Under the pieces are notes generated by a model. The model did no database searches and was not told the origin of the DNA. It was given only the letters and a program-made list of their open reading frames with translations. A stretch of DNA of 60,182 bases, the filler included. It is 5 parts of 5 records of this genome, joined end to end, with 100 filler letters (N's around TTAATTAATTAA, not from the genome) between each part and the next. Parts side by side here need not be neighbours in the genome. Positions count along the whole stretch, not along the records: positions 1 to 24,837 come from SRR31156797_588; 4 more parts are not named here. One strand, 5' to 3'. The translations under genes were made by a program, and so were the position numbers. The stretch's first letter is position 1, and every line of letters starts with the position of its first letter. This document shows positions 1 through 60,182 of the stretch, piece after piece.

Positions 1-107
1 GTTTTAAGACAAGAGAAGAAATGAACATTTGCTAAACGTAGTTTACTATTGATTATTCGCGTGTTATTCTTGCATCTTTATTCAAACAAATTAACATTTA
101 CTACCAC

Positions 108-1607
108 CTATTTATCAGCAGATATTTCATCATCTTCACTCTCATCTATGTCATCTGCCTCATTAGTATCATCTGGCTTCTGGACATTTTTTGTATCCTC
201 AGGTTCTTTATCATAGTTAGGACCAGCAGGAGGAATAATCATCCCTGTTGCCAATGCCTGCTCCTCTTGGATTAAGTCAAGCTCATCCTTGGCGGCATCC
301 TCTGTCAATCCATCAAACTCTACCATCACTCGCTTTGCACTCATGGTCTGCATGTTTGCAGTACGCATGCCGATGATTTCTGCCCTTTCCTTAGGATCAT
401 TTGGCAGACCGTCCTGCCATATGATATTGATATTTTCTGTCTCCAGCTTGCCCTTGTATCCTATCTGACTGGCTATAGCAATTGCCTTTTTTAGCCCTTG
501 GTCGAATTGGTTTCGCAGACGTGCAACCTTTGCCAGTACATTGATGTACAGCCTCTTTAGTGCCGAACCGCTAGGCAGATTGCCTGTCTTTAGGTCGCCG
601 TCAAATATTGCAGCTCCCATTTCGGATATTACAGATAGGTAATTCAATAGCTTCTCTATCTGCTTAAAGTTAGCATCTAGAGATGCCTCCCATGTAATGT
701 ACTCCAGCGGTGGATCATCATTACTTGATCTGGAGTAGAAATTCCCAGCGTCAAAGTAATACTCTCCTGTCGCTCTGTCCTGAGCTAATGCATTGACTGA
801 GCCTGATACCGTAGGATTGGCATGTACATCCAGTATCTTTGATATCTGTGCTGTGCGAATCTCTATCTCGGAGACTATGCTGTCTACATCCATATAGTCA
901 TCTATCCCGTAGATGCTGTCTGATGTCTGCAAGTTGTGGATTGGAATTATTGCAAAGTCCTTTAGTCCGGTCTTTACATTCTTCTTTTCCTCTGTCATCT
1001 CGCCGATTATCTGACCGTTTATCTCAAATACCCGCTTGGTATACTTGCCCTTTTCATGAATAAATGCACACAGATATGTCTTTGTCTGACCGAATTCATT
1101 CTCGTCATCGTATATCCATGCCAGCACATAGTGAGTGATAACCTTGATATCCTCGGCAGAAACTATGGTAAATAGGAACTCAGGACTAGAAATGCTGATT
1201 TTCCCCTTGCCGTTTACCTTATCGATTTTATACACTGCTGTGCCAAACCTAGAGCAGTCAATAGCCCCCTGATAGCCAATGTCTAGAATGTCGGACACCT
1301 TTGCTATCTCGTCTATAGTTGTCTGCATCTTTTCGTCCTCCCCAGCAGAGAATGTGGGAGGCTCAATGAATAAGAAGTCAGCCGTTTTTAGACTGATTTT
1401 TTTCTGAAAGTTTAATATTATAGGATAGCTCAGTACTTCTGCCGTCGAGCCAATGACCTTTTCTATCCGTCTTATCTGCTCGCTGTACACCTCATGATGC
1501 CGATTGTCAAATATCCTTTTGTTATCCGCATACCTATCCAGCCGGTCCGCTTCATCCTGCGGCGGAAACACCTGCCCTTTATTTAGCCAATTTAGATTGT
1601 TTAGCAT
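108..1607 (-). CDS. Phage portal protein (SPP1 gp6-like)
   Basis: 499 aa, immediately downstream of terL; SPP1-type portal pattern (PIIHN, SGSALK, I.W.D.LP.D..E) and an acidic tail. Confidence 0.85.
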   Translation of the reverse strand: MLNNLNWLNKGQVFPPQDEADRLDRYADNKRIFDNRHHEVYSEQIRRIEKVIGSTAEVLSYPIILNFQKKISLKTADFLFIEPPTFSAGEDEKMQTTIDEIAKVSDILDIGYQGAIDCSRFGTAVYKIDKVNGKGKISISSPEFLFTIVSAEDIKVITHYVLAWIYDDENEFGQTKTYLCAFIHEKGKYTKRVFEINGQIIGEMTEEKKNVKTGLKDFAIIPIHNLQTSDSIYGIDDYMDVDSIVSEIEIRTAQISKILDVHANPTVSGSVNALAQDRATGEYYFDAGNFYSRSSNDDPPLEYITWEASLDANFKQIEKLLNYLSVISEMGAAIFDGDLKTGNLPSGSALKRLYINVLAKVARLRNQFDQGLKKAIAIASQIGYKGKLETENINIIWQDGLPNDPKERAEIIGMRTANMQTMSAKRVMVEFDGLTEDAAKDELDLIQEEQALATGMIIPPAGPNYDKEPEDTKNVQKPDDTNEADDIDESEDDEISADK

Positions 1608-1609
1608 AA

Positions 1610-2860
1610 TTACCTCATCCTTACGTTTATCATCTTTGCAGTACCTGACTTAATATCATCCTCCAGCGCATACCGGATGGCATCGATACTGTGATTGTTT
1701 TTATCCGGATAGCTGGATTTGAAGTTGCCGGTGCTATCCAGCTCTAGTTCATAGTTCATAAATTCCCTTGCGGTGTTGGGGCATTTCTCCGGGTCAATTA
1801 CTATCTGCTCCAAATCCCCCAGCCACTTAATACCATGCTCGACAGAACCGGGACCCTTTTTCGCGCCCTTTACCTTTAGTCCATAGCTTCTGATTTCGTC
1901 GATACTCTTTGGCTCTGCACTGTCGGCAGTTATAATTTGATTTAATGGGTTTTTTTCTATAACCTCTTGTGCTGCTAATCTGTTTGACAAGCCAATTTTA
2001 AATATCTCATCGAAGATATACAGCCTGCGTCTGGTCTTATCATAGTGACACTTGATATAGCAGAATGGATCTATTGCATATCCCCAGTCCAATCCATGCT
2101 TTATGTGATCGAATGTTTTTACTTCGGTATCGTCTAATACTTCCAGACGTACATTACTAAATATCTCACCGCCAGTGCCTGTGATTTCTCCTAGGTACTC
2201 ATGGCGATAGGCTGTTTCATTTACTTTTTTTAAGTGCTCAGCCTCGGCAAAGAATACCTCTCCCAGCCAATGCTTTGGCACATCTAAATAATTGCTATGG
2301 TGGGTCAGCCTCGTGTCTTTTAGTATGGCTGCCTCAGTATTTACCCAATTTGTAACAGATTTTGGAGGATTGTATGTATAGAATACAGCGAAGTCTTCCC
2401 CACCACGCAAAAAGGTTTGGTTAATTGTTCTAATATCATTCATACTATCAAATTCGTCTAGTTCCTCGTACCAGACATATTTGAAATATCCACTGCTTAA
2501 TTTTGTTGATTTAACCTGACTGGGATTTTTAGCACCTCGGAATATAATCTTTTGTCCTGTCGGTATATATGTTATACAAAGAGGACTTATTGTGTACTTC
2601 CAATATGAATAGACACCTAGCTTATCAATAGCCCAGAGCATTTGCTCAGCAACACTCTCCCGTAATGTACTCGCTGTACGCTTAATCACCACTGCATTTA
2701 CTTTTGGGGCTTTCATCATACCAAGTATTATTTCAACAGACACAAAAGAGGACTTGGTACTACCGCGTCCTCCTTTTAGCCAATATTCTGTATGCTTTTT
2801 CCCTTTAATATCTTTATGAACACTATAGAACGATTTTGCTATTACATCCTTTAATTTCAT
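1610..2860 (-). CDS. terL: Terminase large subunit, PBSX family
   Basis: Walker A GGRGSTKS, Walker B YVWYEE, YNPP, nuclease motifs GLDWGY and NHSIDAIRY. Confidence 0.95.
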   Translation of the reverse strand: MKLKDVIAKSFYSVHKDIKGKKHTEYWLKGGRGSTKSSFVSVEIILGMMKAPKVNAVVIKRTASTLRESVAEQMLWAIDKLGVYSYWKYTISPLCITYIPTGQKIIFRGAKNPSQVKSTKLSSGYFKYVWYEELDEFDSMNDIRTINQTFLRGGEDFAVFYTYNPPKSVTNWVNTEAAILKDTRLTHHSNYLDVPKHWLGEVFFAEAEHLKKVNETAYRHEYLGEITGTGGEIFSNVRLEVLDDTEVKTFDHIKHGLDWGYAIDPFCYIKCHYDKTRRRLYIFDEIFKIGLSNRLAAQEVIEKNPLNQIITADSAEPKSIDEIRSYGLKVKGAKKGPGSVEHGIKWLGDLEQIVIDPEKCPNTAREFMNYELELDSTGNFKSSYPDKNNHSIDAIRYALEDDIKSGTAKMINVRMR

Positions 2861-2901
2861 AAAGATTTACCTTTCTCTTTATCTATCAGATATTTCAGCT
2901 C

Positions 2902-3315
2902 CTAAATATCATCTATTATTTTAGGAAGTTCTTTTTCTTCATCATGCTCTGTGAATACTCCCTGTACTTTCCCCAGAAGCTCTGCCGCTTTCAGCCTATC
3001 CCTTGGATGCACTTCAATAGCTTTTTTAACAAGGTACTCCTTTCCATCATGGGTATCATACACATCCTCTGATACTTCTCCCCGCATTATCTGGGTCAAA
3101 TACGCTTGTATTTCCTCTGTAGTAGCAATTTTTTTATTATTAGAATTCAAACACGTCAATAGTTCAGCTATCTCAGCCTTTTTTAATAATTCTTCTGCCC
3201 GTCTTTTGGCATTCTCTGGCTTACAGTTTTTGTATACACTCAGATATGCAGCTTCGCTGTCTCCTGCATATCTTCCAATATAAGCCAATACAAATTGTTT
3301 TTGTCTATCCGTCAC
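2902..3315 (-). CDS. terS: Terminase small subunit
   Basis: MTDRQKQFV..Y N-terminal HTH, DRLKAAELLGK motif, position upstream of terL. Confidence 0.9.
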   Translation of the reverse strand: MTDRQKQFVLAYIGRYAGDSEAAYLSVYKNCKPENAKRRAEELLKKAEIAELLTCLNSNNKKIATTEEIQAYLTQIMRGEVSEDVYDTHDGKEYLVKKAIEVHPRDRLKAAELLGKVQGVFTEHDEEKELPKIIDDI

Positions 3316-3339
3316 TACTATACCCCTGTTTCTAGGTTC

Positions 3340-3440
3340 AAAAAAAGCACTTCATCAAAAGTGCTCCCAAACCAGTGTGTTCCCAACCCCTATTTTTAAC
3401 CAATATCATATTACCACATTTTAGGGTATGTTGGGGTATG
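3340..3440 (-). promoter_or_regulatory. Putative phage late promoter (ArpU/RinA-type) followed by a hairpin
   Basis: Extended -10 TGGTAATAT on the minus strand (TAATAT 3408-3413); direct repeats GGGTATG at 3424 and 3434 in place of a -35; hairpin AGCACTT/AAGTGCT (3346-3365) with a U tract. Confidence 0.5.
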
Positions 3441-3488
3441 TACATTATTTTTTTATATGAAGCTCTAATCTAGCGAAAAATACCGCTG

Positions 3489-4289
3489 CTACAATGGCCC
3501 TTTTTGCGTTTTCAAAATATACACCGTCTTTTCCAGTCCTTTAATGGTTTTAGTCTCAAGAACAACACTCAAATCAAACCTATCTGCAACCCCTAAATAA
3601 TAATCAGTATTTAGCACACCATCTCCTATAACCAAATGATCTCGCTTACCCTGTGCGTCATGAAAATGCATGTGCTTTAGCTTATCAACATTTCCGATAA
3701 TGTAATCCCTGTCAACTTCACCGCCAATATGGTCATGTCCTATATCCCATGTCAGTCCAATATTATCCTGCTCAATCATCTTATCTACAGCATTTGTTAC
3801 ATATTCTTTATTATAGATGCCCGTATTTTCTACAACCAGATTTATATTAGTATCATCTAGCCGGTTTTGTAATTCATTGCTGAATCCTTCTACAGCCTCA
3901 GTATACTCATCATCAAATTTTTCAAATAAATATACCCTCTTTTGCGGTAGTGTAAAGCGCACTCCCTCGCTCATATGTATATTGATTATTGGACTATTTA
4001 TTATCTTCATCAGCTCAATAGTATCAAATACGCTCTCCCAGCACGCCATTCTTATCCTATGGTTAAAGTGTGCAATATCCATATCATCCTCTAAATGAAA
4101 TGTGAAAAAAATCCCATACCTATCCATCAAATTAATTAATTTACTACTATCTAATCTGCTCACCTGAAAGTCAGGTACATTCATATTTATTTCTACAAAA
4201 TCAAGACCAAGCCTTGAGCAAAGCTTTGCATTGTCTTCTAGAGTATCCAGCTCAATCAACGTAGGCATACCGTATTTTAATCTTTCCAT
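3489..4289 (-). CDS. Sugar phosphate isomerase/epimerase, AP endonuclease family 2 TIM barrel
   Basis: VENT, WDIGH, HFHD, LE metal-binding motifs. Confidence 0.85.
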   Translation of the reverse strand: MERLKYGMPTLIELDTLEDNAKLCSRLGLDFVEINMNVPDFQVSRLDSSKLINLMDRYGIFFTFHLEDDMDIAHFNHRIRMACWESVFDTIELMKIINSPIINIHMSEGVRFTLPQKRVYLFEKFDDEYTEAVEGFSNELQNRLDDTNINLVVENTGIYNKEYVTNAVDKMIEQDNIGLTWDIGHDHIGGEVDRDYIIGNVDKLKHMHFHDAQGKRDHLVIGDGVLNTDYYLGVADRFDLSVVLETKTIKGLEKTVYILKTQKGPL

Positions 4290-4487
4290 TACATCTCCTT
4301 TTTATCCAGTAGATTATAACACAGTAAAGATTAAATCCTTATTAAATTGATATTGTTTTATTGTATTTTGCCAAAGGATTTTTAGTATTTAGAATCAACT
4401 ATTATTAATAATAGTATTTGTTAAAATAAATATGATACAATTAATGCAAATAGAAAAACATATGAACATATGCTTTTGGAGTAATCT

Positions 4488-5039
4488 ATGAGACTTTTTA
4501 TCGCCATTAATTTTGACAGTAAAACAAAAGAAAAAATATTATCTGCGCAATGCAAACTCAAACAATATGCAAAAGGCAATTTTTCACGTGTAGAAAACCT
4601 TCATTTAACTCTGGTATTTCTAGGCAATATCCCAACTGAGAAATTAGACATTATTAAGAAAATAATGCAGTTAATCACCATACCTATATTAGAATTATCA
4701 TTTAGCTATGTCGACTGTTTTAGAAAAAGAAATGGCGATATCTACTGGATTGGTTTAGACAAGAATGAATTACTAATAAAGCTCCAAAAAGAGCTTTCAT
4801 CATCTCTTCTTGGAGCTGGTTTTCGTCTGGAGCAGTCAGTCTATAGACCACATATAACTATAGGCCGCCGTGTAAAATTGTACAATAACTTTGATAAGGC
4901 AATACTTATGCCAACGCAGTTTTCAGTAAAGACCGATTCCATCAGTCTTATGCATTCGCATCGTGTGAATGACCAATTAACCTATACAGAATTATTCTCT
5001 GTTAAATCTGGAGATGACTCTTACATAGGTAATAAATAA
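4488..5039 (+). CDS. thpR: RNA 2',3'-cyclic phosphodiesterase (2H family)
   Basis: MRLFIAI start and two HxT motifs (HLTL, HITI). Confidence 0.9.
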   Translation: MRLFIAINFDSKTKEKILSAQCKLKQYAKGNFSRVENLHLTLVFLGNIPTEKLDIIKKIMQLITIPILELSFSYVDCFRKRNGDIYWIGLDKNELLIKLQKELSSSLLGAGFRLEQSVYRPHITIGRRVKLYNNFDKAILMPTQFSVKTDSISLMHSHRVNDQLTYTELFSVKSGDDSYIGNK

Positions 5040-5083
5040 ATGTTTAATAATTAATAGTTATATTAATCAGTTTACATCTATCT

Positions 5084-5851
5084 TTACTTCTTCTCCACAG
5101 CTTCTACATCATCTTCATCTGCTGTAATATCTGCATCTTTTAGATTCTCCGGTAATACTAAATATATTGATTCCAAATCCTCACCCATTACAGTAATTTC
5201 ACCGCTTTCTACTTCCAGCAAGTGTCCTCCCTTAGTTCTGTCATCAGAGATAAAATGCAAATGATAACCCACTGCATTAATATCGTCCATGAATTCAGGG
5301 AACCTAAAGCCAATCAAATATCCGCTGATACTTTCCTCTGAAAATACTGTTTGTTCAGCTACAACTTCAGTCAAAGGAGGATACGGTTTTTCCTGCTCTG
5401 GTACACTGCGGTATTCAATATTATTGAATTCACCCTCTATCATAAATGCTACAGGAACATTTTCCATGTCAAACAATGCATCTAGTTCTTCTTTCAGTCC
5501 ATCGTATCCATGATCAAATGTAATCTGTGTCTTTTCATTATCATCAATATATGTAACATTAGCAAATGGTATAGTTTCATCACTATCGACTTCTGTGACT
5601 GTTCCATCTACACGTGCCTTGTATATATTTCCATCTATGACAATCATTTCACCGTCTAGTCCATCGAATGTTCCCAAACCAATATCACCATAATCGTCTA
5701 GTGTATCAGCAGTTACTTCACCATCATACTCCCCTGCAATCAATGCCTGCAACGTTGAAACTTGATATAGTGTATCGTCCTGCTCAGCACTACATCCTGC
5801 TAATGATAGTACAATGATTGCTATCAAAATGAAAATCAGTCTATTCTTCAT
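5084..5851 (-). CDS. budA: Alpha-acetolactate decarboxylase with lipoprotein signal
   Basis: GLGTFDGLDGEM, GYHLHF, GGH motifs; likely start MKNRLIF...SLAGC (lipobox). Confidence 0.88.
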   Translation of the reverse strand: MKNRLIFILIAIIVLSLAGCSAEQDDTLYQVSTLQALIAGEYDGEVTADTLDDYGDIGLGTFDGLDGEMIVIDGNIYKARVDGTVTEVDSDETIPFANVTYIDDNEKTQITFDHGYDGLKEELDALFDMENVPVAFMIEGEFNNIEYRSVPEQEKPYPPLTEVVAEQTVFSEESISGYLIGFRFPEFMDDINAVGYHLHFISDDRTKGGHLLEVESGEITVMGEDLESIYLVLPENLKDADITADEDDVEAVEKK

Positions 5852-5941
5852 TAATTTCTCTCTCTTTCTATCATTTATTAAACATTGTATCATAATATTT
5901 ATAAAAAACATTACTACTATAATAAATTAATAAAGCTGCTC

Positions 5942-7465
5942 CTAATCATTAATTTTACTTTCTCTTAAATTTACAACAACAAATACAGTAACTGCTAACA
6001 CAATACACAACAATATCCATACCCACCTTGGGATATATCTTGCATCTGTCTGAGATACACTAATATCACTAGTCACAATTTCAGGAGTTGCACTGGTCTT
6101 AATCTCTTTGGCAGGACTAGCAGTAGGCGAAGCTGTTACTTGTGGTGTTTGTTCATTGTGATCATATTCATCAAGTATTCTTAATGGTGTATATTCAATA
6201 TCATAATAATAGTAGTACAAATCCTCAATTGTACCGTATTCATACCACTCATCTTTCATATTTACGATTTCATCTTTACCCTTTTCCAATTCAAAATAAT
6301 TAGTCCAATAGTGCAGACATCCATCCAAAATATAGCCAACCATTACTTTAGTATAATTATCATTCGTTTCTTCCTCCACTATAGGTATCTGCCATATGTC
6401 ATCTGGTCCAAGGCTTCCCTTTACCATATCCTTGTCCATCTGCGTCATATCCCTATAATAGCTTTCAGAATAAACAGCAAACAAATCATCTATTGTTTCA
6501 TCTGAATTATTCCAAATTTCACATTCCATAGTACCATCGCTATTTTTTGCAAATCTAACGTTTACATCAGGCTTCAAATAAATATCAGTAGTAAACTCTC
6601 TCTCAAAATAGATACCCTTATACCCACCGTTATCTGTCTCAAACAATACATTGTATCCTACTATCTGAGTCTTTTGCACTTTTTCAGGAAGAGCACTAAA
6701 GTATAGACTGGACATAGTATTTATATTAGATGTACTTTCCAGTGGATAAAAACCTCCACTTCCGTCACAGTCTGCAATTCCACGAAAATACAATAGGTCA
6801 ATATCCTCATCGCTGATACTTTTTATATTAAAATAACTTACAGCCATAGCATCGTAGTATTCCCAATACATATGACTCACACCATATTGAGTCTCTGAAT
6901 ATATCAGACGTTTTCTGTCATCCAGAGTTGTAATCTCCAGATACTCGCTTCCGTCCTCGATATTGATAATCTTCAGAGGGATAATCTTATCGTTTTCATT
7001 ATACGCACTCCAGGATAATTGTATATAATCACTCTCTTCATTTGAATAATATATCAGTGCAGGAGCAAAATCAGCATAAAAATTCTCACCATCTTTATAC
7101 CATTTAATACTTTTAGGTACCTGATACTTTATCTCAAATGTCTTAGTCTCATAAGGCTCAAGCTCTATAGTTGCAGTATACGAACGTGTGTCATCTACAT
7201 ATGAATCCACAAAAAATCTATCAAGCTCAAAATATGATATTTTTACGTCTGTCTTATTGGTAAGTGTCAGTTCAAACACCATGGTTTCACCAATTGCTAT
7301 CTCATCGCTTTTAACAGCGTAGTCAAATTCTACGCACTCATCATCATCCAGCATTGCCCCACCATCATTAGCCAGTGCAGTAACAGCAAATGAAAGTATA
7401 ATTATCACTATGATGATAATAGTATTTCTAACCATATCAATACCTCCGATTACATATTTTGCCAC
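5942..7465 (-). CDS. Secreted, C-terminally membrane-anchored acidic protein of unknown function
   Basis: Signal peptide (ALA-ND), Pro/Thr/Ser linker, C-terminal TM helix. Confidence 0.7.
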   Translation of the reverse strand: MAKYVIGGIDMVRNTIIIIVIIILSFAVTALANDGGAMLDDDECVEFDYAVKSDEIAIGETMVFELTLTNKTDVKISYFELDRFFVDSYVDDTRSYTATIELEPYETKTFEIKYQVPKSIKWYKDGENFYADFAPALIYYSNEESDYIQLSWSAYNENDKIIPLKIINIEDGSEYLEITTLDDRKRLIYSETQYGVSHMYWEYYDAMAVSYFNIKSISDEDIDLLYFRGIADCDGSGGFYPLESTSNINTMSSLYFSALPEKVQKTQIVGYNVLFETDNGGYKGIYFEREFTTDIYLKPDVNVRFAKNSDGTMECEIWNNSDETIDDLFAVYSESYYRDMTQMDKDMVKGSLGPDDIWQIPIVEEETNDNYTKVMVGYILDGCLHYWTNYFELEKGKDEIVNMKDEWYEYGTIEDLYYYYYDIEYTPLRILDEYDHNEQTPQVTASPTASPAKEIKTSATPEIVTSDISVSQTDARYIPRWVWILLCIVLAVTVFVVVNLRESKIND

Positions 7466-7585
7466 TTGTATTATACATAGTTATATATTTCAGTGCAACT
7501 AAATAATTTTTAATCATTCACCATTTCTCCTTCACATAATTAGATGCAAAGAACGACTATGCAATTACATAGCCGTCATATCATA

Positions 7586-8239
7586 TTATTTTGTATGCTT
7601 TCTTGTAATATAGTCTTTATCCACCGAATTTCGCCATTTACTATCAAGCTTTCTGCTTTCTCTTACGCAATCCACAGCACTTGATACTGCAACATATGTA
7701 GCCTCTAATCCCTCTTTGTCAGCGTGATAGTTAACTGCCATTTTTTTATCAATACCCAAATTATTGGCTGTCGCCTCGGAGTCAATATTTGCTCCTAAGA
7801 AAATAAACTCCCAGCCATAATCCTCCTTCTGTCTTTTAATCAATGATTTTATCTTTTTGTAATCATACTCTTTGCTGGAATTTTCCATACCATCAGTAAT
7901 TATGACGAACATCACCTTCTGTGCACGATATTCTTCCTTGCAACTTTTCTGCACATTATGAGTTTTATTAATAGTTCTGCCAACAGCGTCCAGCAGTGCA
8001 GTAGAACCACGAACAAAATATTCATTTTCAGTCAATGCATCAACCGACTTAATGCTTAGCCTATCATGAAGCAATTCATATCTATCATCAAATAGAACTG
8101 TAGTCACATTAGCTTCTCCTTGTTTTGTCTGTTGTTTTTTTAGCATAGAATTAAATCCACCGATAGTATCTGACTCCAATCCAGACATAGAGCCGCTCCT
8201 GTCTAATATAAATACCAACTCAACTTTATCAAATTTCAT
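7586..8239 (-). CDS. von Willebrand factor A domain protein
   Basis: MIDAS DRSGSM, TALLDA, ITDGMEN, WEFIFLGAN. Confidence 0.9.
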   Translation of the reverse strand: MKFDKVELVFILDRSGSMSGLESDTIGGFNSMLKKQQTKQGEANVTTVLFDDRYELLHDRLSIKSVDALTENEYFVRGSTALLDAVGRTINKTHNVQKSCKEEYRAQKVMFVIITDGMENSSKEYDYKKIKSLIKRQKEDYGWEFIFLGANIDSEATANNLGIDKKMAVNYHADKEGLEATYVAVSSAVDCVRESRKLDSKWRNSVDKDYITRKHTK

Positions 8240-8297
8240 AATATTATTCCTCCTTGAAATTTCTACAGAAAGAATAACATTTTTTTGCCGTCAATAG

Positions 8298-8314
8298 GTC
8301 GCATACGAAGCGAC
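8298..8314. promoter_or_regulatory. Palindromic operator candidate GTCGC-N7-GCGAC
   Basis: Inverted repeat between the macro-HTH gene and the vWA gene. Confidence 0.5.
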
Positions 8315-8316
8315 AA

Positions 8317-9342
8317 TCATTTACCTAATAGCATTTGATTGAATTCAAACAAAACTTCATTTATTTCAAAGATATTGTAATTCTCATTTACAATGAAATA
8401 CTCAATAATTAAGTCAAACTTATTACTGTGAGATAGGGTATAACCTGCTCTTTTAAGCAAATCTAGTGTCACATCCTGATTTAGCTTAAGTGCTATCGCA
8501 AATGCCAAAACCGTTGCCTTACTAGGTTTATAGTCCTTGTTTGATCTTATTTTTGAAAATAGCTTTCTGTCAACATTGGCTCGCTTATACGTCTCAACAT
8601 CAGTCAATCCCTTTTCATCTATCAGCCGAAGGAGCATCTGTGAAAAGGTTTCATCCATGTTTTTCAGCAGATCCTCAATCTTTCTTGCAGGTGCAGATGA
8701 TATAGATGTCAGTATGTCCTCGGTTCTATTTTTATCATCTGAAATCACCTCATCCATCATGTGTATAGGACGCTGTCTTACCCTTTTAGCATAGTGTTTT
8801 GCTGTATAATTATCATCTATATAGGATTTAATATCTTCAAAATTTCTTCTGGATACCACAAATGACTCTTTATCATAAACAACCAGATATATAGTCATAT
8901 CCTTATTTTCAAGAAAATCAAATATTGCTTTCTTAGCAATTTCCAGAGCAGTATTTTTAGGACAGCCATATATCCCAGAAGATATTAATGGGAAAGCAAT
9001 AGATTGAATATTATAACTCAAGGCTAATTCCAATGAATGAAAATACGAATCATATAGCTTCTCTTCCCTATCGGTCGCATCAGTATCCCATACTGGACCT
9101 GCTGTATGAATAATATACTTAGCAGCCAGATTGTATCCTTTGGTAATGACAGCTTCACCAGTTCTCACTCCACCTATTTCATCACACTCTGCCTGCAGCT
9201 TTTTCGCACCTGCCCGATTGAATATCGCACCGCACACTCCACATCCCTGCTTCAGGGATGTATTTGCTGCATTTACAATAGCATCTACATTCATCTTTGT
9301 TATATCATTTCGTTGAATGAAAAACGGCATATACATCTCCAA
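8317..9342 (-). CDS. Macro domain (ADP-ribose-binding) fused to a C-terminal XRE-like HTH
   Basis: DIT, AIVNAAN, GVCGAI, IIHTAGP, FPLISSGIYG; C-terminal VYKRANVDRKLFSKI-type HTH. Confidence 0.9.
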   Translation of the reverse strand: MEMYMPFFIQRNDITKMNVDAIVNAANTSLKQGCGVCGAIFNRAGAKKLQAECDEIGGVRTGEAVITKGYNLAAKYIIHTAGPVWDTDATDREEKLYDSYFHSLELALSYNIQSIAFPLISSGIYGCPKNTALEIAKKAIFDFLENKDMTIYLVVYDKESFVVSRRNFEDIKSYIDDNYTAKHYAKRVRQRPIHMMDEVISDDKNRTEDILTSISSAPARKIEDLLKNMDETFSQMLLRLIDEKGLTDVETYKRANVDRKLFSKIRSNKDYKPSKATVLAFAIALKLNQDVTLDLLKRAGYTLSHSNKFDLIIEYFIVNENYNIFEINEVLFEFNQMLLGK

Positions 9343-9502
9343 TATCTAGATTAATAATTATCCCTCTTAGTAAAATTATATTATTTAGTCAAAATTGTGT
9401 CAATTATCTGCATGTAGATAGTGCATTATATGGTTATATAAGATATACAAAACAGTCAGCACATTTAAACTATATGTTGACTGTATATAAACTGTTATTA
9501 GT

Positions 9503-10240
9503 TCACTTTTTTCTCGCCTTAATAAATACCACATTACTATCAGTTTCAAAAGGCTTGCCTAGCACTTCAACATCATCGAATCCTGAATTTTTCAATAATT
9601 CAATCTGATGTTTAATTGTCAGCGGCAAGTCAATATGAACTATTTCATCATCATCAGCGTTATTTCTTTCTCTTCGCTTTTTACAATATTCAAGATTCAG
9701 CTTTTCCCATTCATCATTTACCGCCATATAATCAGCTTCCAGATAAAAACCTCCTTCTGAAACTGCATCTTATATCTTATCATAAACTTTTTGTTTCTCA
9801 TTATATTCATAGTGATGAAGTGACAATACAGATATTACTGCATCATACTTTCTGCTTTCAAATGGATATTCAAAATAATCAGCTTGAATCAATTTAACAT
9901 CTTTCCCTGGATGTTTGTTCTTAAGCACATTTAGCATCGATTCACATATATCTATACCAGTTACCTGCAGACTTGGGAGTTTTTTAAATATAACATCCAG
10001 CTCCAATCCCGTTCCGCACCCAATATCCAGCAGTGTACCAATGTCATCCGGTAAATATTCCAGCAAATTCTTATACTCATTCTCCCAATTTCTCAGATGC
10101 ACACTTTCATAATCGTTAATCCTATTTTCGAAAAAGTCTGACATTCCCTCAACAGGTATATCGATAGTCTCGTTCATCCACTTAATCAAATTCTCAGTAT
10201 CATTTTTAATTTTATCTTCACTTCTATAATTAAATCGCAT
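9503..10240 (-). pseudogene. Class I SAM methyltransferase interrupted by one in-frame TAA
   Basis: LDIGCGTG motif; TAA at 9770-9772, after which the same frame continues DAVSEGGFYLEADY into ORF 9503-9727. Confidence 0.8.
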
Positions 10241-10423
10241 AAAAGCTCCTTTTCATAACTAATGTCAGAAAAAATCAGACCAAATCATTGTATTATTGAT
10301 ACAATAAACAAGTCAACTAATTTCCAGACAAGCAAACAAGGCTGCTGCCACAGCCAGAATTACAATCTTAAAAAATCAGTTTATTTGCTTATTTAATCAC
10401 TGGAATATCTCCACTATTATTTT

Positions 10424-11314
10424 TTAATCATCGTCAGGATTAATCTGCACCTGTACCTCCAGCACAGTATGAAATTTATCCTGAATGGCTTCGATAATAT
10501 CATGGTCAATTTCATGACCCTCTCGTACTGATAAATCCGCATCTACTTCTACAGCCACCTCGACCAAAAGTCCTCTGCCAATTGTTCGTGCTTTGAGCCA
10601 GTTCAAATCCAGAACACCATCAGTATTAGCAACAGTCTGCTCCAAACTCTCCAGAGTGTTATCATCTGGTGCTGCATCCAGAAGCATTTTTGTACTGGAT
10701 GAAATAATTTCTAGACCTGCTTTTATTATAAATATACTAGTAATCGCCGCAGCAACAATCTCCGCATATCGAAAGATACCAATTCCTAATCTGCCTCCAA
10801 TTAGCGACAGTGTAATAGCCAGCACAGTACCAATAGTTGCAATTGTATCATTTCTATGATCTTTAGCATTTGTTATAACTGCTATGGAATTAATCTTCTT
10901 ACCTATATCCATAGTCTTTAAATATAAAAATATCTTTACCATCAGCGCAACAATAGCTGCAGTAAGTGCCCAAACACTGCCCATAGAATATGTCCCGGAA
11001 ATAATCGTATTAATAATTGAATACCACAGAAAGCCAGTACTAGCCAATATTATCAGTCCAACAACAAGACTCATTACCGGTTCCATCTTTCCGTAACCAT
11101 AGTGATAGTCTTCGTCTATAGGTTTCATTGCATACTTTATACCAAATAAAATAGCCAGAGAGCTTATAGTATCACCAGCAGAATTTACAGCATCTGCCTG
11201 CAATGCCGCAGAATTTGTCATCAGTCCAACAACACCCTTTAGTATTAACAACCCTATATTCAAAACAATAGACAGCGTAACTACTTGTTCGCCAATATCT
11301 TTCTTTCCCGTCAA
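10424..11314 (-). CDS. Cation diffusion facilitator transporter (FieF-like)
   Basis: SAALQADAVNS..D, YGYGKME, DHRND, C-terminal dimerisation domain. Confidence 0.9.
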   Translation of the reverse strand: MTGKKDIGEQVVTLSIVLNIGLLILKGVVGLMTNSAALQADAVNSAGDTISSLAILFGIKYAMKPIDEDYHYGYGKMEPVMSLVVGLIILASTGFLWYSIINTIISGTYSMGSVWALTAAIVALMVKIFLYLKTMDIGKKINSIAVITNAKDHRNDTIATIGTVLAITLSLIGGRLGIGIFRYAEIVAAAITSIFIIKAGLEIISSSTKMLLDAAPDDNTLESLEQTVANTDGVLDLNWLKARTIGRGLLVEVAVEVDADLSVREGHEIDHDIIEAIQDKFHTVLEVQVQINPDDD

Positions 11315-11466
11315 TTTCTTACCTCATTAATCTATAATATGAATTTAGATATAGATTACACTAAAATTGAAATTGGTTCAAGGGTTATTATACTTATCTA
11401 GGTTAACATTATATAATGCTATTTTTCTGTCCAGTTAATTATAACAATAACTTCTTTTTTATACTT

Positions 11467-11742
11467 TCAATTCCTCATCAGATATACACCACTATAGTTT
11501 AATTGAATATATTCTTCTAAAAGTTTTAATTTATCTTTTTCTTCTATATAATCGAATTCATCTTGAATTTCATCAAGTTTTATAATAGCCTTATATGTTT
11601 TATCCTTTAAATCATTTATATCAATAGTTATTTGATGTGTATTTACATCACTTCGTTTGTTATTAAATTGTAAATGCAAAGAAATCAATCGCTTAAAAAA
11701 CTCATAATCCTCTTCTCTAAATTCAACATGTAGGTTGTACAA
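11467..11742 (-). CDS. Hypothetical protein
   Basis: 91-aa ORF, no recognisable motif, weak start. Confidence 0.35.
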   Translation of the reverse strand: MYNLHVEFREEDYEFFKRLISLHLQFNNKRSDVNTHQITIDINDLKDKTYKAIIKLDEIQDEFDYIEEKDKLKLLEEYIQLNYSGVYLMRN

Positions 11743-11829
11743 TTATAAAGAAAAAGCGATAACCTAAAGTCTCACCTATGCTATCGCTTAAAATTATATT
11801 ATTACTATAAACCAATATAATATTATTAA

Positions 11830-12153
11830 CTATGGCTTTCCAACTAAATCTAATCCCAGTTTCAGTGTTTCTGCACCTTGTTTCCATCTGACAGCATAAG
11901 CCTCACTGCCGTTTTCGTACATAAATTAAGACGCCTGTACTTTTCTTAGTATTTCCTCCGCATTTCTTCCTACTGAATTATCGCTTTATCCAGCAACCTT
12001 TATCTCACCTTCGGAATTTACAATAAACGTTGCTCTGCATGGTAGCCCCTCTTCACCAAGAACCGTGCTAAGATATGCCGTAGGGTCTACCAGCATAGGG
12101 AATTTAATCTTCTTAATTGTTTCCGAAGTATCAGCACAAGCTTTATGTGCAAA
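11830..12153 (-). pseudogene. ahpC: Decayed AhpC peroxiredoxin remnant (C-terminal half)
   Basis: Manual translation AHKACADTSETIKKIKFPMLVDPT...RATFIVNSEGEIK..*..GRNAEEILRKVQAS*..W.QGAETLKLGLDLVGKP*; two internal stops, N-terminus missing. Confidence 0.85.
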
Positions 12154-12263
12154 TATAGCTTATTAAAGTTTGATTTCTTTAAACAATATTATTCTAATTT
12201 TATTTGTTTTTTAAGTATGCTGAAAATGTTATACTCAGAAAAGCAAAAAAGTGAGGTAGCCAT

Positions 12264-12902
12264 ATGAGTGAAAAGCAAAGACGTATATTAATGACTATTC
12301 TAGGTGTACTTACTGCTGGTTTCAGTGTAGGTATATTTAATCTTTCTATGTTTGGAATGGATCCCTTTCAAGTGTTTGCTCATGGAATTTGGGAACATAT
12401 TAATATTGGCTTTGGCACCTTCTATATGATTATCAATCTAATTATGCTTATAGCGATTTTCTTTCTAGACAAATCCAAAATCGAATTAGGAACTCTCATT
12501 AACATATTTCTGCTTGGATACGTGGTGCAGTTTTCATCATGGCTATTTATATTATTGATTCCTGAACCAAATATATTAATCAGAATAGCAGCACTTATAA
12601 TTGCAATTATAATAATTAGCTTCGGTTCAGCACTGTATTTTACAGGAGATTTAGGTGTGTCTACATATGATGCAGTAGCACTAATAATGTCAGAGAAGAA
12701 AATAGCAAAATTTCAGTATTGCCGAATAGGAACAGATTTGATTTGTACAACAACTGGCTATTTATTAGGAGCAACAATAGGTATAGGTACTTTGGTTACA
12801 GCATTATTTATGGGACCGATTATTGCATTCTTTAACAAGAGAATAGCTGAACCGTTTAGATATGGCATGAAATACGCTAAGCAAACTGATAAAGCTACAT
12901 AA
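12264..12902 (+). CDS. YczE/YyaS/YitT-family membrane protein
   Basis: GMDPF, GTLIN, IGIGTLV repeats, multiple TM helices. Confidence 0.85.
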   Translation: MSEKQRRILMTILGVLTAGFSVGIFNLSMFGMDPFQVFAHGIWEHINIGFGTFYMIINLIMLIAIFFLDKSKIELGTLINIFLLGYVVQFSSWLFILLIPEPNILIRIAALIIAIIIISFGSALYFTGDLGVSTYDAVALIMSEKKIAKFQYCRIGTDLICTTTGYLLGATIGIGTLVTALFMGPIIAFFNKRIAEPFRYGMKYAKQTDKAT

Positions 12903-13068
12903 GCATAATGCAAACAACCCATTATTCAGTAATAACATTCTACCGTAATGAACAAAATTATGTATCATCAAATGTTTAACTTATAGCACCAGATATCTGA
13001 TACTCTCTGCTTTCATCACTGAAGAATAGCTGTCAAAATATTGTTTTATTTATCTGATAACCATATTA

Positions 13069-13953
13069 TCATGGATAAACATATTGCTCGTCCAAAGGCG
13101 GAGTATCCCGTCGTATAATTATTCCGTCAGTAATAACAGGATAATCAGCATAGTCCCCATACGATTCCATTCTGATTCCATCAATAGTACCAGTTATTAC
13201 TACCCATTCATTTTCTGCAAAATCATCTGCATTTTCCACCTTTACAGGAAATCCTGCTGGAATAGCATCCGCAGCACAGCAGCTGATTATTTGTCTTGCA
13301 ACAACTATTATACCATCAGGGAAATTCTCATCTTTCATAATAAAGCCATGAACTGTCACCTTAGTACCAATCATATCCTCGAACTCATAATAAATACATT
13401 CCAAAAATTGATCCGAAGGCTGGTCTTCCCAATTGCTATCAGTCAATACGCAGGAGAGCAAATCTTCAGGGTTTTCAGTATAATCAACTAGCTTCTCTTC
13501 TTCATAGGTTTCATCTATTGCAGATATATCATCTTTATATGCATCCGTATTTTCTGTCTTTTTATTATCAGTATCTGATGAAGCAGATACTTGTTCATCA
13601 CTTACAATTTCCTCATCTTCTACAGCTTTAGCACCATACGAAATATTAACATTTTGGTTTGGCAATTGATTAATCGTACTATCATCAGGCGCAGAAGTGA
13701 ACTGCAAAAGTATTGGTACTATAAACAATAAATAACTCAATCTGAAGCTGTTCTCGCCCTTTTCCCTGTTAGCAAATATTTTCCACAGGTGATAGATAAA
13801 TAGTGTTAGTAATACCAGCAATCCAAAACCAGCTACTATTGTCATTCGTGGAGAAAGGTATAGTGCGATTTTTTGAGTGTACAACAGCTTCCCAAAAATA
13901 GATGCCAAACAGAATAAAATAAAAAGCCATATATAGTGATAATTCTTTTTCAT
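13069..13953 (-). CDS. TIGR03943/YcgQ-like permease-associated protein
   Basis: YLSPRM, ISCCAADA motif, N-terminal TM helices. Confidence 0.85.
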   Translation of the reverse strand: MKKNYHYIWLFILFCLASIFGKLLYTQKIALYLSPRMTIVAGFGLLVLLTLFIYHLWKIFANREKGENSFRLSYLLFIVPILLQFTSAPDDSTINQLPNQNVNISYGAKAVEDEEIVSDEQVSASSDTDNKKTENTDAYKDDISAIDETYEEEKLVDYTENPEDLLSCVLTDSNWEDQPSDQFLECIYYEFEDMIGTKVTVHGFIMKDENFPDGIIVVARQIISCCAADAIPAGFPVKVENADDFAENEWVVITGTIDGIRMESYGDYADYPVITDGIIIRRDTPPLDEQYVYP

Positions 13954-13954
13954 A

Positions 13955-15052
13955 TCAGCCTCCTATAAAATAGCTGGCTGCAAAGGATAATATAAAGCAC
14001 ACCACAAGTATTTTTACAACCAATTTTATTACAAATCCCTTTTTAAATGAACCAAAAAGCATCATTGTGTTTTTGATATCAATCATTGGTCCTGTTATTA
14101 AAAATGCAAGAACTGAAGCAGTTGTAAAGTGAAGCATAAAGGTACTAGCGATAAATGCATCTGCCTCAGAACACAGAGATAATACAAAAGCTAAAGCCAT
14201 CATAACCATTGTAGATATTCCTCTGCCTTCTCCTACAGAATACAGGAGGTCTTTTGGAACAAACATCTGCATAGCTGTTGCTATGAGAGCACCAAATATC
14301 AAATATGCTCCAACGCTTTTTAGCTCTATACTAGTATGTGCTATTACTGCTTCAATAGTGGATAGGAAGCTTCTCTTCTCATTTTTATGATTATGGTCAT
14401 GACAATGACAGCTATCATCGTGGTCATGATTATGGTCATGTCCGCAGCTTTCATCATGGTGATGATGCTCATGTCCGCAGCTGCATGAAGTAGCTGCAAT
14501 ACCTGGTTTTAGTACATCTTTTGAATCTCTGTCTGCTAGATATCCAATTATAATTGCACCTAAGAATCCAAATACCGCCCTATAGACTACCATCTGCGGC
14601 ATATTAGGAAAAGCATTATAAGTTGACAACAAGACCACAGGATTTACAATAGGTGTAGCAATCATAAAAGCAATTGCTGGTCCTACCGGCATCCCCTTTT
14701 TTATCAGTCCTCTGGTAATTGGTATTATTGCACATTCACATACAGGGAAAATTATCCCCAGACAGGATGCAAATATCAATCGAAGAAAATTATTTTTAGG
14801 CAGTACTTTTAGTATTGTATCTTCACTCACAAATACCTGTATTAATGAGGATATTATAGTTCCAATCAAAACAAAAGGAAGTGCCTCCAGAAGGATTGCC
14901 CATAAAATCAGGGTAGCCCCTTTCATTTTTATTTCAAATGCAGTTTCTATTTCCCCAGTTGAATATGTGTAACTTAACCAAAATACAACTAACAATATAA
15001 ATAGAAAAGTTACTATCTCTTTTATGTTAACAAACGATTTCTTATCAGACAA
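13955..15052 (-). CDS. DUF318/YcgR-like permease with His-rich loop (metal transport)
   Basis: PVCEC, SLCSEADAF, GPMIDIKN, His/Cys-rich insert. Confidence 0.88.
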   Translation of the reverse strand: MSDKKSFVNIKEIVTFLFILLVVFWLSYTYSTGEIETAFEIKMKGATLILWAILLEALPFVLIGTIISSLIQVFVSEDTILKVLPKNNFLRLIFASCLGIIFPVCECAIIPITRGLIKKGMPVGPAIAFMIATPIVNPVVLLSTYNAFPNMPQMVVYRAVFGFLGAIIIGYLADRDSKDVLKPGIAATSCSCGHEHHHHDESCGHDHNHDHDDSCHCHDHNHKNEKRSFLSTIEAVIAHTSIELKSVGAYLIFGALIATAMQMFVPKDLLYSVGEGRGISTMVMMALAFVLSLCSEADAFIASTFMLHFTTASVLAFLITGPMIDIKNTMMLFGSFKKGFVIKLVVKILVVCFILSFAASYFIGG

Positions 15053-15399
15053 TGATTGCCTCCGGTTATCTTATTCTTTTGCTTTATTGATTTGTCTATC
15101 CACCTATTTCTAAAATAGTATCTAAACATAATCATCAGCAAAATATCTACTTGCATTATAATATATCATAAATAGATATATGTCCATTACAAATGCAGAT
15201 AATTTATAATATTGTATTTTTATGGATATATCTCTAGATTATATTAAAACCAAATTATGTATAGCTATAATATAATGAATAATAAGAAAAAAAATAAATT
15301 GTGGCTATTGAGCAGATAACTATTAGTCCATAATATATTATTTTTATTTAATGCAATAAATACCTTGCACATACGTCTAATAATTAGGAGGAACAAAAT

Positions 15400-15945
15400 A
15401 TGTCAAATTTAAAAGCAAAAATGTTTAATAAAAGAGCAGAAAAAAATGCAACCGAAATCATTAGCAATATCGACATTAAGTCAGGTGATACTATCGCTGA
15501 TTTAGGTTCCGGTGGTGGTTATTATACCTATGCATTTGCAAAAATGGTAAGTCCCAGCGGCAAAGTCTATGCAGTAGACACAGATACTTCTTTATTATCA
15601 TATGTGAAAGATACTGCTGCGAAAAAGCAACTAAAAAACGTAGACACAATCAAGGCAGAAACAGACAATCCAAACCTGCCTGAAGGTAGCTGTGACCTTG
15701 TTTTTTCACGCAATGTTTTTCATCATATCGCTGACCCTGCCACTTATTTTAGACAGCTTAGCAAGAGCTTGAAGCCTGATGGTCGCATCGCAGTCATTGA
15801 TTGGAAACCGGGTGCAACCCTTTTCGCTCACAACACACCACCAGAACAGATATACAGTACTATTCACAAAGCCGGTTACATAGAGTACAAAACATTTGAT
15901 TTTCTTGAAAAACAAAGCTTTACTATATTCAAAAAAGCCAAATGA
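15400..15945 (+). CDS. Class I SAM-dependent methyltransferase
   Basis: ADLGSGGG, VYAVD, LKPDGRIAVIDW; RBS AGGAGG. Confidence 0.88.
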   Translation: MSNLKAKMFNKRAEKNATEIISNIDIKSGDTIADLGSGGGYYTYAFAKMVSPSGKVYAVDTDTSLLSYVKDTAAKKQLKNVDTIKAETDNPNLPEGSCDLVFSRNVFHHIADPATYFRQLSKSLKPDGRIAVIDWKPGATLFAHNTPPEQIYSTIHKAGYIEYKTFDFLEKQSFTIFKKAK

Positions 15946-15990
15946 TACATGCTTTGTAGTATAAGCAATATACATTTATATTATGGAACA

Positions 15991-16026
15991 AAGAGGCTGT
16001 CCCTGCAAGATCGGGCAACCTCTTTT
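15991..16026 (+). terminator. Rho-independent terminator
   Basis: AGAGGCTGTCC...GGGCAACCTCT stem followed by a T tract. Confidence 0.55.
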
Positions 16027-16198
16027 ATTGCATCTTTTGATATTCCTAGATTCCTTGAACCAGAGGCAAAAGCAGCCATCACGAAGTGACTTGGTCTCTA
16101 CTAAGCACTAAGTAAATGCTAAACTCTACAGATTGGCGGTGCTCCGATAGCTGATATTCCTGAGTTCCCATCACCGTCGGCAAGAAAGTCAAAGCATT

Positions 16199-17209
16199 TT
16201 ATTTGGGATTAGTCAAGACTGGCTGTTCATCTATCTCTTGCTTTCTAATTAAGTTCATTTCATCTCTAATTTTTTTTCCTCTAGGGGTTAATTTCCAATA
16301 ATTAGTCTTTCTTTTTTCACTATAAATTGAATTTATTAAACCTAATGCCCTGTACTGATTAAGCAATTTTTTTATTAGTAACTCATCATCAAAATATATT
16401 GATTGTTTACTTACTAACTTATTAACTATATTAGTAATTCGAAATTCACTTATTGCAATTTCTAACATATCAATTGAAATAGCAGAAAATATTGTAGTTA
16501 GTTTTAGTTTTGCACTTTTTTCTAGTTTATTCTTGTTTTTATAATAATGATATTTTATTTCAATATCCGTTTCATCAAAAGCTAGGTTATCTTGTGCTAT
16601 ATAATCTTTTATCTCTTTATTTGCTTTACCTAATTCTTCATTTATTTTAATGTTTTTTTGTTCTAAATCCATAATAACACGACGTAATGAAGCTTCATCA
16701 TATTCTACTCCCCTTTGCCATCCAGGTCGAACAATCTCCTTTTTAGCCTTCATTATAGCTATAGCTACTAATCCAGCTAATTCACCAATATCATTCCAAA
16801 TACTTACGATTCTATTATTCATTACTTTATCCCTAAATGATTCTAATCTTTTAATTTTATCTTCGTCTATATCGTATTTTGCTGGTACTAACTTTGCAGA
16901 ATCATTTATTACAAATGCAAGAATTGGTATACCTTCTTGTTTTGCATACTCATACTCCATTTCAGTATAACTGATACCTGTATTAGGATTTATACTACCG
17001 TATCTTTTACCAACTATAAGAATATAGTAATCACATAAGTCTATAACCTTTTTTATCACTTCAAATTGCTCATTATCCGTAGCAACAAAAGCCTCCATTC
17101 CAGCTGGAATACAGTCTGCTGTCAATAATATATCCATTATCTTTCGTCGTTCTTCAATAAGGTCAGAGTATGTGGAACTTATAAAAACTTGATATTTCTT
17201 TTCACTCAT
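16199..17209 (-). CDS. DUF4062 domain protein (TIR/nucleoside-deoxyribosyltransferase-like fold) with coiled coil and winged-helix-like tail
   Basis: KKYQVFISSTYSDL.EER, PAGME.F, GKRYGS, SYTEMEYEYA, RPGW. Confidence 0.85.
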   Translation of the reverse strand: MSEKKYQVFISSTYSDLIEERRKIMDILLTADCIPAGMEAFVATDNEQFEVIKKVIDLCDYYILIVGKRYGSINPNTGISYTEMEYEYAKQEGIPILAFVINDSAKLVPAKYDIDEDKIKRLESFRDKVMNNRIVSIWNDIGELAGLVAIAIMKAKKEIVRPGWQRGVEYDEASLRRVIMDLEQKNIKINEELGKANKEIKDYIAQDNLAFDETDIEIKYHYYKNKNKLEKSAKLKLTTIFSAISIDMLEIAISEFRITNIVNKLVSKQSIYFDDELLIKKLLNQYRALGLINSIYSEKRKTNYWKLTPRGKKIRDEMNLIRKQEIDEQPVLTNPK

Positions 17210-17310
17210 CTCAGTTCCCTCTATTGTATTCTAAAAATCCAAAACAAAATTATTAAATCTAGTTTTAACTATTTTGAAGTGTTTAATATTTACACAATTA
17301 TTAATAATTA

Positions 17311-17730
17311 TTAGGTTGTTACTTTGACTCTAATACTTTTCATTTCAGAATACTCACATTTAAATATTTCAAATTTAACATCTTTTATTATATACTCAAT
17401 TCCGTTTAAACTAATTGCATTGTTTACTGTAAATAAATTTAAAAACGACATAGGTAATATTTCTTCATCGTTATTATCAATTATTAAAACAATAACTTCA
17501 GGATGTTTAAATGTTACCAAGTAACCTTCAATCTCTCCTTCTGTATCATAAGTTGGTATTATATTATTTATATCTGCTGGAATGTCCATGCTTTCATCTT
17601 CACTAGTCATTACGGTCGACATATTTCTTAATAAGTAGTCAAGTTCTTGAAGTTCAAGTGGATCTTTTATATCATAACACTTTCCATTTAAAAACTTTGG
17701 GTACCATCTCATTTCATATTTATTAGTCAT
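17311..17730 (-). CDS. Hypothetical protein
   Basis: 139 aa, AT-rich, RBS GGGGA. Confidence 0.6.
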   Translation of the reverse strand: MTNKYEMRWYPKFLNGKCYDIKDPLELQELDYLLRNMSTVMTSEDESMDIPADINNIIPTYDTEGEIEGYLVTFKHPEVIVLIIDNNDEEILPMSFLNLFTVNNAISLNGIEYIIKDVKFEIFKCEYSEMKSIRVKVTT

Positions 17731-17907
17731 TTTATATCCCCATTTTTCTATATGTTAATTTTTAGTTATTATAACATAATTAACATAATATTAATATATA
17801 AAATACGGATTTAAATAGTAAATGTATCAAAATAAACTATATTGATAAATAGAAACTCATAAAACATTAGTTCCAACAATATTCCAACGCATAAACGTAA
17901 TAATATG

Positions 17908-17931
17908 AAAAAACCGCCTGTCTAGGCGGTT
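17908..17931 (-). terminator. Rho-independent terminator downstream of the tmRNA fragment
   Basis: AACCGCCT-agac-AGGCGGTT followed by T tract on the minus strand. Confidence 0.8.
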
Positions 17932-17935
17932 CATT

Positions 17936-17960
17936 TGGTGGAGGCGAGGGGAGTCGAACT
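17936..17960 (-). other. att core: displaced 3' end of tmRNA (ssrA)
   Basis: AGTTCGACTCCCCTCGCCTCCACCA = T-loop, acceptor strand with U70 and A73, CCA; no tmRNA body upstream. Confidence 0.8.
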
Positions 17961-18078
17961 CTCTCGTATATTAATCCAAGTTAATCCATATTTATATGGA
18001 TTTTTTTATTCTGAATATGTATGTTTGATTATATTTTATACATTGCGTAATAGCTGAAAGCAAAATTTGTGAAAAATG

Positions 18079-18104
18079 CGTTGGGTGGGTAGTAGCACCC
18101 AACG
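18079..18104 (+). other. Candidate rolling-circle double-strand origin hairpin
   Basis: CGTTGGGTG-ggtagtag-CACCCAACG, perfect 9-bp GC-rich stem just upstream of rep. Confidence 0.55.
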
Positions 18105-18149
18105 AGAGTACCACGGGTGGGAATAACATGGTATAAAGGACGGCGGTAG

Positions 18150-19208
18150 ATGATAGATACAATTAGGATAAAAACACATTATATATCAGATGAAGATGCT
18201 GAAAAAGTGAAGTCTAATACACGTATTTATCAAACAATAGATGGTAGTACAGGAATGATAATAAAATCTAGGTACAATACTAGGCTTAACTTAAGTACAC
18301 ATCATTACAGTGTATTTGTTATGGTATGTGATACAGAATTTCAAAAAACATTTTTACCATCAAAAAATAGAAAAGTACCTGAAATGGTGCATTGCCCACC
18401 GTATTTGATTATAGAATGTTCGTTAGCTAAGTTCTTGCAGGGTCATAATGTATATGGCGGTACTGATGATTTAAAAGAAGTAAAAATAATATTAGATTTT
18501 ATATCTGATAGTTATGGAATTAATAAATTAAATTATGAATATTGTTCGTTAGAAAGAATTGATATTTCATATTGTTATAAATTGAATGACGTTAATAGGT
18601 ATCTTGGATATTTGAAAAAAGCTTATTACCCAAGACGTGAAGAAATTACAAGGTCAAAGACAAATAGTCTTTATATACCTGGTTCAACAACAACAATTAA
18701 ATTTTATGATAAGTACAAGGAATACAAAGTACATGATTATAAGAAAACAAAGAATGAAAAAATATTGAATGCTGCGTACAATGTCTTACGTGTAGAAGTA
18801 GAAGTGAAAAAGAGAAAATTGAGAGAAATGTTTAATAACGATTTGAGGTTAAAAAATATTGATATGAAAGCAATTATTTTAAAATTTGATGAAGAAGTAT
18901 TGAAGATATACAACAGGACTGATACAAAAAAACCTGCTATTAGACATGAAAATGTTTATTTAGAACTAACCAAAGTATATGGACAAGTACAGGGCACTTC
19001 TTTATATTCAACATATATGTTATTAATAGAAAATGGTAAAGATTATGTAAGAAATTCATTAGCTAGAAATACATTTTATCGACATATGAGAATGCTTAAA
19101 GATTTGAATATCAATATATTTGCAAAAGGTGATTATCATGTATCAGAAATAGGTGATTGTGAGTTTCATTCTTTTTATCCATCATCAGCATCAGAGAGGA
19201 TTATATAA
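18150..19208 (+). CDS. Phage/plasmid replication initiator, gene II/X family
   Basis: MIDTIRI, ECSLAKFLQGHNVYG, RIDI, KFYDKYKE, LRVEV, RNTFYRH. Confidence 0.9.
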   Translation: MIDTIRIKTHYISDEDAEKVKSNTRIYQTIDGSTGMIIKSRYNTRLNLSTHHYSVFVMVCDTEFQKTFLPSKNRKVPEMVHCPPYLIIECSLAKFLQGHNVYGGTDDLKEVKIILDFISDSYGINKLNYEYCSLERIDISYCYKLNDVNRYLGYLKKAYYPRREEITRSKTNSLYIPGSTTTIKFYDKYKEYKVHDYKKTKNEKILNAAYNVLRVEVEVKKRKLREMFNNDLRLKNIDMKAIILKFDEEVLKIYNRTDTKKPAIRHENVYLELTKVYGQVQGTSLYSTYMLLIENGKDYVRNSLARNTFYRHMRMLKDLNINIFAKGDYHVSEIGDCEFHSFYPSSASERII

Positions 19209-19212
19209 TTAC

Positions 19213-19443
19213 ATGGAGAAGAATAAGTATATTGTAATTTGGTCGTATTCATATCGTTCTATATTTAATGATAATTTAATAAATACAGAGGTATATAATT
19301 GTAAATTTGTAACAAGGTCTACTATGAATAAGTATATAAAAGAACGTTTAAAAAGTAATAATATTGAGAAAAGAAAAGTTCTTTATAAAGGTTTGATTAT
19401 TAAATATGATAGGATTAAACAATCCAACGAGATTGATAATTAA
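19213..19443 (+). CDS. Small basic hypothetical phage protein
   Basis: ORF directly after rep, likely start MEKNKY. Confidence 0.5.
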   Translation: MEKNKYIVIWSYSYRSIFNDNLINTEVYNCKFVTRSTMNKYIKERLKSNNIEKRKVLYKGLIIKYDRIKQSNEIDN

Positions 19444-19465
19444 TAAAATTATAGGAGTTTTAAAA

Positions 19466-19738
19466 ATGAAAGTAGAACTAAAAGGGATTGTAGTATTTAT
19501 CGAGAAGAATGTGGAATCAACATTTAAGAATGATGATGGTACAACAACAACAAAGAATTTCGATAGGCTGACAATTCAGCAAGAGACTGGAAAACAAGCA
19601 AAGGTAAAGACTGCATGCGGTGAGTTTAAGGATCAGAAGCAATTCTCAGAAATAAAGTTATTATGTCATGTAAATAACTGGTCAATGGGGGGTCGTAGCG
19701 GTATGTCATGGCAAACTGATAAGTACAAAGGAGCTTAA
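19466..19738 (+). CDS. Putative ssDNA-binding protein (pV-like)
   Basis: 90 aa, beta-rich, RBS AGGAG, canonical position after rep. Confidence 0.6.
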   Translation: MKVELKGIVVFIEKNVESTFKNDDGTTTTKNFDRLTIQQETGKQAKVKTACGEFKDQKQFSEIKLLCHVNNWSMGGRSGMSWQTDKYKGA

Positions 19739-19741
19739 TTA

Positions 19742-19882
19742 ATGGAAAGCTACTATGCTAATGATTTCATAGTTCAGTTTTTACAAGGAATATACACTCA
19801 ATTAAATATACTTATTGCCTGTGTAATAATTGGAATTTTGATATATTGCTTAGGCTATATAATCCGTGTATTTATGAGGTGA
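19742..19882 (+). CDS. Small single-TM protein, pVII/pIX-like (not in ORF track)
   Basis: 46 aa MESYYANDF...ILIACVIIGILIYCLGYIIRVFMR; RBS AAGGAG. Confidence 0.7.
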   Translation: MESYYANDFIVQFLQGIYTQLNILIACVIIGILIYCLGYIIRVFMR

Positions 19883-19884
19883 TT

Positions 19885-19974
19885 ATGAGTTATTTATTTT
19901 ATCTAACAATTTTTGCAAATCCTATATTAATTATATCAATTATTGTAAAAATGCTATCGATTAAAAAGAGGTAA
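19885..19974 (+). CDS. Tiny single-TM protein, pVII/pIX-like (not in ORF track)
   Basis: 29 aa MSYLFYLTIFANPILIISIIVKMLSIKKR; RBS GAGGTG; fills the gap between neighbours exactly. Confidence 0.6.
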   Translation: MSYLFYLTIFANPILIISIIVKMLSIKKR

Positions 19975-19976
19975 TT

Positions 19977-20225
19977 ATGGAAACTACAGTAGAAACAATC
20001 ATTGTATATCTTACACCTGAACCAACAGCAATACCTACACCAACACCGACATTTACACCATTACCATCATATACACCTTTGATAACTGATGTTGTAGAAG
20101 ATTTGAAAAGTGTTTATGATTCTATGAGTATTCCAATGCTTAATATGGCATTTTGGATATTTATGATTTCATTAGTAATTGGTATAGCAGTATTAATAAT
20201 TAAGGTTGTATTATCACAAAGATAA
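19977..20225 (+). CDS. Pro/Thr-rich single-TM phage protein
   Basis: TPEPTAIPTPTPT repeat, C-terminal TM; RBS GAGGT. Confidence 0.7.
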   Translation: METTVETIIVYLTPEPTAIPTPTPTFTPLPSYTPLITDVVEDLKSVYDSMSIPMLNMAFWIFMISLVIGIAVLIIKVVLSQR

Positions 20226-20234
20226 GGATTATAT

Positions 20235-20471
20235 ATGGAAACAAATTTATTAAAGGATTTAATGGTTGAACTTGTAACTACCATATCAAATGATATGATA
20301 GGTGCTTTTAAAGGTGCGTTTAGTTCAATTAGTATTGTTTTAGTTTTAATTATTGGAGCTATATTTGTAAATAGATTTATAGATTATATAATTTACGGTG
20401 TATTTGGAGTTAGTGAAATACCTCTAGAGGATAGACCTTTAGAATCTGATGATGATGATTGGATGGATTGA
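20235..20471 (+). CDS. Coat-protein paralog A with acidic C-tail
   Basis: First ~50 aa align with 20908-21078; tail ESDDDDWMD. Confidence 0.7.
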   Translation: METNLLKDLMVELVTTISNDMIGAFKGAFSSISIVLVLIIGAIFVNRFIDYIIYGVFGVSEIPLEDRPLESDDDDWMD

Positions 20472-20533
20472 TTACTCAATAAACTAATTCAAAGTAGCAA
20501 GGTATTAATTCAACATTAGTTAGGAGTATTGTT

Positions 20534-20854
20534 TTGAAAGATAATGTTTTGGAATCTGTTGTAACTGAATTAACCGAAACCGTATCAATTGATATAATTG
20601 AGATGATTCAATCTATTGTAATGATTATGTCTGGATTGTTAGTATTAGTAATAGGTATTGGTTTTTTTATACGATTCATTAAAAACATATTATGGAATTC
20701 TACTACTGATTCATTTAATGGATTTACGAATTATTCATCTGATGGATACATTAATGGAAGTGATTTTTATGCTTTTGATGATGATGACCCTCCATGTGGA
20801 TTTGACGAAAATGGTGAGTTTTACACATTTGATGATGATGATTATAGGGATTGA
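20534..20854 (+). CDS. Coat-protein paralog B with long acidic/aromatic C-tail
   Basis: RBS AGGAG, TTG start; VLES..T.L..T.S.D.I matches the coat protein; tail FYAFDDDD...FYTFDDDD. Confidence 0.7.
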   Translation: MKDNVLESVVTELTETVSIDIIEMIQSIVMIMSGLLVLVIGIGFFIRFIKNILWNSTTDSFNGFTNYSSDGYINGSDFYAFDDDDPPCGFDENGEFYTFDDDDYRD

Positions 20855-20907
20855 TATAATCAGCTAGAGTAAAGCTGTTTATAAATAAATAATTAGGAGG
20901 TACTTGA

Positions 20908-21078
20908 ATGGAAACATCAGTACTGGAGAGCACAATTACAGATTTAGCGACTACTATTTCGGGAGACTTGATTGATACTATTACGAGTATCATGCCAATA
21001 TTAGCAGGTATTCTGGTCCTCGCTATAGGTATACCAGTAGGTATCAAACTGGTAAAAAAATTCACAAAGTCAGTATAA
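20908..21078 (+). CDS. Major coat protein, pVIII-like (not in ORF track)
   Basis: 56 aa METSVLESTITDLATTISGDLIDTITSIMPILAGILVLAIGIPVGIKLVKKFTKSV: acidic N-terminus, TM, basic tail like M13 GIKLFKKFT; RBS AGGAGGT; terminator follows. Confidence 0.88.
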   Translation: METSVLESTITDLATTISGDLIDTITSIMPILAGILVLAIGIPVGIKLVKKFTKSV

Positions 21079-21114
21079 ATAGTTGCGCTATAAAAGTGAC
21101 TTTGTGAACGACTT

Positions 21115-21148
21115 AGGGGGTAGTATAGTTATACTATCCTCTTATTTA
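21115..21148 (+). terminator. Terminator after the major coat gene
   Basis: AGGGGGTAGTATA/TATACTATCCTCT stem followed by T-rich sequence. Confidence 0.65.
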
Positions 21149-21162
21149 TTATAGGGGGTATA

Positions 21163-22728
21163 ATGAAAAATATCTACAAAAAGTTTGTTATCATTTTAAT
21201 GGTGTTAGTATTAATTTCAAGCGTTTTAATCGTACCAAAGGTAAATGTTGTACATGCTGATGGAGGAGCAACGCTAATAGCTGGAGCATTTATTGTAATA
21301 TTACTTATGGTTGGTAGTATGATGTGTATTAATTTAATACGAAATTTAGGCGGGAATAGCACACCACAAGCTAAAACTCAAGCAAAAATATATGTAAATA
21401 ATTTAACTGAGGATTTTGTTAATTGGTTACGTGATACTAATAGAACTAGTTCTTATACTATTATGAGTAGTAATGATTATGCTTTATATAATTCTATGTG
21501 GTCAGATTATTTGACTGATAATGATATGCATTCTATAAAATTAGATGCTCAATTAGTTCTAGATTGGCTATGTTTTTGGAAAACTGTTGGTGTATCAGAA
21601 TCTAATAGTTATCTTAATGATAGCTATGCAAATTATCCATCTACTACATATGATAGGATAAAATTTAATTGTTCTTATAACGATGTTGAGATGACAAGAA
21701 CTTATCCAGTAAAATTATTAGAAGATGGAGATGATACATACAGGGACTTATTAGATTATAATAGTCCATCAGACCATTATACTTATTTAGAATTATTAGA
21801 TTTAGGATTTGACCATATTGATGGAAGTAAAACTATGTATTTTTCTGATAATATTAGAGCTAGAAATAAAGATGTAAAATATATGTATGTGTATAAAAAT
21901 GGTTCTAGATTTTATACTAGTTATTTGAATAAGTATGTTTATTATGATGGTTATATACCAAGTGGCTATGATAATCTTTTATATAGAACTTTGTTTTGTT
22001 ATATCGTAGATGTTGCAACAGGACAGATATTTATTAATTTAGTATCTTATTATTCTACTGATTATGGAGTTACATTTAATGGTTTAGGAAATTATAATTC
22101 AATTGCTCAAATGATTGTACCAGTTGATTTAGATGATTTAAGTTTATCTGATTGTACAATACAGACTGCTACAGTTGATGTATCAGATATTCCTGTAACC
22201 AATGAATTAGATATATCTACAATAACAGATAATTCGACTGTAGCCGAAATTACTGATGTAATAGAGGGTTCTACAGTTGATACAGCTACTGGAACTATAG
22301 ATATACCAAGTGCTGATACTGCTAGTGATGCCGTAATTGGTGGAGCTATTACAAATATTTATAATGAATATGTAAATGTTAGTGATACTACTACTGTTAC
22401 ATATGAATATCCTGATTATGAATCTCCCGATATTGATGATGAAACAATGAATAAGTGGAAGCTTCCAAATGCAATTATGACTAGATTTCCGTTTTGTCTG
22501 CCTTGGGATTTAATGAATCTATTATCATCATTTGAACAAGAGCCAGTAATGCCATCAATAACATTAGATTATGAATTGTATATGATGGGTACACCATTGG
22601 AATTGAATATAGAAATACCTTTTGAGGATTTAGGAATAGATGTTATTGCAACTATTACAAGATATGCTTCAGTTATTTCATTTATTTTAGGATTAATATT
22701 CATATCACGTAAAATGATTATGTCATAA
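21163..22728 (+). CDS. pIII-like adsorption protein
   Basis: 521 aa, signal peptide (VHA-DG), Asp/Thr-rich linker, FPFCLPWDL motif, C-terminal TM; lies between coat and pVI-like genes. Confidence 0.75.
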   Translation: MKNIYKKFVIILMVLVLISSVLIVPKVNVVHADGGATLIAGAFIVILLMVGSMMCINLIRNLGGNSTPQAKTQAKIYVNNLTEDFVNWLRDTNRTSSYTIMSSNDYALYNSMWSDYLTDNDMHSIKLDAQLVLDWLCFWKTVGVSESNSYLNDSYANYPSTTYDRIKFNCSYNDVEMTRTYPVKLLEDGDDTYRDLLDYNSPSDHYTYLELLDLGFDHIDGSKTMYFSDNIRARNKDVKYMYVYKNGSRFYTSYLNKYVYYDGYIPSGYDNLLYRTLFCYIVDVATGQIFINLVSYYSTDYGVTFNGLGNYNSIAQMIVPVDLDDLSLSDCTIQTATVDVSDIPVTNELDISTITDNSTVAEITDVIEGSTVDTATGTIDIPSADTASDAVIGGAITNIYNEYVNVSDTTTVTYEYPDYESPDIDDETMNKWKLPNAIMTRFPFCLPWDLMNLLSSFEQEPVMPSITLDYELYMMGTPLELNIEIPFEDLGIDVIATITRYASVISFILGLIFISRKMIMS

Positions 22729-22867
22729 AACCTGAACATTAGCTTAACCCGGCATTGCTTAATGTTCGGCTTTTTTGCTAATAATTGAATTAAAACGGAA
22801 CTGCTGCGGTGTTGATTAATACTCCTGAAGCAGTTAAAACACGAACATTACATTAAAGGAGAAATTT

Positions 22868-23107
22868 ATGGATGTATTATTAAATCAATTGGATAGTTGG
22901 CTTGCTGACCTTGTTAGTTTATTGCCATCAAGTCCATTTACAACAATAGATCATTTGGTATCTAATGAATGGTCGCAGGCACTAGGGATAATAAATTATT
23001 TTGTCAATGTAACAGCAATGTTATATATTGGTGGACTTTGGCTTGTTTCTGTAGCAGGTTATCTTTTAATATCTGCTATTCTAAGATGGGTAAAGGCGGT
23101 GTCATAA
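22868..23107 (+). CDS. pVI-like minor coat/membrane protein
   Basis: 79 aa hydrophobic, LLPSSPF, INYFV, LRWVK; stop overlaps the Zot start (TAATG). Confidence 0.8.
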   Translation: MDVLLNQLDSWLADLVSLLPSSPFTTIDHLVSNEWSQALGIINYFVNVTAMLYIGGLWLVSVAGYLLISAILRWVKAVS

Positions 23108-23802
23108 TGTCAATTTACATTTATACTGGAACACCTGGTAGTGGAAAATCATTAAAAGCAAGTATAGAAGAGCTTGAAAGTATAAATTTCAATAAGTATG
23201 TTATATCAAATTTTCCAATAAACAGTGATTATTACTATAAACATTATGAAAAATGTATAAAAAAAAGAATGGTAAATGATAAAGAATTACGAACTAGACA
23301 TTATAGAAAGGCTGAATGTGAATTATATAATAAGTTCATTTATATGGATAATGATATGTTATCTCAATCGGGAGCAGTTAAAAGACTGGTTCAGATATCA
23401 AAGCGTTTTTTTACTCCTAGAAAAGAAAGCCAAGCATTACTTGTTATTGATGAAGCCAGCGTATTGTTTAATTCTCGTGATTTTTGGAAGAATCCTAATA
23501 GTAAGGCATGGTTGAAGTTCTTCTCACAGCATAGAAAACTTGGATATGACATTATATTGATTACTCAATTAGATTCCGCATTAGATAAGCAGTTATTAGG
23601 ATTAGTTGAATATAATAAGATACATAGATGTTGTAATAATTTTGGGATTATAGGCAAGGTTTTATCTGTTTTAAGAATAAAGTTATTTGTTCAGATAAAT
23701 CAATGGTATGTAGGTCGTGGGCAGGTTGATAATCATCAATTTTTCATGTATCGGCCATACTATAATAAATTATATGATACATATGCGTTTTTTGATGTTT
23801 AG
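23107..23802 (+). CDS. Zot/pI-like morphogenesis ATPase
   Basis: Start MSIYIYTG; Walker A GTPGSGKS, Walker B LLVIDEA, QHRKLGYDIILITQ, YDT. Confidence 0.93.
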   Translation: MSIYIYTGTPGSGKSLKASIEELESINFNKYVISNFPINSDYYYKHYEKCIKKRMVNDKELRTRHYRKAECELYNKFIYMDNDMLSQSGAVKRLVQISKRFFTPRKESQALLVIDEASVLFNSRDFWKNPNSKAWLKFFSQHRKLGYDIILITQLDSALDKQLLGLVEYNKIHRCCNNFGIIGKVLSVLRIKLFVQINQWYVGRGQVDNHQFFMYRPYYNKLYDTYAFFDV

Positions 23803-23803
23803 C

Positions 23804-23851
23804 CGATTACCACATCCCCACTGGCGACTGCACAGGGGGATGTGGTAATCG
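23804..23851. repeat. Perfect 16-bp inverted repeat (packaging signal, single-strand origin or terminator)
   Basis: CGATTACCACATCCCC-N16-GGGGATGTGGTAATCG. Confidence 0.8.
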
Positions 23852-23910
23852 CTTTATAAATTTGATATTACCTCATTATTCTTAATTATATATAAATAAA
23901 ATATATAATT

Positions 23911-24837
23911 ATGGGGGAGAAAATGAAAAACACATTACCACAATTGAATTACAACAATGTTATTGATACTAATAAAAGTAATATAACATTAAACCAATGG
24001 ATTAATTATTGTCTAGAAAACATCATGTATCAGAGATTAGAAAAAACTACTTTGTATGGATATGAGGGAATTATAAGACGGTATATTAACCCTTTTTTAG
24101 GCTCATTAAAAATAACAAAAATAAAGCCTTATATAATACAAATGTATTATACCAAACTCATTAATCAAATTGGATTATCACCAAATACAGTTATCAAGCA
24201 TCATGATTTGTTAAAAGTAATATTTAAGTATGCATATTTTAATGAATTGATTGATAATAACCCTATTCATAGAGTAATACCACCTAGAAAAATACAACCT
24301 AAAATGAATGTATATAATGTAAAGCAGCTTAATAAATTATTAAGTCTTTCAGCAAATACGAAAATTGAAATAGTAATTGTTTTATGTGTATATTTAGGTT
24401 TGCGTAGAAGTGAAGCATGCGGTCTTTCTTGGTCTGATTTGGATTTCAATGAACGTACTATTTATATACATACTGCTCGGACTTCTGCAGGCTCAGAAGT
24501 GATTGTAAAGGGAACAAAAACGCGTTCATCTACTAGATATCTTCATATGACAGATACAGTTTATAATTATTTGCTTAAGGAAAAATATTTGCAAGAAAAT
24601 AATAAAATTTTATTAGCTGCAGAATATATTGATTCTGATTATGTTCTTGTAATGAAAAATGGTAAACCATATAGACCAAATTATATTTCGGAACTATTTA
24701 CGGACTTTATAAAAGCAAATGATTTACCTAAGATAGTATTACAGGAACTAAGACATACATTTGCATCATTATCCAACGTGGCTAAGGTACCAGATTTTGA
24801 TATTAGTAAAGCACTAGGGCATTCTACACCATCAACA
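23911..24837 (+). CDS. int: Tyrosine integrase, 3'-truncated
   Basis: LGLRRSEACGL.W.D, TKT, QELRHT, LGHS. Confidence 0.92.
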
Positions 24838-24937
24838 NNNNNNNNNNNNNNNNNNNNNNNNNNNNNNNNNNNNNNNNNNNNTTAATTAATTAANNNNNNN
24901 NNNNNNNNNNNNNNNNNNNNNNNNNNNNNNNNNNNNN
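24838..24937. other. Artificial contig spacer
   Basis: N44-TTAATTAATTAA-N44, stops in all six frames. Confidence 0.98.
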
Positions 24938-25413
24938 GAATTATAAATACTTGACAATATATACTTATTAGATAAAATCATCCATTTTAACTGATTTTGT
25001 GTGTAGTAATAAATCCCCGATAAAGACAATGATATCATCCCTAAACAATATAAACTTTGATTATAATCATTGAATTCATCAAAGATAATATAAAAAAATG
25101 TTTTTTCAAACAATAAACTTATTATTAAAAAAAATAAAAATATAAAAAATGTATATAAAAGACCAGTAGAAGCTATAATCTTTTTTCCTAAGGAACTTCT
25201 TGTATCTGGATAGAATCTTCCTACAGCATTCGTAATGGATAAAGGTATTACAGTAGATACTAATGAACCAAAAACCATAATAATATCTAATATACCATAA
25301 TCTTCAGGTGATATAAATCTTGTATATATTGGCAATAATATAACTGACATACCTTTTGTAAGAACATTACCAATAGTATAAACAAAACCGCTTTTAAAAA
25401 AAGACCTTACCAT
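24938..25413 (-). CDS. Polysaccharide flippase (Wzx-like), truncated
   Basis: LLPIYTR..SPEDYG N-terminal motif, TM helices. Confidence 0.85.
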
Positions 25414-25414
25414 T

Positions 25415-26464
25415 TTAATATAATTCTTTATAAACCTTTTCCATATTTTCTAATATCACCTTATTATCAAAATATTTTTTCACAAAATCAACACCCTTAA
25501 TTCCTAATTCAATTCTCAATGATTTATCTAAAATTAAAAGTTCTAAACGTTCTTCTAAGTTTTCAATATTTGCATTATAAATAGGACAGTCAGGGAAATG
25601 TTCATTTTTAACTTCTTCAACAATATATTGTACTACTGGTTTTCCATATCCCATTCCTTCTACAGCCAGAGTTCCAAAGCTACTAATAAGAAATTGATCA
25701 ACAATTATATCAGAATTCTTATATATCTCTTGAGCAGTTTTATTGGGCATATTTTCTACTCTTTGATATTTAAATTTTAATCCTTTAGACTTAAGATTAT
25801 TAATTGCCTTTTCTACATATATAGTCCCTTTTATTTCTTTATTTGTTGGTGCATGTACAATTATAGGAATATCATTGCTTTTAACTTCTTTACACAAGTT
25901 AGTTATATCAAAACCTAAATTATGTATCCAAGGATGAGCTAATACTTTTTCTTTTTTAATTACAAATAATACATTTCTATAAGCATCTCTAGGAGCTAAA
26001 ACTTTATCACACCACAATCCATGCCATTGTAACATTTTAACTTTTTTAGAATCATATTTAGGATGATTAATTCCCATTCTTAACAAATGAGCATATGGAT
26101 TTCTTTTTGATTCAACATATTCTATAAGTCTTGATTCGCTTCCACAATATGTCATTATAATTTTTTTTCTAAATAGTTTTAAAATTGGTAAATCTAAATT
26201 ATAAGGTAAAAGAGACATACCAGCATAAAAATGGAAAATATCATATTTAATAAGCATTAGAAAGAAATTAATAATTCTTATAAAATAATTCGTAACTTTA
26301 GAATAATCACTTAATCTTAGATTATAATCAAAATTATCTCTAACACTCATATTATCATAAACTATACAGTCAGAAATATAACCTTTACTTCTAAGATACT
26401 TAGAGATATAACCTCCAATTCCACCTACAGTTGATGGACCATGATAAATTTTATTTTTTTTCAT
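25415..26464 (-). CDS. Glycosyltransferase (GT-B, GT4-like)
   Basis: HAPT...KGT, DIIVDQ, EGMGYGKPV. Confidence 0.85.
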   Translation of the reverse strand: MKKNKIYHGPSTVGGIGGYISKYLRSKGYISDCIVYDNMSVRDNFDYNLRLSDYSKVTNYFIRIINFFLMLIKYDIFHFYAGMSLLPYNLDLPILKLFRKKIIMTYCGSESRLIEYVESKRNPYAHLLRMGINHPKYDSKKVKMLQWHGLWCDKVLAPRDAYRNVLFVIKKEKVLAHPWIHNLGFDITNLCKEVKSNDIPIIVHAPTNKEIKGTIYVEKAINNLKSKGLKFKYQRVENMPNKTAQEIYKNSDIIVDQFLISSFGTLAVEGMGYGKPVVQYIVEEVKNEHFPDCPIYNANIENLEERLELLILDKSLRIELGIKGVDFVKKYFDNKVILENMEKVYKELY

Positions 26465-26505
26465 TTTATACTTAACTTTCTAAATAATTTTTAAATTAAT
26501 ATAAA

Positions 26506-27429
26506 TTATATTAATCTTTTTCGGATAGTATTTATCTTTTGAGAAGGGGGACCTTCATATCCATTAAATTCTATTCTATTTATTTTAATTTTACCTCTTC
26601 CTGTTATAACTATAATACTACCATCTTCCGCTATACTTGAAATCTGTCCATTTTTAGACAAATAAACTTCATCATCTTCAAAAATTTCTGCATCCCATAT
26701 TATTAGTTTCTTACCATCATATTCACAGTATGCACCACTGTATGGCTTATTAGAAGCATTTATAAGTCTTAATATCTCAATATTTGTTTTATTCCAATTT
26801 ATCTTTCCATCTTCTGGAATTCTTGGATAGCATCTTAAAGCATCTTTAGGATTTTTTGATTGTATTTCTAAAATATAACCTGAATCTTTCTCAAGTTTTT
26901 GAACAGAGTTTAAAAACATCTCAGGAATTTTTTTATTAAACCACTTATAGATAGCTGTTATTTTAGTATTTATATCTATATCTAAATACTTTCTGTCTAT
27001 AATATTTCCACTATCAACTTCTCCACCTATCATAGAGTGAATACAAAGACCTATTTTATCTTCACCGTTGATTATTGCCCATGATTGGCAAGCATTTCCT
27101 CTGTATCGAGGTAAATCCCCTCCATGAGCATTTAAAACTCCAAGAGGGAACAAATCAATAACACTTTGAGAAATAATGCTTGAATAATTTAGACTTACAG
27201 CTATTTCACAATTTGTTTTTTTTATCTTTTCTTTGTACTTATCAAGTTTATTTGTATAAATATATTTTGCACCTATTTTATTTGATAGTTCTTCAAAATC
27301 TTTTGATGTTTTAGTATATTCAGGTACTTCTTTTGATGTGATGATGAGTGGTATTTCATAACCACTTTTTAAAAATAGTTCTACTGTTTCATATAAAATT
27401 TCTGTTCTTCCTATTATTGCTATTTTCAT
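26506..27429 (-). CDS. Sugar N-formyltransferase (Fmt-like)
   Basis: NAHGGDLPRYRG, VDSGNII; located in a glycan locus. Confidence 0.85.
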   Translation of the reverse strand: MKIAIIGRTEILYETVELFLKSGYEIPLIITSKEVPEYTKTSKDFEELSNKIGAKYIYTNKLDKYKEKIKKTNCEIAVSLNYSSIISQSVIDLFPLGVLNAHGGDLPRYRGNACQSWAIINGEDKIGLCIHSMIGGEVDSGNIIDRKYLDIDINTKITAIYKWFNKKIPEMFLNSVQKLEKDSGYILEIQSKNPKDALRCYPRIPEDGKINWNKTNIEILRLINASNKPYSGAYCEYDGKKLIIWDAEIFEDDEVYLSKNGQISSIAEDGSIIVITGRGKIKINRIEFNGYEGPPSQKINTIRKRLI

Positions 27430-28133
27430 ATAATATTACCTACATACTCTTTCAAGTTCATAATCTGTATATTCCCTTCTAAATGTTGTTTAATAACATC
27501 ATCAAGCATAGTTTCTGTTCCAATACCCATATTTTTGCTAAATTCTTTATTTGCTTTGTACATTTTATACTGCTTTTCAGAATCAGAGTTTAGATAGACA
27601 TGTATTGGATGAAAATCTAAGATTTTATTTTCTAAGTTTTGGATATCACTAAATTGATATTTTTTATCTCTTTGATAAAACTCGTAGTCATCTTCCCAAT
27701 TATAGGGAATTCTTAAAATCCTATGGTTATTTATCTCAAAGTAAAATTTTTCTAAGTTATTAACATTTGGCATAAAAATAGAACAATCTATTTGAATACC
27801 TTTTTCCATCATAAATATAAGCTTATTTGATGATACTTTAAGTCCATGTGGTCTACAAGATACTGCATCTGGAACTATTGATAAACAGTGTTCTATAACT
27901 TCTTGATAACTATTTCCATGAGTAGAATTATCATTGAAATTTGGATGTATTCCAAGTTCAAATAAATTATACTTTTTTATTTTGTTAAGTAATTTAGTAT
28001 CGTGTGTCACAAAAAATGTCGCTGGAATATTGTTCTTTATTAATTTGTCCAAAAGATAGTCAAGGACCTCATCAGTACACCAATCTAAATCAAAAGTTAA
28101 TACAATTTTATTCACTAATCTCAACCTCTTCAA
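27426..28133 (-). CDS. WbmS-like polysaccharide deacetylase family protein
   Basis: TFDLDW, ATFFVTH, GIHPNF, WEDD, DFHPIH; probable GTG start at 28115. Confidence 0.75.
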   Translation of the reverse strand: MKRLRLVNKIVLTFDLDWCTDEVLDYLLDKLIKNNIPATFFVTHDTKLLNKIKKYNLFELGIHPNFNDNSTHGNSYQEVIEHCLSIVPDAVSCRPHGLKVSSNKLIFMMEKGIQIDCSIFMPNVNNLEKFYFEINNHRILRIPYNWEDDYEFYQRDKKYQFSDIQNLENKILDFHPIHVYLNSDSEKQYKMYKANKEFSKNMGIGTETMLDDVIKQHLEGNIQIMNLKEYVGNII

Positions 28134-29142
28134 TTGTTCTCATTATGATTGAATTATTATAATTATGGTTCCATTTTTCGCCCAAAACTTGATGCTTAAT
28201 CATAAGCTCTGGTTCATTGTATCCTGCCATTGCTCGTAATGATGTAGTTCCAGATAATCTAGGATTTATTTCAAATAACATAAGTTCACCATTTACTTCT
28301 CGACATTGAATATTTAAAGGACCTTTTGAACCAATCAATTTAGCGATATATTCTGCTTGTTCTTGTAAGTTCTCATTATGACACACTTTTCCTTGTGATA
28401 TTCCAGATGAAATAACATAAATATTGTTTTTTTGGTCTCTAACTTTTTTATATGTTGACAATGCATTTGTAATAAATCTTTTGATTGCAATACTTCCTAC
28501 AACTTTTCCATTAATATCTGAACTTACACCTATTGTATATTCATCTTCATGAGTTCCAATATAATGCTGAGCCACAATATCTACATTGTGTTTAAGCATA
28601 TATTTAACTAGTAATTGACAATCTTCTTTATCTAGTGCTATGTATACATCTGAAGAGCCTCCTGAACCTGTACTTGGTTTTAATACCAAAGGATAAAAAT
28701 CTATTTCATCTATATCTTCAATCTTATCTATTTTTTTAAATTTTGGTAACTTCACACCTTTAGTTTCTAAATATTTATAAGTTTCATATTTGTTCATACA
28801 CAAGGATATAGTTTCTTTTGAATTTAAAGGATGTTTAACATTAGCATTTTCAAATTTTTCTCTATTTTCAGATATAAACTTTAATTCTGGCTCTGAACCA
28901 TGAAATATAAAAGAAATATTGTTTTCTTTTATTATATCAAAAATGATTTTTTCATATTTTTCATCTGTCACATAAGGAACTAAATAAAATTCATCTACTA
29001 AGTTCTTTCCTGTTGTTAATGAAGTAACATCGGTTCCAATAATTGTTAAATCTAAATCATTAATTAATTTTAGTGATTTTATAATCTGTTCTCCATGACT
29101 TCCACCACCAATTCCCGTAACCAAAACATTAATTTTTTTCAT
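28108..29142 (-). CDS. ATP-grasp protein (CarB-like)
   Basis: VLVTGIGGG, LKP..GSGGS, EYT, FEINPRLSG. Confidence 0.88.
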   Translation of the reverse strand: MKKINVLVTGIGGGSHGEQIIKSLKLINDLDLTIIGTDVTSLTTGKNLVDEFYLVPYVTDEKYEKIIFDIIKENNISFIFHGSEPELKFISENREKFENANVKHPLNSKETISLCMNKYETYKYLETKGVKLPKFKKIDKIEDIDEIDFYPLVLKPSTGSGGSSDVYIALDKEDCQLLVKYMLKHNVDIVAQHYIGTHEDEYTIGVSSDINGKVVGSIAIKRFITNALSTYKKVRDQKNNIYVISSGISQGKVCHNENLQEQAEYIAKLIGSKGPLNIQCREVNGELMLFEINPRLSGTTSLRAMAGYNEPELMIKHQVLGEKWNHNYNNSIIMRTIEEVEISE

Positions 29143-29815
29143 TTTTACCTCTTTTCAAAATATCTATCAGTTGAACTGAGTATTGTTTATTCTTTAGCTT
29201 CTTAGTAAATTCACAAAATTTTTGATTTATTTTTTTAATTTTAACTTCTTCTAATTCAAAATCAACTATGGCATAAGAAGACTGTTTAGTATAGTCTCTT
29301 GGTTGCCCGATAGAACCTGGATTTACAATACATGTTCCAAAATGATATGTAATTTTAGGTATATGAGTATGACCAAAAAAATAATAATCATACTCTTTCA
29401 AAAACTCTAACTCTAAAGCATCAAGGCTATATATATATTTTTCACAATCATTTGGTAAGGAATGAGTCATATAAACTTTTTTATTACCTACTTTTAAAAT
29501 TATTTCATCTTTTAAATTTACTAAAAAATCTAAGTTTTCATTACTTAAAATATTTCTTTGATTTTGTATTCTATAAAGCTGATCTTTTTTTAAGTCATAA
29601 GCTAACTCATCTAATAAATATTTATCATGATTCCCTTTTAAACATTTAATATCTTTTTTTTTAATCAAAGCAATCACTTCATTTGGGTTATCGTAATAAC
29701 CAACTAAATCACCTAAACAATAAATTTCATTAACATTTTCTTTTTCTATTTCATGTAATACTTTTTTTAAATAAAAAAGATTTGAATGTATATCAGATAT
29801 TAATGCAATTTTCAT
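29129..29815 (-). CDS. Metallophosphoesterase (YfcE-like)
   Basis: SDIHSN, GDLVGY, GNHD, GHTH, NPGSIGQPRD. Confidence 0.9.
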   Translation of the reverse strand: MKIALISDIHSNLFYLKKVLHEIEKENVNEIYCLGDLVGYYDNPNEVIALIKKKDIKCLKGNHDKYLLDELAYDLKKDQLYRIQNQRNILSNENLDFLVNLKDEIILKVGNKKVYMTHSLPNDCEKYIYSLDALELEFLKEYDYYFFGHTHIPKITYHFGTCIVNPGSIGQPRDYTKQSSYAIVDFELEEVKIKKINQKFCEFTKKLKNKQYSVQLIDILKRGKNEKN

Positions 29816-30662
29816 TTTTATACCATTTTAAATATTTTTCTAAGGCTTCTTCCATTGTATATTTAGGATAATATCCAAAACCATCAAATGCTTTGTTAAA
29901 ACTGTAAGTAGGACGATAGTTTTCTTGACTATCTTGTAAGCCATTAAATACTATTTTAGATTTAGATTTAGTTAGTTTAATAATTATTTTTGCCAATTCT
30001 AGCATTGATATGCTTTTTTCTCCTACAATTTCATAAGTCCCCTTAGCATTATTATTAAGTGCTAATTCTATAGCATTTAAAATATTTCCAGCATAAGTAA
30101 AATTTTGCTCTCGACTTCCTGTTCCATAAAGTATTAAATCTTCATTTTTTAAAGCTTTGTCTATAAATATATTTAAAACATTTCTAATATGAGAATATTC
30201 TCCAAAAGGAGCAGATATTCTAAATGATGTTGCATTTATACCTTTCTTGTTCATCATTGAACAAAAATGTTCTCCAACTACCTTGGACATAGTGTAATAA
30301 TCTCCTATATCAAGTAGCTTTGGCTCACTCATTGAGCCAAAGCCACTTAAATAAATAAATTTATTTAAGTGGCTTTTTTTAGCATACTCATACAAATTTT
30401 TCATCATTTCAGTGTTTTCTAGAAATAACTCATAAGTTGCTTGATCGAAGTTTTTAGGGATTATAGCTGCATTGTGAATAATACAATCAATAGTTTTATT
30501 TTCTAGCACTTTTTCAATATCTTTATAAAGTGAATCAAATTTTAAATAATCTTTATTATTAGTGTTTGAAGTTGTACCATACAATATATTATACTTATTA
30601 TCTATGTTATTTTTTATATAATTACCTAAAAAACCTGTAGAACCTGTTAAAAGGATCTTCAT
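29793..30662 (-). CDS. NAD-dependent epimerase/dehydratase
   Basis: TGSTGFLG, YxxxK (YTMSK). Confidence 0.88.
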   Translation of the reverse strand: MKILLTGSTGFLGNYIKNNIDNKYNILYGTTSNTNNKDYLKFDSLYKDIEKVLENKTIDCIIHNAAIIPKNFDQATYELFLENTEMMKNLYEYAKKSHLNKFIYLSGFGSMSEPKLLDIGDYYTMSKVVGEHFCSMMNKKGINATSFRISAPFGEYSHIRNVLNIFIDKALKNEDLILYGTGSREQNFTYAGNILNAIELALNNNAKGTYEIVGEKSISMLELAKIIIKLTKSKSKIVFNGLQDSQENYRPTYSFNKAFDGFGYYPKYTMEEALEKYLKWYKNENCINI

Positions 30663-31804
30663 ACATTTGCTCCAATAATTTCAAAGTCATTAAGTTTACA
30701 ACTAACTTTATGATGATAACAATCATTCATTGCTAGAAATATTTTTTTTGTTTCATTAAATAAATTACTTGTTTTAAACTCATCAAAACTTAATATGTCA
30801 ATTTTATTTTTATATTTCTTTCCTTGATATAAGGAATTATCATCAATAATGCAAACTATGTTTTCTATATTTATTTTACCTACTCCTATCAAATAATCTA
30901 AAACTAAACCTTGCCCATAAATAACAATTTTATCATTTTTAATATTATAAATATCATTTTCTATTTTTTTCAAATAACTAATGGCATGATTAATACAGTC
31001 GAAATTATTTAAAGAGTTGATTTTTATATTATCATTACTAATTTTTTTCAGTATAAACTGCATAGGTACACTATTAGATACTTTTTTCTTAATAACTTTC
31101 ATACCACAGATGTTAAAAAGATTCAAAATTGAATTTTCTGTAAATTTAGATAAGTGATCGATAGTTAATAAGTCTGATTTATTATTTTCAAAATTAGGTA
31201 CTTCTATTAAAATATAAGTGTCTTCATCCATAATATTTTTTATATCAATTAGAAATTTTTTTGGATTTGGCACATGTTCCAAAACACCTATTAAACTTAT
31301 GTAATCAAATTGTTTAATAAAGTCATTTGAGTTGAAGAAGTTATTATACTTTTCTTGTAGAAAACTTTTAGTTTTTAATTGTTCATATGCTTTACTTGGT
31401 TCTAGTGCATATTTTTTTATTTGTTCATATTTATTTTCTATAGCCTGAATAAAATTACCTTTACCTGCACCAATATCAAAAAAAGTTTTACTTGAATCAT
31501 TTTCTAAGAATTCTTGATAAAATTCCACTAAAGAGTCACTATATTTTCCATCATCAATAGTGGGTTCAACTTCACCATCTAGTAAAAATTCATAATTATC
31601 TTTATAAAATTTTTCATAATCAACTCTTTTATCAAAGTCAATAAATACAAACCCACAGTTGGAACAATAAGAATGACTTAGAGGTGTATTGATAACTTTA
31701 GTATCACTTGTTACACATTTCATAACCTGAAAATCTATTTTTTTTACAAAATCATTACATATCTGACAATTTAAATTACCCATAAATATTACTCCACTCT
31801 TCAA
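30659..31804 (-). CDS. Class I SAM methyltransferase with N-terminal Zn motif
   Basis: CQIC...CSNC, DIGAGKG, VLEHVPNP, IEVPN. Confidence 0.85.
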   Translation of the reverse strand: MKSGVIFMGNLNCQICNDFVKKIDFQVMKCVTSDTKVINTPLSHSYCSNCGFVFIDFDKRVDYEKFYKDNYEFLLDGEVEPTIDDGKYSDSLVEFYQEFLENDSSKTFFDIGAGKGNFIQAIENKYEQIKKYALEPSKAYEQLKTKSFLQEKYNNFFNSNDFIKQFDYISLIGVLEHVPNPKKFLIDIKNIMDEDTYILIEVPNFENNKSDLLTIDHLSKFTENSILNLFNICGMKVIKKKVSNSVPMQFILKKISNDNIKINSLNNFDCINHAISYLKKIENDIYNIKNDKIVIYGQGLVLDYLIGVGKINIENIVCIIDDNSLYQGKKYKNKIDILSFDEFKTSNLFNETKKIFLAMNDCYHHKVSCKLNDFEIIGANV

Positions 31805-33776
31805 AATTTAATAAACTCCAAATAAACAATCTTCTATTTTTTTGACCACTTAAATGTTCATTGATAAGTTTAAATGTAGCTTCTTTATCCATATACTTAT
31901 AAATATTTGCATTTGCATTTAAAAGTTTTGCTTTTACAAACTCTATACTCTCACCCTTGAACCAACTATTATCTGGTGAACTAAAGCCTTGTTTTACAGC
32001 CTTATGAATATCTTCTGGGATATACTTACTCATAGCTTTTCGCAATAAAACTTTTCCATCATTTGTTTTTTGCATTTTACCTATTTCATTTTCATTCATA
32101 TTAACTACTTTTTGTAAATCACCAAGTTTATATTTAGCTGGTACTTTTTGTGCAAAATCTACTAAATCATTATCCAAAAATGGTACTCTTATTTCTAAGC
32201 TATGTGACATTGAAAGTTTATCATCAACTACTAGTAAACCATGTAAAAAAGTCTTTGCTTCAAAATATAAAGAATGATTTATATACTCTTCAGGAGTTTG
32301 GCTTTTAACAGGAGTATTAAAAACATTTGCAAATATATCTCTTGTCCATACTTTTTCTGTATCACTTAAAATAGGAGAAAAAACATTTTTAATTTCTTTA
32401 TTTGGAATAAGTCTTTTCCAAAAACTATAATATTTATCTATATAATCATCAAAGTTATCATTATTTACTGCTTTGTAGTATCTCCAAGGATAGCCTGCAA
32501 AAAGTTCATCACCACCAGCTCCACTTAATACTACTTTTACAAATTTTGAAGCTAGTTTTGCTGCATAATAGTTTGGATAACTTTGTCCTACTCTTGGTTC
32601 TTCTAAATGATATGCAAACTTATTCATACATCTTTCCATATCCCCAGATTTTAAAACCATTTCATAATGCTCAGTTTTAAACTTATATGACATATACTCA
32701 GACTTTGCTCTTTCATCAAAGCTAAGCTCCATGCCACTAGCACTTGACAAGTCAAAACCTACTGTAAAAGTTTTTAGAAAGTTATTTGATTTTTGAAAAT
32801 GATTTGATGCAATAGCAGTTATTGAACCACTATCCATTCCTCCACTTAGATAACTTCCTACTTGTACATCAGCTACAAGCTGACGTTCTACTGCTTGAGT
32901 AAAAAGTCTATCTAGTTCTTCAATGTATTCTCTTTCATCTTTTATTTTTTCTGGCTCTGAAAAATTGAAATCCCAATATTGATTTTTTTCTATTTTTTTA
33001 CTTAATAAATCAATTTCAAAATAATGTCCAGCTTCAAGAATTTGTATATCTTTATGTAAAGTTTTATTTGTAAATATATTTTGGAATGTAAAATATTCTA
33101 ATAAAGCTTCTTTATCAACTTCACTTTTATACTCTTTATATTCTAAAATAGATTTAATCTCACTTCCGTATATAAAAGTCTTATCCTCAGATAGATGATA
33201 ATATACAGGTTTTATTCCATATCTATCTCTACAAAGATAAAACTTTTTATTAAAATTATCATAAAGAGAAAATGCAAACATACCATTAAATCGTTTGATA
33301 CACTCTATTCCCCACTCTATATATGCATATATAATAACTTCTGTATCAGTACAACTTTTAAATCGATGTCCTAATTCTTCAAGTTCTTTTCTAATTTCTT
33401 TAAAGTTATATATCTCACCATTATACGCTATCCAAATATTTTTAGACAAATCACTCATAGGCTGATGTCCAGCATAAGAAACATCTAAAATAGAAAGCCT
33501 TCTATGTCCCATATAAAGATCATAATCATGAGAATGTAATTCTCTTTGTGCTGAACTTGATTCTATTGTAGGAAGCATATCATCTATATTTTTGTATCTT
33601 TCATCTGTAAGATTTTGATAAAAAGAAACTCTTTTATTATGTCTTGCACCTGTATGAAAGCATAAATAACCTGCATCATCAGGTCCCCTATGAGCAATTT
33701 TATCTGCCATAGATTTTATATAATTGACATCTATAGATGGTCTATTTAAAGATAATGTTCCTACAATACCACACAT
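31776..33776 (-). CDS. asnB: Asparagine-synthase-like amidotransferase (glycan amidation)
   Basis: MCGI, HRGPD, NGEIYN, RDRYGIKP, LSGGMDS, SGAGGDELF. Confidence 0.93.
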   Translation of the reverse strand: MCGIVGTLSLNRPSIDVNYIKSMADKIAHRGPDDAGYLCFHTGARHNKRVSFYQNLTDERYKNIDDMLPTIESSSAQRELHSHDYDLYMGHRRLSILDVSYAGHQPMSDLSKNIWIAYNGEIYNFKEIRKELEELGHRFKSCTDTEVIIYAYIEWGIECIKRFNGMFAFSLYDNFNKKFYLCRDRYGIKPVYYHLSEDKTFIYGSEIKSILEYKEYKSEVDKEALLEYFTFQNIFTNKTLHKDIQILEAGHYFEIDLLSKKIEKNQYWDFNFSEPEKIKDEREYIEELDRLFTQAVERQLVADVQVGSYLSGGMDSGSITAIASNHFQKSNNFLKTFTVGFDLSSASGMELSFDERAKSEYMSYKFKTEHYEMVLKSGDMERCMNKFAYHLEEPRVGQSYPNYYAAKLASKFVKVVLSGAGGDELFAGYPWRYYKAVNNDNFDDYIDKYYSFWKRLIPNKEIKNVFSPILSDTEKVWTRDIFANVFNTPVKSQTPEEYINHSLYFEAKTFLHGLLVVDDKLSMSHSLEIRVPFLDNDLVDFAQKVPAKYKLGDLQKVVNMNENEIGKMQKTNDGKVLLRKAMSKYIPEDIHKAVKQGFSSPDNSWFKGESIEFVKAKLLNANANIYKYMDKEATFKLINEHLSGQKNRRLFIWSLLNFEEWSNIYG

Positions 33777-33777
33777 A

Positions 33778-34968
33778 TTATTTTAGGGCCTCTTTTATAT
33801 TTGAAATTACATAATCAAACTCTTCTTCAGACATACCAGCATAAAGAGGTAATGCAATAGATAATCTATCTGCAGCATAACTCATAAGAAAATCTTCATC
33901 GTTAAAATTATTTTTATTTTTATAATAACCTAAAGTATGTACAGCATGAGTACCTTGTCTTGTAGCAATAGTCATATCTTCTAGTTTTTCCATAAAAATA
34001 TTTCTTTTTATATTTATTCTATCTATTTGCTCTTTTGTAAGATTAGAAATATCTTCTCCATCAGTAAAAATACAAATATATGATTGATATCCATGTTTAT
34101 AATTTTCAGGAGCATAAGGAGTTATAAGTTGAGATATGTCTTTTAATACTTCATCATATTTTGAAGCAACTTCTCTTCTCCCATTCATAATATACTCTTT
34201 TTTATTCATCTGACAAACACCAAGAGCACCTTGCATATCTGTCATTCTATAATTATATCCTCGCATAGTAAAGTCAGGTAATAAAGAACCACCCTTTTCT
34301 TTATGTCTTTGAAGATCAGATTTACTTGCTCCATGGTCTTTTAGCTGAGATACTTTATTTGCAATATCTTCATCACTAGTAATTAGCATACCACCTTCAC
34401 CAGTACATATTGATTTTCTGGGATGAAAAGAAAAACAACCACAATCTCCAAAAGTACCAGAGTGTTTATCTCCTATCCAACCATCAAAACCACAAGCACT
34501 ATCTTCAATAACTTTCAAATCATATTTTTTAGCTAAGTTCATAATATAAGGCATATTTGCACAAAGTCCAAATAGATTTACTGGCATTATTGCTTTGATA
34601 GAAGCATCATTTTTTATTAAATCTTCTAATTTTGTTTCATCAATATTAAATGTTCTTAAATCAATATCACAAAATACGACCTCTGCACCTGTATATTCAA
34701 CTGCATTTGCACTTGCCACATAAGTAAAAGAAGGAACAATTACTTTATCTCCTCTTTTAATACCCATAGCTTCAAGTCCTAAGTGTAAGGCAGTAGTACA
34801 ACTTGTTGTAGCATGAGAATACTTAGCACCAGTAAACACACTAAACATTTCTTGAAATTTAGCTACATTGGGTCCTTGTACAACCCAACCAGTTTCAAGA
34901 GGTTTAACCATTGCTTCTTTTTCTTCACCACCAAAAATTGTTTTTGTAATAGGGATATTCATTTTCAT
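33778..34968 (-). CDS. DegT/DnrJ/EryC1/StrS aminotransferase
   Basis: SCTTALHL, IEDSAC, SFHPRKSICTGEGG. Confidence 0.92.
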   Translation of the reverse strand: MKMNIPITKTIFGGEEKEAMVKPLETGWVVQGPNVAKFQEMFSVFTGAKYSHATTSCTTALHLGLEAMGIKRGDKVIVPSFTYVASANAVEYTGAEVVFCDIDLRTFNIDETKLEDLIKNDASIKAIMPVNLFGLCANMPYIMNLAKKYDLKVIEDSACGFDGWIGDKHSGTFGDCGCFSFHPRKSICTGEGGMLITSDEDIANKVSQLKDHGASKSDLQRHKEKGGSLLPDFTMRGYNYRMTDMQGALGVCQMNKKEYIMNGRREVASKYDEVLKDISQLITPYAPENYKHGYQSYICIFTDGEDISNLTKEQIDRINIKRNIFMEKLEDMTIATRQGTHAVHTLGYYKNKNNFNDEDFLMSYAADRLSIALPLYAGMSEEEFDYVISNIKEALK

Positions 34969-34971
34969 AGA

Positions 34972-35952
34972 TTAACCTCTAATTCCTTTACTCTCTCTCC
35001 AGCTAATTAAGGCTCTTAATCCATCTTCTAAAGAGTACTTATATTTAAACCCAAGCTCTTTTTCTGCTTTTTCTCTTGATCCAATTCTATTTTGAACTAG
35101 TTGTCTAGCATCATCTTCACTATAAGGAATATAATTGATTTTTAAATTAGACTCTTTTAACTTTAACATTGTTTCACACAGTGTTTTAATAGTAGTTTGA
35201 ATTTCTGTTCCAACATTATAATATCCAAGTTTTACATCTGATTTAGCTGCAGCTATGTTACATCTTGCAATATCTTCAACATAAATAAAATCATATGCCT
35301 GACTTCCATCACCATTTACAGTAGGTTCTTCATTTCTATCAATTTTATTTAAAACAATTGGAACTACTCCACTATAAACTGCATGTTGGTCTTGTCCAGG
35401 ACCATATACATTCATATATCTAAGTCCAACAATTTCTAAACCATACCTATCATTATAAGCTGTACACATAGCTTCACCAGCTATTTTTGTTGCACCATAG
35501 AAATTTTTATTATTGAAAGGATGATCTTCTGTCATTGGAACTTGTACAGCATCTCCATAAACAGAAGCAGAAGAACTATAAATTAATTTTTTAACTTTAT
35601 GTTTTACACAAGCCTCTAAAACATTAAAAGTACCAGCAATATTTACATCAAATGCTGTTCTAGGAAAATCTTTACAATGTAAAAGCCACATAGCAGCTAA
35701 ATGAAATACATAATCTACCCCTTCCATAGCTTTATCTAAAATATCAACTTCTCTTACATCTCCACCATAAGGGAAAATAGAACATCTTGAATCTTTTAAA
35801 CTATCTTCAAGATTTTCCATCTTTCCACGGGTAAAATTATCATAAATAATAACTTCTTTTACAGGTTCTTTTAATAATTCACTTACAACAAAACCACCAA
35901 TAAAACCTGCTGCACCTATAACTAAAACTTTTGCATTTTCTAATTTATTCAT
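34972..35952 (-). CDS. NAD-dependent epimerase/dehydratase (WbmF/G/H-like)
   Basis: GAAGFIG, SSSASVYG, YGATK; likely start MNKLEN. Confidence 0.9.
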   Translation of the reverse strand: MNKLENAKVLVIGAAGFIGGFVVSELLKEPVKEVIIYDNFTRGKMENLEDSLKDSRCSIFPYGGDVREVDILDKAMEGVDYVFHLAAMWLLHCKDFPRTAFDVNIAGTFNVLEACVKHKVKKLIYSSSASVYGDAVQVPMTEDHPFNNKNFYGATKIAGEAMCTAYNDRYGLEIVGLRYMNVYGPGQDQHAVYSGVVPIVLNKIDRNEEPTVNGDGSQAYDFIYVEDIARCNIAAAKSDVKLGYYNVGTEIQTTIKTLCETMLKLKESNLKINYIPYSEDDARQLVQNRIGSREKAEKELGFKYKYSLEDGLRALISWRESKGIRG

Positions 35953-37117
35953 TATTATTTCCTTTATTTTTCTCAATTTCACTAACTACATATTTTGCAA
36001 AAGCAAAACTACAAGTAAATGCAGGGCTTACTGCATTTAAAACATGAGTTGATTTTTTATCATGTTCAAGTACAAAGTCTTGAACTAATTCATTTGTTTT
36101 TTTATTTAAAAGCTGTGCTCTTATTCCAGCAGGAATGGGAGTAAAGTCATCCCCAATATTTTTAACCATATCCTTTGCCTTTTGAATAAAGACATGTGAT
36201 TGATAATTTTTCATTTCTTCAATTGCTAGCTTTCTAAAGTTAAAACTATTTTGAATAAATAATTTACTTTCATAATAAAGTACTTCAATCATTTCTTTAA
36301 ATTTAAAATTACTTAAACCTTTATAATTTTCTCTCCAGAAAGCTGGAATAGCTGTAGGTCCTATTTTTATACTTCCATCTACAGTAATTGTATAATGAAC
36401 ACCTAAAAAAGGATTTGATAAGTTTGGTACAGGATATATATTTGTTTTAATATCACTTTTATTTGTTATATATTTTAAATAAATTCCTTTAAAAGGAAGT
36501 AAAGTATAACCTTTGGCTAAACCAAATTTTTGAGCAATTTTATCAGCATATACGCCTGCACAATTTATTAAATATTTATATTTAAAATTACAATCATCAA
36601 AAGAAGTATTAAAATAAAAACTTATTCCTTTTTCTTTTAAAACCTCTTTTAATTTATAACAAACTTCTTTTGGATCTACACTTGCAGTATTTGGAGAGAA
36701 AAGTGCTTTTTTATAAGTTTTAATGTTTGGATCAATTTTTGATACTTCTTCTTCACTTATAATTTTTGTTTCAACTCCATTTATCTCTGCTCTTTTTTGA
36801 AGTTCATATATTCCTTGAACTTCTTCTTCATTTTTTGCAACAACTATTTTTTGAGTCTCATTTACAAAAATATTATTTTTTTTACAAAACTCTTTCATAA
36901 GTCTATTTCCATCTACAGTAAATTTTGCTTTTAAACTATTTGCAGTATAGTAAAAACCAGCATGAAGGACTCCACTATTTCTTCCACTTGCATGTTTTGC
37001 TACATCTTCTTCTTTATCAATAATAGCTATTTTTAAAGAAGGTTCCTTTTCTTTCAGTTCATAGGCAATTGTCATACCTATAATACCAGAACCAACTATT
37101 AAATAATCATATGGCAT
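35945..37117 (-). CDS. lhgO: L-2-hydroxyglutarate oxidase
   Basis: GSGIIG, HASGRNSGVLHAGFYY, PFLGVH, GIRAQ, NAVSPAFT. Confidence 0.88.
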   Translation of the reverse strand: MPYDYLIVGSGIIGMTIAYELKEKEPSLKIAIIDKEEDVAKHASGRNSGVLHAGFYYTANSLKAKFTVDGNRLMKEFCKKNNIFVNETQKIVVAKNEEEVQGIYELQKRAEINGVETKIISEEEVSKIDPNIKTYKKALFSPNTASVDPKEVCYKLKEVLKEKGISFYFNTSFDDCNFKYKYLINCAGVYADKIAQKFGLAKGYTLLPFKGIYLKYITNKSDIKTNIYPVPNLSNPFLGVHYTITVDGSIKIGPTAIPAFWRENYKGLSNFKFKEMIEVLYYESKLFIQNSFNFRKLAIEEMKNYQSHVFIQKAKDMVKNIGDDFTPIPAGIRAQLLNKKTNELVQDFVLEHDKKSTHVLNAVSPAFTCSFAFAKYVVSEIEKNKGNNNE

Positions 37118-37120
37118 TTA

Positions 37121-38215
37121 CTAAATATTCTCAACAATATATTCTATTTCCTCATCTGATAAATAAGGATTCATTGGTAAACTCATAATCTCTTCTGAAA
37201 CTATTTCAGAGATAGGGAAATCACCTTTTTTATATCCTAGGTATTCAAAACATTCCTGAAGATGTAAAGGCATAGGATAATGTACTGCTGTCGGTATACC
37301 ATTCTCTTTTAGAGAGGATTGTATATTATCTCTATTTTTTACTCTTACAGAATATTGTGCCCAAGCGGAAGTTGCACTTTTATCAACAAAAGGTAAAATC
37401 AAATCTTTTCCAGATAAAGCTTTTGTATATTTACTTGCAACTTCTTGTCTTAGAGCTAAATCTTTTTCATAATATTTTAATTTTACATTTAATATTGCAG
37501 CTTGAATAGTATCAAGTCTTCCACCCATACCAATATATTTGTGATGATACCTTTTGCTTTGTCCATGAACTCTTAATGATTTCATTTTTTCTGCTAGTTC
37601 TTCATTATCAGTAAATACTGCTCCTCCATCACCAAAACATCCTAGTGGTTTAGCAGGAAAAAAAGAAGTAGTTGAAATATCTCCCCATGCAGAATCTGTT
37701 ATATTATTAAAAGTAGAACCAAAACTTTGCGCTCCATCAATTATCACTTTTAGATTATGTTTATTTGCAATATTTTGGATTTTTTCCATATCCGCTGGCT
37801 GACCATAAAGAGATACTGGAATAATTGCTCTTGTTTTAGAAGTGATTTTATCCTCTATTAAATCTGAATTGATATTATAAGTTCTGTCATCAATATCTAC
37901 AAAAACAGGAACTGCTCCTAAAAAAGCAATTGTTTCTGCCGTTGCTATAAATGTAAAAGGTGTAGTAATTATTTCATCACCAGGTTTTATATCAAGTGCC
38001 ATCATAGCAAGAAGTAAAGCATCTGTGCCAGAACTACATGAGATTGCATATTTAGCACCGGTAAACTCTTGAAGTGAGTTTTCCAATTGACTAATTTCCT
38101 CACCCATTATGTAGTTTGATTTATTTAAAACAGCATGTATAGCTTCATCTATTTCTGTTTTGTATAATTGGTACTGATCTTGTAGTTTTGCAAAATCTAT
38201 TTTACGACTCGTCAT
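37121..38215 (-). CDS. DegT-family aminotransferase, WbpE-like
   Basis: SGTDALL, DGAQSFG, SFFPAKPLGCFGDGG, adjacent to a WbpD-like gene. Confidence 0.9.
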   Translation of the reverse strand: MTSRKIDFAKLQDQYQLYKTEIDEAIHAVLNKSNYIMGEEISQLENSLQEFTGAKYAISCSSGTDALLLAMMALDIKPGDEIITTPFTFIATAETIAFLGAVPVFVDIDDRTYNINSDLIEDKITSKTRAIIPVSLYGQPADMEKIQNIANKHNLKVIIDGAQSFGSTFNNITDSAWGDISTTSFFPAKPLGCFGDGGAVFTDNEELAEKMKSLRVHGQSKRYHHKYIGMGGRLDTIQAAILNVKLKYYEKDLALRQEVASKYTKALSGKDLILPFVDKSATSAWAQYSVRVKNRDNIQSSLKENGIPTAVHYPMPLHLQECFEYLGYKKGDFPISEIVSEEIMSLPMNPYLSDEEIEYIVENI

Positions 38216-38262
38216 TTAGTGCCTCGCTTGCATTGTATTTTAATACTTATCACTAATTTTCC

Positions 38263-38796
38263 TTATTTATCTAGTAATGAAACTTCATTATTTTCTAATT
38301 TATATTTTGTATTATCAAAAGTATCTACGGCAATGTTATTTTCGTCAAACTCTAATCTATTTCCAGCAATAGAAACCCAACCAATTTGACGAGCAGGTAC
38401 TCCTACCATTAAGGCAAAATCTTTCACATCTTTATTTATTACAGAACCTGCTCCAACTAAAGCATATCTTCCAATAGTATTACCACAAACAACCGTTGCA
38501 TTTGCACCAATTGAGCAACCTTTTTTTAGAAGTGTTATTTTAAACTCTTCTTTACGAACTATAAATGATCTTGGGTTAATAACATTTGTAAAAACCATTG
38601 AAGGGCCAAGGAAGACGTCATCTTCTACTTCAACACCTTCATAAATAGAAATATTGTTTTGAACTTTAACACCATTTCCAATATTTACTTTTGGTCCAAC
38701 AACACAGTTTTGTCCAAAAGAACAATTATCTCCAATTGTTGTACCACTTAATACATGAGAGAAATGCCATATCTTAGTATCATTACCTATTTTTAC
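38263..38796 (-). CDS. WbpD-like hexapeptide N-acetyltransferase, 5'-truncated
   Basis: [29 protein letters not shown]; frame open to the contig edge. Confidence 0.9.
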
Positions 38797-38798
38797 AT

Positions 38799-38898
38799 NN
38801 NNNNNNNNNNNNNNNNNNNNNNNNNNNNNNNNNNNNNNNNNNTTAATTAATTAANNNNNNNNNNNNNNNNNNNNNNNNNNNNNNNNNNNNNNNNNNNN
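38799..38898. other. Artificial contig spacer
   Basis: N44-TTAATTAATTAA-N44. Confidence 0.98.
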
Positions 38899-38899
38899 A

Positions 38900-39844
38900 G
38901 CACGTAAAGAGAAAGATAAAAGCGCTGAGGTCGAAAAGGCAAAAGTACAGTGTCCTGAATGTGGCAGCCGCAACCTTGCACAGGACTACGAGAGAGCTGA
39001 ACTCGTATGTTCTGACTGTGGACTTGTGGTTGATGCAGAGTTTGTTGACGAAGGACCTGAATGGAGAGCCTTTGACCATGACCAGAGGATGAAGCGTTCC
39101 CGTGTGGGCGCACCAATGACCTACACAATACACGACAAAGGTCTGTCCACTATGATTGACTGGAGAAACCGTGATTCATACGGTAAATCCATTTCATCAA
39201 AGAACAGGGCGCAACTCTACAGGCTGAGAAAATGGCAACGTAGGATTAGAGTAAGTAACGCAACGGAAAGAAACCTTGCATTTGCACTGTCCGAACTTGA
39301 CCGTATGGCATCAGCCCTTGGTCTGCCAAGGACCGTGCGTGAGACTGCCGCAGTAGTATATAGGAAAGCAGTTGATAAGAATCTCATCCGTGGAAGAAGC
39401 ATTGAAGGAGTAGCAGCAGCAGCATTGTATGCAGCATGCCGCCAGTGCAGTGTTCCAAGAACACTTGACGAGATAGGAGAAGTATCAAGGGTAAGCAGGA
39501 AAGAAATTGGAAGAACATACCGTTTCATTTCAAGAGAGCTCTCCCTGAAACTTATGCCAACCTCACCAATAGATTATGTCCCAAGATTCTGCTCTGGACT
39601 TAACCTAAAAGGTGAAGTTCAGTCAAGAGGTGTTGAGATCTTAAGGCAGGCATCTGAGAAGGAACTTACCAGTGGCCGTGGACCAACCGGTGTGGCAGCA
39701 GCAGCGATTTACATTGCATCAATCCTTTGTGGAGAACGCCGCACACAGCGTGAGGTCGCCGATGTTGCAGGTGTGACAGAAGTCACAATCCGTAACAGGT
39801 ACAAGGAACTTGCAGAAGAGCTTGATATTGAGATTATTCTCTAA
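38900..39844 (+). CDS. tfb: Archaeal transcription initiation factor IIB, 5'-truncated
   Basis: Zn ribbon CPECG...CSDCG upstream of the ORF-track start; GPEWRAF; two cyclin repeats; [10 protein letters not shown]. Confidence 0.97.
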
Positions 39845-39951
39845 ACAAGAAATAAATATCTGACAAAGGAAGACTGTACCACCTCTTCCTTTGTTACGTA
39901 CTTTTTCATCAAATCTTTTTTAACATTTAACCTGATTTAGCAGTGTAGACT

Positions 39952-40563
39952 ATGTTAGAACTGCTTGAAATGCTAGCCATTGGGTTTGTCGTAGGAATGA
40001 CAGGAGCCCTTGTGCCCGGACCAATGCTTTTTGTGACAATAGACACATCCCTGAAAAGAGGATGGAAGGCAGGCCCCGAGGTATTCATAGGTCATGCTAT
40101 ACTTGAGTTTATGGTCTGTATGCTTATTATTTACGGTATTACGGCAGTAAGCAACAGCACGGTCATGGCAATATCCGTAATGGGTGGAGTTACTCTTGTT
40201 ATATTCGGCCTTATGACAATGAGAAGTGCAAAAGGTGCGGCAGACTCTATGCATGAACACGATAAAAGTACTTCAAATCCGGTACTTGCAGGGATTGTGA
40301 CATCAGCCTCAAATCCTTATTTCTGGCTATGGTGGCTGGCAGCTGGAAGCGCACTGTTACTGCGTGGGCTTGAGGTCAGCATACTTGCAGCCGTAGTATT
40401 TATGGTCGGACACTGGCTTGCAGACCTGGGATATTTTACTGTTGTATCATCATCTTTTAGCAAAGGAAAGAAGCTCATGTCCCCAAAAGTTTATGAAAGA
40501 ATACTGATGTCTTGTGGATTATTTCTTGTCCTGTTTGGGTCATGGTTCATTATAGGTACGTGA
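39952..40563 (+). CDS. LysE-family transporter
   Basis: PGP, GHAILE, SNPYFWLWW. Confidence 0.88.
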   Translation: MLELLEMLAIGFVVGMTGALVPGPMLFVTIDTSLKRGWKAGPEVFIGHAILEFMVCMLIIYGITAVSNSTVMAISVMGGVTLVIFGLMTMRSAKGAADSMHEHDKSTSNPVLAGIVTSASNPYFWLWWLAAGSALLLRGLEVSILAAVVFMVGHWLADLGYFTVVSSSFSKGKKLMSPKVYERILMSCGLFLVLFGSWFIIGT

Positions 40564-40565
40564 AG

Positions 40566-41567
40566 ATGAAGAGAAATTGTATCAAGGTTTTGAAGAAGAA
40601 GGGCGAACCAATACGCAGGTTACTGCTGGAAATGGACCTGCTTGATAATTCCGCACGCATTAGCTCAGAGGATGATTACCTCCTGCTTCCACTCACACGA
40701 AAACCGGAGGGAGCAGAACTTAATGAACTGCCTGGGGATTTTGAGCTTACGAACCACGACTTTGAGGAGCAGAAAGGACAACTGAAACTTGAAGACCTGC
40801 TGGATCTTGTACCCCATTTTGAAATAGTCGGAGATATTGCGCTTATTGAAGATGACGTTGCTGAACCTGAGAAAGTGGCAGATGCCATCATGAAGGTGAA
40901 GAAGAACGTAAAGACAGTGCTTGCAGCCCAGAGTCCGGTGGAGGGAGAGTTCAGGACACGCAGATTCAGGAATGTTGCAGGAGAAGACAGGACATCAACC
41001 ATCCACAGGGAATATGGTTCACGATATTATATTGATCTTGAGAGGGCGTATTTCACACCCCGGCTTGCAACTGAACGTTCACGCATACTTGAGCAGATCA
41101 AAGAGGGTGAAACTGTTGTAGACATGTTCGCAGGTGTGGGTCCATACAGCATCATGATGGCAAGAAAAAGCCCGGATATAAAGGTCATTGCTATTGACAA
41201 GAACCCCGATGCTGTAGAATTCCTGCGCCGCAATGTTGAGCTTAATTCCACAGACAATGTAGAGGCAATAGAAGGCGATGCCAACATCGAGGCTGAAAAA
41301 TTCACTGGTGTTGCAGACCATGTGATCATGAACCTGCCCCACAATGCAAATGAATTCCTTGATGCTGCGGTTAAGCTATGCGCACCCGGAGCAATTATCC
41401 ATTATTATGACATCACGCCTGAAGACGACCTTTTTGACAGCTCTCTGAAGCTGATCGAAGAAGCGGCTAAAAGAGCTGGCAGGGCAATTGAAGTTGTTGA
41501 AAACAGGACTGTACGCTCATACGCCCCGCACCAATTTAATGTCTGCATTGAAATTAGGGTATTATAA
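40566..41567 (+). CDS. trm5: tRNA (guanine37-N1)-methyltransferase, Trm5/Met-10 family
   Basis: VGDIA, GEFRTR, YFTPRLATER, DMFAGVGP, MNLP. Confidence 0.9.
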   Translation: MKRNCIKVLKKKGEPIRRLLLEMDLLDNSARISSEDDYLLLPLTRKPEGAELNELPGDFELTNHDFEEQKGQLKLEDLLDLVPHFEIVGDIALIEDDVAEPEKVADAIMKVKKNVKTVLAAQSPVEGEFRTRRFRNVAGEDRTSTIHREYGSRYYIDLERAYFTPRLATERSRILEQIKEGETVVDMFAGVGPYSIMMARKSPDIKVIAIDKNPDAVEFLRRNVELNSTDNVEAIEGDANIEAEKFTGVADHVIMNLPHNANEFLDAAVKLCAPGAIIHYYDITPEDDLFDSSLKLIEEAAKRAGRAIEVVENRTVRSYAPHQFNVCIEIRVL

Positions 41568-41629
41568 CCAATATAATATTAAGCGAAATTATTAAATCAG
41601 TATATACAGTTATAGTGTCGTTCACATAT

Positions 41630-41701
41630 GCCTCTGTGGCTTAGCGGTATAGCGGCTGATTCGTAATCAGCAGGCCGAGGGTTCGAATCTCTCCAGGGGC
41701 T
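41630..41701 (+). tRNA. tRNA-Thr(CGT)
   Basis: Cloverleaf: acceptor GCCTCTG/CAGGGGC, anticodon arm GCTGA-TTCGTAA-TCAGC, T-loop TTCGAAT; BRE/TATA-like CGAAATTATTAAAT upstream; CCA not encoded. Confidence 0.95.
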
Positions 41702-41817
41702 TGAAATCACGGGGATTAAATCCCCTTTCTCTTATTTTTTGATGAATTTTAATCTATATAACAATAGTGAATGTTATCTGTAATAAAAACATTAATGTTA
41801 TTATTACAGGTGATAAA

Positions 41818-41955
41818 ATGCCAAAGATTCAGGAATCATCCAGTAGATTAAGCATAACAATTCCTTCAAGTATTGCTAAACTAAAAATTTGGAAAAAAGG
41901 AACAAACTTAGAATTTAGAGAAAGAAATGGATACATTTGCTTAATTGAAGAATAA
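41818..41955 (+). CDS. AbrB/MazE/SpoVT-like small DNA-binding protein
   Basis: 45 aa, ITIP..IA....WKKG..LEF; RBS AGGTGA. Confidence 0.75.
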   Translation: MPKIQESSSRLSITIPSSIAKLKIWKKGTNLEFRERNGYICLIEE

Positions 41956-42146
41956 ATCCTGTTTACTCTACACACGTTAAGGAAAGGTTGGAGAAATGGA
42001 TATGAATTGATTAATGATAATTTCTATTTTAAATCCGAACCACATTTTTCTTTGTATAAAAAAGTGAAGCTGTAGTACAGGAATAGTCACCTTCAAAAAT
42101 AAGTTAATAATACTATAAATACTGTCATTAAGTAACTGATGAAACA

Positions 42147-42320
42147 TTATCCAGTTTTATTGATTTTGCTGAAGAATCCTTCTTTCTCCTGACTAGTTTT
42201 ATTGAATTTTGATCCGGATACCTCTTCTGCATCACCATTATCTAACATCTTTGTTATTTTACCAACTGATTGCGGTTTTGTAATATGTAAACAATCTGTC
42301 TTTAGATATTTTTGATACAT
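42147..42320 (-). CDS. Small protein downstream of the GNAT gene (candidate antitoxin; not in ORF track)
   Basis: 57 aa MYQKYLKTDCLHITKPQSVGKITKMLDN...; RBS AGGAG. Confidence 0.55.
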   Translation of the reverse strand: MYQKYLKTDCLHITKPQSVGKITKMLDNGDAEEVSGSKFNKTSQEKEGFFSKINKTG

Positions 42321-42362
42321 GCAATCACTACTCCTATCTGCCTATAAGAAACTCATTGTTTA

Positions 42363-42896
42363 TTAACTCGTCGAAGGCTTTACGAGTTTAAACAACTGAG
42401 AAAATGTTATGCCATCTCGGACTTCCGTTTGTATTTCTTTAAATCCATTTCTTAAATAAAAATCCATCACTTTGTCCTTATCTTTATTTGCTTCAACCCA
42501 GACGACTCTTCCACCCACACATTGAATTGCATTTATTATCGAACCCAATGCATTTTCCAAAATATCATCTCCCTTGATGTTATCTTTAAAATCGTCGTTT
42601 TTTGCTAATTGAGCAATAAGGTAGGCAGGTATGACTCGCTCACCTTCACTTTTAAGTCTTAATTTCCTCCTATGTTTTGCAGTGACCTTAGTGGTTTTGT
42701 TAATATGTAGTATTTTAAGAGCCAAACCGTAATACCCCAAAACACACAAATTAGTATTATCACTCATATCTTCATCGATTATAAAATAAGATATGCACGT
42801 TCCAGCTTTTTCAGCATATATAGAATTGTTTCTGATAAAGTTTTCAATATCTATTTCTTTTTCACAGGAAAAATTATTAATCATATTATCAATCAA
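42363..42896 (-). CDS. GNAT acetyltransferase, toxin-like
   Basis: FSC...DIENF, GYY.LA.K, PAYLIAQLAKN, GGRVVWVE, FY..NGF; frame extends to about 42956. Confidence 0.8.
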   Translation of the reverse strand: MIDNMINNFSCEKEIDIENFIRNNSIYAEKAGTCISYFIIDEDMSDNTNLCVLGYYGLALKILHINKTTKVTAKHRRKLRLKSEGERVIPAYLIAQLAKNDDFKDNIKGDDILENALGSIINAIQCVGGRVVWVEANKDKDKVMDFYLRNGFKEIQTEVRDGITFSQLFKLVKPSTS

Positions 42897-43008
42897 ATCT
42901 ACATTATTGATATTTCGATAAAGTTCATTTAATGTGTATGCTGTTTGGCTGATTATACCACCCTAAAAAATATAAAAAAATAGAGTCGAGAATTATATTA
43001 TTTGCCAC

Positions 43009-43152
43009 TTACTCATCATCAAATGATGGACTTTTTCCGCCGAGACCATGTTTCTCGAAGTGGTTAAACTTATTATCTCCTGTTAATATCCGAAACTGTG
43101 AAGAAGTTGTATTCCTCATAAATAAGTTTCCACTTTTATGTGTGTTATTCAT
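43009..43152 (-). CDS. Small peptide downstream of the protease (not in ORF track)
   Basis: 47 aa MNNTHKSGNLF...GLGGKSPSFDDE; RBS AGGTGG. Confidence 0.45.
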   Translation of the reverse strand: MNNTHKSGNLFMRNTTSSQFRILTGDNKFNHFEKHGLGGKSPSFDDE

Positions 43153-43191
43153 GTTGCCCACCTACAAGTCTATCATATTAAAAAGTTTTCA

Positions 43192-44271
43192 TTAATTTCC
43201 TACTTTCCAATAATCTATCTCTTTTTTATCGTATATCTTATTATCTATAAATATTGGCTGTCCTGAAAATATTGCAGGTATTATACTATCAGGAGGAATA
43301 TATACTGCTGGTTGTCCATTATTATTTATGAGTTTTGACTCATCTCCAAAATCCATTTTTTCCCATGTCTGTTCGATTATATGCATATGCTGGGAAACAG
43401 TTGATTCTATATATTTAATTGGGATTTCAACTTTATTTCCATCTATTGGAAGTTTGTCAGAATACGGAATTTGAAGGTTCATATCTTTCTCATAATCTAA
43501 ATACAAATCCCACATTAGTTCCTCTAAGCCACTTGGCATTTCATCAGTACTCAGTACTTTTAGTCCAATAGACCTTGCTTCCTCCCTATTTACATGATGT
43601 CCATGATAGTATAGTTTTTCAACTAGAGTAGATGTTATACTTTCTATTTTTTCTTTTTCATGCTCAGGAGACATATGTAATGAAAGTAATTTATTCGAAT
43701 CTTCTCTACATTTAATGTAATGTCGATAGGCATTACCTAATGCAAGTGGTCTAATATCATTAGTCAATTGTGTGAACGCCTGCGTAAGATTATTTGTATC
43801 ATTTATTCCAAATTTGTCTTGAATAAATGAAATATATCCAGCCATATCTTCAACCGAAATACCAACCAACTTGTTATCAATAATGGGGTTAAATGGATTT
43901 GATACAGTAGGATCAATTGGACCTAATGTACCCATTTTTGCCATGACAATCTCATCTGCTCCCAACGCTATAGATGTAGCACAGCTAAACGCATTATATG
44001 GCACCAATACTGAGAATTTAGTTGAGTGTTCTCTTATTAAATTATCTAATGGCCAAGCGACTGTTGCTACTCCTCCATTACTATAAATAAATAAATCAAT
44101 ATTCTTCCCTTCAAATTCCCTACATTTTAAGTGGTCGTAAAAATATCTTAAATCACCAGGCTCAATCATAGTATTAATCTTATCTCTTGTCGAGATAACG
44201 TATGTTATAACTTTTGAGTTACGAATTTCTTCTATTTCCTTGATAATTTGAACTCTATCTTCATATGCCAT
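43192..44271 (-). CDS. ClpP-class serine protease (SDH/SppA-like)
   Basis: DLFIYSNGG, VP..AFSCATSIALGADEIVM, LGPIDP, HGH. Confidence 0.88.
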   Translation of the reverse strand: MAYEDRVQIIKEIEEIRNSKVITYVISTRDKINTMIEPGDLRYFYDHLKCREFEGKNIDLFIYSNGGVATVAWPLDNLIREHSTKFSVLVPYNAFSCATSIALGADEIVMAKMGTLGPIDPTVSNPFNPIIDNKLVGISVEDMAGYISFIQDKFGINDTNNLTQAFTQLTNDIRPLALGNAYRHYIKCREDSNKLLSLHMSPEHEKEKIESITSTLVEKLYYHGHHVNREEARSIGLKVLSTDEMPSGLEELMWDLYLDYEKDMNLQIPYSDKLPIDGNKVEIPIKYIESTVSQHMHIIEQTWEKMDFGDESKLINNNGQPAVYIPPDSIIPAIFSGQPIFIDNKIYDKKEIDYWKVGN

Positions 44272-44430
44272 GTATATTTGAGAGTAATCAATGATTGTTA
44301 AATATTTTGATGAAGATCTGAAAAATATATGTATAATTGTATTCGAACAGATTCCCCATATTCCCTCATCACATTTTCTTTTTTCTTATGCCAAACTCCC
44401 TTACATCCAACTTAGACATTATGATACCCG

Positions 44431-45012
44431 ATGATAGCTGCTGAATTCCATGAACTTTTCTCAAAAGGTCATCATACAGAAGTCTGCTTGAATCTGAAGG
44501 GAGCTAATGTTGACCAAGCAGTACATTTCTTGATGCAGGTCTGCACCAACAGGCTGCACAAAGTTGAAGAGCTTCTTGTAGAAGGAGGCAAGATACTGGA
44601 CCTGTCAAGTGAAGCCACAGGTGAGGAAACCTATTACCTGCTATCTGTAACAATAAAAGAAAAAGAAGGCCTGACACAGATCATGGTGGGAGCAGTATCA
44701 GACAAGCCCTATGGCCTGCAGGGTTTTTTGTATGAGGTCGTTTCCGACCTCAGATCCCACGTGAGAAACTTGGAAGGTGTAAAGGAAGTCAGCGTCATCC
44801 GGGAAGAACGGAGTTCCAGCTTTTATATAGGAGGCGATGCCATCTTTGTACGTTCTCCCTTTTCCATTGGTGACATCCCTACTTCACATAAAGGGCAAAA
44901 TGCTAGAAATAATTTTGAAAATGAGTGGGAACAGCAGAAACTAGGGGATTTGGAAGGAAACACAAAAAGAGGCTTTCCTGAAAGCTCGGATAGAACCCTG
45001 AAAACTTCGTAG
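44431..45012 (+). CDS. Hypothetical protein
   Basis: 193-aa ORF with host-like GC content. Confidence 0.55.
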   Translation: MIAAEFHELFSKGHHTEVCLNLKGANVDQAVHFLMQVCTNRLHKVEELLVEGGKILDLSSEATGEETYYLLSVTIKEKEGLTQIMVGAVSDKPYGLQGFLYEVVSDLRSHVRNLEGVKEVSVIREERSSSFYIGGDAIFVRSPFSIGDIPTSHKGQNARNNFENEWEQQKLGDLEGNTKRGFPESSDRTLKTS

Positions 45013-45159
45013 GAGTTCTATTAAAAAATGTGATCTATTTTTTTAGTTAGCCTTTGCCAGCAATACGATCTGAATTAGTCATTTATAGCAAAATTTATAT
45101 ATCCCACCATGAACTATTTTCGATAGTTACTTTTTGCAATAACTATTGGGTGCTGGAAA

Positions 45160-45832
45160 ATGGATGAAATTGACAAACGGGATCTAAGTGAAAGGGATAT
45201 TTGTACTAAATTCATCACACCAGCTATTGACAATGCAGGATGGAACATTCATAAACAAGTACGTGAAGAAGTTCACCTCACTAACGGAAGAGTAATTGTC
45301 AGTGAAAAAGTTGTATCAAGAGCTAAGAATAAACGTGCTGATTATATCCTATATTATAAGCCTAACATTCCCATTGCTGTTGTTGAAGCAAAGAGGAATA
45401 TTTTTGAAGTCGGTGAAGGGATGCAGCAAGCTCTTGGTTATGCCAAAATGGTAGATGTTCCTTTTGCTTTCAGTTCTAATGGAGATGCATTTTTGTTCCA
45501 TGACCGTTCAGGGAATTCAAGCCAAGTAGAACAGGAACTATCCCTTGATCAGTTCCCCTCACCTGGTGAACTTTGGGAATCCTATTGCAAATGGAAAGGT
45601 ATTGATGATAAAGATCATCAAGTAATTGAGCAAGACTACTATACTGATTTTACAGGAAAAGTTCCACGATATTATCAACTAAATGCCATTAATAGGACAA
45701 TTGATGCAATTTCTAAAGGACAAAACAGAATACTGCTGGTTATGGCTACTGGAACCGGTAAGACATATACAGCGTTTCAAATCATCTGGAGATTGTGGAA
45801 ATCCAAAGCTAAAAAGAGAATACTTTTCCTTG
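45160..45832 (+). CDS. hsdR: Type I restriction enzyme R subunit, truncated
   Basis: SERDICTKFITPAI, ADYIL...VEAK nuclease, RYYQ, MATGTGKT. Confidence 0.93.
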
Positions 45833-45932
45833 NNNNNNNNNNNNNNNNNNNNNNNNNNNNNNNNNNNNNNNNNNNNTTAATTAATTAANNNNNNNNNNNN
45901 NNNNNNNNNNNNNNNNNNNNNNNNNNNNNNNN
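45833..45932. other. Artificial contig spacer
   Basis: N44-TTAATTAATTAA-N44. Confidence 0.98.
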
Positions 45933-46147
45933 GCAAGATTAAAAGTCGAACTCAGGTTATTACGAGTCCAAAATACATCAAAACAATGTATTTTATAGTC
46001 TTTCAAGAATCACATCGGGGCACTATGCTTTCGTTTTGTAAATGCGTATTATATTTTCTGTTTAATGGTTAAAACTATCTACTTCCAGTTCGTAGTGGTT
46101 TCGTTCACACTCTGCTTGAATTACAAGGTTTTAATGAATAAACCGAA

Positions 46148-47023
46148 TTAAACCAGGCCTCCCATTCTTCGGTAACGGGCCGGGGTACTTCCTGTAAACT
46201 TTTGAAATACCCTGTAAAAATAGGGTAGGTTGTTAAAACCGGTTTTGTCACAAATTTCAAGTTGGGTTAAACTGGTTGTTAATAATAATATTTGAGCCTT
46301 CTCAATTTTTTTCATATTAATGTATTTTAAAGGAAGCATTCCAGTGGTTTTTTTAAAAATACGTGTGAAATGATCATCGGAATAGTGTGTGATTTCAGCC
46401 AGTGTTTCCAGCCTTATTTCTTTATCAAGATTCGAGTTTATGTACTGAAAAACTTTCCTTAAATTAGAGAATTGTTGCAGATTTTTCTGTTCTACTTTGG
46501 TTTCAACAATGAATCGGGAAAGCAATTGTTTTAGAATTCCTATCGTTTCAAGGTACGACTTACTTTCACACGAAAACTCAATAATATTTTTCCAATTGTC
46601 TTTTTCATAAGTCCCCGGATCACTTTGTTTCAATTTTTTATCCTGGTTTAAACTGATTATCCTTTCAAATAAGCTTTTATCAAAGGGTAGGGCTGTAACT
46701 TCATTTTTTATTAACAATAAATCGTAAATGTTTAATCCTGTAGGGAATTGGTTCGTAAAGTGAATGTAAAATTGAGATAATGATTCGGTACAATGATAGC
46801 TGCATTGCACAAAGCTGGGAATCATGTACAAATAACCTGGTTTTAACTGCAACATTCGGTTGTTCGGTAATATGTATCCTTCACCACTGGTTATCAGGTA
46901 AATCCTTGAAAACGGGCTCAGGACATTTGAGTAATTCCATTCTTGCCCTAGTTCGGTATATCCTGTGTTAAGCAGGTTTAACTGCAGTTCATTAATCAGG
47001 TTCGATGGAAGATGAGTGTTCAT
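46148..47023 (-). CDS. AraC-family transcriptional regulator
   Basis: Cupin N-terminus, C-terminal GF....YF.RVF.K.TG.TP..YR. Confidence 0.93.
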   Translation of the reverse strand: MNTHLPSNLINELQLNLLNTGYTELGQEWNYSNVLSPFSRIYLITSGEGYILPNNRMLQLKPGYLYMIPSFVQCSYHCTESLSQFYIHFTNQFPTGLNIYDLLLIKNEVTALPFDKSLFERIISLNQDKKLKQSDPGTYEKDNWKNIIEFSCESKSYLETIGILKQLLSRFIVETKVEQKNLQQFSNLRKVFQYINSNLDKEIRLETLAEITHYSDDHFTRIFKKTTGMLPLKYINMKKIEKAQILLLTTSLTQLEICDKTGFNNLPYFYRVFQKFTGSTPARYRRMGGLV

Positions 47024-47179
47024 ACTAAATATGTTTTAAAACAATATAAAAATATACTAAATGTCGGAAAAGTATAATTAATGTTCGGATTTTATGAAAT
47101 TCTGTTTAAACTAATCAGCCTAATTTTGTATGGCGTTATTATTAATAACCATGTTTTTAATAAACCAAAGTTTTAGACT

Positions 47180-48217
47180 ATGACACCTAAAGAAAGATTT
47201 TTTGCCACAATTAATAATCAACCTGTTGATCGGCCGGCAACATGGTTGGGATTACCAACGCCCGATGCAATTCCTGATTTGTTGAAATATTTTAAGGTGG
47301 ATTCTATTTCTGCATTAAAAATAAAACTTGATGATGATGTGTGGCCTGTAATTGTACCTTACAATAACGAACCTACAAATGATATTGGTTGTTCATTGGA
47401 TTTTGCAAAGGAAAGTGAAAGCGGGGGGCAAGATGAACGAACACTTACTGCTCCCGGTTATTTCGAAAATATGACTGATCCGGCTGAGGTAGCAAATTTT
47501 CCCTGGCCAGATCCCAAAGATCATTTAGATACTAAAGAAGCAGCTCGACGTGCTAAAGAAATTCCTGAAGATAAATTAAGAATGGGTATTATGTGGTCGG
47601 CACATTTTCAGGATTCATGTTCTGCTTTTGGTATGGAAAATGCACTTATTACAATGATGATGTATCCGGAAATGTATCAGGCGGTTATTGACCGGATTAC
47701 CGATTTTTACCTGGAAGTAAATGAGATGTTTTATGAAGCTACCAAGGGGTATCTGGATGCTGTACTTATAGGTAACGATTTTGGTTCGCAATCAGCATTA
47801 ATGGTAGATCCGGATATGTTACGTGCATATGTTTTTGAAGGAACAAAAAAGCTGGTTGATCAGGCAAAGAGTTATGGGTTAACTGTCATTCATCATTCAT
47901 GTGGTTCCATTTTCCCGATAATTAACGATTTATTTGATATGGGGATTGATGTTGTTCATCCCATTCAGGCACTTGCTGCTGATATGGATATTGATACATT
48001 ACAAAAAAACTTCAAAAACAAAGGGGCATTTTGTGGTGGAGTAGATGCGCAAGAGCTACTGGTTAATGGTTCACCAGAAGAAATAACACAAACAGTAAAT
48101 AGAATAAAACAGGTATTTCCTACCGGATTGGTAATCTCCCCTAGTCACGAAGCTATTTTACCCGATATAAATCCTGCAAACATCGAGGCAATGTATGCTG
48201 CCGTTCGTAATAGTTAG
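47180..48217 (+). CDS. Uroporphyrinogen decarboxylase / methylcobamide methyltransferase family protein
   Basis: MTPKER, DFGSQ, HHSCGS, HPIQ, GGVDAQ, SPSH. Confidence 0.85.
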   Translation: MTPKERFFATINNQPVDRPATWLGLPTPDAIPDLLKYFKVDSISALKIKLDDDVWPVIVPYNNEPTNDIGCSLDFAKESESGGQDERTLTAPGYFENMTDPAEVANFPWPDPKDHLDTKEAARRAKEIPEDKLRMGIMWSAHFQDSCSAFGMENALITMMMYPEMYQAVIDRITDFYLEVNEMFYEATKGYLDAVLIGNDFGSQSALMVDPDMLRAYVFEGTKKLVDQAKSYGLTVIHHSCGSIFPIINDLFDMGIDVVHPIQALAADMDIDTLQKNFKNKGAFCGGVDAQELLVNGSPEEITQTVNRIKQVFPTGLVISPSHEAILPDINPANIEAMYAAVRNS

Positions 48218-48259
48218 AGTTATTCTTAATCAATCAAAAACCAATAATTAATTATTAAT

Positions 48260-49327
48260 ATGATTCAGCCTAATCCAATAACCGGAACTGGTTTACATGC
48301 TGTTGGCGGTATGTCGGCAGCAAGTTGTTACATGCCTTTTGAAGGTATAAAAAAATGGTCGTGGGGTACTTTTTGGCTTGTACAAGCTTTGTTTGCCTGG
48401 TGCATAATGCCTTTGGTAATTGGCTATTTTACGGTTCCTAACTTATTTAAGGTGCTTGCTGAGTCTCCTTCATCAGCATTTTGGTCCGCTTTTATATTAG
48501 GTGCCTGTTATGGTTTTGGAGGACTTTCGTTTGGCTATGCAATCCGAAACATTGGATATTCTCTTACCTATACCATTTCAATTGGAATTTCTGCCGTATT
48601 AGGAACTGTAGTTCCGTTAATTTTGAGTGGTACGGTGGTTCAACAATTTGCTAAAACAGGTGGAGGAATTGTTCTGGCTGGTATGGTGATTTCAATTGTT
48701 GGAGTTGGTTTGTGCGGCAGGGCCGGATTTCTAAAAGAAAAGAATTTAGACGACAATAAAGGTAAGGGCAAGGTTCAGTTTAATATGAAGAAAGGTTTGT
48801 TACTAACGATTATTGCGGGGACCTTGTCGGCTGTTTGGGGAATTTCGCTTGAACTGGGGCAGCCAATAGCCGATGTTGCAGCAAAATATGGCGCCGGACA
48901 TTTCGAGGGGAATTCAAAACTAATTGTTTCGTCGTGGGGGTGCTTGGCTACCAATTTAACCTGGTTTATAGTTGTTACCATTAAAGATGGTTCGATAACC
49001 AGTCTTTGGAAACGCAAAGCAATAGGAAATAAAAAATTCTTTGGTAATTATACATTGTCGGCATTAGCAGGTTCGTTGTGGTATACGCAATTCTTTTTCT
49101 ACGGACTTGGTCATGTTAAAATGGGTAGTTTTCAGTTTGCAAGCTGGGTGCTGCATATGAGTATGTTAATTTTCTTTAGTTACATAATTGGAGTAATAAT
49201 GAAGGAATGGAGAGGAGTTAAGCGTAAAACCTATATTACTTTAATAATTGCTCTTATTGTTTTGGTTGGCTCCTTTGTTCTAATGAGTTATGGAAGCTAT
49301 ATAGGCGAATTAGCTAACGGGCACTAA
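48260..49327 (+). CDS. RhaT-like L-rhamnose/proton symporter
   Basis: SCYMP...KKWSW..FW, WYTQFFFYG, SWVLHM, EW. Confidence 0.85.
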   Translation: MIQPNPITGTGLHAVGGMSAASCYMPFEGIKKWSWGTFWLVQALFAWCIMPLVIGYFTVPNLFKVLAESPSSAFWSAFILGACYGFGGLSFGYAIRNIGYSLTYTISIGISAVLGTVVPLILSGTVVQQFAKTGGGIVLAGMVISIVGVGLCGRAGFLKEKNLDDNKGKGKVQFNMKKGLLLTIIAGTLSAVWGISLELGQPIADVAAKYGAGHFEGNSKLIVSSWGCLATNLTWFIVVTIKDGSITSLWKRKAIGNKKFFGNYTLSALAGSLWYTQFFFYGLGHVKMGSFQFASWVLHMSMLIFFSYIIGVIMKEWRGVKRKTYITLIIALIVLVGSFVLMSYGSYIGELANGH

Positions 49328-49686
49328 ATCTTTTAAGTTGAGTCAGAGTTTAGGTATTAATGCCCGTGTACCAAAACCATGAAAAGACTGGGGGAGAAGG
49401 CTCTTTTTACGTTATAGCAATAAAAAAGCACCTGTCTAATATTTGCGAAACAGGTGTTTAATTCGATTACTAAGTATATTTTATTGAATTTTATTTTCGC
49501 AATTTCCGAAGCCACTGGTTGGTTGAAGGAAAATATTGTCGGTAATTAGAGAATTTGAGTAAGTGACACAAGGCTTTTGTTTTACCGGTATATAAAGAGA
49601 TTATACAAAATTAAGGTAGTAAATTTAGTCCTTAATTACTAAGTTAAAAGTTTGCTCAAAATTAATTTATTTGGCGGATTTTCAGT

Positions 49687-50310
49687 TTATACTAAATCCG
49701 ACTTATTATTAATTAGGCGAGGCAATGCAATGTTAAAACGAATGGCAACAATCCGAATGGTTATAATTGAAACTACTGTAGCTGATTCGCAGATTATTTC
49801 TGAAATACCCAGGAAGTTAAGAAATAAGTATACTAAAGCTCCCGCGATACAGGCTGTTGCATAAATTTCTCGATGAAAAATAAGGGGGACCTCATTACAC
49901 AGAGTATCGCGAATAACGCCTCCAACTACAGCGGAGGATAAACCCATTAAAATTGCCATTGCCGGATCGATATGAAACAATAAAGCTTTTTTTAAACCCA
50001 ACAAAGTAAAAGTAGCAATACCAATGGTGTCAAACAAAAAGAGTGTTCGTTTTAATTGTATTACATGTTTCCGAAACAATATGGTAAAAACTACACCTGC
50101 AATAATAACCCAAAAATAGTTGTTGTTTTGCATCCAGTCAACCGGTGTATCTCCCAGCATTATATCGCGAAGCGTGCCACCTCCAACTGCTGTTACAAAA
50201 CCAATCACTGTGGCACCAAAAAAATCAAGACGTTTATCGGCTGCGGTAAGTGTGCCGCTAATTGCAAATACAAATGTTCCTATGTAGTCGAACCAGAGCA
50301 ATAAATCCAT
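49687..50310 (-). CDS. TRIC/UPF0126 membrane protein
   Basis: FAISG, GGGTLRD, GGVIRD, EIYATA. Confidence 0.92.
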   Translation of the reverse strand: MDLLLWFDYIGTFVFAISGTLTAADKRLDFFGATVIGFVTAVGGGTLRDIMLGDTPVDWMQNNNYFWVIIAGVVFTILFRKHVIQLKRTLFLFDTIGIATFTLLGLKKALLFHIDPAMAILMGLSSAVVGGVIRDTLCNEVPLIFHREIYATACIAGALVYLFLNFLGISEIICESATVVSIITIRIVAIRFNIALPRLINNKSDLV

Positions 50311-50329
50311 GGCATAAAGAAATGAAAAA

Positions 50330-50899
50330 TTACCCGACTGTTATATTATACTTGCTTAGCAACCCGGGTAGGCTTTCGAGCGAGAATTTAGCTCCGGTAA
50401 TCAGGTTTTGTTCCGGATTAAGAGTAATATTGAGTGATCCTCGAAAATCGGCCTTTTCAAGTTTGGTATAACTAAACATTGTTCCCATTAGGTCACAAGA
50501 ATCAAAACTGGCTTCCGACAAATCAGTTTCGCTAAAGTCTACTTCATGTAAGGTGCATTTTTTATATTTTGTAGCCTTAATTTTTAATTGATAAAAAGAA
50601 GAGTAGTTAAGAATACAATTCTCAAAATAGAACTCCAGTAAAAATGGATTGCACTCATCAAATTGAAGCCCGATTAGTTTACAGTTTCTAAACCTTATAT
50701 TTTTAAAGGCAGTATTCGTAATTTTAGTGTTACTAAAATCGCAGCTTTCAAAAACACAATCTTCAAAACCAGTTTCGCTTAAATCTGCTCCTGAAAAAAT
50801 ACAATTGGAGAAAACACAATCTTCATAGTCAGCTTTCTCAATTGCTTGTTCGGTATAATCCTTATTCTTAAAATCTTCGTCTGTAATGTATTTACTCAT
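50330..50899 (-). CDS. Pentapeptide repeat protein
   Basis: Tandem (A/C)(D/N)FS repeats. Confidence 0.9.
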   Translation of the reverse strand: MSKYITDEDFKNKDYTEQAIEKADYEDCVFSNCIFSGADLSETGFEDCVFESCDFSNTKITNTAFKNIRFRNCKLIGLQFDECNPFLLEFYFENCILNYSSFYQLKIKATKYKKCTLHEVDFSETDLSEASFDSCDLMGTMFSYTKLEKADFRGSLNITLNPEQNLITGAKFSLESLPGLLSKYNITVG

Positions 50900-51626
50900 T
50901 TTGTTTAATTATTTCATCAAACATATGTTTTACCTGTAAATCACCAAATCCATAAATTGGTTCTTGTTTACAGAATTCGAGGAATACAGGGGCAAACTCT
51001 TTAGTATTAAGTTTATTAATAATCTGCGCTAATTTCTTTTTAGGAATACCTAAACTTATCGAGATACTTGCATAAACGGCTGGTTCAACAAACGGAAAAT
51101 GAGTATTCAATTGTCGTGCCAGCGAAATCATTTCTGTGCTATCGTTACGGCAATAGGCAGACCAAAGATTTTGAAAGTTAGACAGTTCTTTGATCGTTAT
51201 TTCAGTTTTTTCCTTTAATACTGATTTTAATTCGTTTGCCGACATGTTACCAAAGTTGTATTCATTTCCGTGCGACGGACGAACAAGAAACAATCGGTTT
51301 GTTAAACCGAAACATTTTATGAGGTGAGCAATAAACCAAAAGTTACTCTGACAGAATAAGTCATCTTCAAACCATAGGTTAATTTCATCATCTTCAGGAA
51401 TATCTTTTATCTTGAAAAGCTCCTGTTGAGATTTTTGCTTATAACCTGCGTTGCTTATTTTATATTGATTTTGAAAGAATACAGCTCGATTCTTAAAAAA
51501 AGTATCAAGTTCATTTCCCTCTTTGGGGCCTTCAATCATGCACTCTCTGCAAACAATCTTATTTCCGGAAACTATTGTTTCAAGCTGGAGAAGTAGTGCA
51601 TCCCCATTTAAAATACGTGTTATCAT
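50892..51626 (-). CDS. DUF1835-like protein
   Basis: ILNGDAL, LWFEDDLFCQ.N, YGFGDLQ. Confidence 0.75.
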   Translation of the reverse strand: MITRILNGDALLLQLETIVSGNKIVCRECMIEGPKEGNELDTFFKNRAVFFQNQYKISNAGYKQKSQQELFKIKDIPEDDEINLWFEDDLFCQSNFWFIAHLIKCFGLTNRLFLVRPSHGNEYNFGNMSANELKSVLKEKTEITIKELSNFQNLWSAYCRNDSTEMISLARQLNTHFPFVEPAVYASISISLGIPKKKLAQIINKLNTKEFAPVFLEFCKQEPIYGFGDLQVKHMFDEIIKQNE

Positions 51627-51997
51627 TTTTCAAATTCAATTAGTTCAACAGGTGCCCCGTTGTGTTCAATCATTGCTACCCGTACACCTTCCATTGGAGG
51701 ATTTGGAGGAGTAATAACAGTAAAGTCCCTGTTATTCAGTTCAAAATCTAAATCATTAACCTCAAAAGCCAGATGTGGTACTTCTTGAATCAGTTGATGG
51801 ATCGGACTGTCTTCTTCAAATCGCATCCACTCCACTCCAAACGGACTGGTTGGAAACCCAGAATGAAAGAATTTGAATTGCGGCAGGTAATTCTCATCGG
51901 TCATTTTTATTTTGGTAGGAATGCCTATATGATGATACTTCCAGCCCCATTTCTCAGTTACTTCGGGTAATTCATATTCTTTTCTTAAATCTTTCAT
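51623..51997 (-). CDS. VOC/glyoxalase-like protein
   Basis: YHHIGIP, PHLAFEV.DL, PVELIE. Confidence 0.75.
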   Translation of the reverse strand: MKDLRKEYELPEVTEKWGWKYHHIGIPTKIKMTDENYLPQFKFFHSGFPTSPFGVEWMRFEEDSPIHQLIQEVPHLAFEVNDLDFELNNRDFTVITPPNPPMEGVRVAMIEHNGAPVELIEFEK

Positions 51998-52072
51998 GCT
52001 TCTAATAGGTATATGCTTTTATTTCTTTGCAGCCTGATTATAATAAATCCTGATACTTTAATGGATAAGCTT

Positions 52073-52564
52073 CTAAAGTAGTTGTTCTATTATAATTTCT
52101 TTTCCACGAAACATAAATTTATCTCCCTCTTTTTTACCATGGAGCAATTTGCCAATGGGAGAGGCCAGTGAAATACAATAACAACTGCCAAAATCTGTTT
52201 TAAGTTCACCAATAGCTATAGAAATAAAGTAGTTGTTTTCTGCAGTAATAACAAAGCTACCAAATTCAACATGTAAACTTTTTTTGTTTGGTGTAATTTT
52301 TTGAATTTCCGTTTTAAGTACTTCTGTATTTTGAAGTTGAATGCGGTATTTTTCAACTTCTTGTTGCATTAAAGTTCGTCCGGTTTCATATTTGTCGCCA
52401 ACACTACTTTTGGTTTCATTGTCACGCGACTCTTTAGCCGACTCATAAGCAACACGAGCCAGGTTAATTCGTTCATTAAAAATTTTCAATAGCTTTAATA
52501 GAATTTTCTCTTTCATTATTAGCCAAAGATAACTATCCCGGGCAATGACAGAAAAGAAATACAA
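52073..52564 (-). CDS. GreA/GreB-related protein (Bacteroidota type)
   Basis: TKSSVGDKYETGR..MQ, ISLASPIG..L.GK; start probably at the internal MKEKILL. Confidence 0.8.
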   Translation of the reverse strand: MYFFSVIARDSYLWLIMKEKILLKLLKIFNERINLARVAYESAKESRDNETKSSVGDKYETGRTLMQQEVEKYRIQLQNTEVLKTEIQKITPNKKSLHVEFGSFVITAENNYFISIAIGELKTDFGSCYCISLASPIGKLLHGKKEGDKFMFRGKEIIIEQLL

Positions 52565-52576
52565 GAAGGGAGTGGC

Positions 52577-53758
52577 TTATTTAGGTAATTTTATAAAAAA
52601 TGTAGTTCCGTTTTCAGCTGAGCTTGAGAATGATACTAATCCTTTAAGGTATTTCTCTCCCAATAACTTCATACTGTATGTTCCTAAGCCTCTGCCTTTT
52701 CCTTTTGTTGAATAGAATCTTTTAAAGAGTTGATTCTGAATTTCTTTGGGCATGTGGCTTTTATTGTGGACAGAGAAGGTGATTTCTTCTTCATTACCAT
52801 TGCAGCACAAAACAATTGAATCGTCCGGAACATTTACTTCGATTGCATTTTTTATCATATTGCCTAAAATGCGTTTAAGAAGAACTCTATCGGTTTTTAC
52901 GAAGCAATTAGCTGATTTTTTATCGATTATAATTCGTTTGCCATAATTCAGTTCATGTTTGGCGTACATAGCCTGCAATTCTTTCAATATTGGAACAGTG
53001 TCCATTTCGGTTAACAAGGGTTTTAGTTCCCCGCGTTCTGCAGCTCCTAATTCTCTTTGCGATTGAATCTCATCAATAAGACTTTGGGATGCTTCTTCTA
53101 TTGTTTTTGCCAACTCATGTGCTTCGTCAATATCTTCAATCTCATTTATAATCGATGACAATCCGGAAATAGCACCTGCGCTGTTTAAGATATTGTGGAT
53201 AAAAACCCGCTCTAATGATCTTCTTCTTTTATCATCACTTATATCTTTAATGGAAAAAATTGTAAGTTTTTGTTCTTCAATCATTAAAGGACTTGCAGTA
53301 ACTTCAATATCTAACGCATCGTTATTTATGGTTAGGATCTGACATTCTTTTTTTGATTGTTTACCCTTTTGAGACTCTAAAATCGCATTAACCGCTCCAC
53401 AATTCTTACACGCTTCGGACGTACCACAACCATTAGAACCAAAAGCGTTTCGACAACTAAAACTTTCACCCGGGCGATTACCAATAATTGGATCTACATT
53501 TAAGGTGGAGCAAAATTCCTTGTAACTTTTGTTTGCGTAAACAACCTGCCGGTGCTGATTTAATATAAGTACCATTTGTGAAACTGATTCCACAAAACTT
53601 ACCAGTTGTTTATTGCCCAGAATAATTTTTGATTGGGTTTCCAGTTGCCCATTGGTAAATCGCACCGCCGGAGCATAACTCGTTAGGGTAAAATCTTCAA
53701 ACATGTGTACGTCCTTTAATGGTTTGTGCCGGCAATATACGTTACTATGGTTCACCAA
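52577..53758 (-). CDS. PAS sensor histidine kinase
   Basis: Cys-rich PAS (C.N...GCGT...C..C), H-box FIHNILN, NMIKNAIE, STKGKGRGLG. Confidence 0.9.
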   Translation of the reverse strand: MVNHSNVYCRHKPLKDVHMFEDFTLTSYAPAVRFTNGQLETQSKIILGNKQLVSFVESVSQMVLILNQHRQVVYANKSYKEFCSTLNVDPIIGNRPGESFSCRNAFGSNGCGTSEACKNCGAVNAILESQKGKQSKKECQILTINNDALDIEVTASPLMIEEQKLTIFSIKDISDDKRRRSLERVFIHNILNSAGAISGLSSIINEIEDIDEAHELAKTIEEASQSLIDEIQSQRELGAAERGELKPLLTEMDTVPILKELQAMYAKHELNYGKRIIIDKKSANCFVKTDRVLLKRILGNMIKNAIEVNVPDDSIVLCCNGNEEEITFSVHNKSHMPKEIQNQLFKRFYSTKGKGRGLGTYSMKLLGEKYLKGLVSFSSSAENGTTFFIKLPK

Positions 53759-53850
53759 TCAAAGTTTGTTTGCTGAATATTAGGTAATTAATGCTGAAAA
53801 TTGACTAAGGAAATGTATAGATAGTTTGTGCTATGTTAACCGCGGAAATC

Positions 53851-53887
53851 AAAAAAAGGCTGGTTTTTCAAGGAAAACCAGCCTTTT
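53851..53887 (-). terminator. Rho-independent terminator
   Basis: AAAAGGCTGGTTTT...AAAACCAGCCTTTT inverted repeat with A/T tracts. Confidence 0.8.
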
Positions 53888-53910
53888 GTAAGTAGCTATT
53901 ATGTTGTCAG

Positions 53911-54300
53911 TTATTTTTTTGCCCACGCTGTTCCAAGTGGTAAAACTGTTTTCCCTGCAACATCATTAATAATTATTGCCGCCATCATATACCAGGCTGC
54001 TAATGCACAGAATATTAATTCGTAACCGGCTACTACATTCATTTTTGGAAATCCAAAGTGTCCGATAACTAAAAGAATAAATCCAATTTCCAGAAGAATA
54101 AATGTTATGGCCATTGCTTTATGAACATAAAATGAAGCAATCAAAAGAATACAGGTATACGAAGCCCAGGCAACCAGGTACCAACCCACATCGGTATGCG
54201 AAGCAGCATAAATGTTAAAATGATTTAGTAACCAGATAATTCCAAGACCGATCCAGAATGAACCATAGGCAACAAAGGCACTAAAACCAAAATTGTTACC
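53911..54300 (-). CDS. Acetate uptake transporter (SatP/GPR1/FUN34), 5'-truncated
   Basis: GNNFGFSAFVAYGSFW, AWY...A.IIN..G..VLPLG. Confidence 0.85.
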   Translation of the reverse strand, partial: GNNFGFSAFVAYGSFWIGLGIIWLLNHFNIYAASHTDVGWYLVAWASYTCILLIASFYVHKAMAITFILLEIGFILLVIGHFGFPKMNVVAGYELIFCALAAWYMMAAIIINDVAGKTVLPLGTAWAKK

Positions 54301-54400
54301 NNNNNNNNNNNNNNNNNNNNNNNNNNNNNNNNNNNNNNNNNNNNTTAATTAATTAANNNNNNNNNNNNNNNNNNNNNNNNNNNNNNNNNNNNNNNNNNNN
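54301..54400. other. Artificial contig spacer
   Basis: N44-TTAATTAATTAA-N44. Confidence 0.98.
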
Positions 54401-54764
54401 CAAAAGGGATTTTGTCTTCCGTTTACATAAAGTGATATTATATCAAAAAATTGCTTTTATTACTGAGGTAATTTAATAGCCTTTTGGGGGCTTTTCCCCC
54501 ACACCCCCCCCGTCTCTTCCAAAAAGCCAAAAATCAAGTCCAAGCTTATTAATAAAAATATTCTACAGGATAAAGTATATATGATGGCTGTTTGATATTG
54601 AAACATTCATAAAATTTAAATACAAATATATGCTAATCAATAGAATTAATAATAAATAATATAATTATGTATACTTTAAGGAAATAATTTAATGTAATAT
54701 ATTGCATATAAACATGAATTATGGTAAATTATTAAAGAATGTATATTAAGAGTAGAGGTCAACC

Positions 54765-55898
54765 ATGCCACATTGCAAGAAACAAATGTTATCGTTTTTT
54801 TTAACTACTAAGTGTAATTTATGTTGTGTATATTGTTATAATGCAAAAGAAAGAAATAAGTTAGAAGAAAAAACACTTCCATTAGAAATAGCTAAAAGTG
54901 GAATAGATTATTTTTTTAATAATTTTGAAAGCAGGCATATTAGATTTTACGGACCTGGCGAACCAACGCAAGAATTCGAATTAATGACAGAAATTGTGAA
55001 TTATGCGAAAGAAAAAGGTGGTCAAGAAGTAACAGTAGAAATACAAACAAATGGTGTATTTGATGAGAATGTTAGGAAATGGATGTTAGAGAATATGAAT
55101 ATTTTGTGGCTATCATTTGATGGACCTCCAGACATTCAGAATTTTAATAGACCTATTAATCCTAAATACAGTGTTTTTGGAAAATCATCTTCAGATGTTA
55201 TTGAAAAAAATGTAAGGTGGCTAAATAATCATAGTGATAAAAATAAACTCATGGTGGGAGCAAGAGTAACAATTTCCAATAAGAATGTTGACAGGCAAAT
55301 TGAAATGGTTGATTATTTTAAAAGCTTAGGTATAAGATATATTTGGACAGATCCAATTTTTCAGAGTGTTGAAAAAATACCTGTATGTGATGATAAAGAA
55401 AAACTTGCATCATATGATTTTGATATGGATAAATACGTTGAAAATTATTTGAAAGCATATAAATATGCAAAGAATAAAGATATTTTTTACGGTAGTATTT
55501 TCACATGTAATTTTGATGGGAAAACAAATATACATTGTAGATGTTGCACTCCTGTTCCACATCTTACTCCAGATGGATATGTATCTGCGTGTGATATGGT
55601 TGTATTGGGAGAGGAGGCATATCATATGGATTGTTTTATATATGGGAAATGGGATGAAAGAGATAATAAATTTATTTTTAATAATGAAAAAATAAAAGCT
55701 TTACGAGATAGAAACATTGATAATATGATTCATTGTAAAACATGTGAAGCAAGATTTTATTGTGGAGGCTATTGTTTAGGAGAAGTGGTCAATGAAACTG
55801 GGAAATTACAAGGGCAAAAAGTAATTGCATGCAAAGCAATAAAAAAAATATTTAAAGAAATTGGCCCATGCAATACGTTTGAATATTTACATCCATAG
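54765..55898 (+). CDS. Radical SAM protein with SPASM domain
   Basis: CNLCCVYC, GPGEPT, QTNG, SFDG, DGYVSACD, CKTCEARFYCGGYC...C. Confidence 0.92.
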   Translation: MPHCKKQMLSFFLTTKCNLCCVYCYNAKERNKLEEKTLPLEIAKSGIDYFFNNFESRHIRFYGPGEPTQEFELMTEIVNYAKEKGGQEVTVEIQTNGVFDENVRKWMLENMNILWLSFDGPPDIQNFNRPINPKYSVFGKSSSDVIEKNVRWLNNHSDKNKLMVGARVTISNKNVDRQIEMVDYFKSLGIRYIWTDPIFQSVEKIPVCDDKEKLASYDFDMDKYVENYLKAYKYAKNKDIFYGSIFTCNFDGKTNIHCRCCTPVPHLTPDGYVSACDMVVLGEEAYHMDCFIYGKWDERDNKFIFNNEKIKALRDRNIDNMIHCKTCEARFYCGGYCLGEVVNETGKLQGQKVIACKAIKKIFKEIGPCNTFEYLHP

Positions 55899-55920
55899 AA
55901 TTATAAAAAATTAATAAAAT

Positions 55921-56742
55921 TTGGAGGCTAAAATGAAAAAGACCGCATTGATTACTGGAGTGTCGAAGAACATTGGTAAAAGTATTTGCAGGCAATTTGT
56001 TAACAAGGGATTTAAAGTTATTGGAACATATAAAAGTATGCTCGATGATTTAAAAAAAAGAGAAGAATTTAAGAAAGAATTCCCAGATGTAGATTTATAT
56101 AAAGTAAATCTATCAAATCAAGAGAATGTCACTAAATTTATAAGTGATGTGAAGAAATATAGGTTCGATGTAATTGTAAATAATGCAGGAATGTTTAATA
56201 TGATGCCGGATGGTTCGGTGAGGAATGAATTTTATGATTTTAATTTGCAAGAGTTTACTGATCTGTTTAACTGTGATTTGATATCAGTTGCTCGTATTTG
56301 TATCGAATTAAAGGAAAATATTAATGAAGGGGGCAGTATTGTAAATATTGCTAGTGGAGCTGCTACCAATGGTGCATTTGCTTCTATTTCTTATAATTCT
56401 GCAAAGGCAGCTCTCGTTAATTTAACACAAAGCTTATCAAATAGTTTTTATTATTATAAAAAAATTCGTGTTAACAGTGTATCTCCAGGTTGGGTAGCAG
56501 GAGAAGGTGGAGAGATGAATACTGATGGAGATGACCCTTTCATGAAAAATGTAGCAAGAGTAACTCCTATGGGACGAAATGGAAAACCTAGTGAAATTGC
56601 AGATGTTGTATATTACTTAACTAGCAATGAAGCATCTTTTATAACAGGTGCCGATATTGCGGTTGACGGTGGTTATTCGCATTTCGATGTTATATATTAC
56701 GAAGAAGCTACAGGAAAAACATTATTAAGCAAAGAAGATTAG
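55921..56742 (+). CDS. Short-chain dehydrogenase/reductase
   Basis: TGVSKNIG, VNNAG, YNSAK, IRVNSVSPG, VDGG. Confidence 0.93.
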   Translation: MEAKMKKTALITGVSKNIGKSICRQFVNKGFKVIGTYKSMLDDLKKREEFKKEFPDVDLYKVNLSNQENVTKFISDVKKYRFDVIVNNAGMFNMMPDGSVRNEFYDFNLQEFTDLFNCDLISVARICIELKENINEGGSIVNIASGAATNGAFASISYNSAKAALVNLTQSLSNSFYYYKKIRVNSVSPGWVAGEGGEMNTDGDDPFMKNVARVTPMGRNGKPSEIADVVYYLTSNEASFITGADIAVDGGYSHFDVIYYEEATGKTLLSKED

Positions 56743-56752
56743 AGGAAACTAT

Positions 56753-57685
56753 ATGACTTTTTCAAAAGCGAAATATGTCTTTTTATTAGTTATTCAATGT
56801 GCAATATTCGGATTTAGTTTTGTTGTAATAAAGAAGCTTATAGAATTAGGGTGCTCTACATTTATGCTCATGAGTATAAGATTTTTTATTGGAGTTGTTT
56901 TCTTGGTTATGATTAATAAAATTATTTCTAGTAAAAAAAATATAATCAGTTCACAAAATACAAAGGATGAACACTTTAAACGAGAAGCTATATATGGAAT
57001 CCTAGCTGGCACAATTTTATTTGTAGCATTTGCATTACAAACATTTGGTGCTAGATATACAACCCCAGCAAAGAATGGTTTACTTACAGGTCTGTTCGTA
57101 GTTCTTGTTCCAATATTATCTATGATGCTTAAAAAAAAGTTTTCGATAAAATCGATTGTAGTAGCATTTATTTGCTTTATTGGTGTATATATCGTTTCAA
57201 ATGCTAGTCTGCAAGTTATGGAAATGAATATAGGTGATTTTCTGACAATACTTTGTGGATTTATGTTTGCAATTCATTTTGTAGTTCTAGAGAAATTCGC
57301 ATTAAATGAAGATATTAATGTATTTAGATTTACTGTTATACAATTACTGATGGTTACTTTGATATCATTAACAGTCTCGTTATTATTCGAAAATAATAAT
57401 TATGGTTCAGTTGAATGGGGAAAAACTATCGGCTGGTTTTTGTTTATAGGAGCTATATCGACTTCAGTTACTTATATTATTCAAACAGTAGTACAAGCAA
57501 AATTAACAGCAAATACTGTTTCGGTTATATCATGTACTGAATCTGTTTTTGCTATTATAATTTCCTTATTACTAGGATATGAAATATTTTCAAATAATCT
57601 TTTATTTGGTTCAATTATAATTATCTCTTCTATGATATATGCCTCATTAATGGAAAAGGAGAAAAAAAATGAATATGAAAACTAA
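56753..57685 (+). CDS. EamA/DMT transporter
   Basis: About 10 TM helices, IFGFSFV..K, GDFLT, ESVFA. Confidence 0.9.
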   Translation: MTFSKAKYVFLLVIQCAIFGFSFVVIKKLIELGCSTFMLMSIRFFIGVVFLVMINKIISSKKNIISSQNTKDEHFKREAIYGILAGTILFVAFALQTFGARYTTPAKNGLLTGLFVVLVPILSMMLKKKFSIKSIVVAFICFIGVYIVSNASLQVMEMNIGDFLTILCGFMFAIHFVVLEKFALNEDINVFRFTVIQLLMVTLISLTVSLLFENNNYGSVEWGKTIGWFLFIGAISTSVTYIIQTVVQAKLTANTVSVISCTESVFAIIISLLLGYEIFSNNLLFGSIIIISSMIYASLMEKEKKNEYEN

Positions 57686-58517
57686 TAGAGAGATAAAAAT
57701 AAAAGTACTTAATCCTACGACAAATACTGCAAGTATTACAATACTACCTATTATAATAACTAATCTTTTTATTTTTACTTTAGTTTACCAAAATATAGAT
57801 AAAATATCTAAATTAGTATTAGGAATAATTATTCTTGGTGCACTAATAATATCTCTTATCATATTGAGCATTTTTTCTAAAGATTCTTATATAAACATAA
57901 AAAAAGTAGAAGAAGAAAAACTGATGAAATTATGCCGAAAATGTGCAATGGATGACACGAAGCATGCATTAGCAGAATATGGTCTGATTACACTGGATAG
58001 ATTGCTTTTAAAAGAAAGAGAATTGAAAAATAATAAAAAACCAAAATCATGTATAGTATATAACTATACTACATTGGATACTACTTTTGATAATTGTTCA
58101 AACAGTGATTTGTCTAATAATAACGACAATATAATTAGAATTATACAAAATAATATTAAATCTGGTATTAAATATATAATATTGTATACAAATAAAGAGT
58201 TTGTTGAAACCGAATTTAATAATGATTTATATGGGAAAAAAAATCTTTTTTATGTAGAAAATGATGAGTTATATAAAAACGCCTATTTTGATATATTAAT
58301 TTATAAAACTCCTCAACGTATTGAAGGATTTGTCACTGTGAATTTCTCATCGACAGATGCTCATTGTGAAACATGTGAGCATAAAAATAAATGTGATATT
58401 AAAAATGCTAATTTATTTTATCAAGAATTATCTCCTCATGCAACAAATGTTTTAATAAAAAAAATAAATAAATTAACTAATAAACGAGGAAATCAAAATG
58501 AAAATACAAGGCAATAA
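57669..58517 (+). CDS. 2TM protein with unknown soluble domain (paralog 1)
   Basis: Two N-terminal TM helices; NNIKSGIKY, FDILIY; CETC...C. Confidence 0.75.
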   Translation: MNMKTNREIKIKVLNPTTNTASITILPIIITNLFIFTLVYQNIDKISKLVLGIIILGALIISLIILSIFSKDSYINIKKVEEEKLMKLCRKCAMDDTKHALAEYGLITLDRLLLKERELKNNKKPKSCIVYNYTTLDTTFDNCSNSDLSNNNDNIIRIIQNNIKSGIKYIILYTNKEFVETEFNNDLYGKKNLFYVENDELYKNAYFDILIYKTPQRIEGFVTVNFSSTDAHCETCEHKNKCDIKNANLFYQELSPHATNVLIKKINKLTNKRGNQNENTRQ

Positions 58518-59364
58518 GATTCCTATTAGTGTAATAAATATAATTTTACTTGTTTGCTCAATTTTTTTCGCACTAATAATATCAAATTTCATTGGAGAAG
58601 GCGTACCTACCAATCATTATTGGCTAGCTGCATTTATAATTACTATAATAATCATATTATTATATTATAGTATATTGGGTATACTACTTTTATATGAAAG
58701 TAAGGGGTTGGAAGTTGATGAATCATTCAAAGATATACAAATGTGTCTTTATAGGGAATGGATATGTTGTGGTAGTGTAAATATAGATCAAGTGAAAAAA
58801 AACTTTGATTTCAGTCCTAGTCAACCTTTAATCAAGGAACTGGAGGATAAGTTTTCTTTAGTTCAACAAAAAAATATCCTTGAACGTGAAATATCTTTTT
58901 TTAAAGATAATGGTAGAGCCATATGGATTGTCTCTTCAAATCTGAAATCCGAAATAGAAGGTGGAGCAGTAAATATTGTAGGGAATAACTTGAAAAAATC
59001 GATAGTTTATAATGAATTTTATTCGGAAATTGATTCAGATAATAGAAAGAATGCGGATGCAATAAGAAATGTAACTATTTTGCAAACAAAATATAGTAAT
59101 AGCAGTAATATAAATTTCATTGCATATAAAAAACCATATGGAGGGCTAGACGGTTTTATACTAGATTTGTTTGGTATTGCGATTTATGAATATAAAGATA
59201 ATACTATTACAGCATATTTTTCAATTAGAAGTTCGATTATGAATAAAAAACCAATTTATTTTAAGATGCCTGAATGCATGGGTGCAAGATACTTCCTAAT
59301 GCTTTTAGAAATAAAAAATAAATATGAATATGAAAATAAACCAGATATAGAAATGGCTGAGTGA
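58498..59364 (+). CDS. 2TM protein with unknown soluble domain (paralog 2)
   Basis: Two N-terminal TM helices; IWIVS, NNLKKSIVY, FGIAIY. Confidence 0.75.
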   Translation: MKIQGNKIPISVINIILLVCSIFFALIISNFIGEGVPTNHYWLAAFIITIIIILLYYSILGILLLYESKGLEVDESFKDIQMCLYREWICCGSVNIDQVKKNFDFSPSQPLIKELEDKFSLVQQKNILEREISFFKDNGRAIWIVSSNLKSEIEGGAVNIVGNNLKKSIVYNEFYSEIDSDNRKNADAIRNVTILQTKYSNSSNINFIAYKKPYGGLDGFILDLFGIAIYEYKDNTITAYFSIRSSIMNKKPIYFKMPECMGARYFLMLLEIKNKYEYENKPDIEMAE

Positions 59365-59373
59365 GGTGACTAT

Positions 59374-59880
59374 ATGAAATTAATCTATAAAAAAGTTCCA
59401 TTTGAAGATTGGGATATGCTATTTGAAGTAATTAATAAAGTGTTATTCGAGATGGAAAGAAAAGAATTTTTCATTCCATATACAACAGAAGAATTAGAAA
59501 AAATATTTGATGAATCGTATGCTTTTTTGCATGGTGCTTATGATGGAGACAAACTTGTTGGTATAGCTCAACTATATGTGGATCAGGAAATGTTGAAGGA
59601 GTATGCTGAAATTCTGAACATATCTAATGAAGCAGTATGTGAATTAGGAGGGAATTTAGTTTTATCTGAATATAGAGGCTTGGGCATTATGACATCTTTG
59701 ATAAAAATTCAATTAGACTTAGCTTTTGAAAAAAAATATAATTATGTTATTGCAATGGCACATCCTGATAATATAGGCAGTATAAAAGCGATAGAAAGAC
59801 TTGGTTTAAATTTCGTAAGAAGAGAAGTTTTAAATAATGATTTTCTTAGAAATATCTATATGAAAGAGCTTTGCACATAA
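59374..59880 (+). CDS. GNAT N-acetyltransferase
   Basis: V..EYRGLGI, AHPDN..S......LG; RBS GAGGTG. Confidence 0.9.
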   Translation: MKLIYKKVPFEDWDMLFEVINKVLFEMERKEFFIPYTTEELEKIFDESYAFLHGAYDGDKLVGIAQLYVDQEMLKEYAEILNISNEAVCELGGNLVLSEYRGLGIMTSLIKIQLDLAFEKKYNYVIAMAHPDNIGSIKAIERLGLNFVRREVLNNDFLRNIYMKELCT

Positions 59881-60151
59881 TAATGTAAACTATATATAGA
59901 ATTCGATTTTTAGTGATAGCTACTCTGATATAAATTTATCATCTCTACAACTAGTAATTAAAATATTTAATAACTAGTTACTAAATGTGATAAGATGCAA
60001 TGTAGCCAAATGTAGCCATTTCTAAATATCACCTAATAGAATCACTAATAAACAACATAAATAAAAGAGCTAATCAGCTCTTTTTCTATTAATTAATATA
60101 TCTAATGCAAACATATGTATGCATTTTCGTTCAATGTATGTGTACTCATAA

Positions 60152-60176
60152 AGTTCGACTCCCCTCGCCTCCACCA
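60152..60176 (+). other. att core: displaced 3' end of tmRNA (ssrA)
   Basis: AGTTCGACTCCCCTCGCCTCCACCA, identical to the reverse complement of 17936-17960; no tmRNA body upstream. Confidence 0.8.
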
Positions 60177-60182
60177 TATTTA

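What the first reader, a model, noticed from the sequence alone, without database searches (positions are those of the whole stretch)
20235..21078. Three tandem coat-protein paralogs: one with a basic DNA-binding tail, two with acidic tails
Seen: METNLLKDLMVELVTTISNDMI / MKDNVLESVVTELTETVSIDII / METSVLESTITDLATTISGDLI align without gaps and continue into matching TM segments (VLVLIIG / LLVLVIG / ILVLAIG). The third ends GIKLVKKFTKSV, has the strongest RBS and is followed by a terminator, so it is the major coat. The other two end in Asp-rich tails (ESDDDDWMD; FYAFDDDD...FYTFDDDDYRD). Known: the basic C-terminus of pVIII neutralises the packaged ssDNA. Inference: the charge-reversed copies cannot wrap DNA and may be dominant-negative decoys (superinfection exclusion, assembly brake), DNA mimics that chaperone coat protein or strip SSB, or length terminators. 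I know of no described equivalent.
Basis: partly seen in the sequence, partly recalled or inferred. Interest (0 to 1): 0.8.

Follow-up and report, generated by a model that had tools for sequence, protein, structure and literature searches.

The report
Acid-tailed duplicates of inovirus coat protein
A small filamentous prophage carries, just upstream of its ordinary coat-protein gene, two old extra copies whose DNA-binding basic tail is replaced by an aspartate-rich acidic tail; the feature is real and I found no description of it, but it is seen in one genome only and its role is inferred.

Summary
Window 17.8-24.9 kb is a roughly 7 kb integrated inovirus (G2P replication protein, Zot-type ATPase, integrase).

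**The three ORFs.** P1 (20235-20471), P2 (20534-20854) and P3 (20908-21078) are true paralogs.
- BLASTP gives E 6e-7 to 2e-13.
- The non-membrane N-terminal 25 residues beat 20,000 shuffles.
- Two other small membrane ORFs of the same phage do not align with them.

**P3 is the major coat.** It matches phrog_1646, its best solved-structure matches are fd, M13 and IKe pVIII, its Lys pattern is close to theirs, and a 12-bp terminator follows it.

**P1 and P2.** They have lost most of those basic residues. Both end in DDDD[W/Y]xD. They have Shine-Dalgarno sites and phage-like codon usage. Synonymous sites are saturated, yet the proteins remain similar.

**Conservation.** No acid-tailed relative turned up in 1.84 billion representative proteins, 68 related prophage loci or about 800 genomes.

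**Function.** This is inferred only. My best guess (about 0.3) is that they fit the coat lattice but cannot sit over DNA, so they work at the DNA-free trailing end. The rivals are an assembly brake, an adaptor for a cytoplasmic partner, superinfection exclusion, or decay.

The parts
18150..19208 (+). Replication initiator (G2P / gpII type)
   Evidence: Pfam PF05144 E 9e-18, phrog_702 E 2e-32
19213..19443 (+). 76-aa basic ORF (pI 9.7, net +8), function unknown
   Evidence: Shine-Dalgarno site GAGAGGA. Annotated frame is best by codon score. No family match.
19466..19738 (+). 90-aa protein at the gene V position; putative ssDNA-binding protein (by position only)
   Evidence: No Pfam match; one weak PHROG match (phrog_3250, unknown function, E 0.043). 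The AF2 model is all-beta but low confidence, pLDDT 51.8.
19742..19882 (+). 46-aa single-pass membrane ORF (candidate minor coat, pVII/pIX position)
   Evidence: Shine-Dalgarno site AAGGAG. Not related to the coat family.
19977..20225 (+). 82-aa single-pass ORF with a Pro/Thr-rich N-terminal part and a basic end (candidate minor coat)
   Evidence: Codon score +41.6 in the annotated frame. Not related to the coat family.
20235..20471 (+). P1: coat paralog, 78 aa, acidic tail ending DDDDWMD, net charge -10
20534..20854 (+). P2: coat paralog, 106 aa, TTG start, acidic tail with two FY-F-DDDD repeats, ending DDDDYRD, net charge -17
   Evidence: AF2 gives a helix over residues 3-65 and a mostly disordered tail.
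20444..20472 (+). 29-nt 3' end of P1, 86% identical to the 3' end of P2 (20827-20855)
   Evidence: the repeat finder family D4
20760..20841 (+). Internal repeat of P2's tail (28 nt, 20760-20787 and 20814-20841, 86% identical)
   Evidence: the repeat finder family D5
20908..21078 (+). P3: major coat protein (pVIII type, no signal peptide), 56 aa, Lys at 47, 50, 51, 54
   Evidence: phrog_1646 E 0.0028. PDB best matches are pVIII of IKe, fd and M13. Relatives P0032-P0034.
21115..21142 (+). Intrinsic-terminator-like hairpin (12-bp stem, T-rich tail) after the coat gene
21163..22728 (+). 521-aa acidic protein at the pIII position (putative adsorption / end protein)
   Evidence: By position and size only. 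No Pfam match; one weak PHROG match (phrog_5392, unknown function, E 0.037).
22868..23107 (+). 79-aa membrane protein at the pVI position; its end abuts the Zot start
23107..23802 (+). Zot / pI-type morphogenesis ATPase, 231 aa, no predicted membrane segment
   Evidence: Pfam PF05707 E 2.9e-16, phrog_197 E 1.1e-21. No TM predicted.
23911..24885 (+). Tyrosine integrase (3' end hidden by masked N runs at 24838-24937)
   Evidence: Pfam PF00589 E 2.7e-18, phrog_1 E 3.5e-56. N runs listed.

Best explanation
Shown: P1 and P2 are intact, old duplicates of the phage's own pVIII-type major coat gene. They keep the coat's outer (N-terminal) helix and membrane helix. They have lost two (P2) or three (P1) of the four DNA-facing basic positions. 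Each carries a cytoplasm-side acidic tail that ends in the shared motif DDDD[W/Y]xD. They sit in the same terminator-bounded gene block as the coat gene.

Inferred mechanism:
1. The conserved outer helix is the part that packs subunit against subunit in the virion. P1 and P2 can therefore still dock into the coat lattice.
2. Their tails cannot lie on DNA, so they can only be built in where the lumen holds no DNA.
3. In Ff, coat C-termini point to the trailing (pIII/pVI) end. The tails of the last-added subunits would therefore project into the DNA-free end of the tube.
4. There the Asp runs would stand in for DNA against the Lys ring of the last coat layers and plug the lumen. This would mark the end of the genome and hand over to the cap proteins.

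In short, they would be protein stand-ins for DNA that act as terminating or end-filling minor coat subunits.
For: - Paralogy is shown.
- The outer helix (residues 1-25) is at least as conserved as the membrane helix: 11-12 of 25 identical to the coat, against 5-11 of 21. A mere membrane anchor would not need this.
- Age and selection: synonymous differences are saturated (pS 0.66-0.93) and nucleotide identity is 46-50%, yet pN is only 0.41-0.49.
- Both tails are read in the best of six frames by the phage's codon usage: +13.4 and +25.5 bits against +6.0 and +6.4 for the next frame.
- Both genes have Shine-Dalgarno sites.
- The shared end motif is kept at 86% DNA identity.
- Loss of the basic positions is visible in the alignment.
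- The coat's Lys pattern is close to that of Ff.
- In f1, Lys 40, 43, 44 and 48 line a lumen 20 A across at its widest, and pVIII C-termini point to the pIII/pVI tip (passages of PMC10175506).
- AF2 models P2 as one long helix (residues 3-65) with a mostly disordered tail (pLDDT 71.6).
Against: - Nothing shows that the proteins are made or are in virions.
- No ortholog was found anywhere.
- The one close relative on record has a coat 89% identical, on a single 7,241-nt contig. It yielded no P1/P2-like protein in the exhaustive profile search. The pair may therefore be dispensable or lineage-specific.
- The phage already has candidates for both ends: 46-aa and 82-aa ORFs, plus pIII-like and pVI-like genes.
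- The C-in topology of P1 rests mainly on homology. Its flanking charges are balanced (my reading of the sequence).
- The orientation argument is carried over from Ff, a distant relative in a Gram-negative host.
Confidence: 0.3

Rival explanations
1. Assembly brake or lattice poison. P1 and P2 mix with the coat in the membrane pool or at the growing filament. Because they cannot neutralise DNA, they slow or cap assembly. That would keep chronic production low, or poison the particles of a superinfecting relative.
For: Same facts as above: a conserved packing helix with the DNA-binding positions lost. They are co-transcribed with the coat, but with weaker translation signals: TTG start for P2 and a shorter Shine-Dalgarno site for P1. 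From memory, not checked here: fd coat mutants with fewer positive charges at Lys48 change particle length and need wild-type coat to assemble (Perham laboratory, 1987-1991).
Against: A phage paying for two dedicated poison genes is unusual. There are no expression data. Nothing separates this reading from the end-cap reading by computation.
Confidence: 0.2
2. Membrane-tethered acidic adaptor. The coat-like part only places the protein at the assembly site. The cytoplasmic Asp-aromatic tail binds a basic phage protein and brings it to the membrane or strips it off DNA. Candidates are the Zot ATPase (pI 9.5, net +13, no membrane segment), the gene V-position protein (net +4) and the 76-aa basic ORF (net +8).
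For: Charges and pI values. Zot has no predicted membrane segment. The motif is repeated: two copies in P2 and one in P1. The tail is disordered, as for short linear binding motifs. From memory: acidic C-terminal tails of SSB, T7 gp2.5 and T4 gp32 work in this way.
Against: Zot-like ATPases without a membrane segment after the Walker A are the rule in the related loci (18 of 18 candidates, the window's own included), and those loci have no acid-tailed copies. So the tails answer no general need. Conservation of the outer helix is not explained. The end motif does not end in the aromatic residue that defines the SSB tip (recalled).
Confidence: 0.2
3. Host-directed small membrane protein. P1 and P2 act on a host membrane machine, for example the receptor pilus or an insertase, to exclude superinfection. 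This would resemble PfsE of Pseudomonas Pf phages, which is also a small inner-membrane protein encoded by the phage.
For: PfsE is a precedent for a non-structural small membrane protein in an inovirus (PMC8764522; search listing and start of abstract only). That it lies among the structural genes is my recollection. Being lineage-specific fits an accessory gene.
Against: There is no similarity to PfsE or to any defence model (PADLOC: 0 families for P1 and P2). It does not explain why a coat copy, with its outer helix conserved, would be used.
Confidence: 0.1
4. Decaying or non-functional duplicates. The ORFs are leftovers whose tails arose from slippage of GAT repeats.
For: No orthologs and no expression data. 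The tails contain (GAT)4 runs that could grow by slippage. The closest relative seems to lack them.
Against: Both frames are intact although synonymous sites are saturated. Both have Shine-Dalgarno sites. Codon usage is best in the annotated frame, in the tails too. The end motif is shared between two copies whose cores are only 50% identical in DNA.
Confidence: 0.1

Closest known systems
Ff/IKe major coat protein pVIII (G8P)
   Same: P3 is a short single helix with an acidic outer end, a membrane core and a C-terminal Lys cluster. Its sequence stretch is nearly that of fd, M13 and IKe. The gene lies before a terminator and before the pIII-position gene. P1 and P2 share its first 50 or so residues.
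   Different: None of the three has a cleavable signal peptide (they start directly with the acidic helix). From memory, Pf3 coat is like this. P1 and P2 lack most of the Lys cluster and carry acidic tails: about 24 residues in P1 and about 55 in P2. No pVIII described in the papers I searched has this.
Ff minor coat proteins pVII and pIX
   Same: Two small helical membrane proteins encoded just upstream of the coat gene and built into one virion end.
   Different: In f1 their C-termini are positively charged and butt against the DNA hairpin (PMC10175506 passages), whereas P1 and P2 tails are strongly acidic. pVII and pIX are about 30 aa and are not detectable coat paralogs (recalled).
Tandem coat duplicates in related Clostridia prophages (L067 11904-12092 and 12106-12276)
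   Same: Two adjacent coat-like genes in one inovirus, so duplication of the coat gene does happen in this group.
   Different: Both copies keep basic ends (C-side charge +4 and +2). No acidic tail.
PfsE of Pseudomonas Pf phages
   Same: A small phage-encoded inner-membrane protein of an inovirus with a non-structural role (PMC8764522, listing and abstract start only).
   Different: No sequence relation. PfsE is not a coat paralog and has no acidic tail (recalled).
Acidic C-terminal tails of ssDNA-binding proteins (bacterial SSB tip, T7 gp2.5, T4 gp32); recalled, not tested
   Same: A disordered Asp-rich tail with aromatic residues, used as a protein-binding handle and DNA competitor.
   Different: Those tails belong to soluble DNA-binding proteins, and the SSB tip ends in Pro-Phe. 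P1 and P2 end in [W/Y]-x-Asp and are membrane-anchored.

Membership tests
Inovirus (filamentous prophage) | pI/Zot-type morphogenesis ATPase | tested here: met
   PF05707 E 2.9e-16 and phrog_197 E 1.1e-21 at 23107-23802
Inovirus (filamentous prophage) | Rolling-circle initiator of the G2P type, several short single-pass structural ORFs, small genome | tested here: met
   PF05144 E 9e-18. Five single-pass ORFs of 46-106 aa with Shine-Dalgarno sites. About 7 kb from G2P to integrase.
Inovirus major coat protein (pVIII), applied to P3 | Sequence match to known major coat families | tested here: inconclusive
   phrog_1646 E 0.0028. PDB pVIII chains at E 0.058-0.17, four of the five best matches. 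Consistent but individually weak. No Pfam match.
Inovirus major coat protein (pVIII), applied to P3 | Length of 40-60 residues, one membrane helix, acidic N-side, cluster of about four basic residues at the C-end | tested here: met
   56 aa; N-side charge -5, C-side +4; K47, K50, K51, K54
Inovirus major coat protein (pVIII), applied to P1 and P2 | Homology to the phage's own coat protein | tested here: met
   BLASTP E 6e-7 and 2e-13; shuffles
Inovirus major coat protein (pVIII), applied to P1 and P2 | Basic C-terminal end able to neutralise DNA | tested here: not met
   C-side net charge -8 (P1) and -12 to -14 (P2). One and two basic residues are left at the four coat Lys positions. So they are coat paralogs, not major coat proteins.
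Ff-type pVII/pIX minor coat | Positively charged C-terminus facing the DNA hairpin | tested here: not met
   Feature taken from PMC10175506 passages. P1 and P2 tails are acidic.
SSB-type acidic C-terminal tip | Asp run followed by a terminal hydrophobic/aromatic residue with free carboxylate (recalled definition) | tested here: not met
   P1 and P2 end in W-M-D and Y-R-D. The last residue is Asp.
Virion component (any minor coat) | Physical presence in particles | not testable with these tools
   Needs virion proteomics. No RNA run holds the stretch.

The most novel reading that the evidence does not exclude
A filamentous phage uses charge-reversed copies of its own coat protein as built-in protein stand-ins for DNA. 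Their Asp-rich tails fill and neutralise the Lys-lined lumen where the genome ends, or act as a membrane-tethered DNA mimic at the assembly site. This would give a protein-encoded signal for where a filament stops. No such signal has been identified in Ff; the f1 paper only cites a suggested change in pI/pXI at the DNA terminus (PMC10175506 passages).
Probability: 0.25. Interest if true: 0.8.

Novelty: new variant of a known kind. Interest (0 to 1): 0.5.

Why it matters
How a filamentous phage senses the end of its DNA and switches from adding coat subunits to adding the cap is still unsolved for Ff. Gram-positive inoviruses are hardly studied at all. A natural coat copy that fits the lattice but repels DNA would be a ready-made probe for that step. 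It would also be a natural counterpart of the engineered charge mutants used to change particle length, and a possible handle for controlling nanorod length in phage display.

If the tails instead bind the ATPase or the ssDNA-binding protein, they would show how a Zot protein without a membrane segment is coupled to the membrane.

The weight of all this is limited: the feature is known from one metagenome-derived genome, with no expression or conservation data.

Tried and rejected
**Searches for relatives that found nothing**
- P2 against 5.8 billion protein clusters: 5 word candidates, none at E <= 0.01.
- P2 and P3 by tblastn against 50,697 phage records: no match at E <= 1.
- Six scans of viral contigs, with G2P, P3, the P3+P0032 alignment, P2, Zot and the pIII-like protein, and one scan of metagenome contigs: no relative.
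I then used the two-row alignment A4.
- ESM Atlas for P2: best score 0.77, below the level the tool calls a lead.

The 7,241-nt contig of the closest relative could therefore not be read.

**Sequencing runs**
- The look-up of sequencing runs listed no RNA holder and only one DNA run holding the stretch.
- Laying its contigs showed low-depth pieces; the eight listed were identical to the window. The other letters reported all lay at 24013-24565, inside the integrase gene, and none in the coat region.
- The two joints reported there have sides of 20-21 letters, below the tool's own reliability mark. I ignore them.

**Structure and binding**
- Complex prediction of Zot with P2 residues 45-106 gave no verdict.
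- AF2 of the gene V-position protein is all-beta but too uncertain for a fold search (pLDDT 51.8).

**Ideas dropped**
- The 82-aa or 46-aa ORF as a fourth paralog.
- The tails as the general membrane anchor of a Zot without a membrane segment. Relatives have the same kind of Zot without such tails.
- EF-hand or dockerin-like calcium loops in P2's tail. This was an impression by eye. For P2 Pfam gives only four matches, all far below their cut-offs and all within residues 3-67, none in the tail.
- att sites: no convincing flanking direct repeat and no tRNA. The right end is partly masked.

**Other**
- Promoter-like sites are not enriched: 52 found against 59 expected.
- No whole genome is held for the window.

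Full report
**What is there.** The finding lies inside a compact filamentous prophage. From left to right on the + strand it holds:
- a G2P-type replication initiator (18150-19208; PF05144 E 9e-18, phrog_702 E 2e-32)
- a 76-aa basic ORF (19213-19443)
- a 90-aa protein at the gene V position (19466-19738; no Pfam match, one weak PHROG match at E 0.043)
- small single-pass ORFs of 46 aa and 82 aa
- the three ORFs of the finding
- a 521-aa acidic protein at the pIII position
- a 79-aa membrane protein at the pVI position
- a Zot/pI-type ATPase (23107-23802; PF05707 E 2.9e-16)
- a tyrosine integrase (PF00589 E 2.7e-18), whose end is hidden by masked N runs

GC is 29% in the phage and 32% in the window. 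No whole genome is held for the window.

**Check of the observation.** P1 (20235-20471, 78 aa), P2 (20534-20854, 106 aa, TTG start) and P3 (20908-21078, 56 aa) align from residue 1 without gaps.
- BLASTP gives P1/P3 39% over 41 residues (E 6e-7), P2/P3 47% over 51 (E 2e-13) and P1/P2 37% over 54 (E 2e-7).
- Twelve columns are invariant.
It fails. The signal sits mainly in the non-membrane N-terminal 25 residues, where 0 of 20,000 shuffles reach the observed score for P1/P3 and P2/P3, and 1 of 20,000 for P1/P2. The membrane stretch alone is weak for P1/P3 (2,167 of 20,000).
- The other two single-pass ORFs of the same phage do not match the family (BLASTP E = 12; hhalign probability 4% and 1%).
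- A profile of the three N-terminal domains scores nothing above 13.0 bits in the ORFs of 68 related loci (5,927 ORFs searched, the window's included).
- phmmer with P1, P2 and P3 finds only each other, plus one weak coat match in L063 (E 0.007).

**P3 is the major coat.**
- It matches phrog_1646 'major coat protein' (E 0.0028).
- Four of its five best matches among solved structures are pVIII of IKe, fd, f1 and M13 (E 0.058-0.17, each weak alone). They share a nearly identical G-I-K-L-x-K-K-F-T stretch.
- Its Lys residues at 47, 50, 51 and 54 closely parallel Ff Lys 40, 43, 44 and 48, which line the DNA cavity in f1 (passages of PMC10175506).
- It has the strongest Shine-Dalgarno site (TAGGAGG).
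- It is followed by a hairpin with a 12-bp stem and a T-rich tail at 21115-21142. No terminator-like site lies between the three genes.
- An exhaustive profile search of 1.84 billion representative proteins gave only three relatives, of 56, 64 and 56 aa, all ending basic.

**P1 and P2 look like working genes.**
- They are old. Nucleotide identity over the first 156 nt is 46-50% and synonymous differences are saturated (pS 0.66-0.93). Non-synonymous differences are lower (pN 0.41-0.49).
- Both have Shine-Dalgarno sites: AAGGA for P1 and TAGGAG for P2.
- Scored with the codon usage of the other phage genes, the annotated frame is the best of six for the cores and for the acidic tails. The tails score +13.4 and +25.5 bits, against +6.0 and +6.4 for the next frame.
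- At the four coat Lys positions P2 keeps R, K, N, W and P1 keeps R, D, Y, Y.
- Net charge is -10 for P1 and -17 for P2.
- Both tails end in DDDD[W/Y]xD. The last 29 nt of the two genes are 86% identical, far above the cores.
- P2 holds an internal 28-nt repeat, which gives two FY-x-F-DDDD units.
- AF2 models P2 as one helix over residues 3-65, followed by a mostly disordered tail with a small hairpin (pLDDT 71.6).

**Conservation.** This is the weak point.
- The G2P protein has 31 relatives in the large collection. The best are 46% identical.
- With their alignment I fetched 68 prophage loci from gut Clostridia and Bacilli MAGs.
- In these loci 25 single-pass ORFs have a net-acidic C-side (27 of 912 with the window's two). 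By my reading of the printed sequences most are host membrane proteins, many with a basic N-side, and none belongs to the coat family. DDDD occurs in no ORF of these loci.
- These loci are distant. Only G2P, Zot (three weak matches) and one coat are detectably similar to the window's genes. Their silence therefore weighs little.
- More telling is P0032, a coat 89% identical to P3. It sits on a single contig of 7,241 nt, the same length as the contig of G2P homolog P0002. The profile search returned no P1- or P2-like protein at all. So that close relative either lacks them or they were not called as genes.
- Sampling 401 and 399 genomes of two classes gave 1 and 7 weak matches. On inspection only one (L077) is an inovirus coat: 66 aa, basic end, next to a Zot-like gene, and with no acid-tailed copy.
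- Coat duplication as such does occur in the group. L067 has two adjacent coat genes, both with basic ends.

**How it most likely works.** Two facts constrain the options. First, the part kept in common with the coat includes the outer helix, which in the virion makes the subunit-to-subunit contacts. It is at least as conserved as the membrane helix. Second, the part that touches DNA has been replaced by its electrostatic opposite.

Such a protein fits the lattice but cannot lie on DNA. So it either ends up where there is no DNA or it disturbs assembly. In f1 the coat's C-termini point to the trailing pIII/pVI tip, and the lumen is 20 A across at its widest and lined with Lys. Tails of the last subunits would therefore project into the DNA-free end.

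I take this 'DNA stand-in at the trailing end, terminating subunit' reading as the best single mechanism, at about 0.3. Every step after 'lattice-compatible, DNA-incompatible' is inference.

The rivals are:
- a brake or lattice poison (0.2)
- a membrane-tethered acidic adaptor for a basic partner, such as the Zot ATPase (pI 9.5, no membrane segment), the gene V-position protein or the 76-aa ORF (0.2). Against this, Zot-like ATPases without a membrane segment are the rule among the related loci that lack such tails (18 of 18 candidates, the window's own included).
- a host-directed exclusion protein in the manner of PfsE (0.1; PMC8764522, listing and abstract start only)
- decay (0.1)

The topology (tails in the cytoplasm) follows from homology with the coat and from R47/K50 in P2. 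For P1 the flanking charges are balanced, so it is less sure.

**Comparison with what is known.** P3 is an ordinary pVIII-type coat without a signal peptide. P1 and P2 are paralogs of it but fail the defining basic-tail feature, so I do not file them as major coat proteins. They also fail the positive C-terminus of pVII/pIX, and the terminal aromatic residue of the SSB tip (recalled).

I found no report of acid-tailed coat paralogs.
- Full-text searches returned nothing relevant.
- The Enterocloster inovirus paper does not discuss coat proteins (0 occurrences).
- Passages of the global inovirus survey describe structural proteins only by size and membrane segments.
- These searches cover open-access papers and preprints only. 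Supplementary tables of the survey were not read.

**Verdict.** The acid-tailed copies are a real and, as far as I could find, undescribed variant of a known protein kind. So far it is a one-genome feature with no expression or conservation evidence, and its function is inferred.

Noticed in passing
window 15400-15945 (+) and 16199-17209 (-): Just left of the prophage lie two genes. One is a methyltransferase that matches the PADLOC model mad2 (E 1.1e-22). The other is a DUF4062 protein (Pfam E 1.6e-29; phrog_15411 E 1.4e-77). They may be a small defence or mobile island next to the integration site.
   Followed up: partly
window 17911-17932 and 18079-18104 (- strand): Two GC-rich hairpins (9-bp stems) lie in the 420-nt non-coding stretch upstream of the replication gene. 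They are candidates for the origin or packaging signal of the single-stranded genome rather than terminators.
   Followed up: no
window 23107-23802; loci: The Zot/pI-type ATPase is only 231 aa and has no predicted membrane segment. The same holds after the Walker A motif for all 18 candidate ATPases found (17 in the related Firmicute loci plus the window's own). So in this group the membrane part of pI must be supplied by another protein.
   Followed up: partly
L067 11904-12092 and 12106-12276; L063 5171-5329 and 5670-6074: A related prophage (L067) has two adjacent coat genes, both with basic ends. Another (L063) has a 134-aa protein whose C-terminal part resembles its own 52-aa coat, that is, a coat copy with an N-terminal extension.
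   Followed up: no
window 19846-19974 (+): This 42-aa ORF overlaps the end of the 46-aa ORF. It has no Shine-Dalgarno site and a codon score of -0.7, so it is probably not a gene.
   Followed up: partly
window 20467-20480 and 23556-23569: An exact 14-nt repeat that is itself a small inverted repeat. One copy overlaps the stop codon of P1 and the other lies inside the Zot gene (family D15). It may be chance.
   Followed up: no
window 24838-24937, 38799-38898, 45833-45932, 54301-54400: Four places each hold a pair of 44-nt N runs separated by 12 bases. The first pair hides the 3' end of the integrase and possibly the right attachment site.
   Followed up: no

Follow-up and report, generated by a model that had tools for sequence, protein, structure and literature searches.

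What might six tightly packed genes, built around a radical SAM (rSAM) enzyme and carried in AT-rich island DNA, be doing together? The locus lies in a window of 60,182 nt, the whole stretch of DNA that was analysed, which is a chain of five contigs with N linkers between them; the linker preceding the cluster places it on a contig, beginning at 54401, apart from the remaining window (Table 1). An earlier note, made from the letters alone, had described six co-directional, tightly packed or overlapping genes, and the ORFs were indeed confirmed at exactly the coordinates it gave, 54765-59880, with gaps between consecutive genes from rSAM to GNAT of 22, 10, -17, -20 and 9 nt. The DNA is AT-rich, as it had said, with a GC content of 0.25-0.31 across 54001-60000. 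Pfam families could be assigned to four of the six proteins (Radical_SAM, adh_short_C2, EamA and GNAT), and the Pfam search gave no family for the membrane proteins TM1 or TM2.

Table 1. Features of the cassette and its surroundings, in window positions
Feature	Position	Strand	Remark
Artificial contig joint	54301-54400	.	N44-TTAATTAATTAA-N44
AT-rich upstream region, 364 nt	54401-54764	+	short unconserved ORFs only; contig edge
rSAM	54765-55898	+	ORF, 377 aa
SDR	55921-56742	+	ORF
EamA	56753-57685	+	ORF
TM1	57669-58517	+	ORF
TM2	58498-59364	+	ORF
GNAT	59374-59880	+	ORF
Terminator-like hairpin, then T run	60063-60084	+	marks operon end
24-nt att core GTTCGACTCCCCTCGCCTCCACCA	60153-60176	+	tmRNA gene 3' end; island DNA to left
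Second exact core copy	17936-17959	-	other contig

The rSAM enzyme belongs to the Radical SAM superfamily (PF04055, 44.7 bits against a cut-off of 29.5). Its CxxxCxxC motif starts at residue 17, as first noticed, and the three cysteines, C17-x3-C21-x2-C24, are invariant in our rSAM alignment (A1). SPASM domains carry a seven-cysteine motif, CX9-15GX4C ... CX2CX5CX3C ... C, which is found here as C261-x9-G271-x4-C276, C324-x2-C327-x5-C333-x3-C337 and C356, again all invariant in A1. This full cysteine set and the full-length alignments to SPASM maturase profiles assign the enzyme to the SPASM subgroup; the Pfam SPASM model itself gave no match at E<=0.01. With the radical SAM motif already at residue 17, the protein has no RRE. 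The earlier note had argued from this that the enzyme is not of the RiPP kind; the absence holds, and the argument does not follow, because the profiles of PapB, anSME, DynA, YhhB and AmcB, which are among the best-matching profiles for this rSAM (all below cut-off), align from their own position 4-12 and so likewise lack an extension at the N terminus.

Comparison with named maturases sets the enzyme apart from each of them. PapB (NF047865) and CteB/SCIFF share its CxxxCxxC motif and full set of SPASM cysteines, and PapB is its best profile match, yet the score of 108.6 against a cut-off of 340 leaves it outside that family, as does 90.3 against 425 for the SCIFF profile. CteB (PDB 5WGG) is the best solved relative (E 3.1e-17); the alignment begins at CteB residue 97, so that the N-terminal region of CteB, which we take to be its RRE, has no counterpart in the window rSAM. 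Unlike in the PapB and CteB systems, no precursor peptide gene was found beside the cassette rSAM. Similarly, anSME (TIGR03942) resembles it in length (about 370 aa), in a motif near residue 15, in lacking an RRE and in its SPASM domain. The substrate of anSME is a folded protein, often encoded nearby, whereas the cassette holds no sulfatase and its rSAM reaches 66.9 bits against the anSME cut-off of 349.45.

The two membrane proteins provide a second line of evidence. In TM1, a pair of N-terminal TM helices is combined with a CxxC motif, a cytoplasmic phospholipase D (PLD)-like domain and a second cysteine pair, and TM2 has the same layout. The claim that the two are paralogs held at the profile level (hhalign 89.6%; TM2 matches the TM1-family HMM at E 4.8e-5) and failed by BLASTP (E 0.25), as for a distant paralog. 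The fold call comes from a single AF2 model of TM1 (pLDDT 82), in which residues ~98-282 match PLD-superfamily chains with VIA Z scores of 10.0, 9.8, 9.4, 9.3, 9.2 and 8.8, a Z of about 10 being moderately over the background of 7-8 quoted by the tool. Matches with Z of 10.0-8.7 include the PPK C-domain, SauUSI, Zucchini, NucT and TrmBL2, and Foldseek, whose list is mostly TrmBL2, PPK, Nuc, PLD and Tdp1, returned TrmBL2 as best match (E 1.1e-3). The catalytic HKD motif, HxK(x)4D, is missing: in the TM1-family alignment (A2) neither His nor Lys is invariant or nearly so at any position, the invariant residues being E116, N162, Y169, C236, C242 and Y251, and no His-x-Lys motif is conserved in partner clades c5, c6 or c8 or in TM2. 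TrmBL2 (VIA Z 8.7) and FAM83B (FAM83 DUF1669; Z 8.2) likewise match TM1 in fold with the HKD absent; unlike TrmB/TrmBL2 and FAM83, TM1 has no HTH, is membrane-anchored, carries an added CxxC...CxnC and shows no detectable sequence similarity. The cytoplasmic domain of TM1 is thus predicted to adopt an HKD-less PLD-like fold resembling the ligand-binding domain of TrmB. The description of these proteins as sensor-like fits this model, as it fits the PAS domains of alternative partners; that they are free-standing sensors is less certain, because gene fusions (EamA::TM1-like in P0132, and TM2::GNAT in L064, with GNAT C-terminal) equally suggest a membrane-bound enzyme or transport assembly.

To what extent is this arrangement conserved? 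A pattern-based scan covering 185,579 species, with one genome apiece, revealed at least 62 rSAM-family loci, a lower bound since the scan was pattern-based; four lacked a full rSAM ORF and six were too short to judge, leaving 52 evaluable. The earlier note would have been contradicted had the rSAM not co-occurred with 2TM genes elsewhere. Indeed, a 2TM protein of the TM1/TM2 superfamily accompanies it in 32 of the 52 loci and a PAS/coiled-coil protein with a small membrane protein in 13, one locus having both, so that 44 of 52 have one or the other beside the rSAM. At least six loci have no recognisable cassette genes besides the rSAM and a 2TM protein. A reverse search with TM1 recovered three metagenome loci, all in the gene order of the window; the exact order rSAM-SDR-EamA-TM1(-TM2) was seen twice, in L064 and L065. 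Members of the rSAM family share 52-81% identity, even between phyla; relatedness among the partner clades, by contrast, shows at the profile level only. Across well-supported branches of the rSAM tree, which does not track taxonomy, the number of changes in partner type is at least six for PAS, five for c6, and three for each of c5 and c8. The rSAM is the invariant core of a cassette that recurs on mobile DNA of many gut and sediment anaerobes.

The remaining genes vary around this core. The SDR is a classical oxidoreductase, with both the TGxxxGxG-type motif and YxxxK, and is the commonest enzymatic partner (36/52 loci); SET-domain genes occur in 19 loci, agmatine-deiminase-type genes in 13 and GNAT genes in 12, and a SET::GNAT fusion exists. 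One deiminase-type gene, in L002, scores above the NCBIfam agmatine deiminase cut-off (451.8 against 381.8), and those of L013 and L014 score under it. An EamA/DMT-family transporter is also present in L064 and L065, both TM1-type cassettes, and in L007, and PnuC- or Gate-domain proteins adjoin a partner-less rSAM clade. A more distant rSAM, of 39% identity, lies on a Clostridium perfringens plasmid within an MFS-SDR-AsnB-AMP-binding-rSAM cluster.

The cassette is mobile. A tmRNA att core had been placed about 270 nt beyond the operon; it starts 272 nt past the GNAT stop, and its identity with the tmRNA 3' end was borne out by ARAGORN. This program, applied to 60 of the 66 loci on viral contigs that hold the 24-mer, placed it precisely at the 3' terminus of a standard tmRNA gene in 14 of the 60 and inside a permuted tmRNA in 8, with no overlap with a tRNA gene in any of the 60; the Rfam alignment of the core to the tmRNA 3' end is weak (E 0.078). 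A second exact copy occurs in the window, where 0 would be expected by chance, followed by a hairpin and T run and bordered on its other side by inovirus-like genes (Phage_CRI, Zot). Neither a tmRNA body nor an integrase gene was found in the window (contig from 54401, window end 60182), and the absence of the tmRNA body makes both copies att-type repeats. With a core identical to the tmRNA 3' end and island DNA flanking it, the locus is organised as a tmRNA-targeting island, and the best explanation is that an element which integrated at a tmRNA gene carries the cassette as its terminal cargo. Elsewhere, two cassettes lie on IMG/VR contigs, adjoining a Mu-like transposase or a serine integrase. 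Of 198 non-redundant ORFs in the flanks of 35 loci, we scanned 149: recombinases, a relaxase, transposases or plasmid genes adjoin the cassette in 11 of the 35 loci, and defence systems (Gabija, a TIR-APAZ/pAgo pair, a CBASS 2TM effector, AbiEii, type II R-M and PDC-S57) in 6, both being raw counts. The parallel with anti-phage systems drawn in the earlier note is a tentative one, suggested by genomic context.

Known defence and tailoring systems resemble the cassette in part. CBASS, Pycsar and type II Thoeris 2TM effectors, like TM1 and TM2, have two N-terminal TM helices and a cytoplasmic domain that binds a ligand (putatively so in TM1 and TM2), likewise stand beside a conserved enzyme and are swapped between related operons; they act by ligand-driven membrane disruption. 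However, the cassette encodes neither a CD-NTase nor a cyclase or TIR synthase, TM1 and TM2 go unmatched by the PADLOC effector models, the cytoplasmic domain of TM1 is PLD-like, and we know of no EamA or GNAT fusions among those effectors. The prokaryotic viperins (pVip) make a small antiviral nucleotide and, to our knowledge, have no SPASM domain; the pVip profile (NF038283/PADLOC) matches the rSAM at 40.2 bits against 180, over the N-terminal core only (residues 8-122), which leaves it outside that family. In the AprD4/AprD3-type pairs of rSAM and NAD(P)-reductase that serve sugar and aminoglycoside tailoring, an SDR-type reductase comes after the rSAM enzyme and acts on the carbonyl which that enzyme created; the likeness would lie in the pairing of rSAM and SDR, the remaining cassette genes being unrelated. 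In the HXS anti-phage system (HxsA-D), rSAM/SPASM enzymes are reported to have a part in defence against phages (PMC13128918). The window rSAM is a weak match to the HxsB profile (76.8 bits against 370), and the cassette differs in its partner set, with neither an HxsA-like His-Xaa-Ser-repeat protein nor a second rSAM. Ophion is described as a defence system of rSAM, PHP and PRTase (bioRxiv 10.1101/2025.09.30.679545). Its key enzyme, as in pVip, is of the radical SAM type; the cassette has no PHP or PRTase genes. PADLOC matched none of five of the six proteins, giving only the weak pVip match for the rSAM. The impression that no described system has this composition agrees with the PADLOC, NCBIfam and Pfam models and the literature searches, which gave none; this is a mobile cassette without a description in the model libraries and literature searched.

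We favour, at a probability of roughly 45%, a mobile small-molecule system in which an RRE-less rSAM/SPASM enzyme is coupled to a ligand-binding membrane module, probably for use in conflict. The partner domains (PLD-like fold, PAS) appear to be of ligand-binding types, and the L002 deiminase score, the recurring transporters and the C. perfringens cluster are hints of a small molecule. Against this, EamA and the tailoring enzymes are not universal among loci, and housekeeping genes flank many loci. SET and GNAT domains, moreover, often act on proteins, and all of the closest characterised relatives of the rSAM (PapB, SCIFF/CteB, QhpD, HxsB and anSME) work on peptides or proteins, as do the enzymes behind its best-matching profiles and its closest solved structure. 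These last points favour the main rival, protein maturation as in HXS, in which the SPASM enzyme would modify the co-encoded TM1/TM2 or PAS/coiled-coil partner, as HxsB/HxsC mature HxsA or anSME matures sulfatases, and SDR, GNAT, SET and deiminase would further modify the same protein. The loci with only rSAM and a 2TM protein and the conserved cysteine motifs of TM1 and TM2 are consistent with it, and HXS is reported as a precedent for an rSAM-matured defence effector (PMC13128918). Yet a highly conserved enzyme would have to act on partners of different folds with no common short motif visible, clades c5 and c6 lack the cysteine motifs, the L002 deiminase scores as a small-molecule enzyme, and transporters recur; we consider maturation unlikely, if still the strongest competitor.

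The other readings are weaker still. An ordinary accessory trait on mobile DNA, with a metabolic or envelope function and no conflict role, might salvage or modify a polyamine-, agmatine-, nucleoside- or sugar-like compound for host physiology: the neighbours at L007, L018, L020, L031/L032 and L033 are housekeeping or polysaccharide-synthesis genes, transporters and agmatine-deiminase-type enzymes are typical of metabolism, and the partner-less clade adjoins transport genes. The repeated partner swaps, a phylogeny at odds with taxonomy, the rarity of the family (a lower bound of 62 loci over 185,579 species), the adjoining defence systems and the location at island ends and within transposable elements make this distinctly improbable. 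That this is a RiPP pathway, with its precursor peptide unlinked, missed or past the contig edge, seems very improbable. This reading draws on PapB as the best NCBIfam match of the rSAM, on a contig that begins just 364 nt upstream of it and on ElxO, a lanthipeptide-tailoring enzyme, among the closer solved SDR relatives, a generic match. However, the PapB score is far below cut-off, the upstream region holds no recognisable precursor gene, an upstream gene ends 7-56 nt before the rSAM in many loci, and intra-operon gaps run from -56 to +85 nt, except one of 800 nt (L030). No small ORF beside the operons is common to more than three loci, and none of the loci examined has an adjacent precursor peptide gene; the earlier statement that a precursor is lacking thus finds support both within the operons, where there is no room, and beside them. 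An RRE, a protease and a typical RiPP exporter are all absent, and cross-phylum conservation of the enzyme would be unusual for a maturase of variable peptides. Chance juxtaposition or an assembly artefact might be suspected, as the window joins contigs of a seemingly mixed bin (TFIIB and Trm5 on one, an AraC regulator on another); recurrence and linkage already contradict it. All six genes share one contig, their ORFs overlapping or nearly abutting, and the gene order is found again on independent contigs. Logan contigs of a DNA run match the stretch without differences, which is not independent support because that run is probably the source sample.

For the favoured small-molecule system, we infer the following course. 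The rSAM, usually with the SDR, would make a modified small molecule from a common cellular metabolite that probably carries an amine or guanidino group. GNAT might acetylate this molecule for tailoring or neutralising; in other variants the SET-domain methyltransferase and the agmatine-deiminase-type enzyme would take related roles. EamA would carry the modified molecule through the membrane. TM1 and TM2, held by their two-helix anchors, may bind it through their cytoplasmic HKD-less, TrmB-like domains and so form the ligand-responsive membrane part, which would either gate or regulate transport or act as a membrane effector. The role of such a system would most likely lie in conflict, that is in defence against phages or mobile elements, or in antagonism between microbes.

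The six-gene cassette is a real, mobile and modular system that is as yet undescribed. Its six open reading frames were confirmed at the positions claimed in the earlier note, all on the same strand, with gaps of 22, 10, -17, -20 and 9 nt, and in DNA that is indeed AT-rich (25-31% GC). Four of the encoded proteins fall into Pfam families (Radical_SAM, adh_short_C2, EamA and GNAT), and Pfam returned no family for the two 2TM proteins, TM1 and TM2. The genes are followed by a terminator-like hairpin and then by a 24-nt core that recurs once, exactly, in the window. The proposal that this core is a tmRNA att site was borne out by ARAGORN: in the 60 scanned of 66 viral-contig loci containing the 24-mer, it formed the exact 3′ end of a standard tmRNA gene in 14, lay inside a permuted tmRNA in 8, and overlapped a tRNA gene in none. 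The 24-mer also aligns, weakly (E 0.078), to the end of the Rfam tmRNA model; Rfam searches of the window itself found only tRNA-Thr. Neither window copy has a tmRNA body beside it; a hairpin and T run come after the minus-strand copy, whose other side carries inovirus-like genes (Phage_CRI, Zot). Both copies therefore resemble distal att repeats belonging to elements that integrated at a tmRNA gene. The six cassette genes are the last cargo ahead of such a repeat, in a window without the integrase end.

The window consists of five contigs joined by four N44-TTAATTAATTAA-N44 linkers, whose TTAATTAATTAA cores start at 24882, 38843, 45877 and 54345, and genes across a joint are therefore not true genomic neighbours. 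The cassette is confined to the last contig (54401-60182). Given archaeal proteins on one contig and a bacterial regulator on another, the assembly looks like a mixed bin. One DNA run contained 62% of the sampled words of the stretch, at a depth of about 3-4, and no RNA run containing it was listed. The pieces listed from the DNA run, which are short and of low depth, are identical to the window, and one extends 741 nt beyond its end; this run is probably the source sample, and its matching pieces are thus not independent support. Several other features were observed. An inovirus-like prophage segment (17936-24837, 27-31% GC) abuts the second att core, which suggests a filamentous phage integrated at a tmRNA gene, and its contig also carries a second, tailed-phage region with an SPP1-type portal and large terminase. 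DUF4062, present in a protein next to this core, is often seen in conflict systems. The sugar-modification cluster encodes a formyltransferase, a WbmS-like deacetylase, an ATP-grasp protein, a metallophosphoesterase, epimerases, a methyltransferase, AsnB, two DegT aminotransferases and an FAD oxidoreductase. On the archaeal-looking contig, AT-rich cargo (42363-45832) adjoins tRNA-Thr (41630-41701) and includes, as read by eye, the N-terminal part of an apparent type I restriction HsdR-like helicase that reaches the linker.

Features of the window and of related loci. Positions without a locus name are window coordinates; L-numbers are loci found with the radical SAM enzyme or, for L064-L066, with TM1.
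Feature	Position or locus	Strand	Remark
SPP1-type portal and large terminase	108-2860	-	start of contig 1
DUF4062-domain protein	16199-17209	-	immediately outside the 17936-17959 att core
Small ORF of no named family	17311-17730		adjoins DUF4062-domain protein
24-nt core, second exact copy	17936-17959	-	0 expected by chance
Phage_CRI replication protein	18150-19208		inovirus-like prophage segment
Zot-domain protein	22969-23802		inovirus-like prophage segment
Linker joints	24838-24937, 38799-38898, 45833-45932, 54301-54400		N44-TTAATTAATTAA-N44
Sugar-modification cluster	24938-38798	-	long, co-directional, 24-31% GC
TFIIB (TFB) and Trm5/TYW2-type methyltransferase	39026-39844, 40512-41567		archaeal; one contig
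SDH-type ClpP-like protease	43192-44271		in cargo 42363-45832
AraC-family regulator	46148-47023		bacterial; contig other than the TFIIB contig
Terminator-like hairpin	60063-60084		3′ of cassette genes
24-nt att core	60153-60176		beyond terminator-like hairpin
Short Cys-containing ORF	L052 ~4116, L053 ~7588, L061 ~7716		upstream of partner-less-clade radical SAM gene
Defence neighbour	L014		GajA+GajB
Defence neighbour	L008		TIR-APAZ and pAgo
Defence neighbour	L010		CBASS 2TM effector
Defence neighbour	L003		AbiEii
Defence neighbour	L035		Type II R-M
Defence neighbour	L022		PDC-S57

A scan of one genome per species (185,579 species) revealed 62 loci encoding the radical SAM/SPASM enzyme (rSAM), distributed among Bacillota, Bacteroidota, Chloroflexota, Chlorobiota, Melainabacteria and one bin labelled archaeal. 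ORFs at these loci were called, clustered and labelled via Pfam and HMMs made from the clusters; four loci without a full rSAM ORF and six with less than 1.5 kb downstream and no partner were excluded. A partner was encoded within three ORFs upstream to seven downstream of rSAM in 44 of the 52 evaluable loci. This was a 2TM protein of the TM1/TM2 superfamily in 32 loci and a PAS/coiled-coil protein in 13, of which 11 also had a membrane protein of ~130 aa; a single locus had both types. Of the 52, 36 contain an SDR; SET domains occur in 19, agmatine-deiminase-type genes in 13 and GNATs in 12. The eight partner-less loci comprise L059 and a monophyletic seven-locus clade at 52-56% identity. At L022 and L025, two divergent cassette copies share a single locus, tail to tail, one strand carrying rSAM-c38-c39 and the opposite strand rSAM-SDR-c6-SDR. 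The reverse search of metagenome contigs, with a narrow TM1 alignment, returned three loci: one with the order rSAM-SDR-EamA-TM1like-TM2like, in which the TM2-like protein carries a GNAT fusion (L064), one with rSAM-SDR-EamA-TM1like reaching the contig end (L065), and one with TM1like-TM2like (L066). Furthermore, in one TM1 relative (P0132) the TM1-like part follows an EamA transporter within a single fused protein. Thus the linkage seen from the rSAM side, the loci found from the TM1 side and the EamA fusion agree that rSAM and 2TM genes recur together elsewhere, and the lack of co-occurrence that would have refuted the earlier note was not observed. The cassette is real and under selection.

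Relatives of TM1 are rare: 28 representatives out of 1.84 billion reached E<=0.001. For TM2, a word-based homolog search found nothing among 1109 candidates, and the ESM Atlas returned only clusters without names, DUF5919 and DUF6879 being leads that scored below 0.9. The proposed paralogy of TM1 and TM2 found no backing in BLASTP similarity but holds at the profile level (hhalign 89.6%, HMM E 4.8e-5), and all 2TM clades next to rSAM are mutually linked by profile at 80-96%. The AF2 model of TM1 (pLDDT 82) combines two long helices at the N terminus with an alpha/beta domain, and this domain matched PLD-superfamily chains in two independent searches. VIA retrieved a polyphosphate kinase C-domain, SauUSI, Zucchini, a PLD, NucT and TrmBL2 (Z 10.0 to 8.7), and Foldseek listed TrmBL2 first (E 1.1e-3), then PPK, NucT, PLD1/2/3, Tdp1 and FAM83. 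The catalytic HKD motif is absent from TM1, and its His-x-Lys is kept in no 2TM clade. PLD folds that lack HKD, for example the sugar-binding domain of TrmB, are ligand-binding or scaffolding modules. Residues E116, N162, Y169, C236, C242 and Y251 of TM1 are invariant and C89 and C92 nearly so; its four cysteines, in a loop of low pLDDT, suggest a candidate zinc site.

The alternative partner family (c4), as modelled for its L014 member, has a PAS domain followed by long helices, the PAS fold scoring ~0.75-0.83 (TM-score normalised to target). A 'TIR' assignment was rejected for most of this family, since PAS was found in 9 of its 13 members and TIR_2 in 2 (those of L002 and L003). Therefore, two different small-ligand sensor folds, PLD-like and PAS, both of a classical type, take the same position next to one and the same enzyme.

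The enzyme itself has the rSAM cluster motif noted earlier (C17-x3-C21-x2-C24). Its alignment also displays, all invariant, the seven cysteines that define the SPASM motif (C261-x9-G-x4-C276, C324-x2-C-x5-C-x3-C337 and C356). The best profile matches all lie far below curated cut-offs: PapB (108.6 against 340), SCIFF (90.3 against 425), HxsB (76.8 against 370), anSME (66.9 against 349) and viperin (40.2 against 180). This is a large family of unusual uniformity: of 2511 candidates, at least 813 proteins reached E<=0.001, and the top 120 of these are 61-81% identical and 364-391 aa long; the closest two are P0001 (81%) and P0002 (78%). No functional annotation for it was found in the libraries scanned, tblastn of the phage collection gave no match, and in the plasmid collection no relative exceeded 39% identity. 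In the closest solved structure, CteB, the alignment begins at residue 97, indicating that rSAM lacks the N-terminal recognition domain. The earlier claim that there is no RiPP leader-recognition domain (RRE) therefore stands, but its use as an argument against a peptide does not: the PapB, anSME, DynA, YhhB and AmcB profiles align to rSAM from their first few positions, so that RRE absence alone leaves a peptide or protein substrate possible.

A dedicated, linked precursor peptide is nevertheless unlikely, as the earlier note had it, because intra-operon gaps are small (-56 to +85 nt, apart from one 800-nt gap with a degraded SDR) and no small ORF is common to more than three cassette loci. 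In many loci the upstream ORF stops 7-56 nt ahead of rSAM, and no Rfam riboswitch was found upstream of rSAM in 12 loci. In three of the seven loci of the partner-less clade, a conserved Cys-containing ORF (22-31 aa) was observed 283-413 nt upstream of rSAM, near genes for PnuC- or Gate-domain transporters; it matched no Rfam family and may encode a precursor peptide or mark a conserved RNA element.

The cassette is modular and mobile. On a tree of 66 rSAM sequences, which departs from taxonomy, partner types are interleaved, and well-supported branches force at least six changes for PAS, at least five for partner cluster c6 and at least three each for c5 and c8; sister pairs at 99% support bear different partners. 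Two cassettes lie on IMG/VR contigs, one by a Mu-like transposase and repressors and the other adjoining a serine integrase, a transposase and HicB. A flank scan covering 149 of 198 non-redundant ORFs (>=120 aa) from 35 loci found mobile-element genes at 11 loci and convincing known defence systems directly adjoining the cassette at six. The presence of a defence system no more than about 8 kb away in 6 of 35 loci gives the impression, judged by general densities, of a rate well above that of a random gene; in other loci the neighbours are housekeeping or polysaccharide-synthesis genes. The TIR protein of L008 was rejected as a cassette part since it belongs to a separate TIR-APAZ/pAgo pair. 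Likewise, PADLOC matches to IetA (FtsH), DRT and retron models (a group II intron RT) and pVip (a PFL-activase-like rSAM) were set aside as generic. At L031 and L032 the cassette sits within a polysaccharide-synthesis locus with Bac_transf genes on both flanks, and at L032 Polysacc_synt_2/DegT pairs lie upstream and downstream, as if inserted where a capsule locus had been duplicated or recombined.

What the enzyme acts on can be read in more than one way. The best-supported reading, to which we give a probability of about 0.45, is that the cassette handles a small molecule and senses it through the PLD-like domains. Several observations point to a small molecule: the L002 deiminase exceeds the NCBIfam agmatine deiminase cut-off (451.8 against 381.8; those of L013, at 375.4, and L014, at 315.7, fall under it), transporters recur (EamA in the window, L064, L065, L007 and, as a fusion, P0132; PnuC- and Gate-domain proteins next to the clade without partners), a Clostridium perfringens plasmid carries a 39%-identical rSAM within an MFS-SDR-AsnB-AMP-binding-rSAM-rSAM cluster, and the partner folds are of sensor type. 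Alternatively, rSAM may modify its partner protein. The characterised rSAM relatives all act on peptides or proteins, SET and GNAT enzymes are often protein or peptide modifiers, and in at least six loci rSAM and a 2TM protein are the only recognisable cassette genes. A direct precedent is found in the available text on HXS, an anti-phage system whose rSAM enzymes mature a protein effector (PMC13128918). We consider such maturation unlikely, and ranked behind a small molecule sensed by PLD-like domains.

A defence role is plausible but unproven. The earlier interpretation as a whole is partly supported: co-occurrence, the lack of a linked precursor and the lack of a described match stood, and the RRE argument did not. 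Under a more specific and still more doubtful proposal, the cassette would be a new class of modular immune system, in which rSAM/SPASM and the SDR would make a small-molecule signal or toxin other than a nucleotide. Receptors that can be swapped, either a 2TM protein whose PLD-fold sensor lacks HKD or a PAS protein together with a small membrane protein, would read it out, and GNAT, SET, deiminase and the EamA exporter would tune or clear it. By analogy, the cassette most resembles CBASS, Pycsar and Thoeris in pairing a conserved enzyme with what may be an exchangeable ligand-gated effector, or viperins in its possible chemical defence. It is a member of none of these, however, since it has no signature synthase and matches no PADLOC effector model. 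Another rSAM defence system, Ophion, is described in the available text with PHP and PRTase partners (bioRxiv 10.1101/2025.09.30.679545), and the accessible part of Kaur et al. 2020 covers other SPASM systems with peptide substrates (PMC7159879). Indeed, no system of this composition was found by full-text literature searches, subscription journals and supplements aside, in agreement with the earlier note.

The cassette family spreads on integrative elements among anaerobes of gut, rumen and sediment, and its small size (2-6 genes) suits direct testing. If the small-molecule reading is true, it would add radical SAM/SPASM chemistry to the enzymes that make effectors or signals in mobile conflict systems, along with a receptor of a new type, namely a PLD-fold domain without HKD that is anchored in the membrane and swappable for PAS. 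If instead protein maturation is true, the rSAM-matured defence effectors known from HXS would be extended to membrane proteins of anaerobes.
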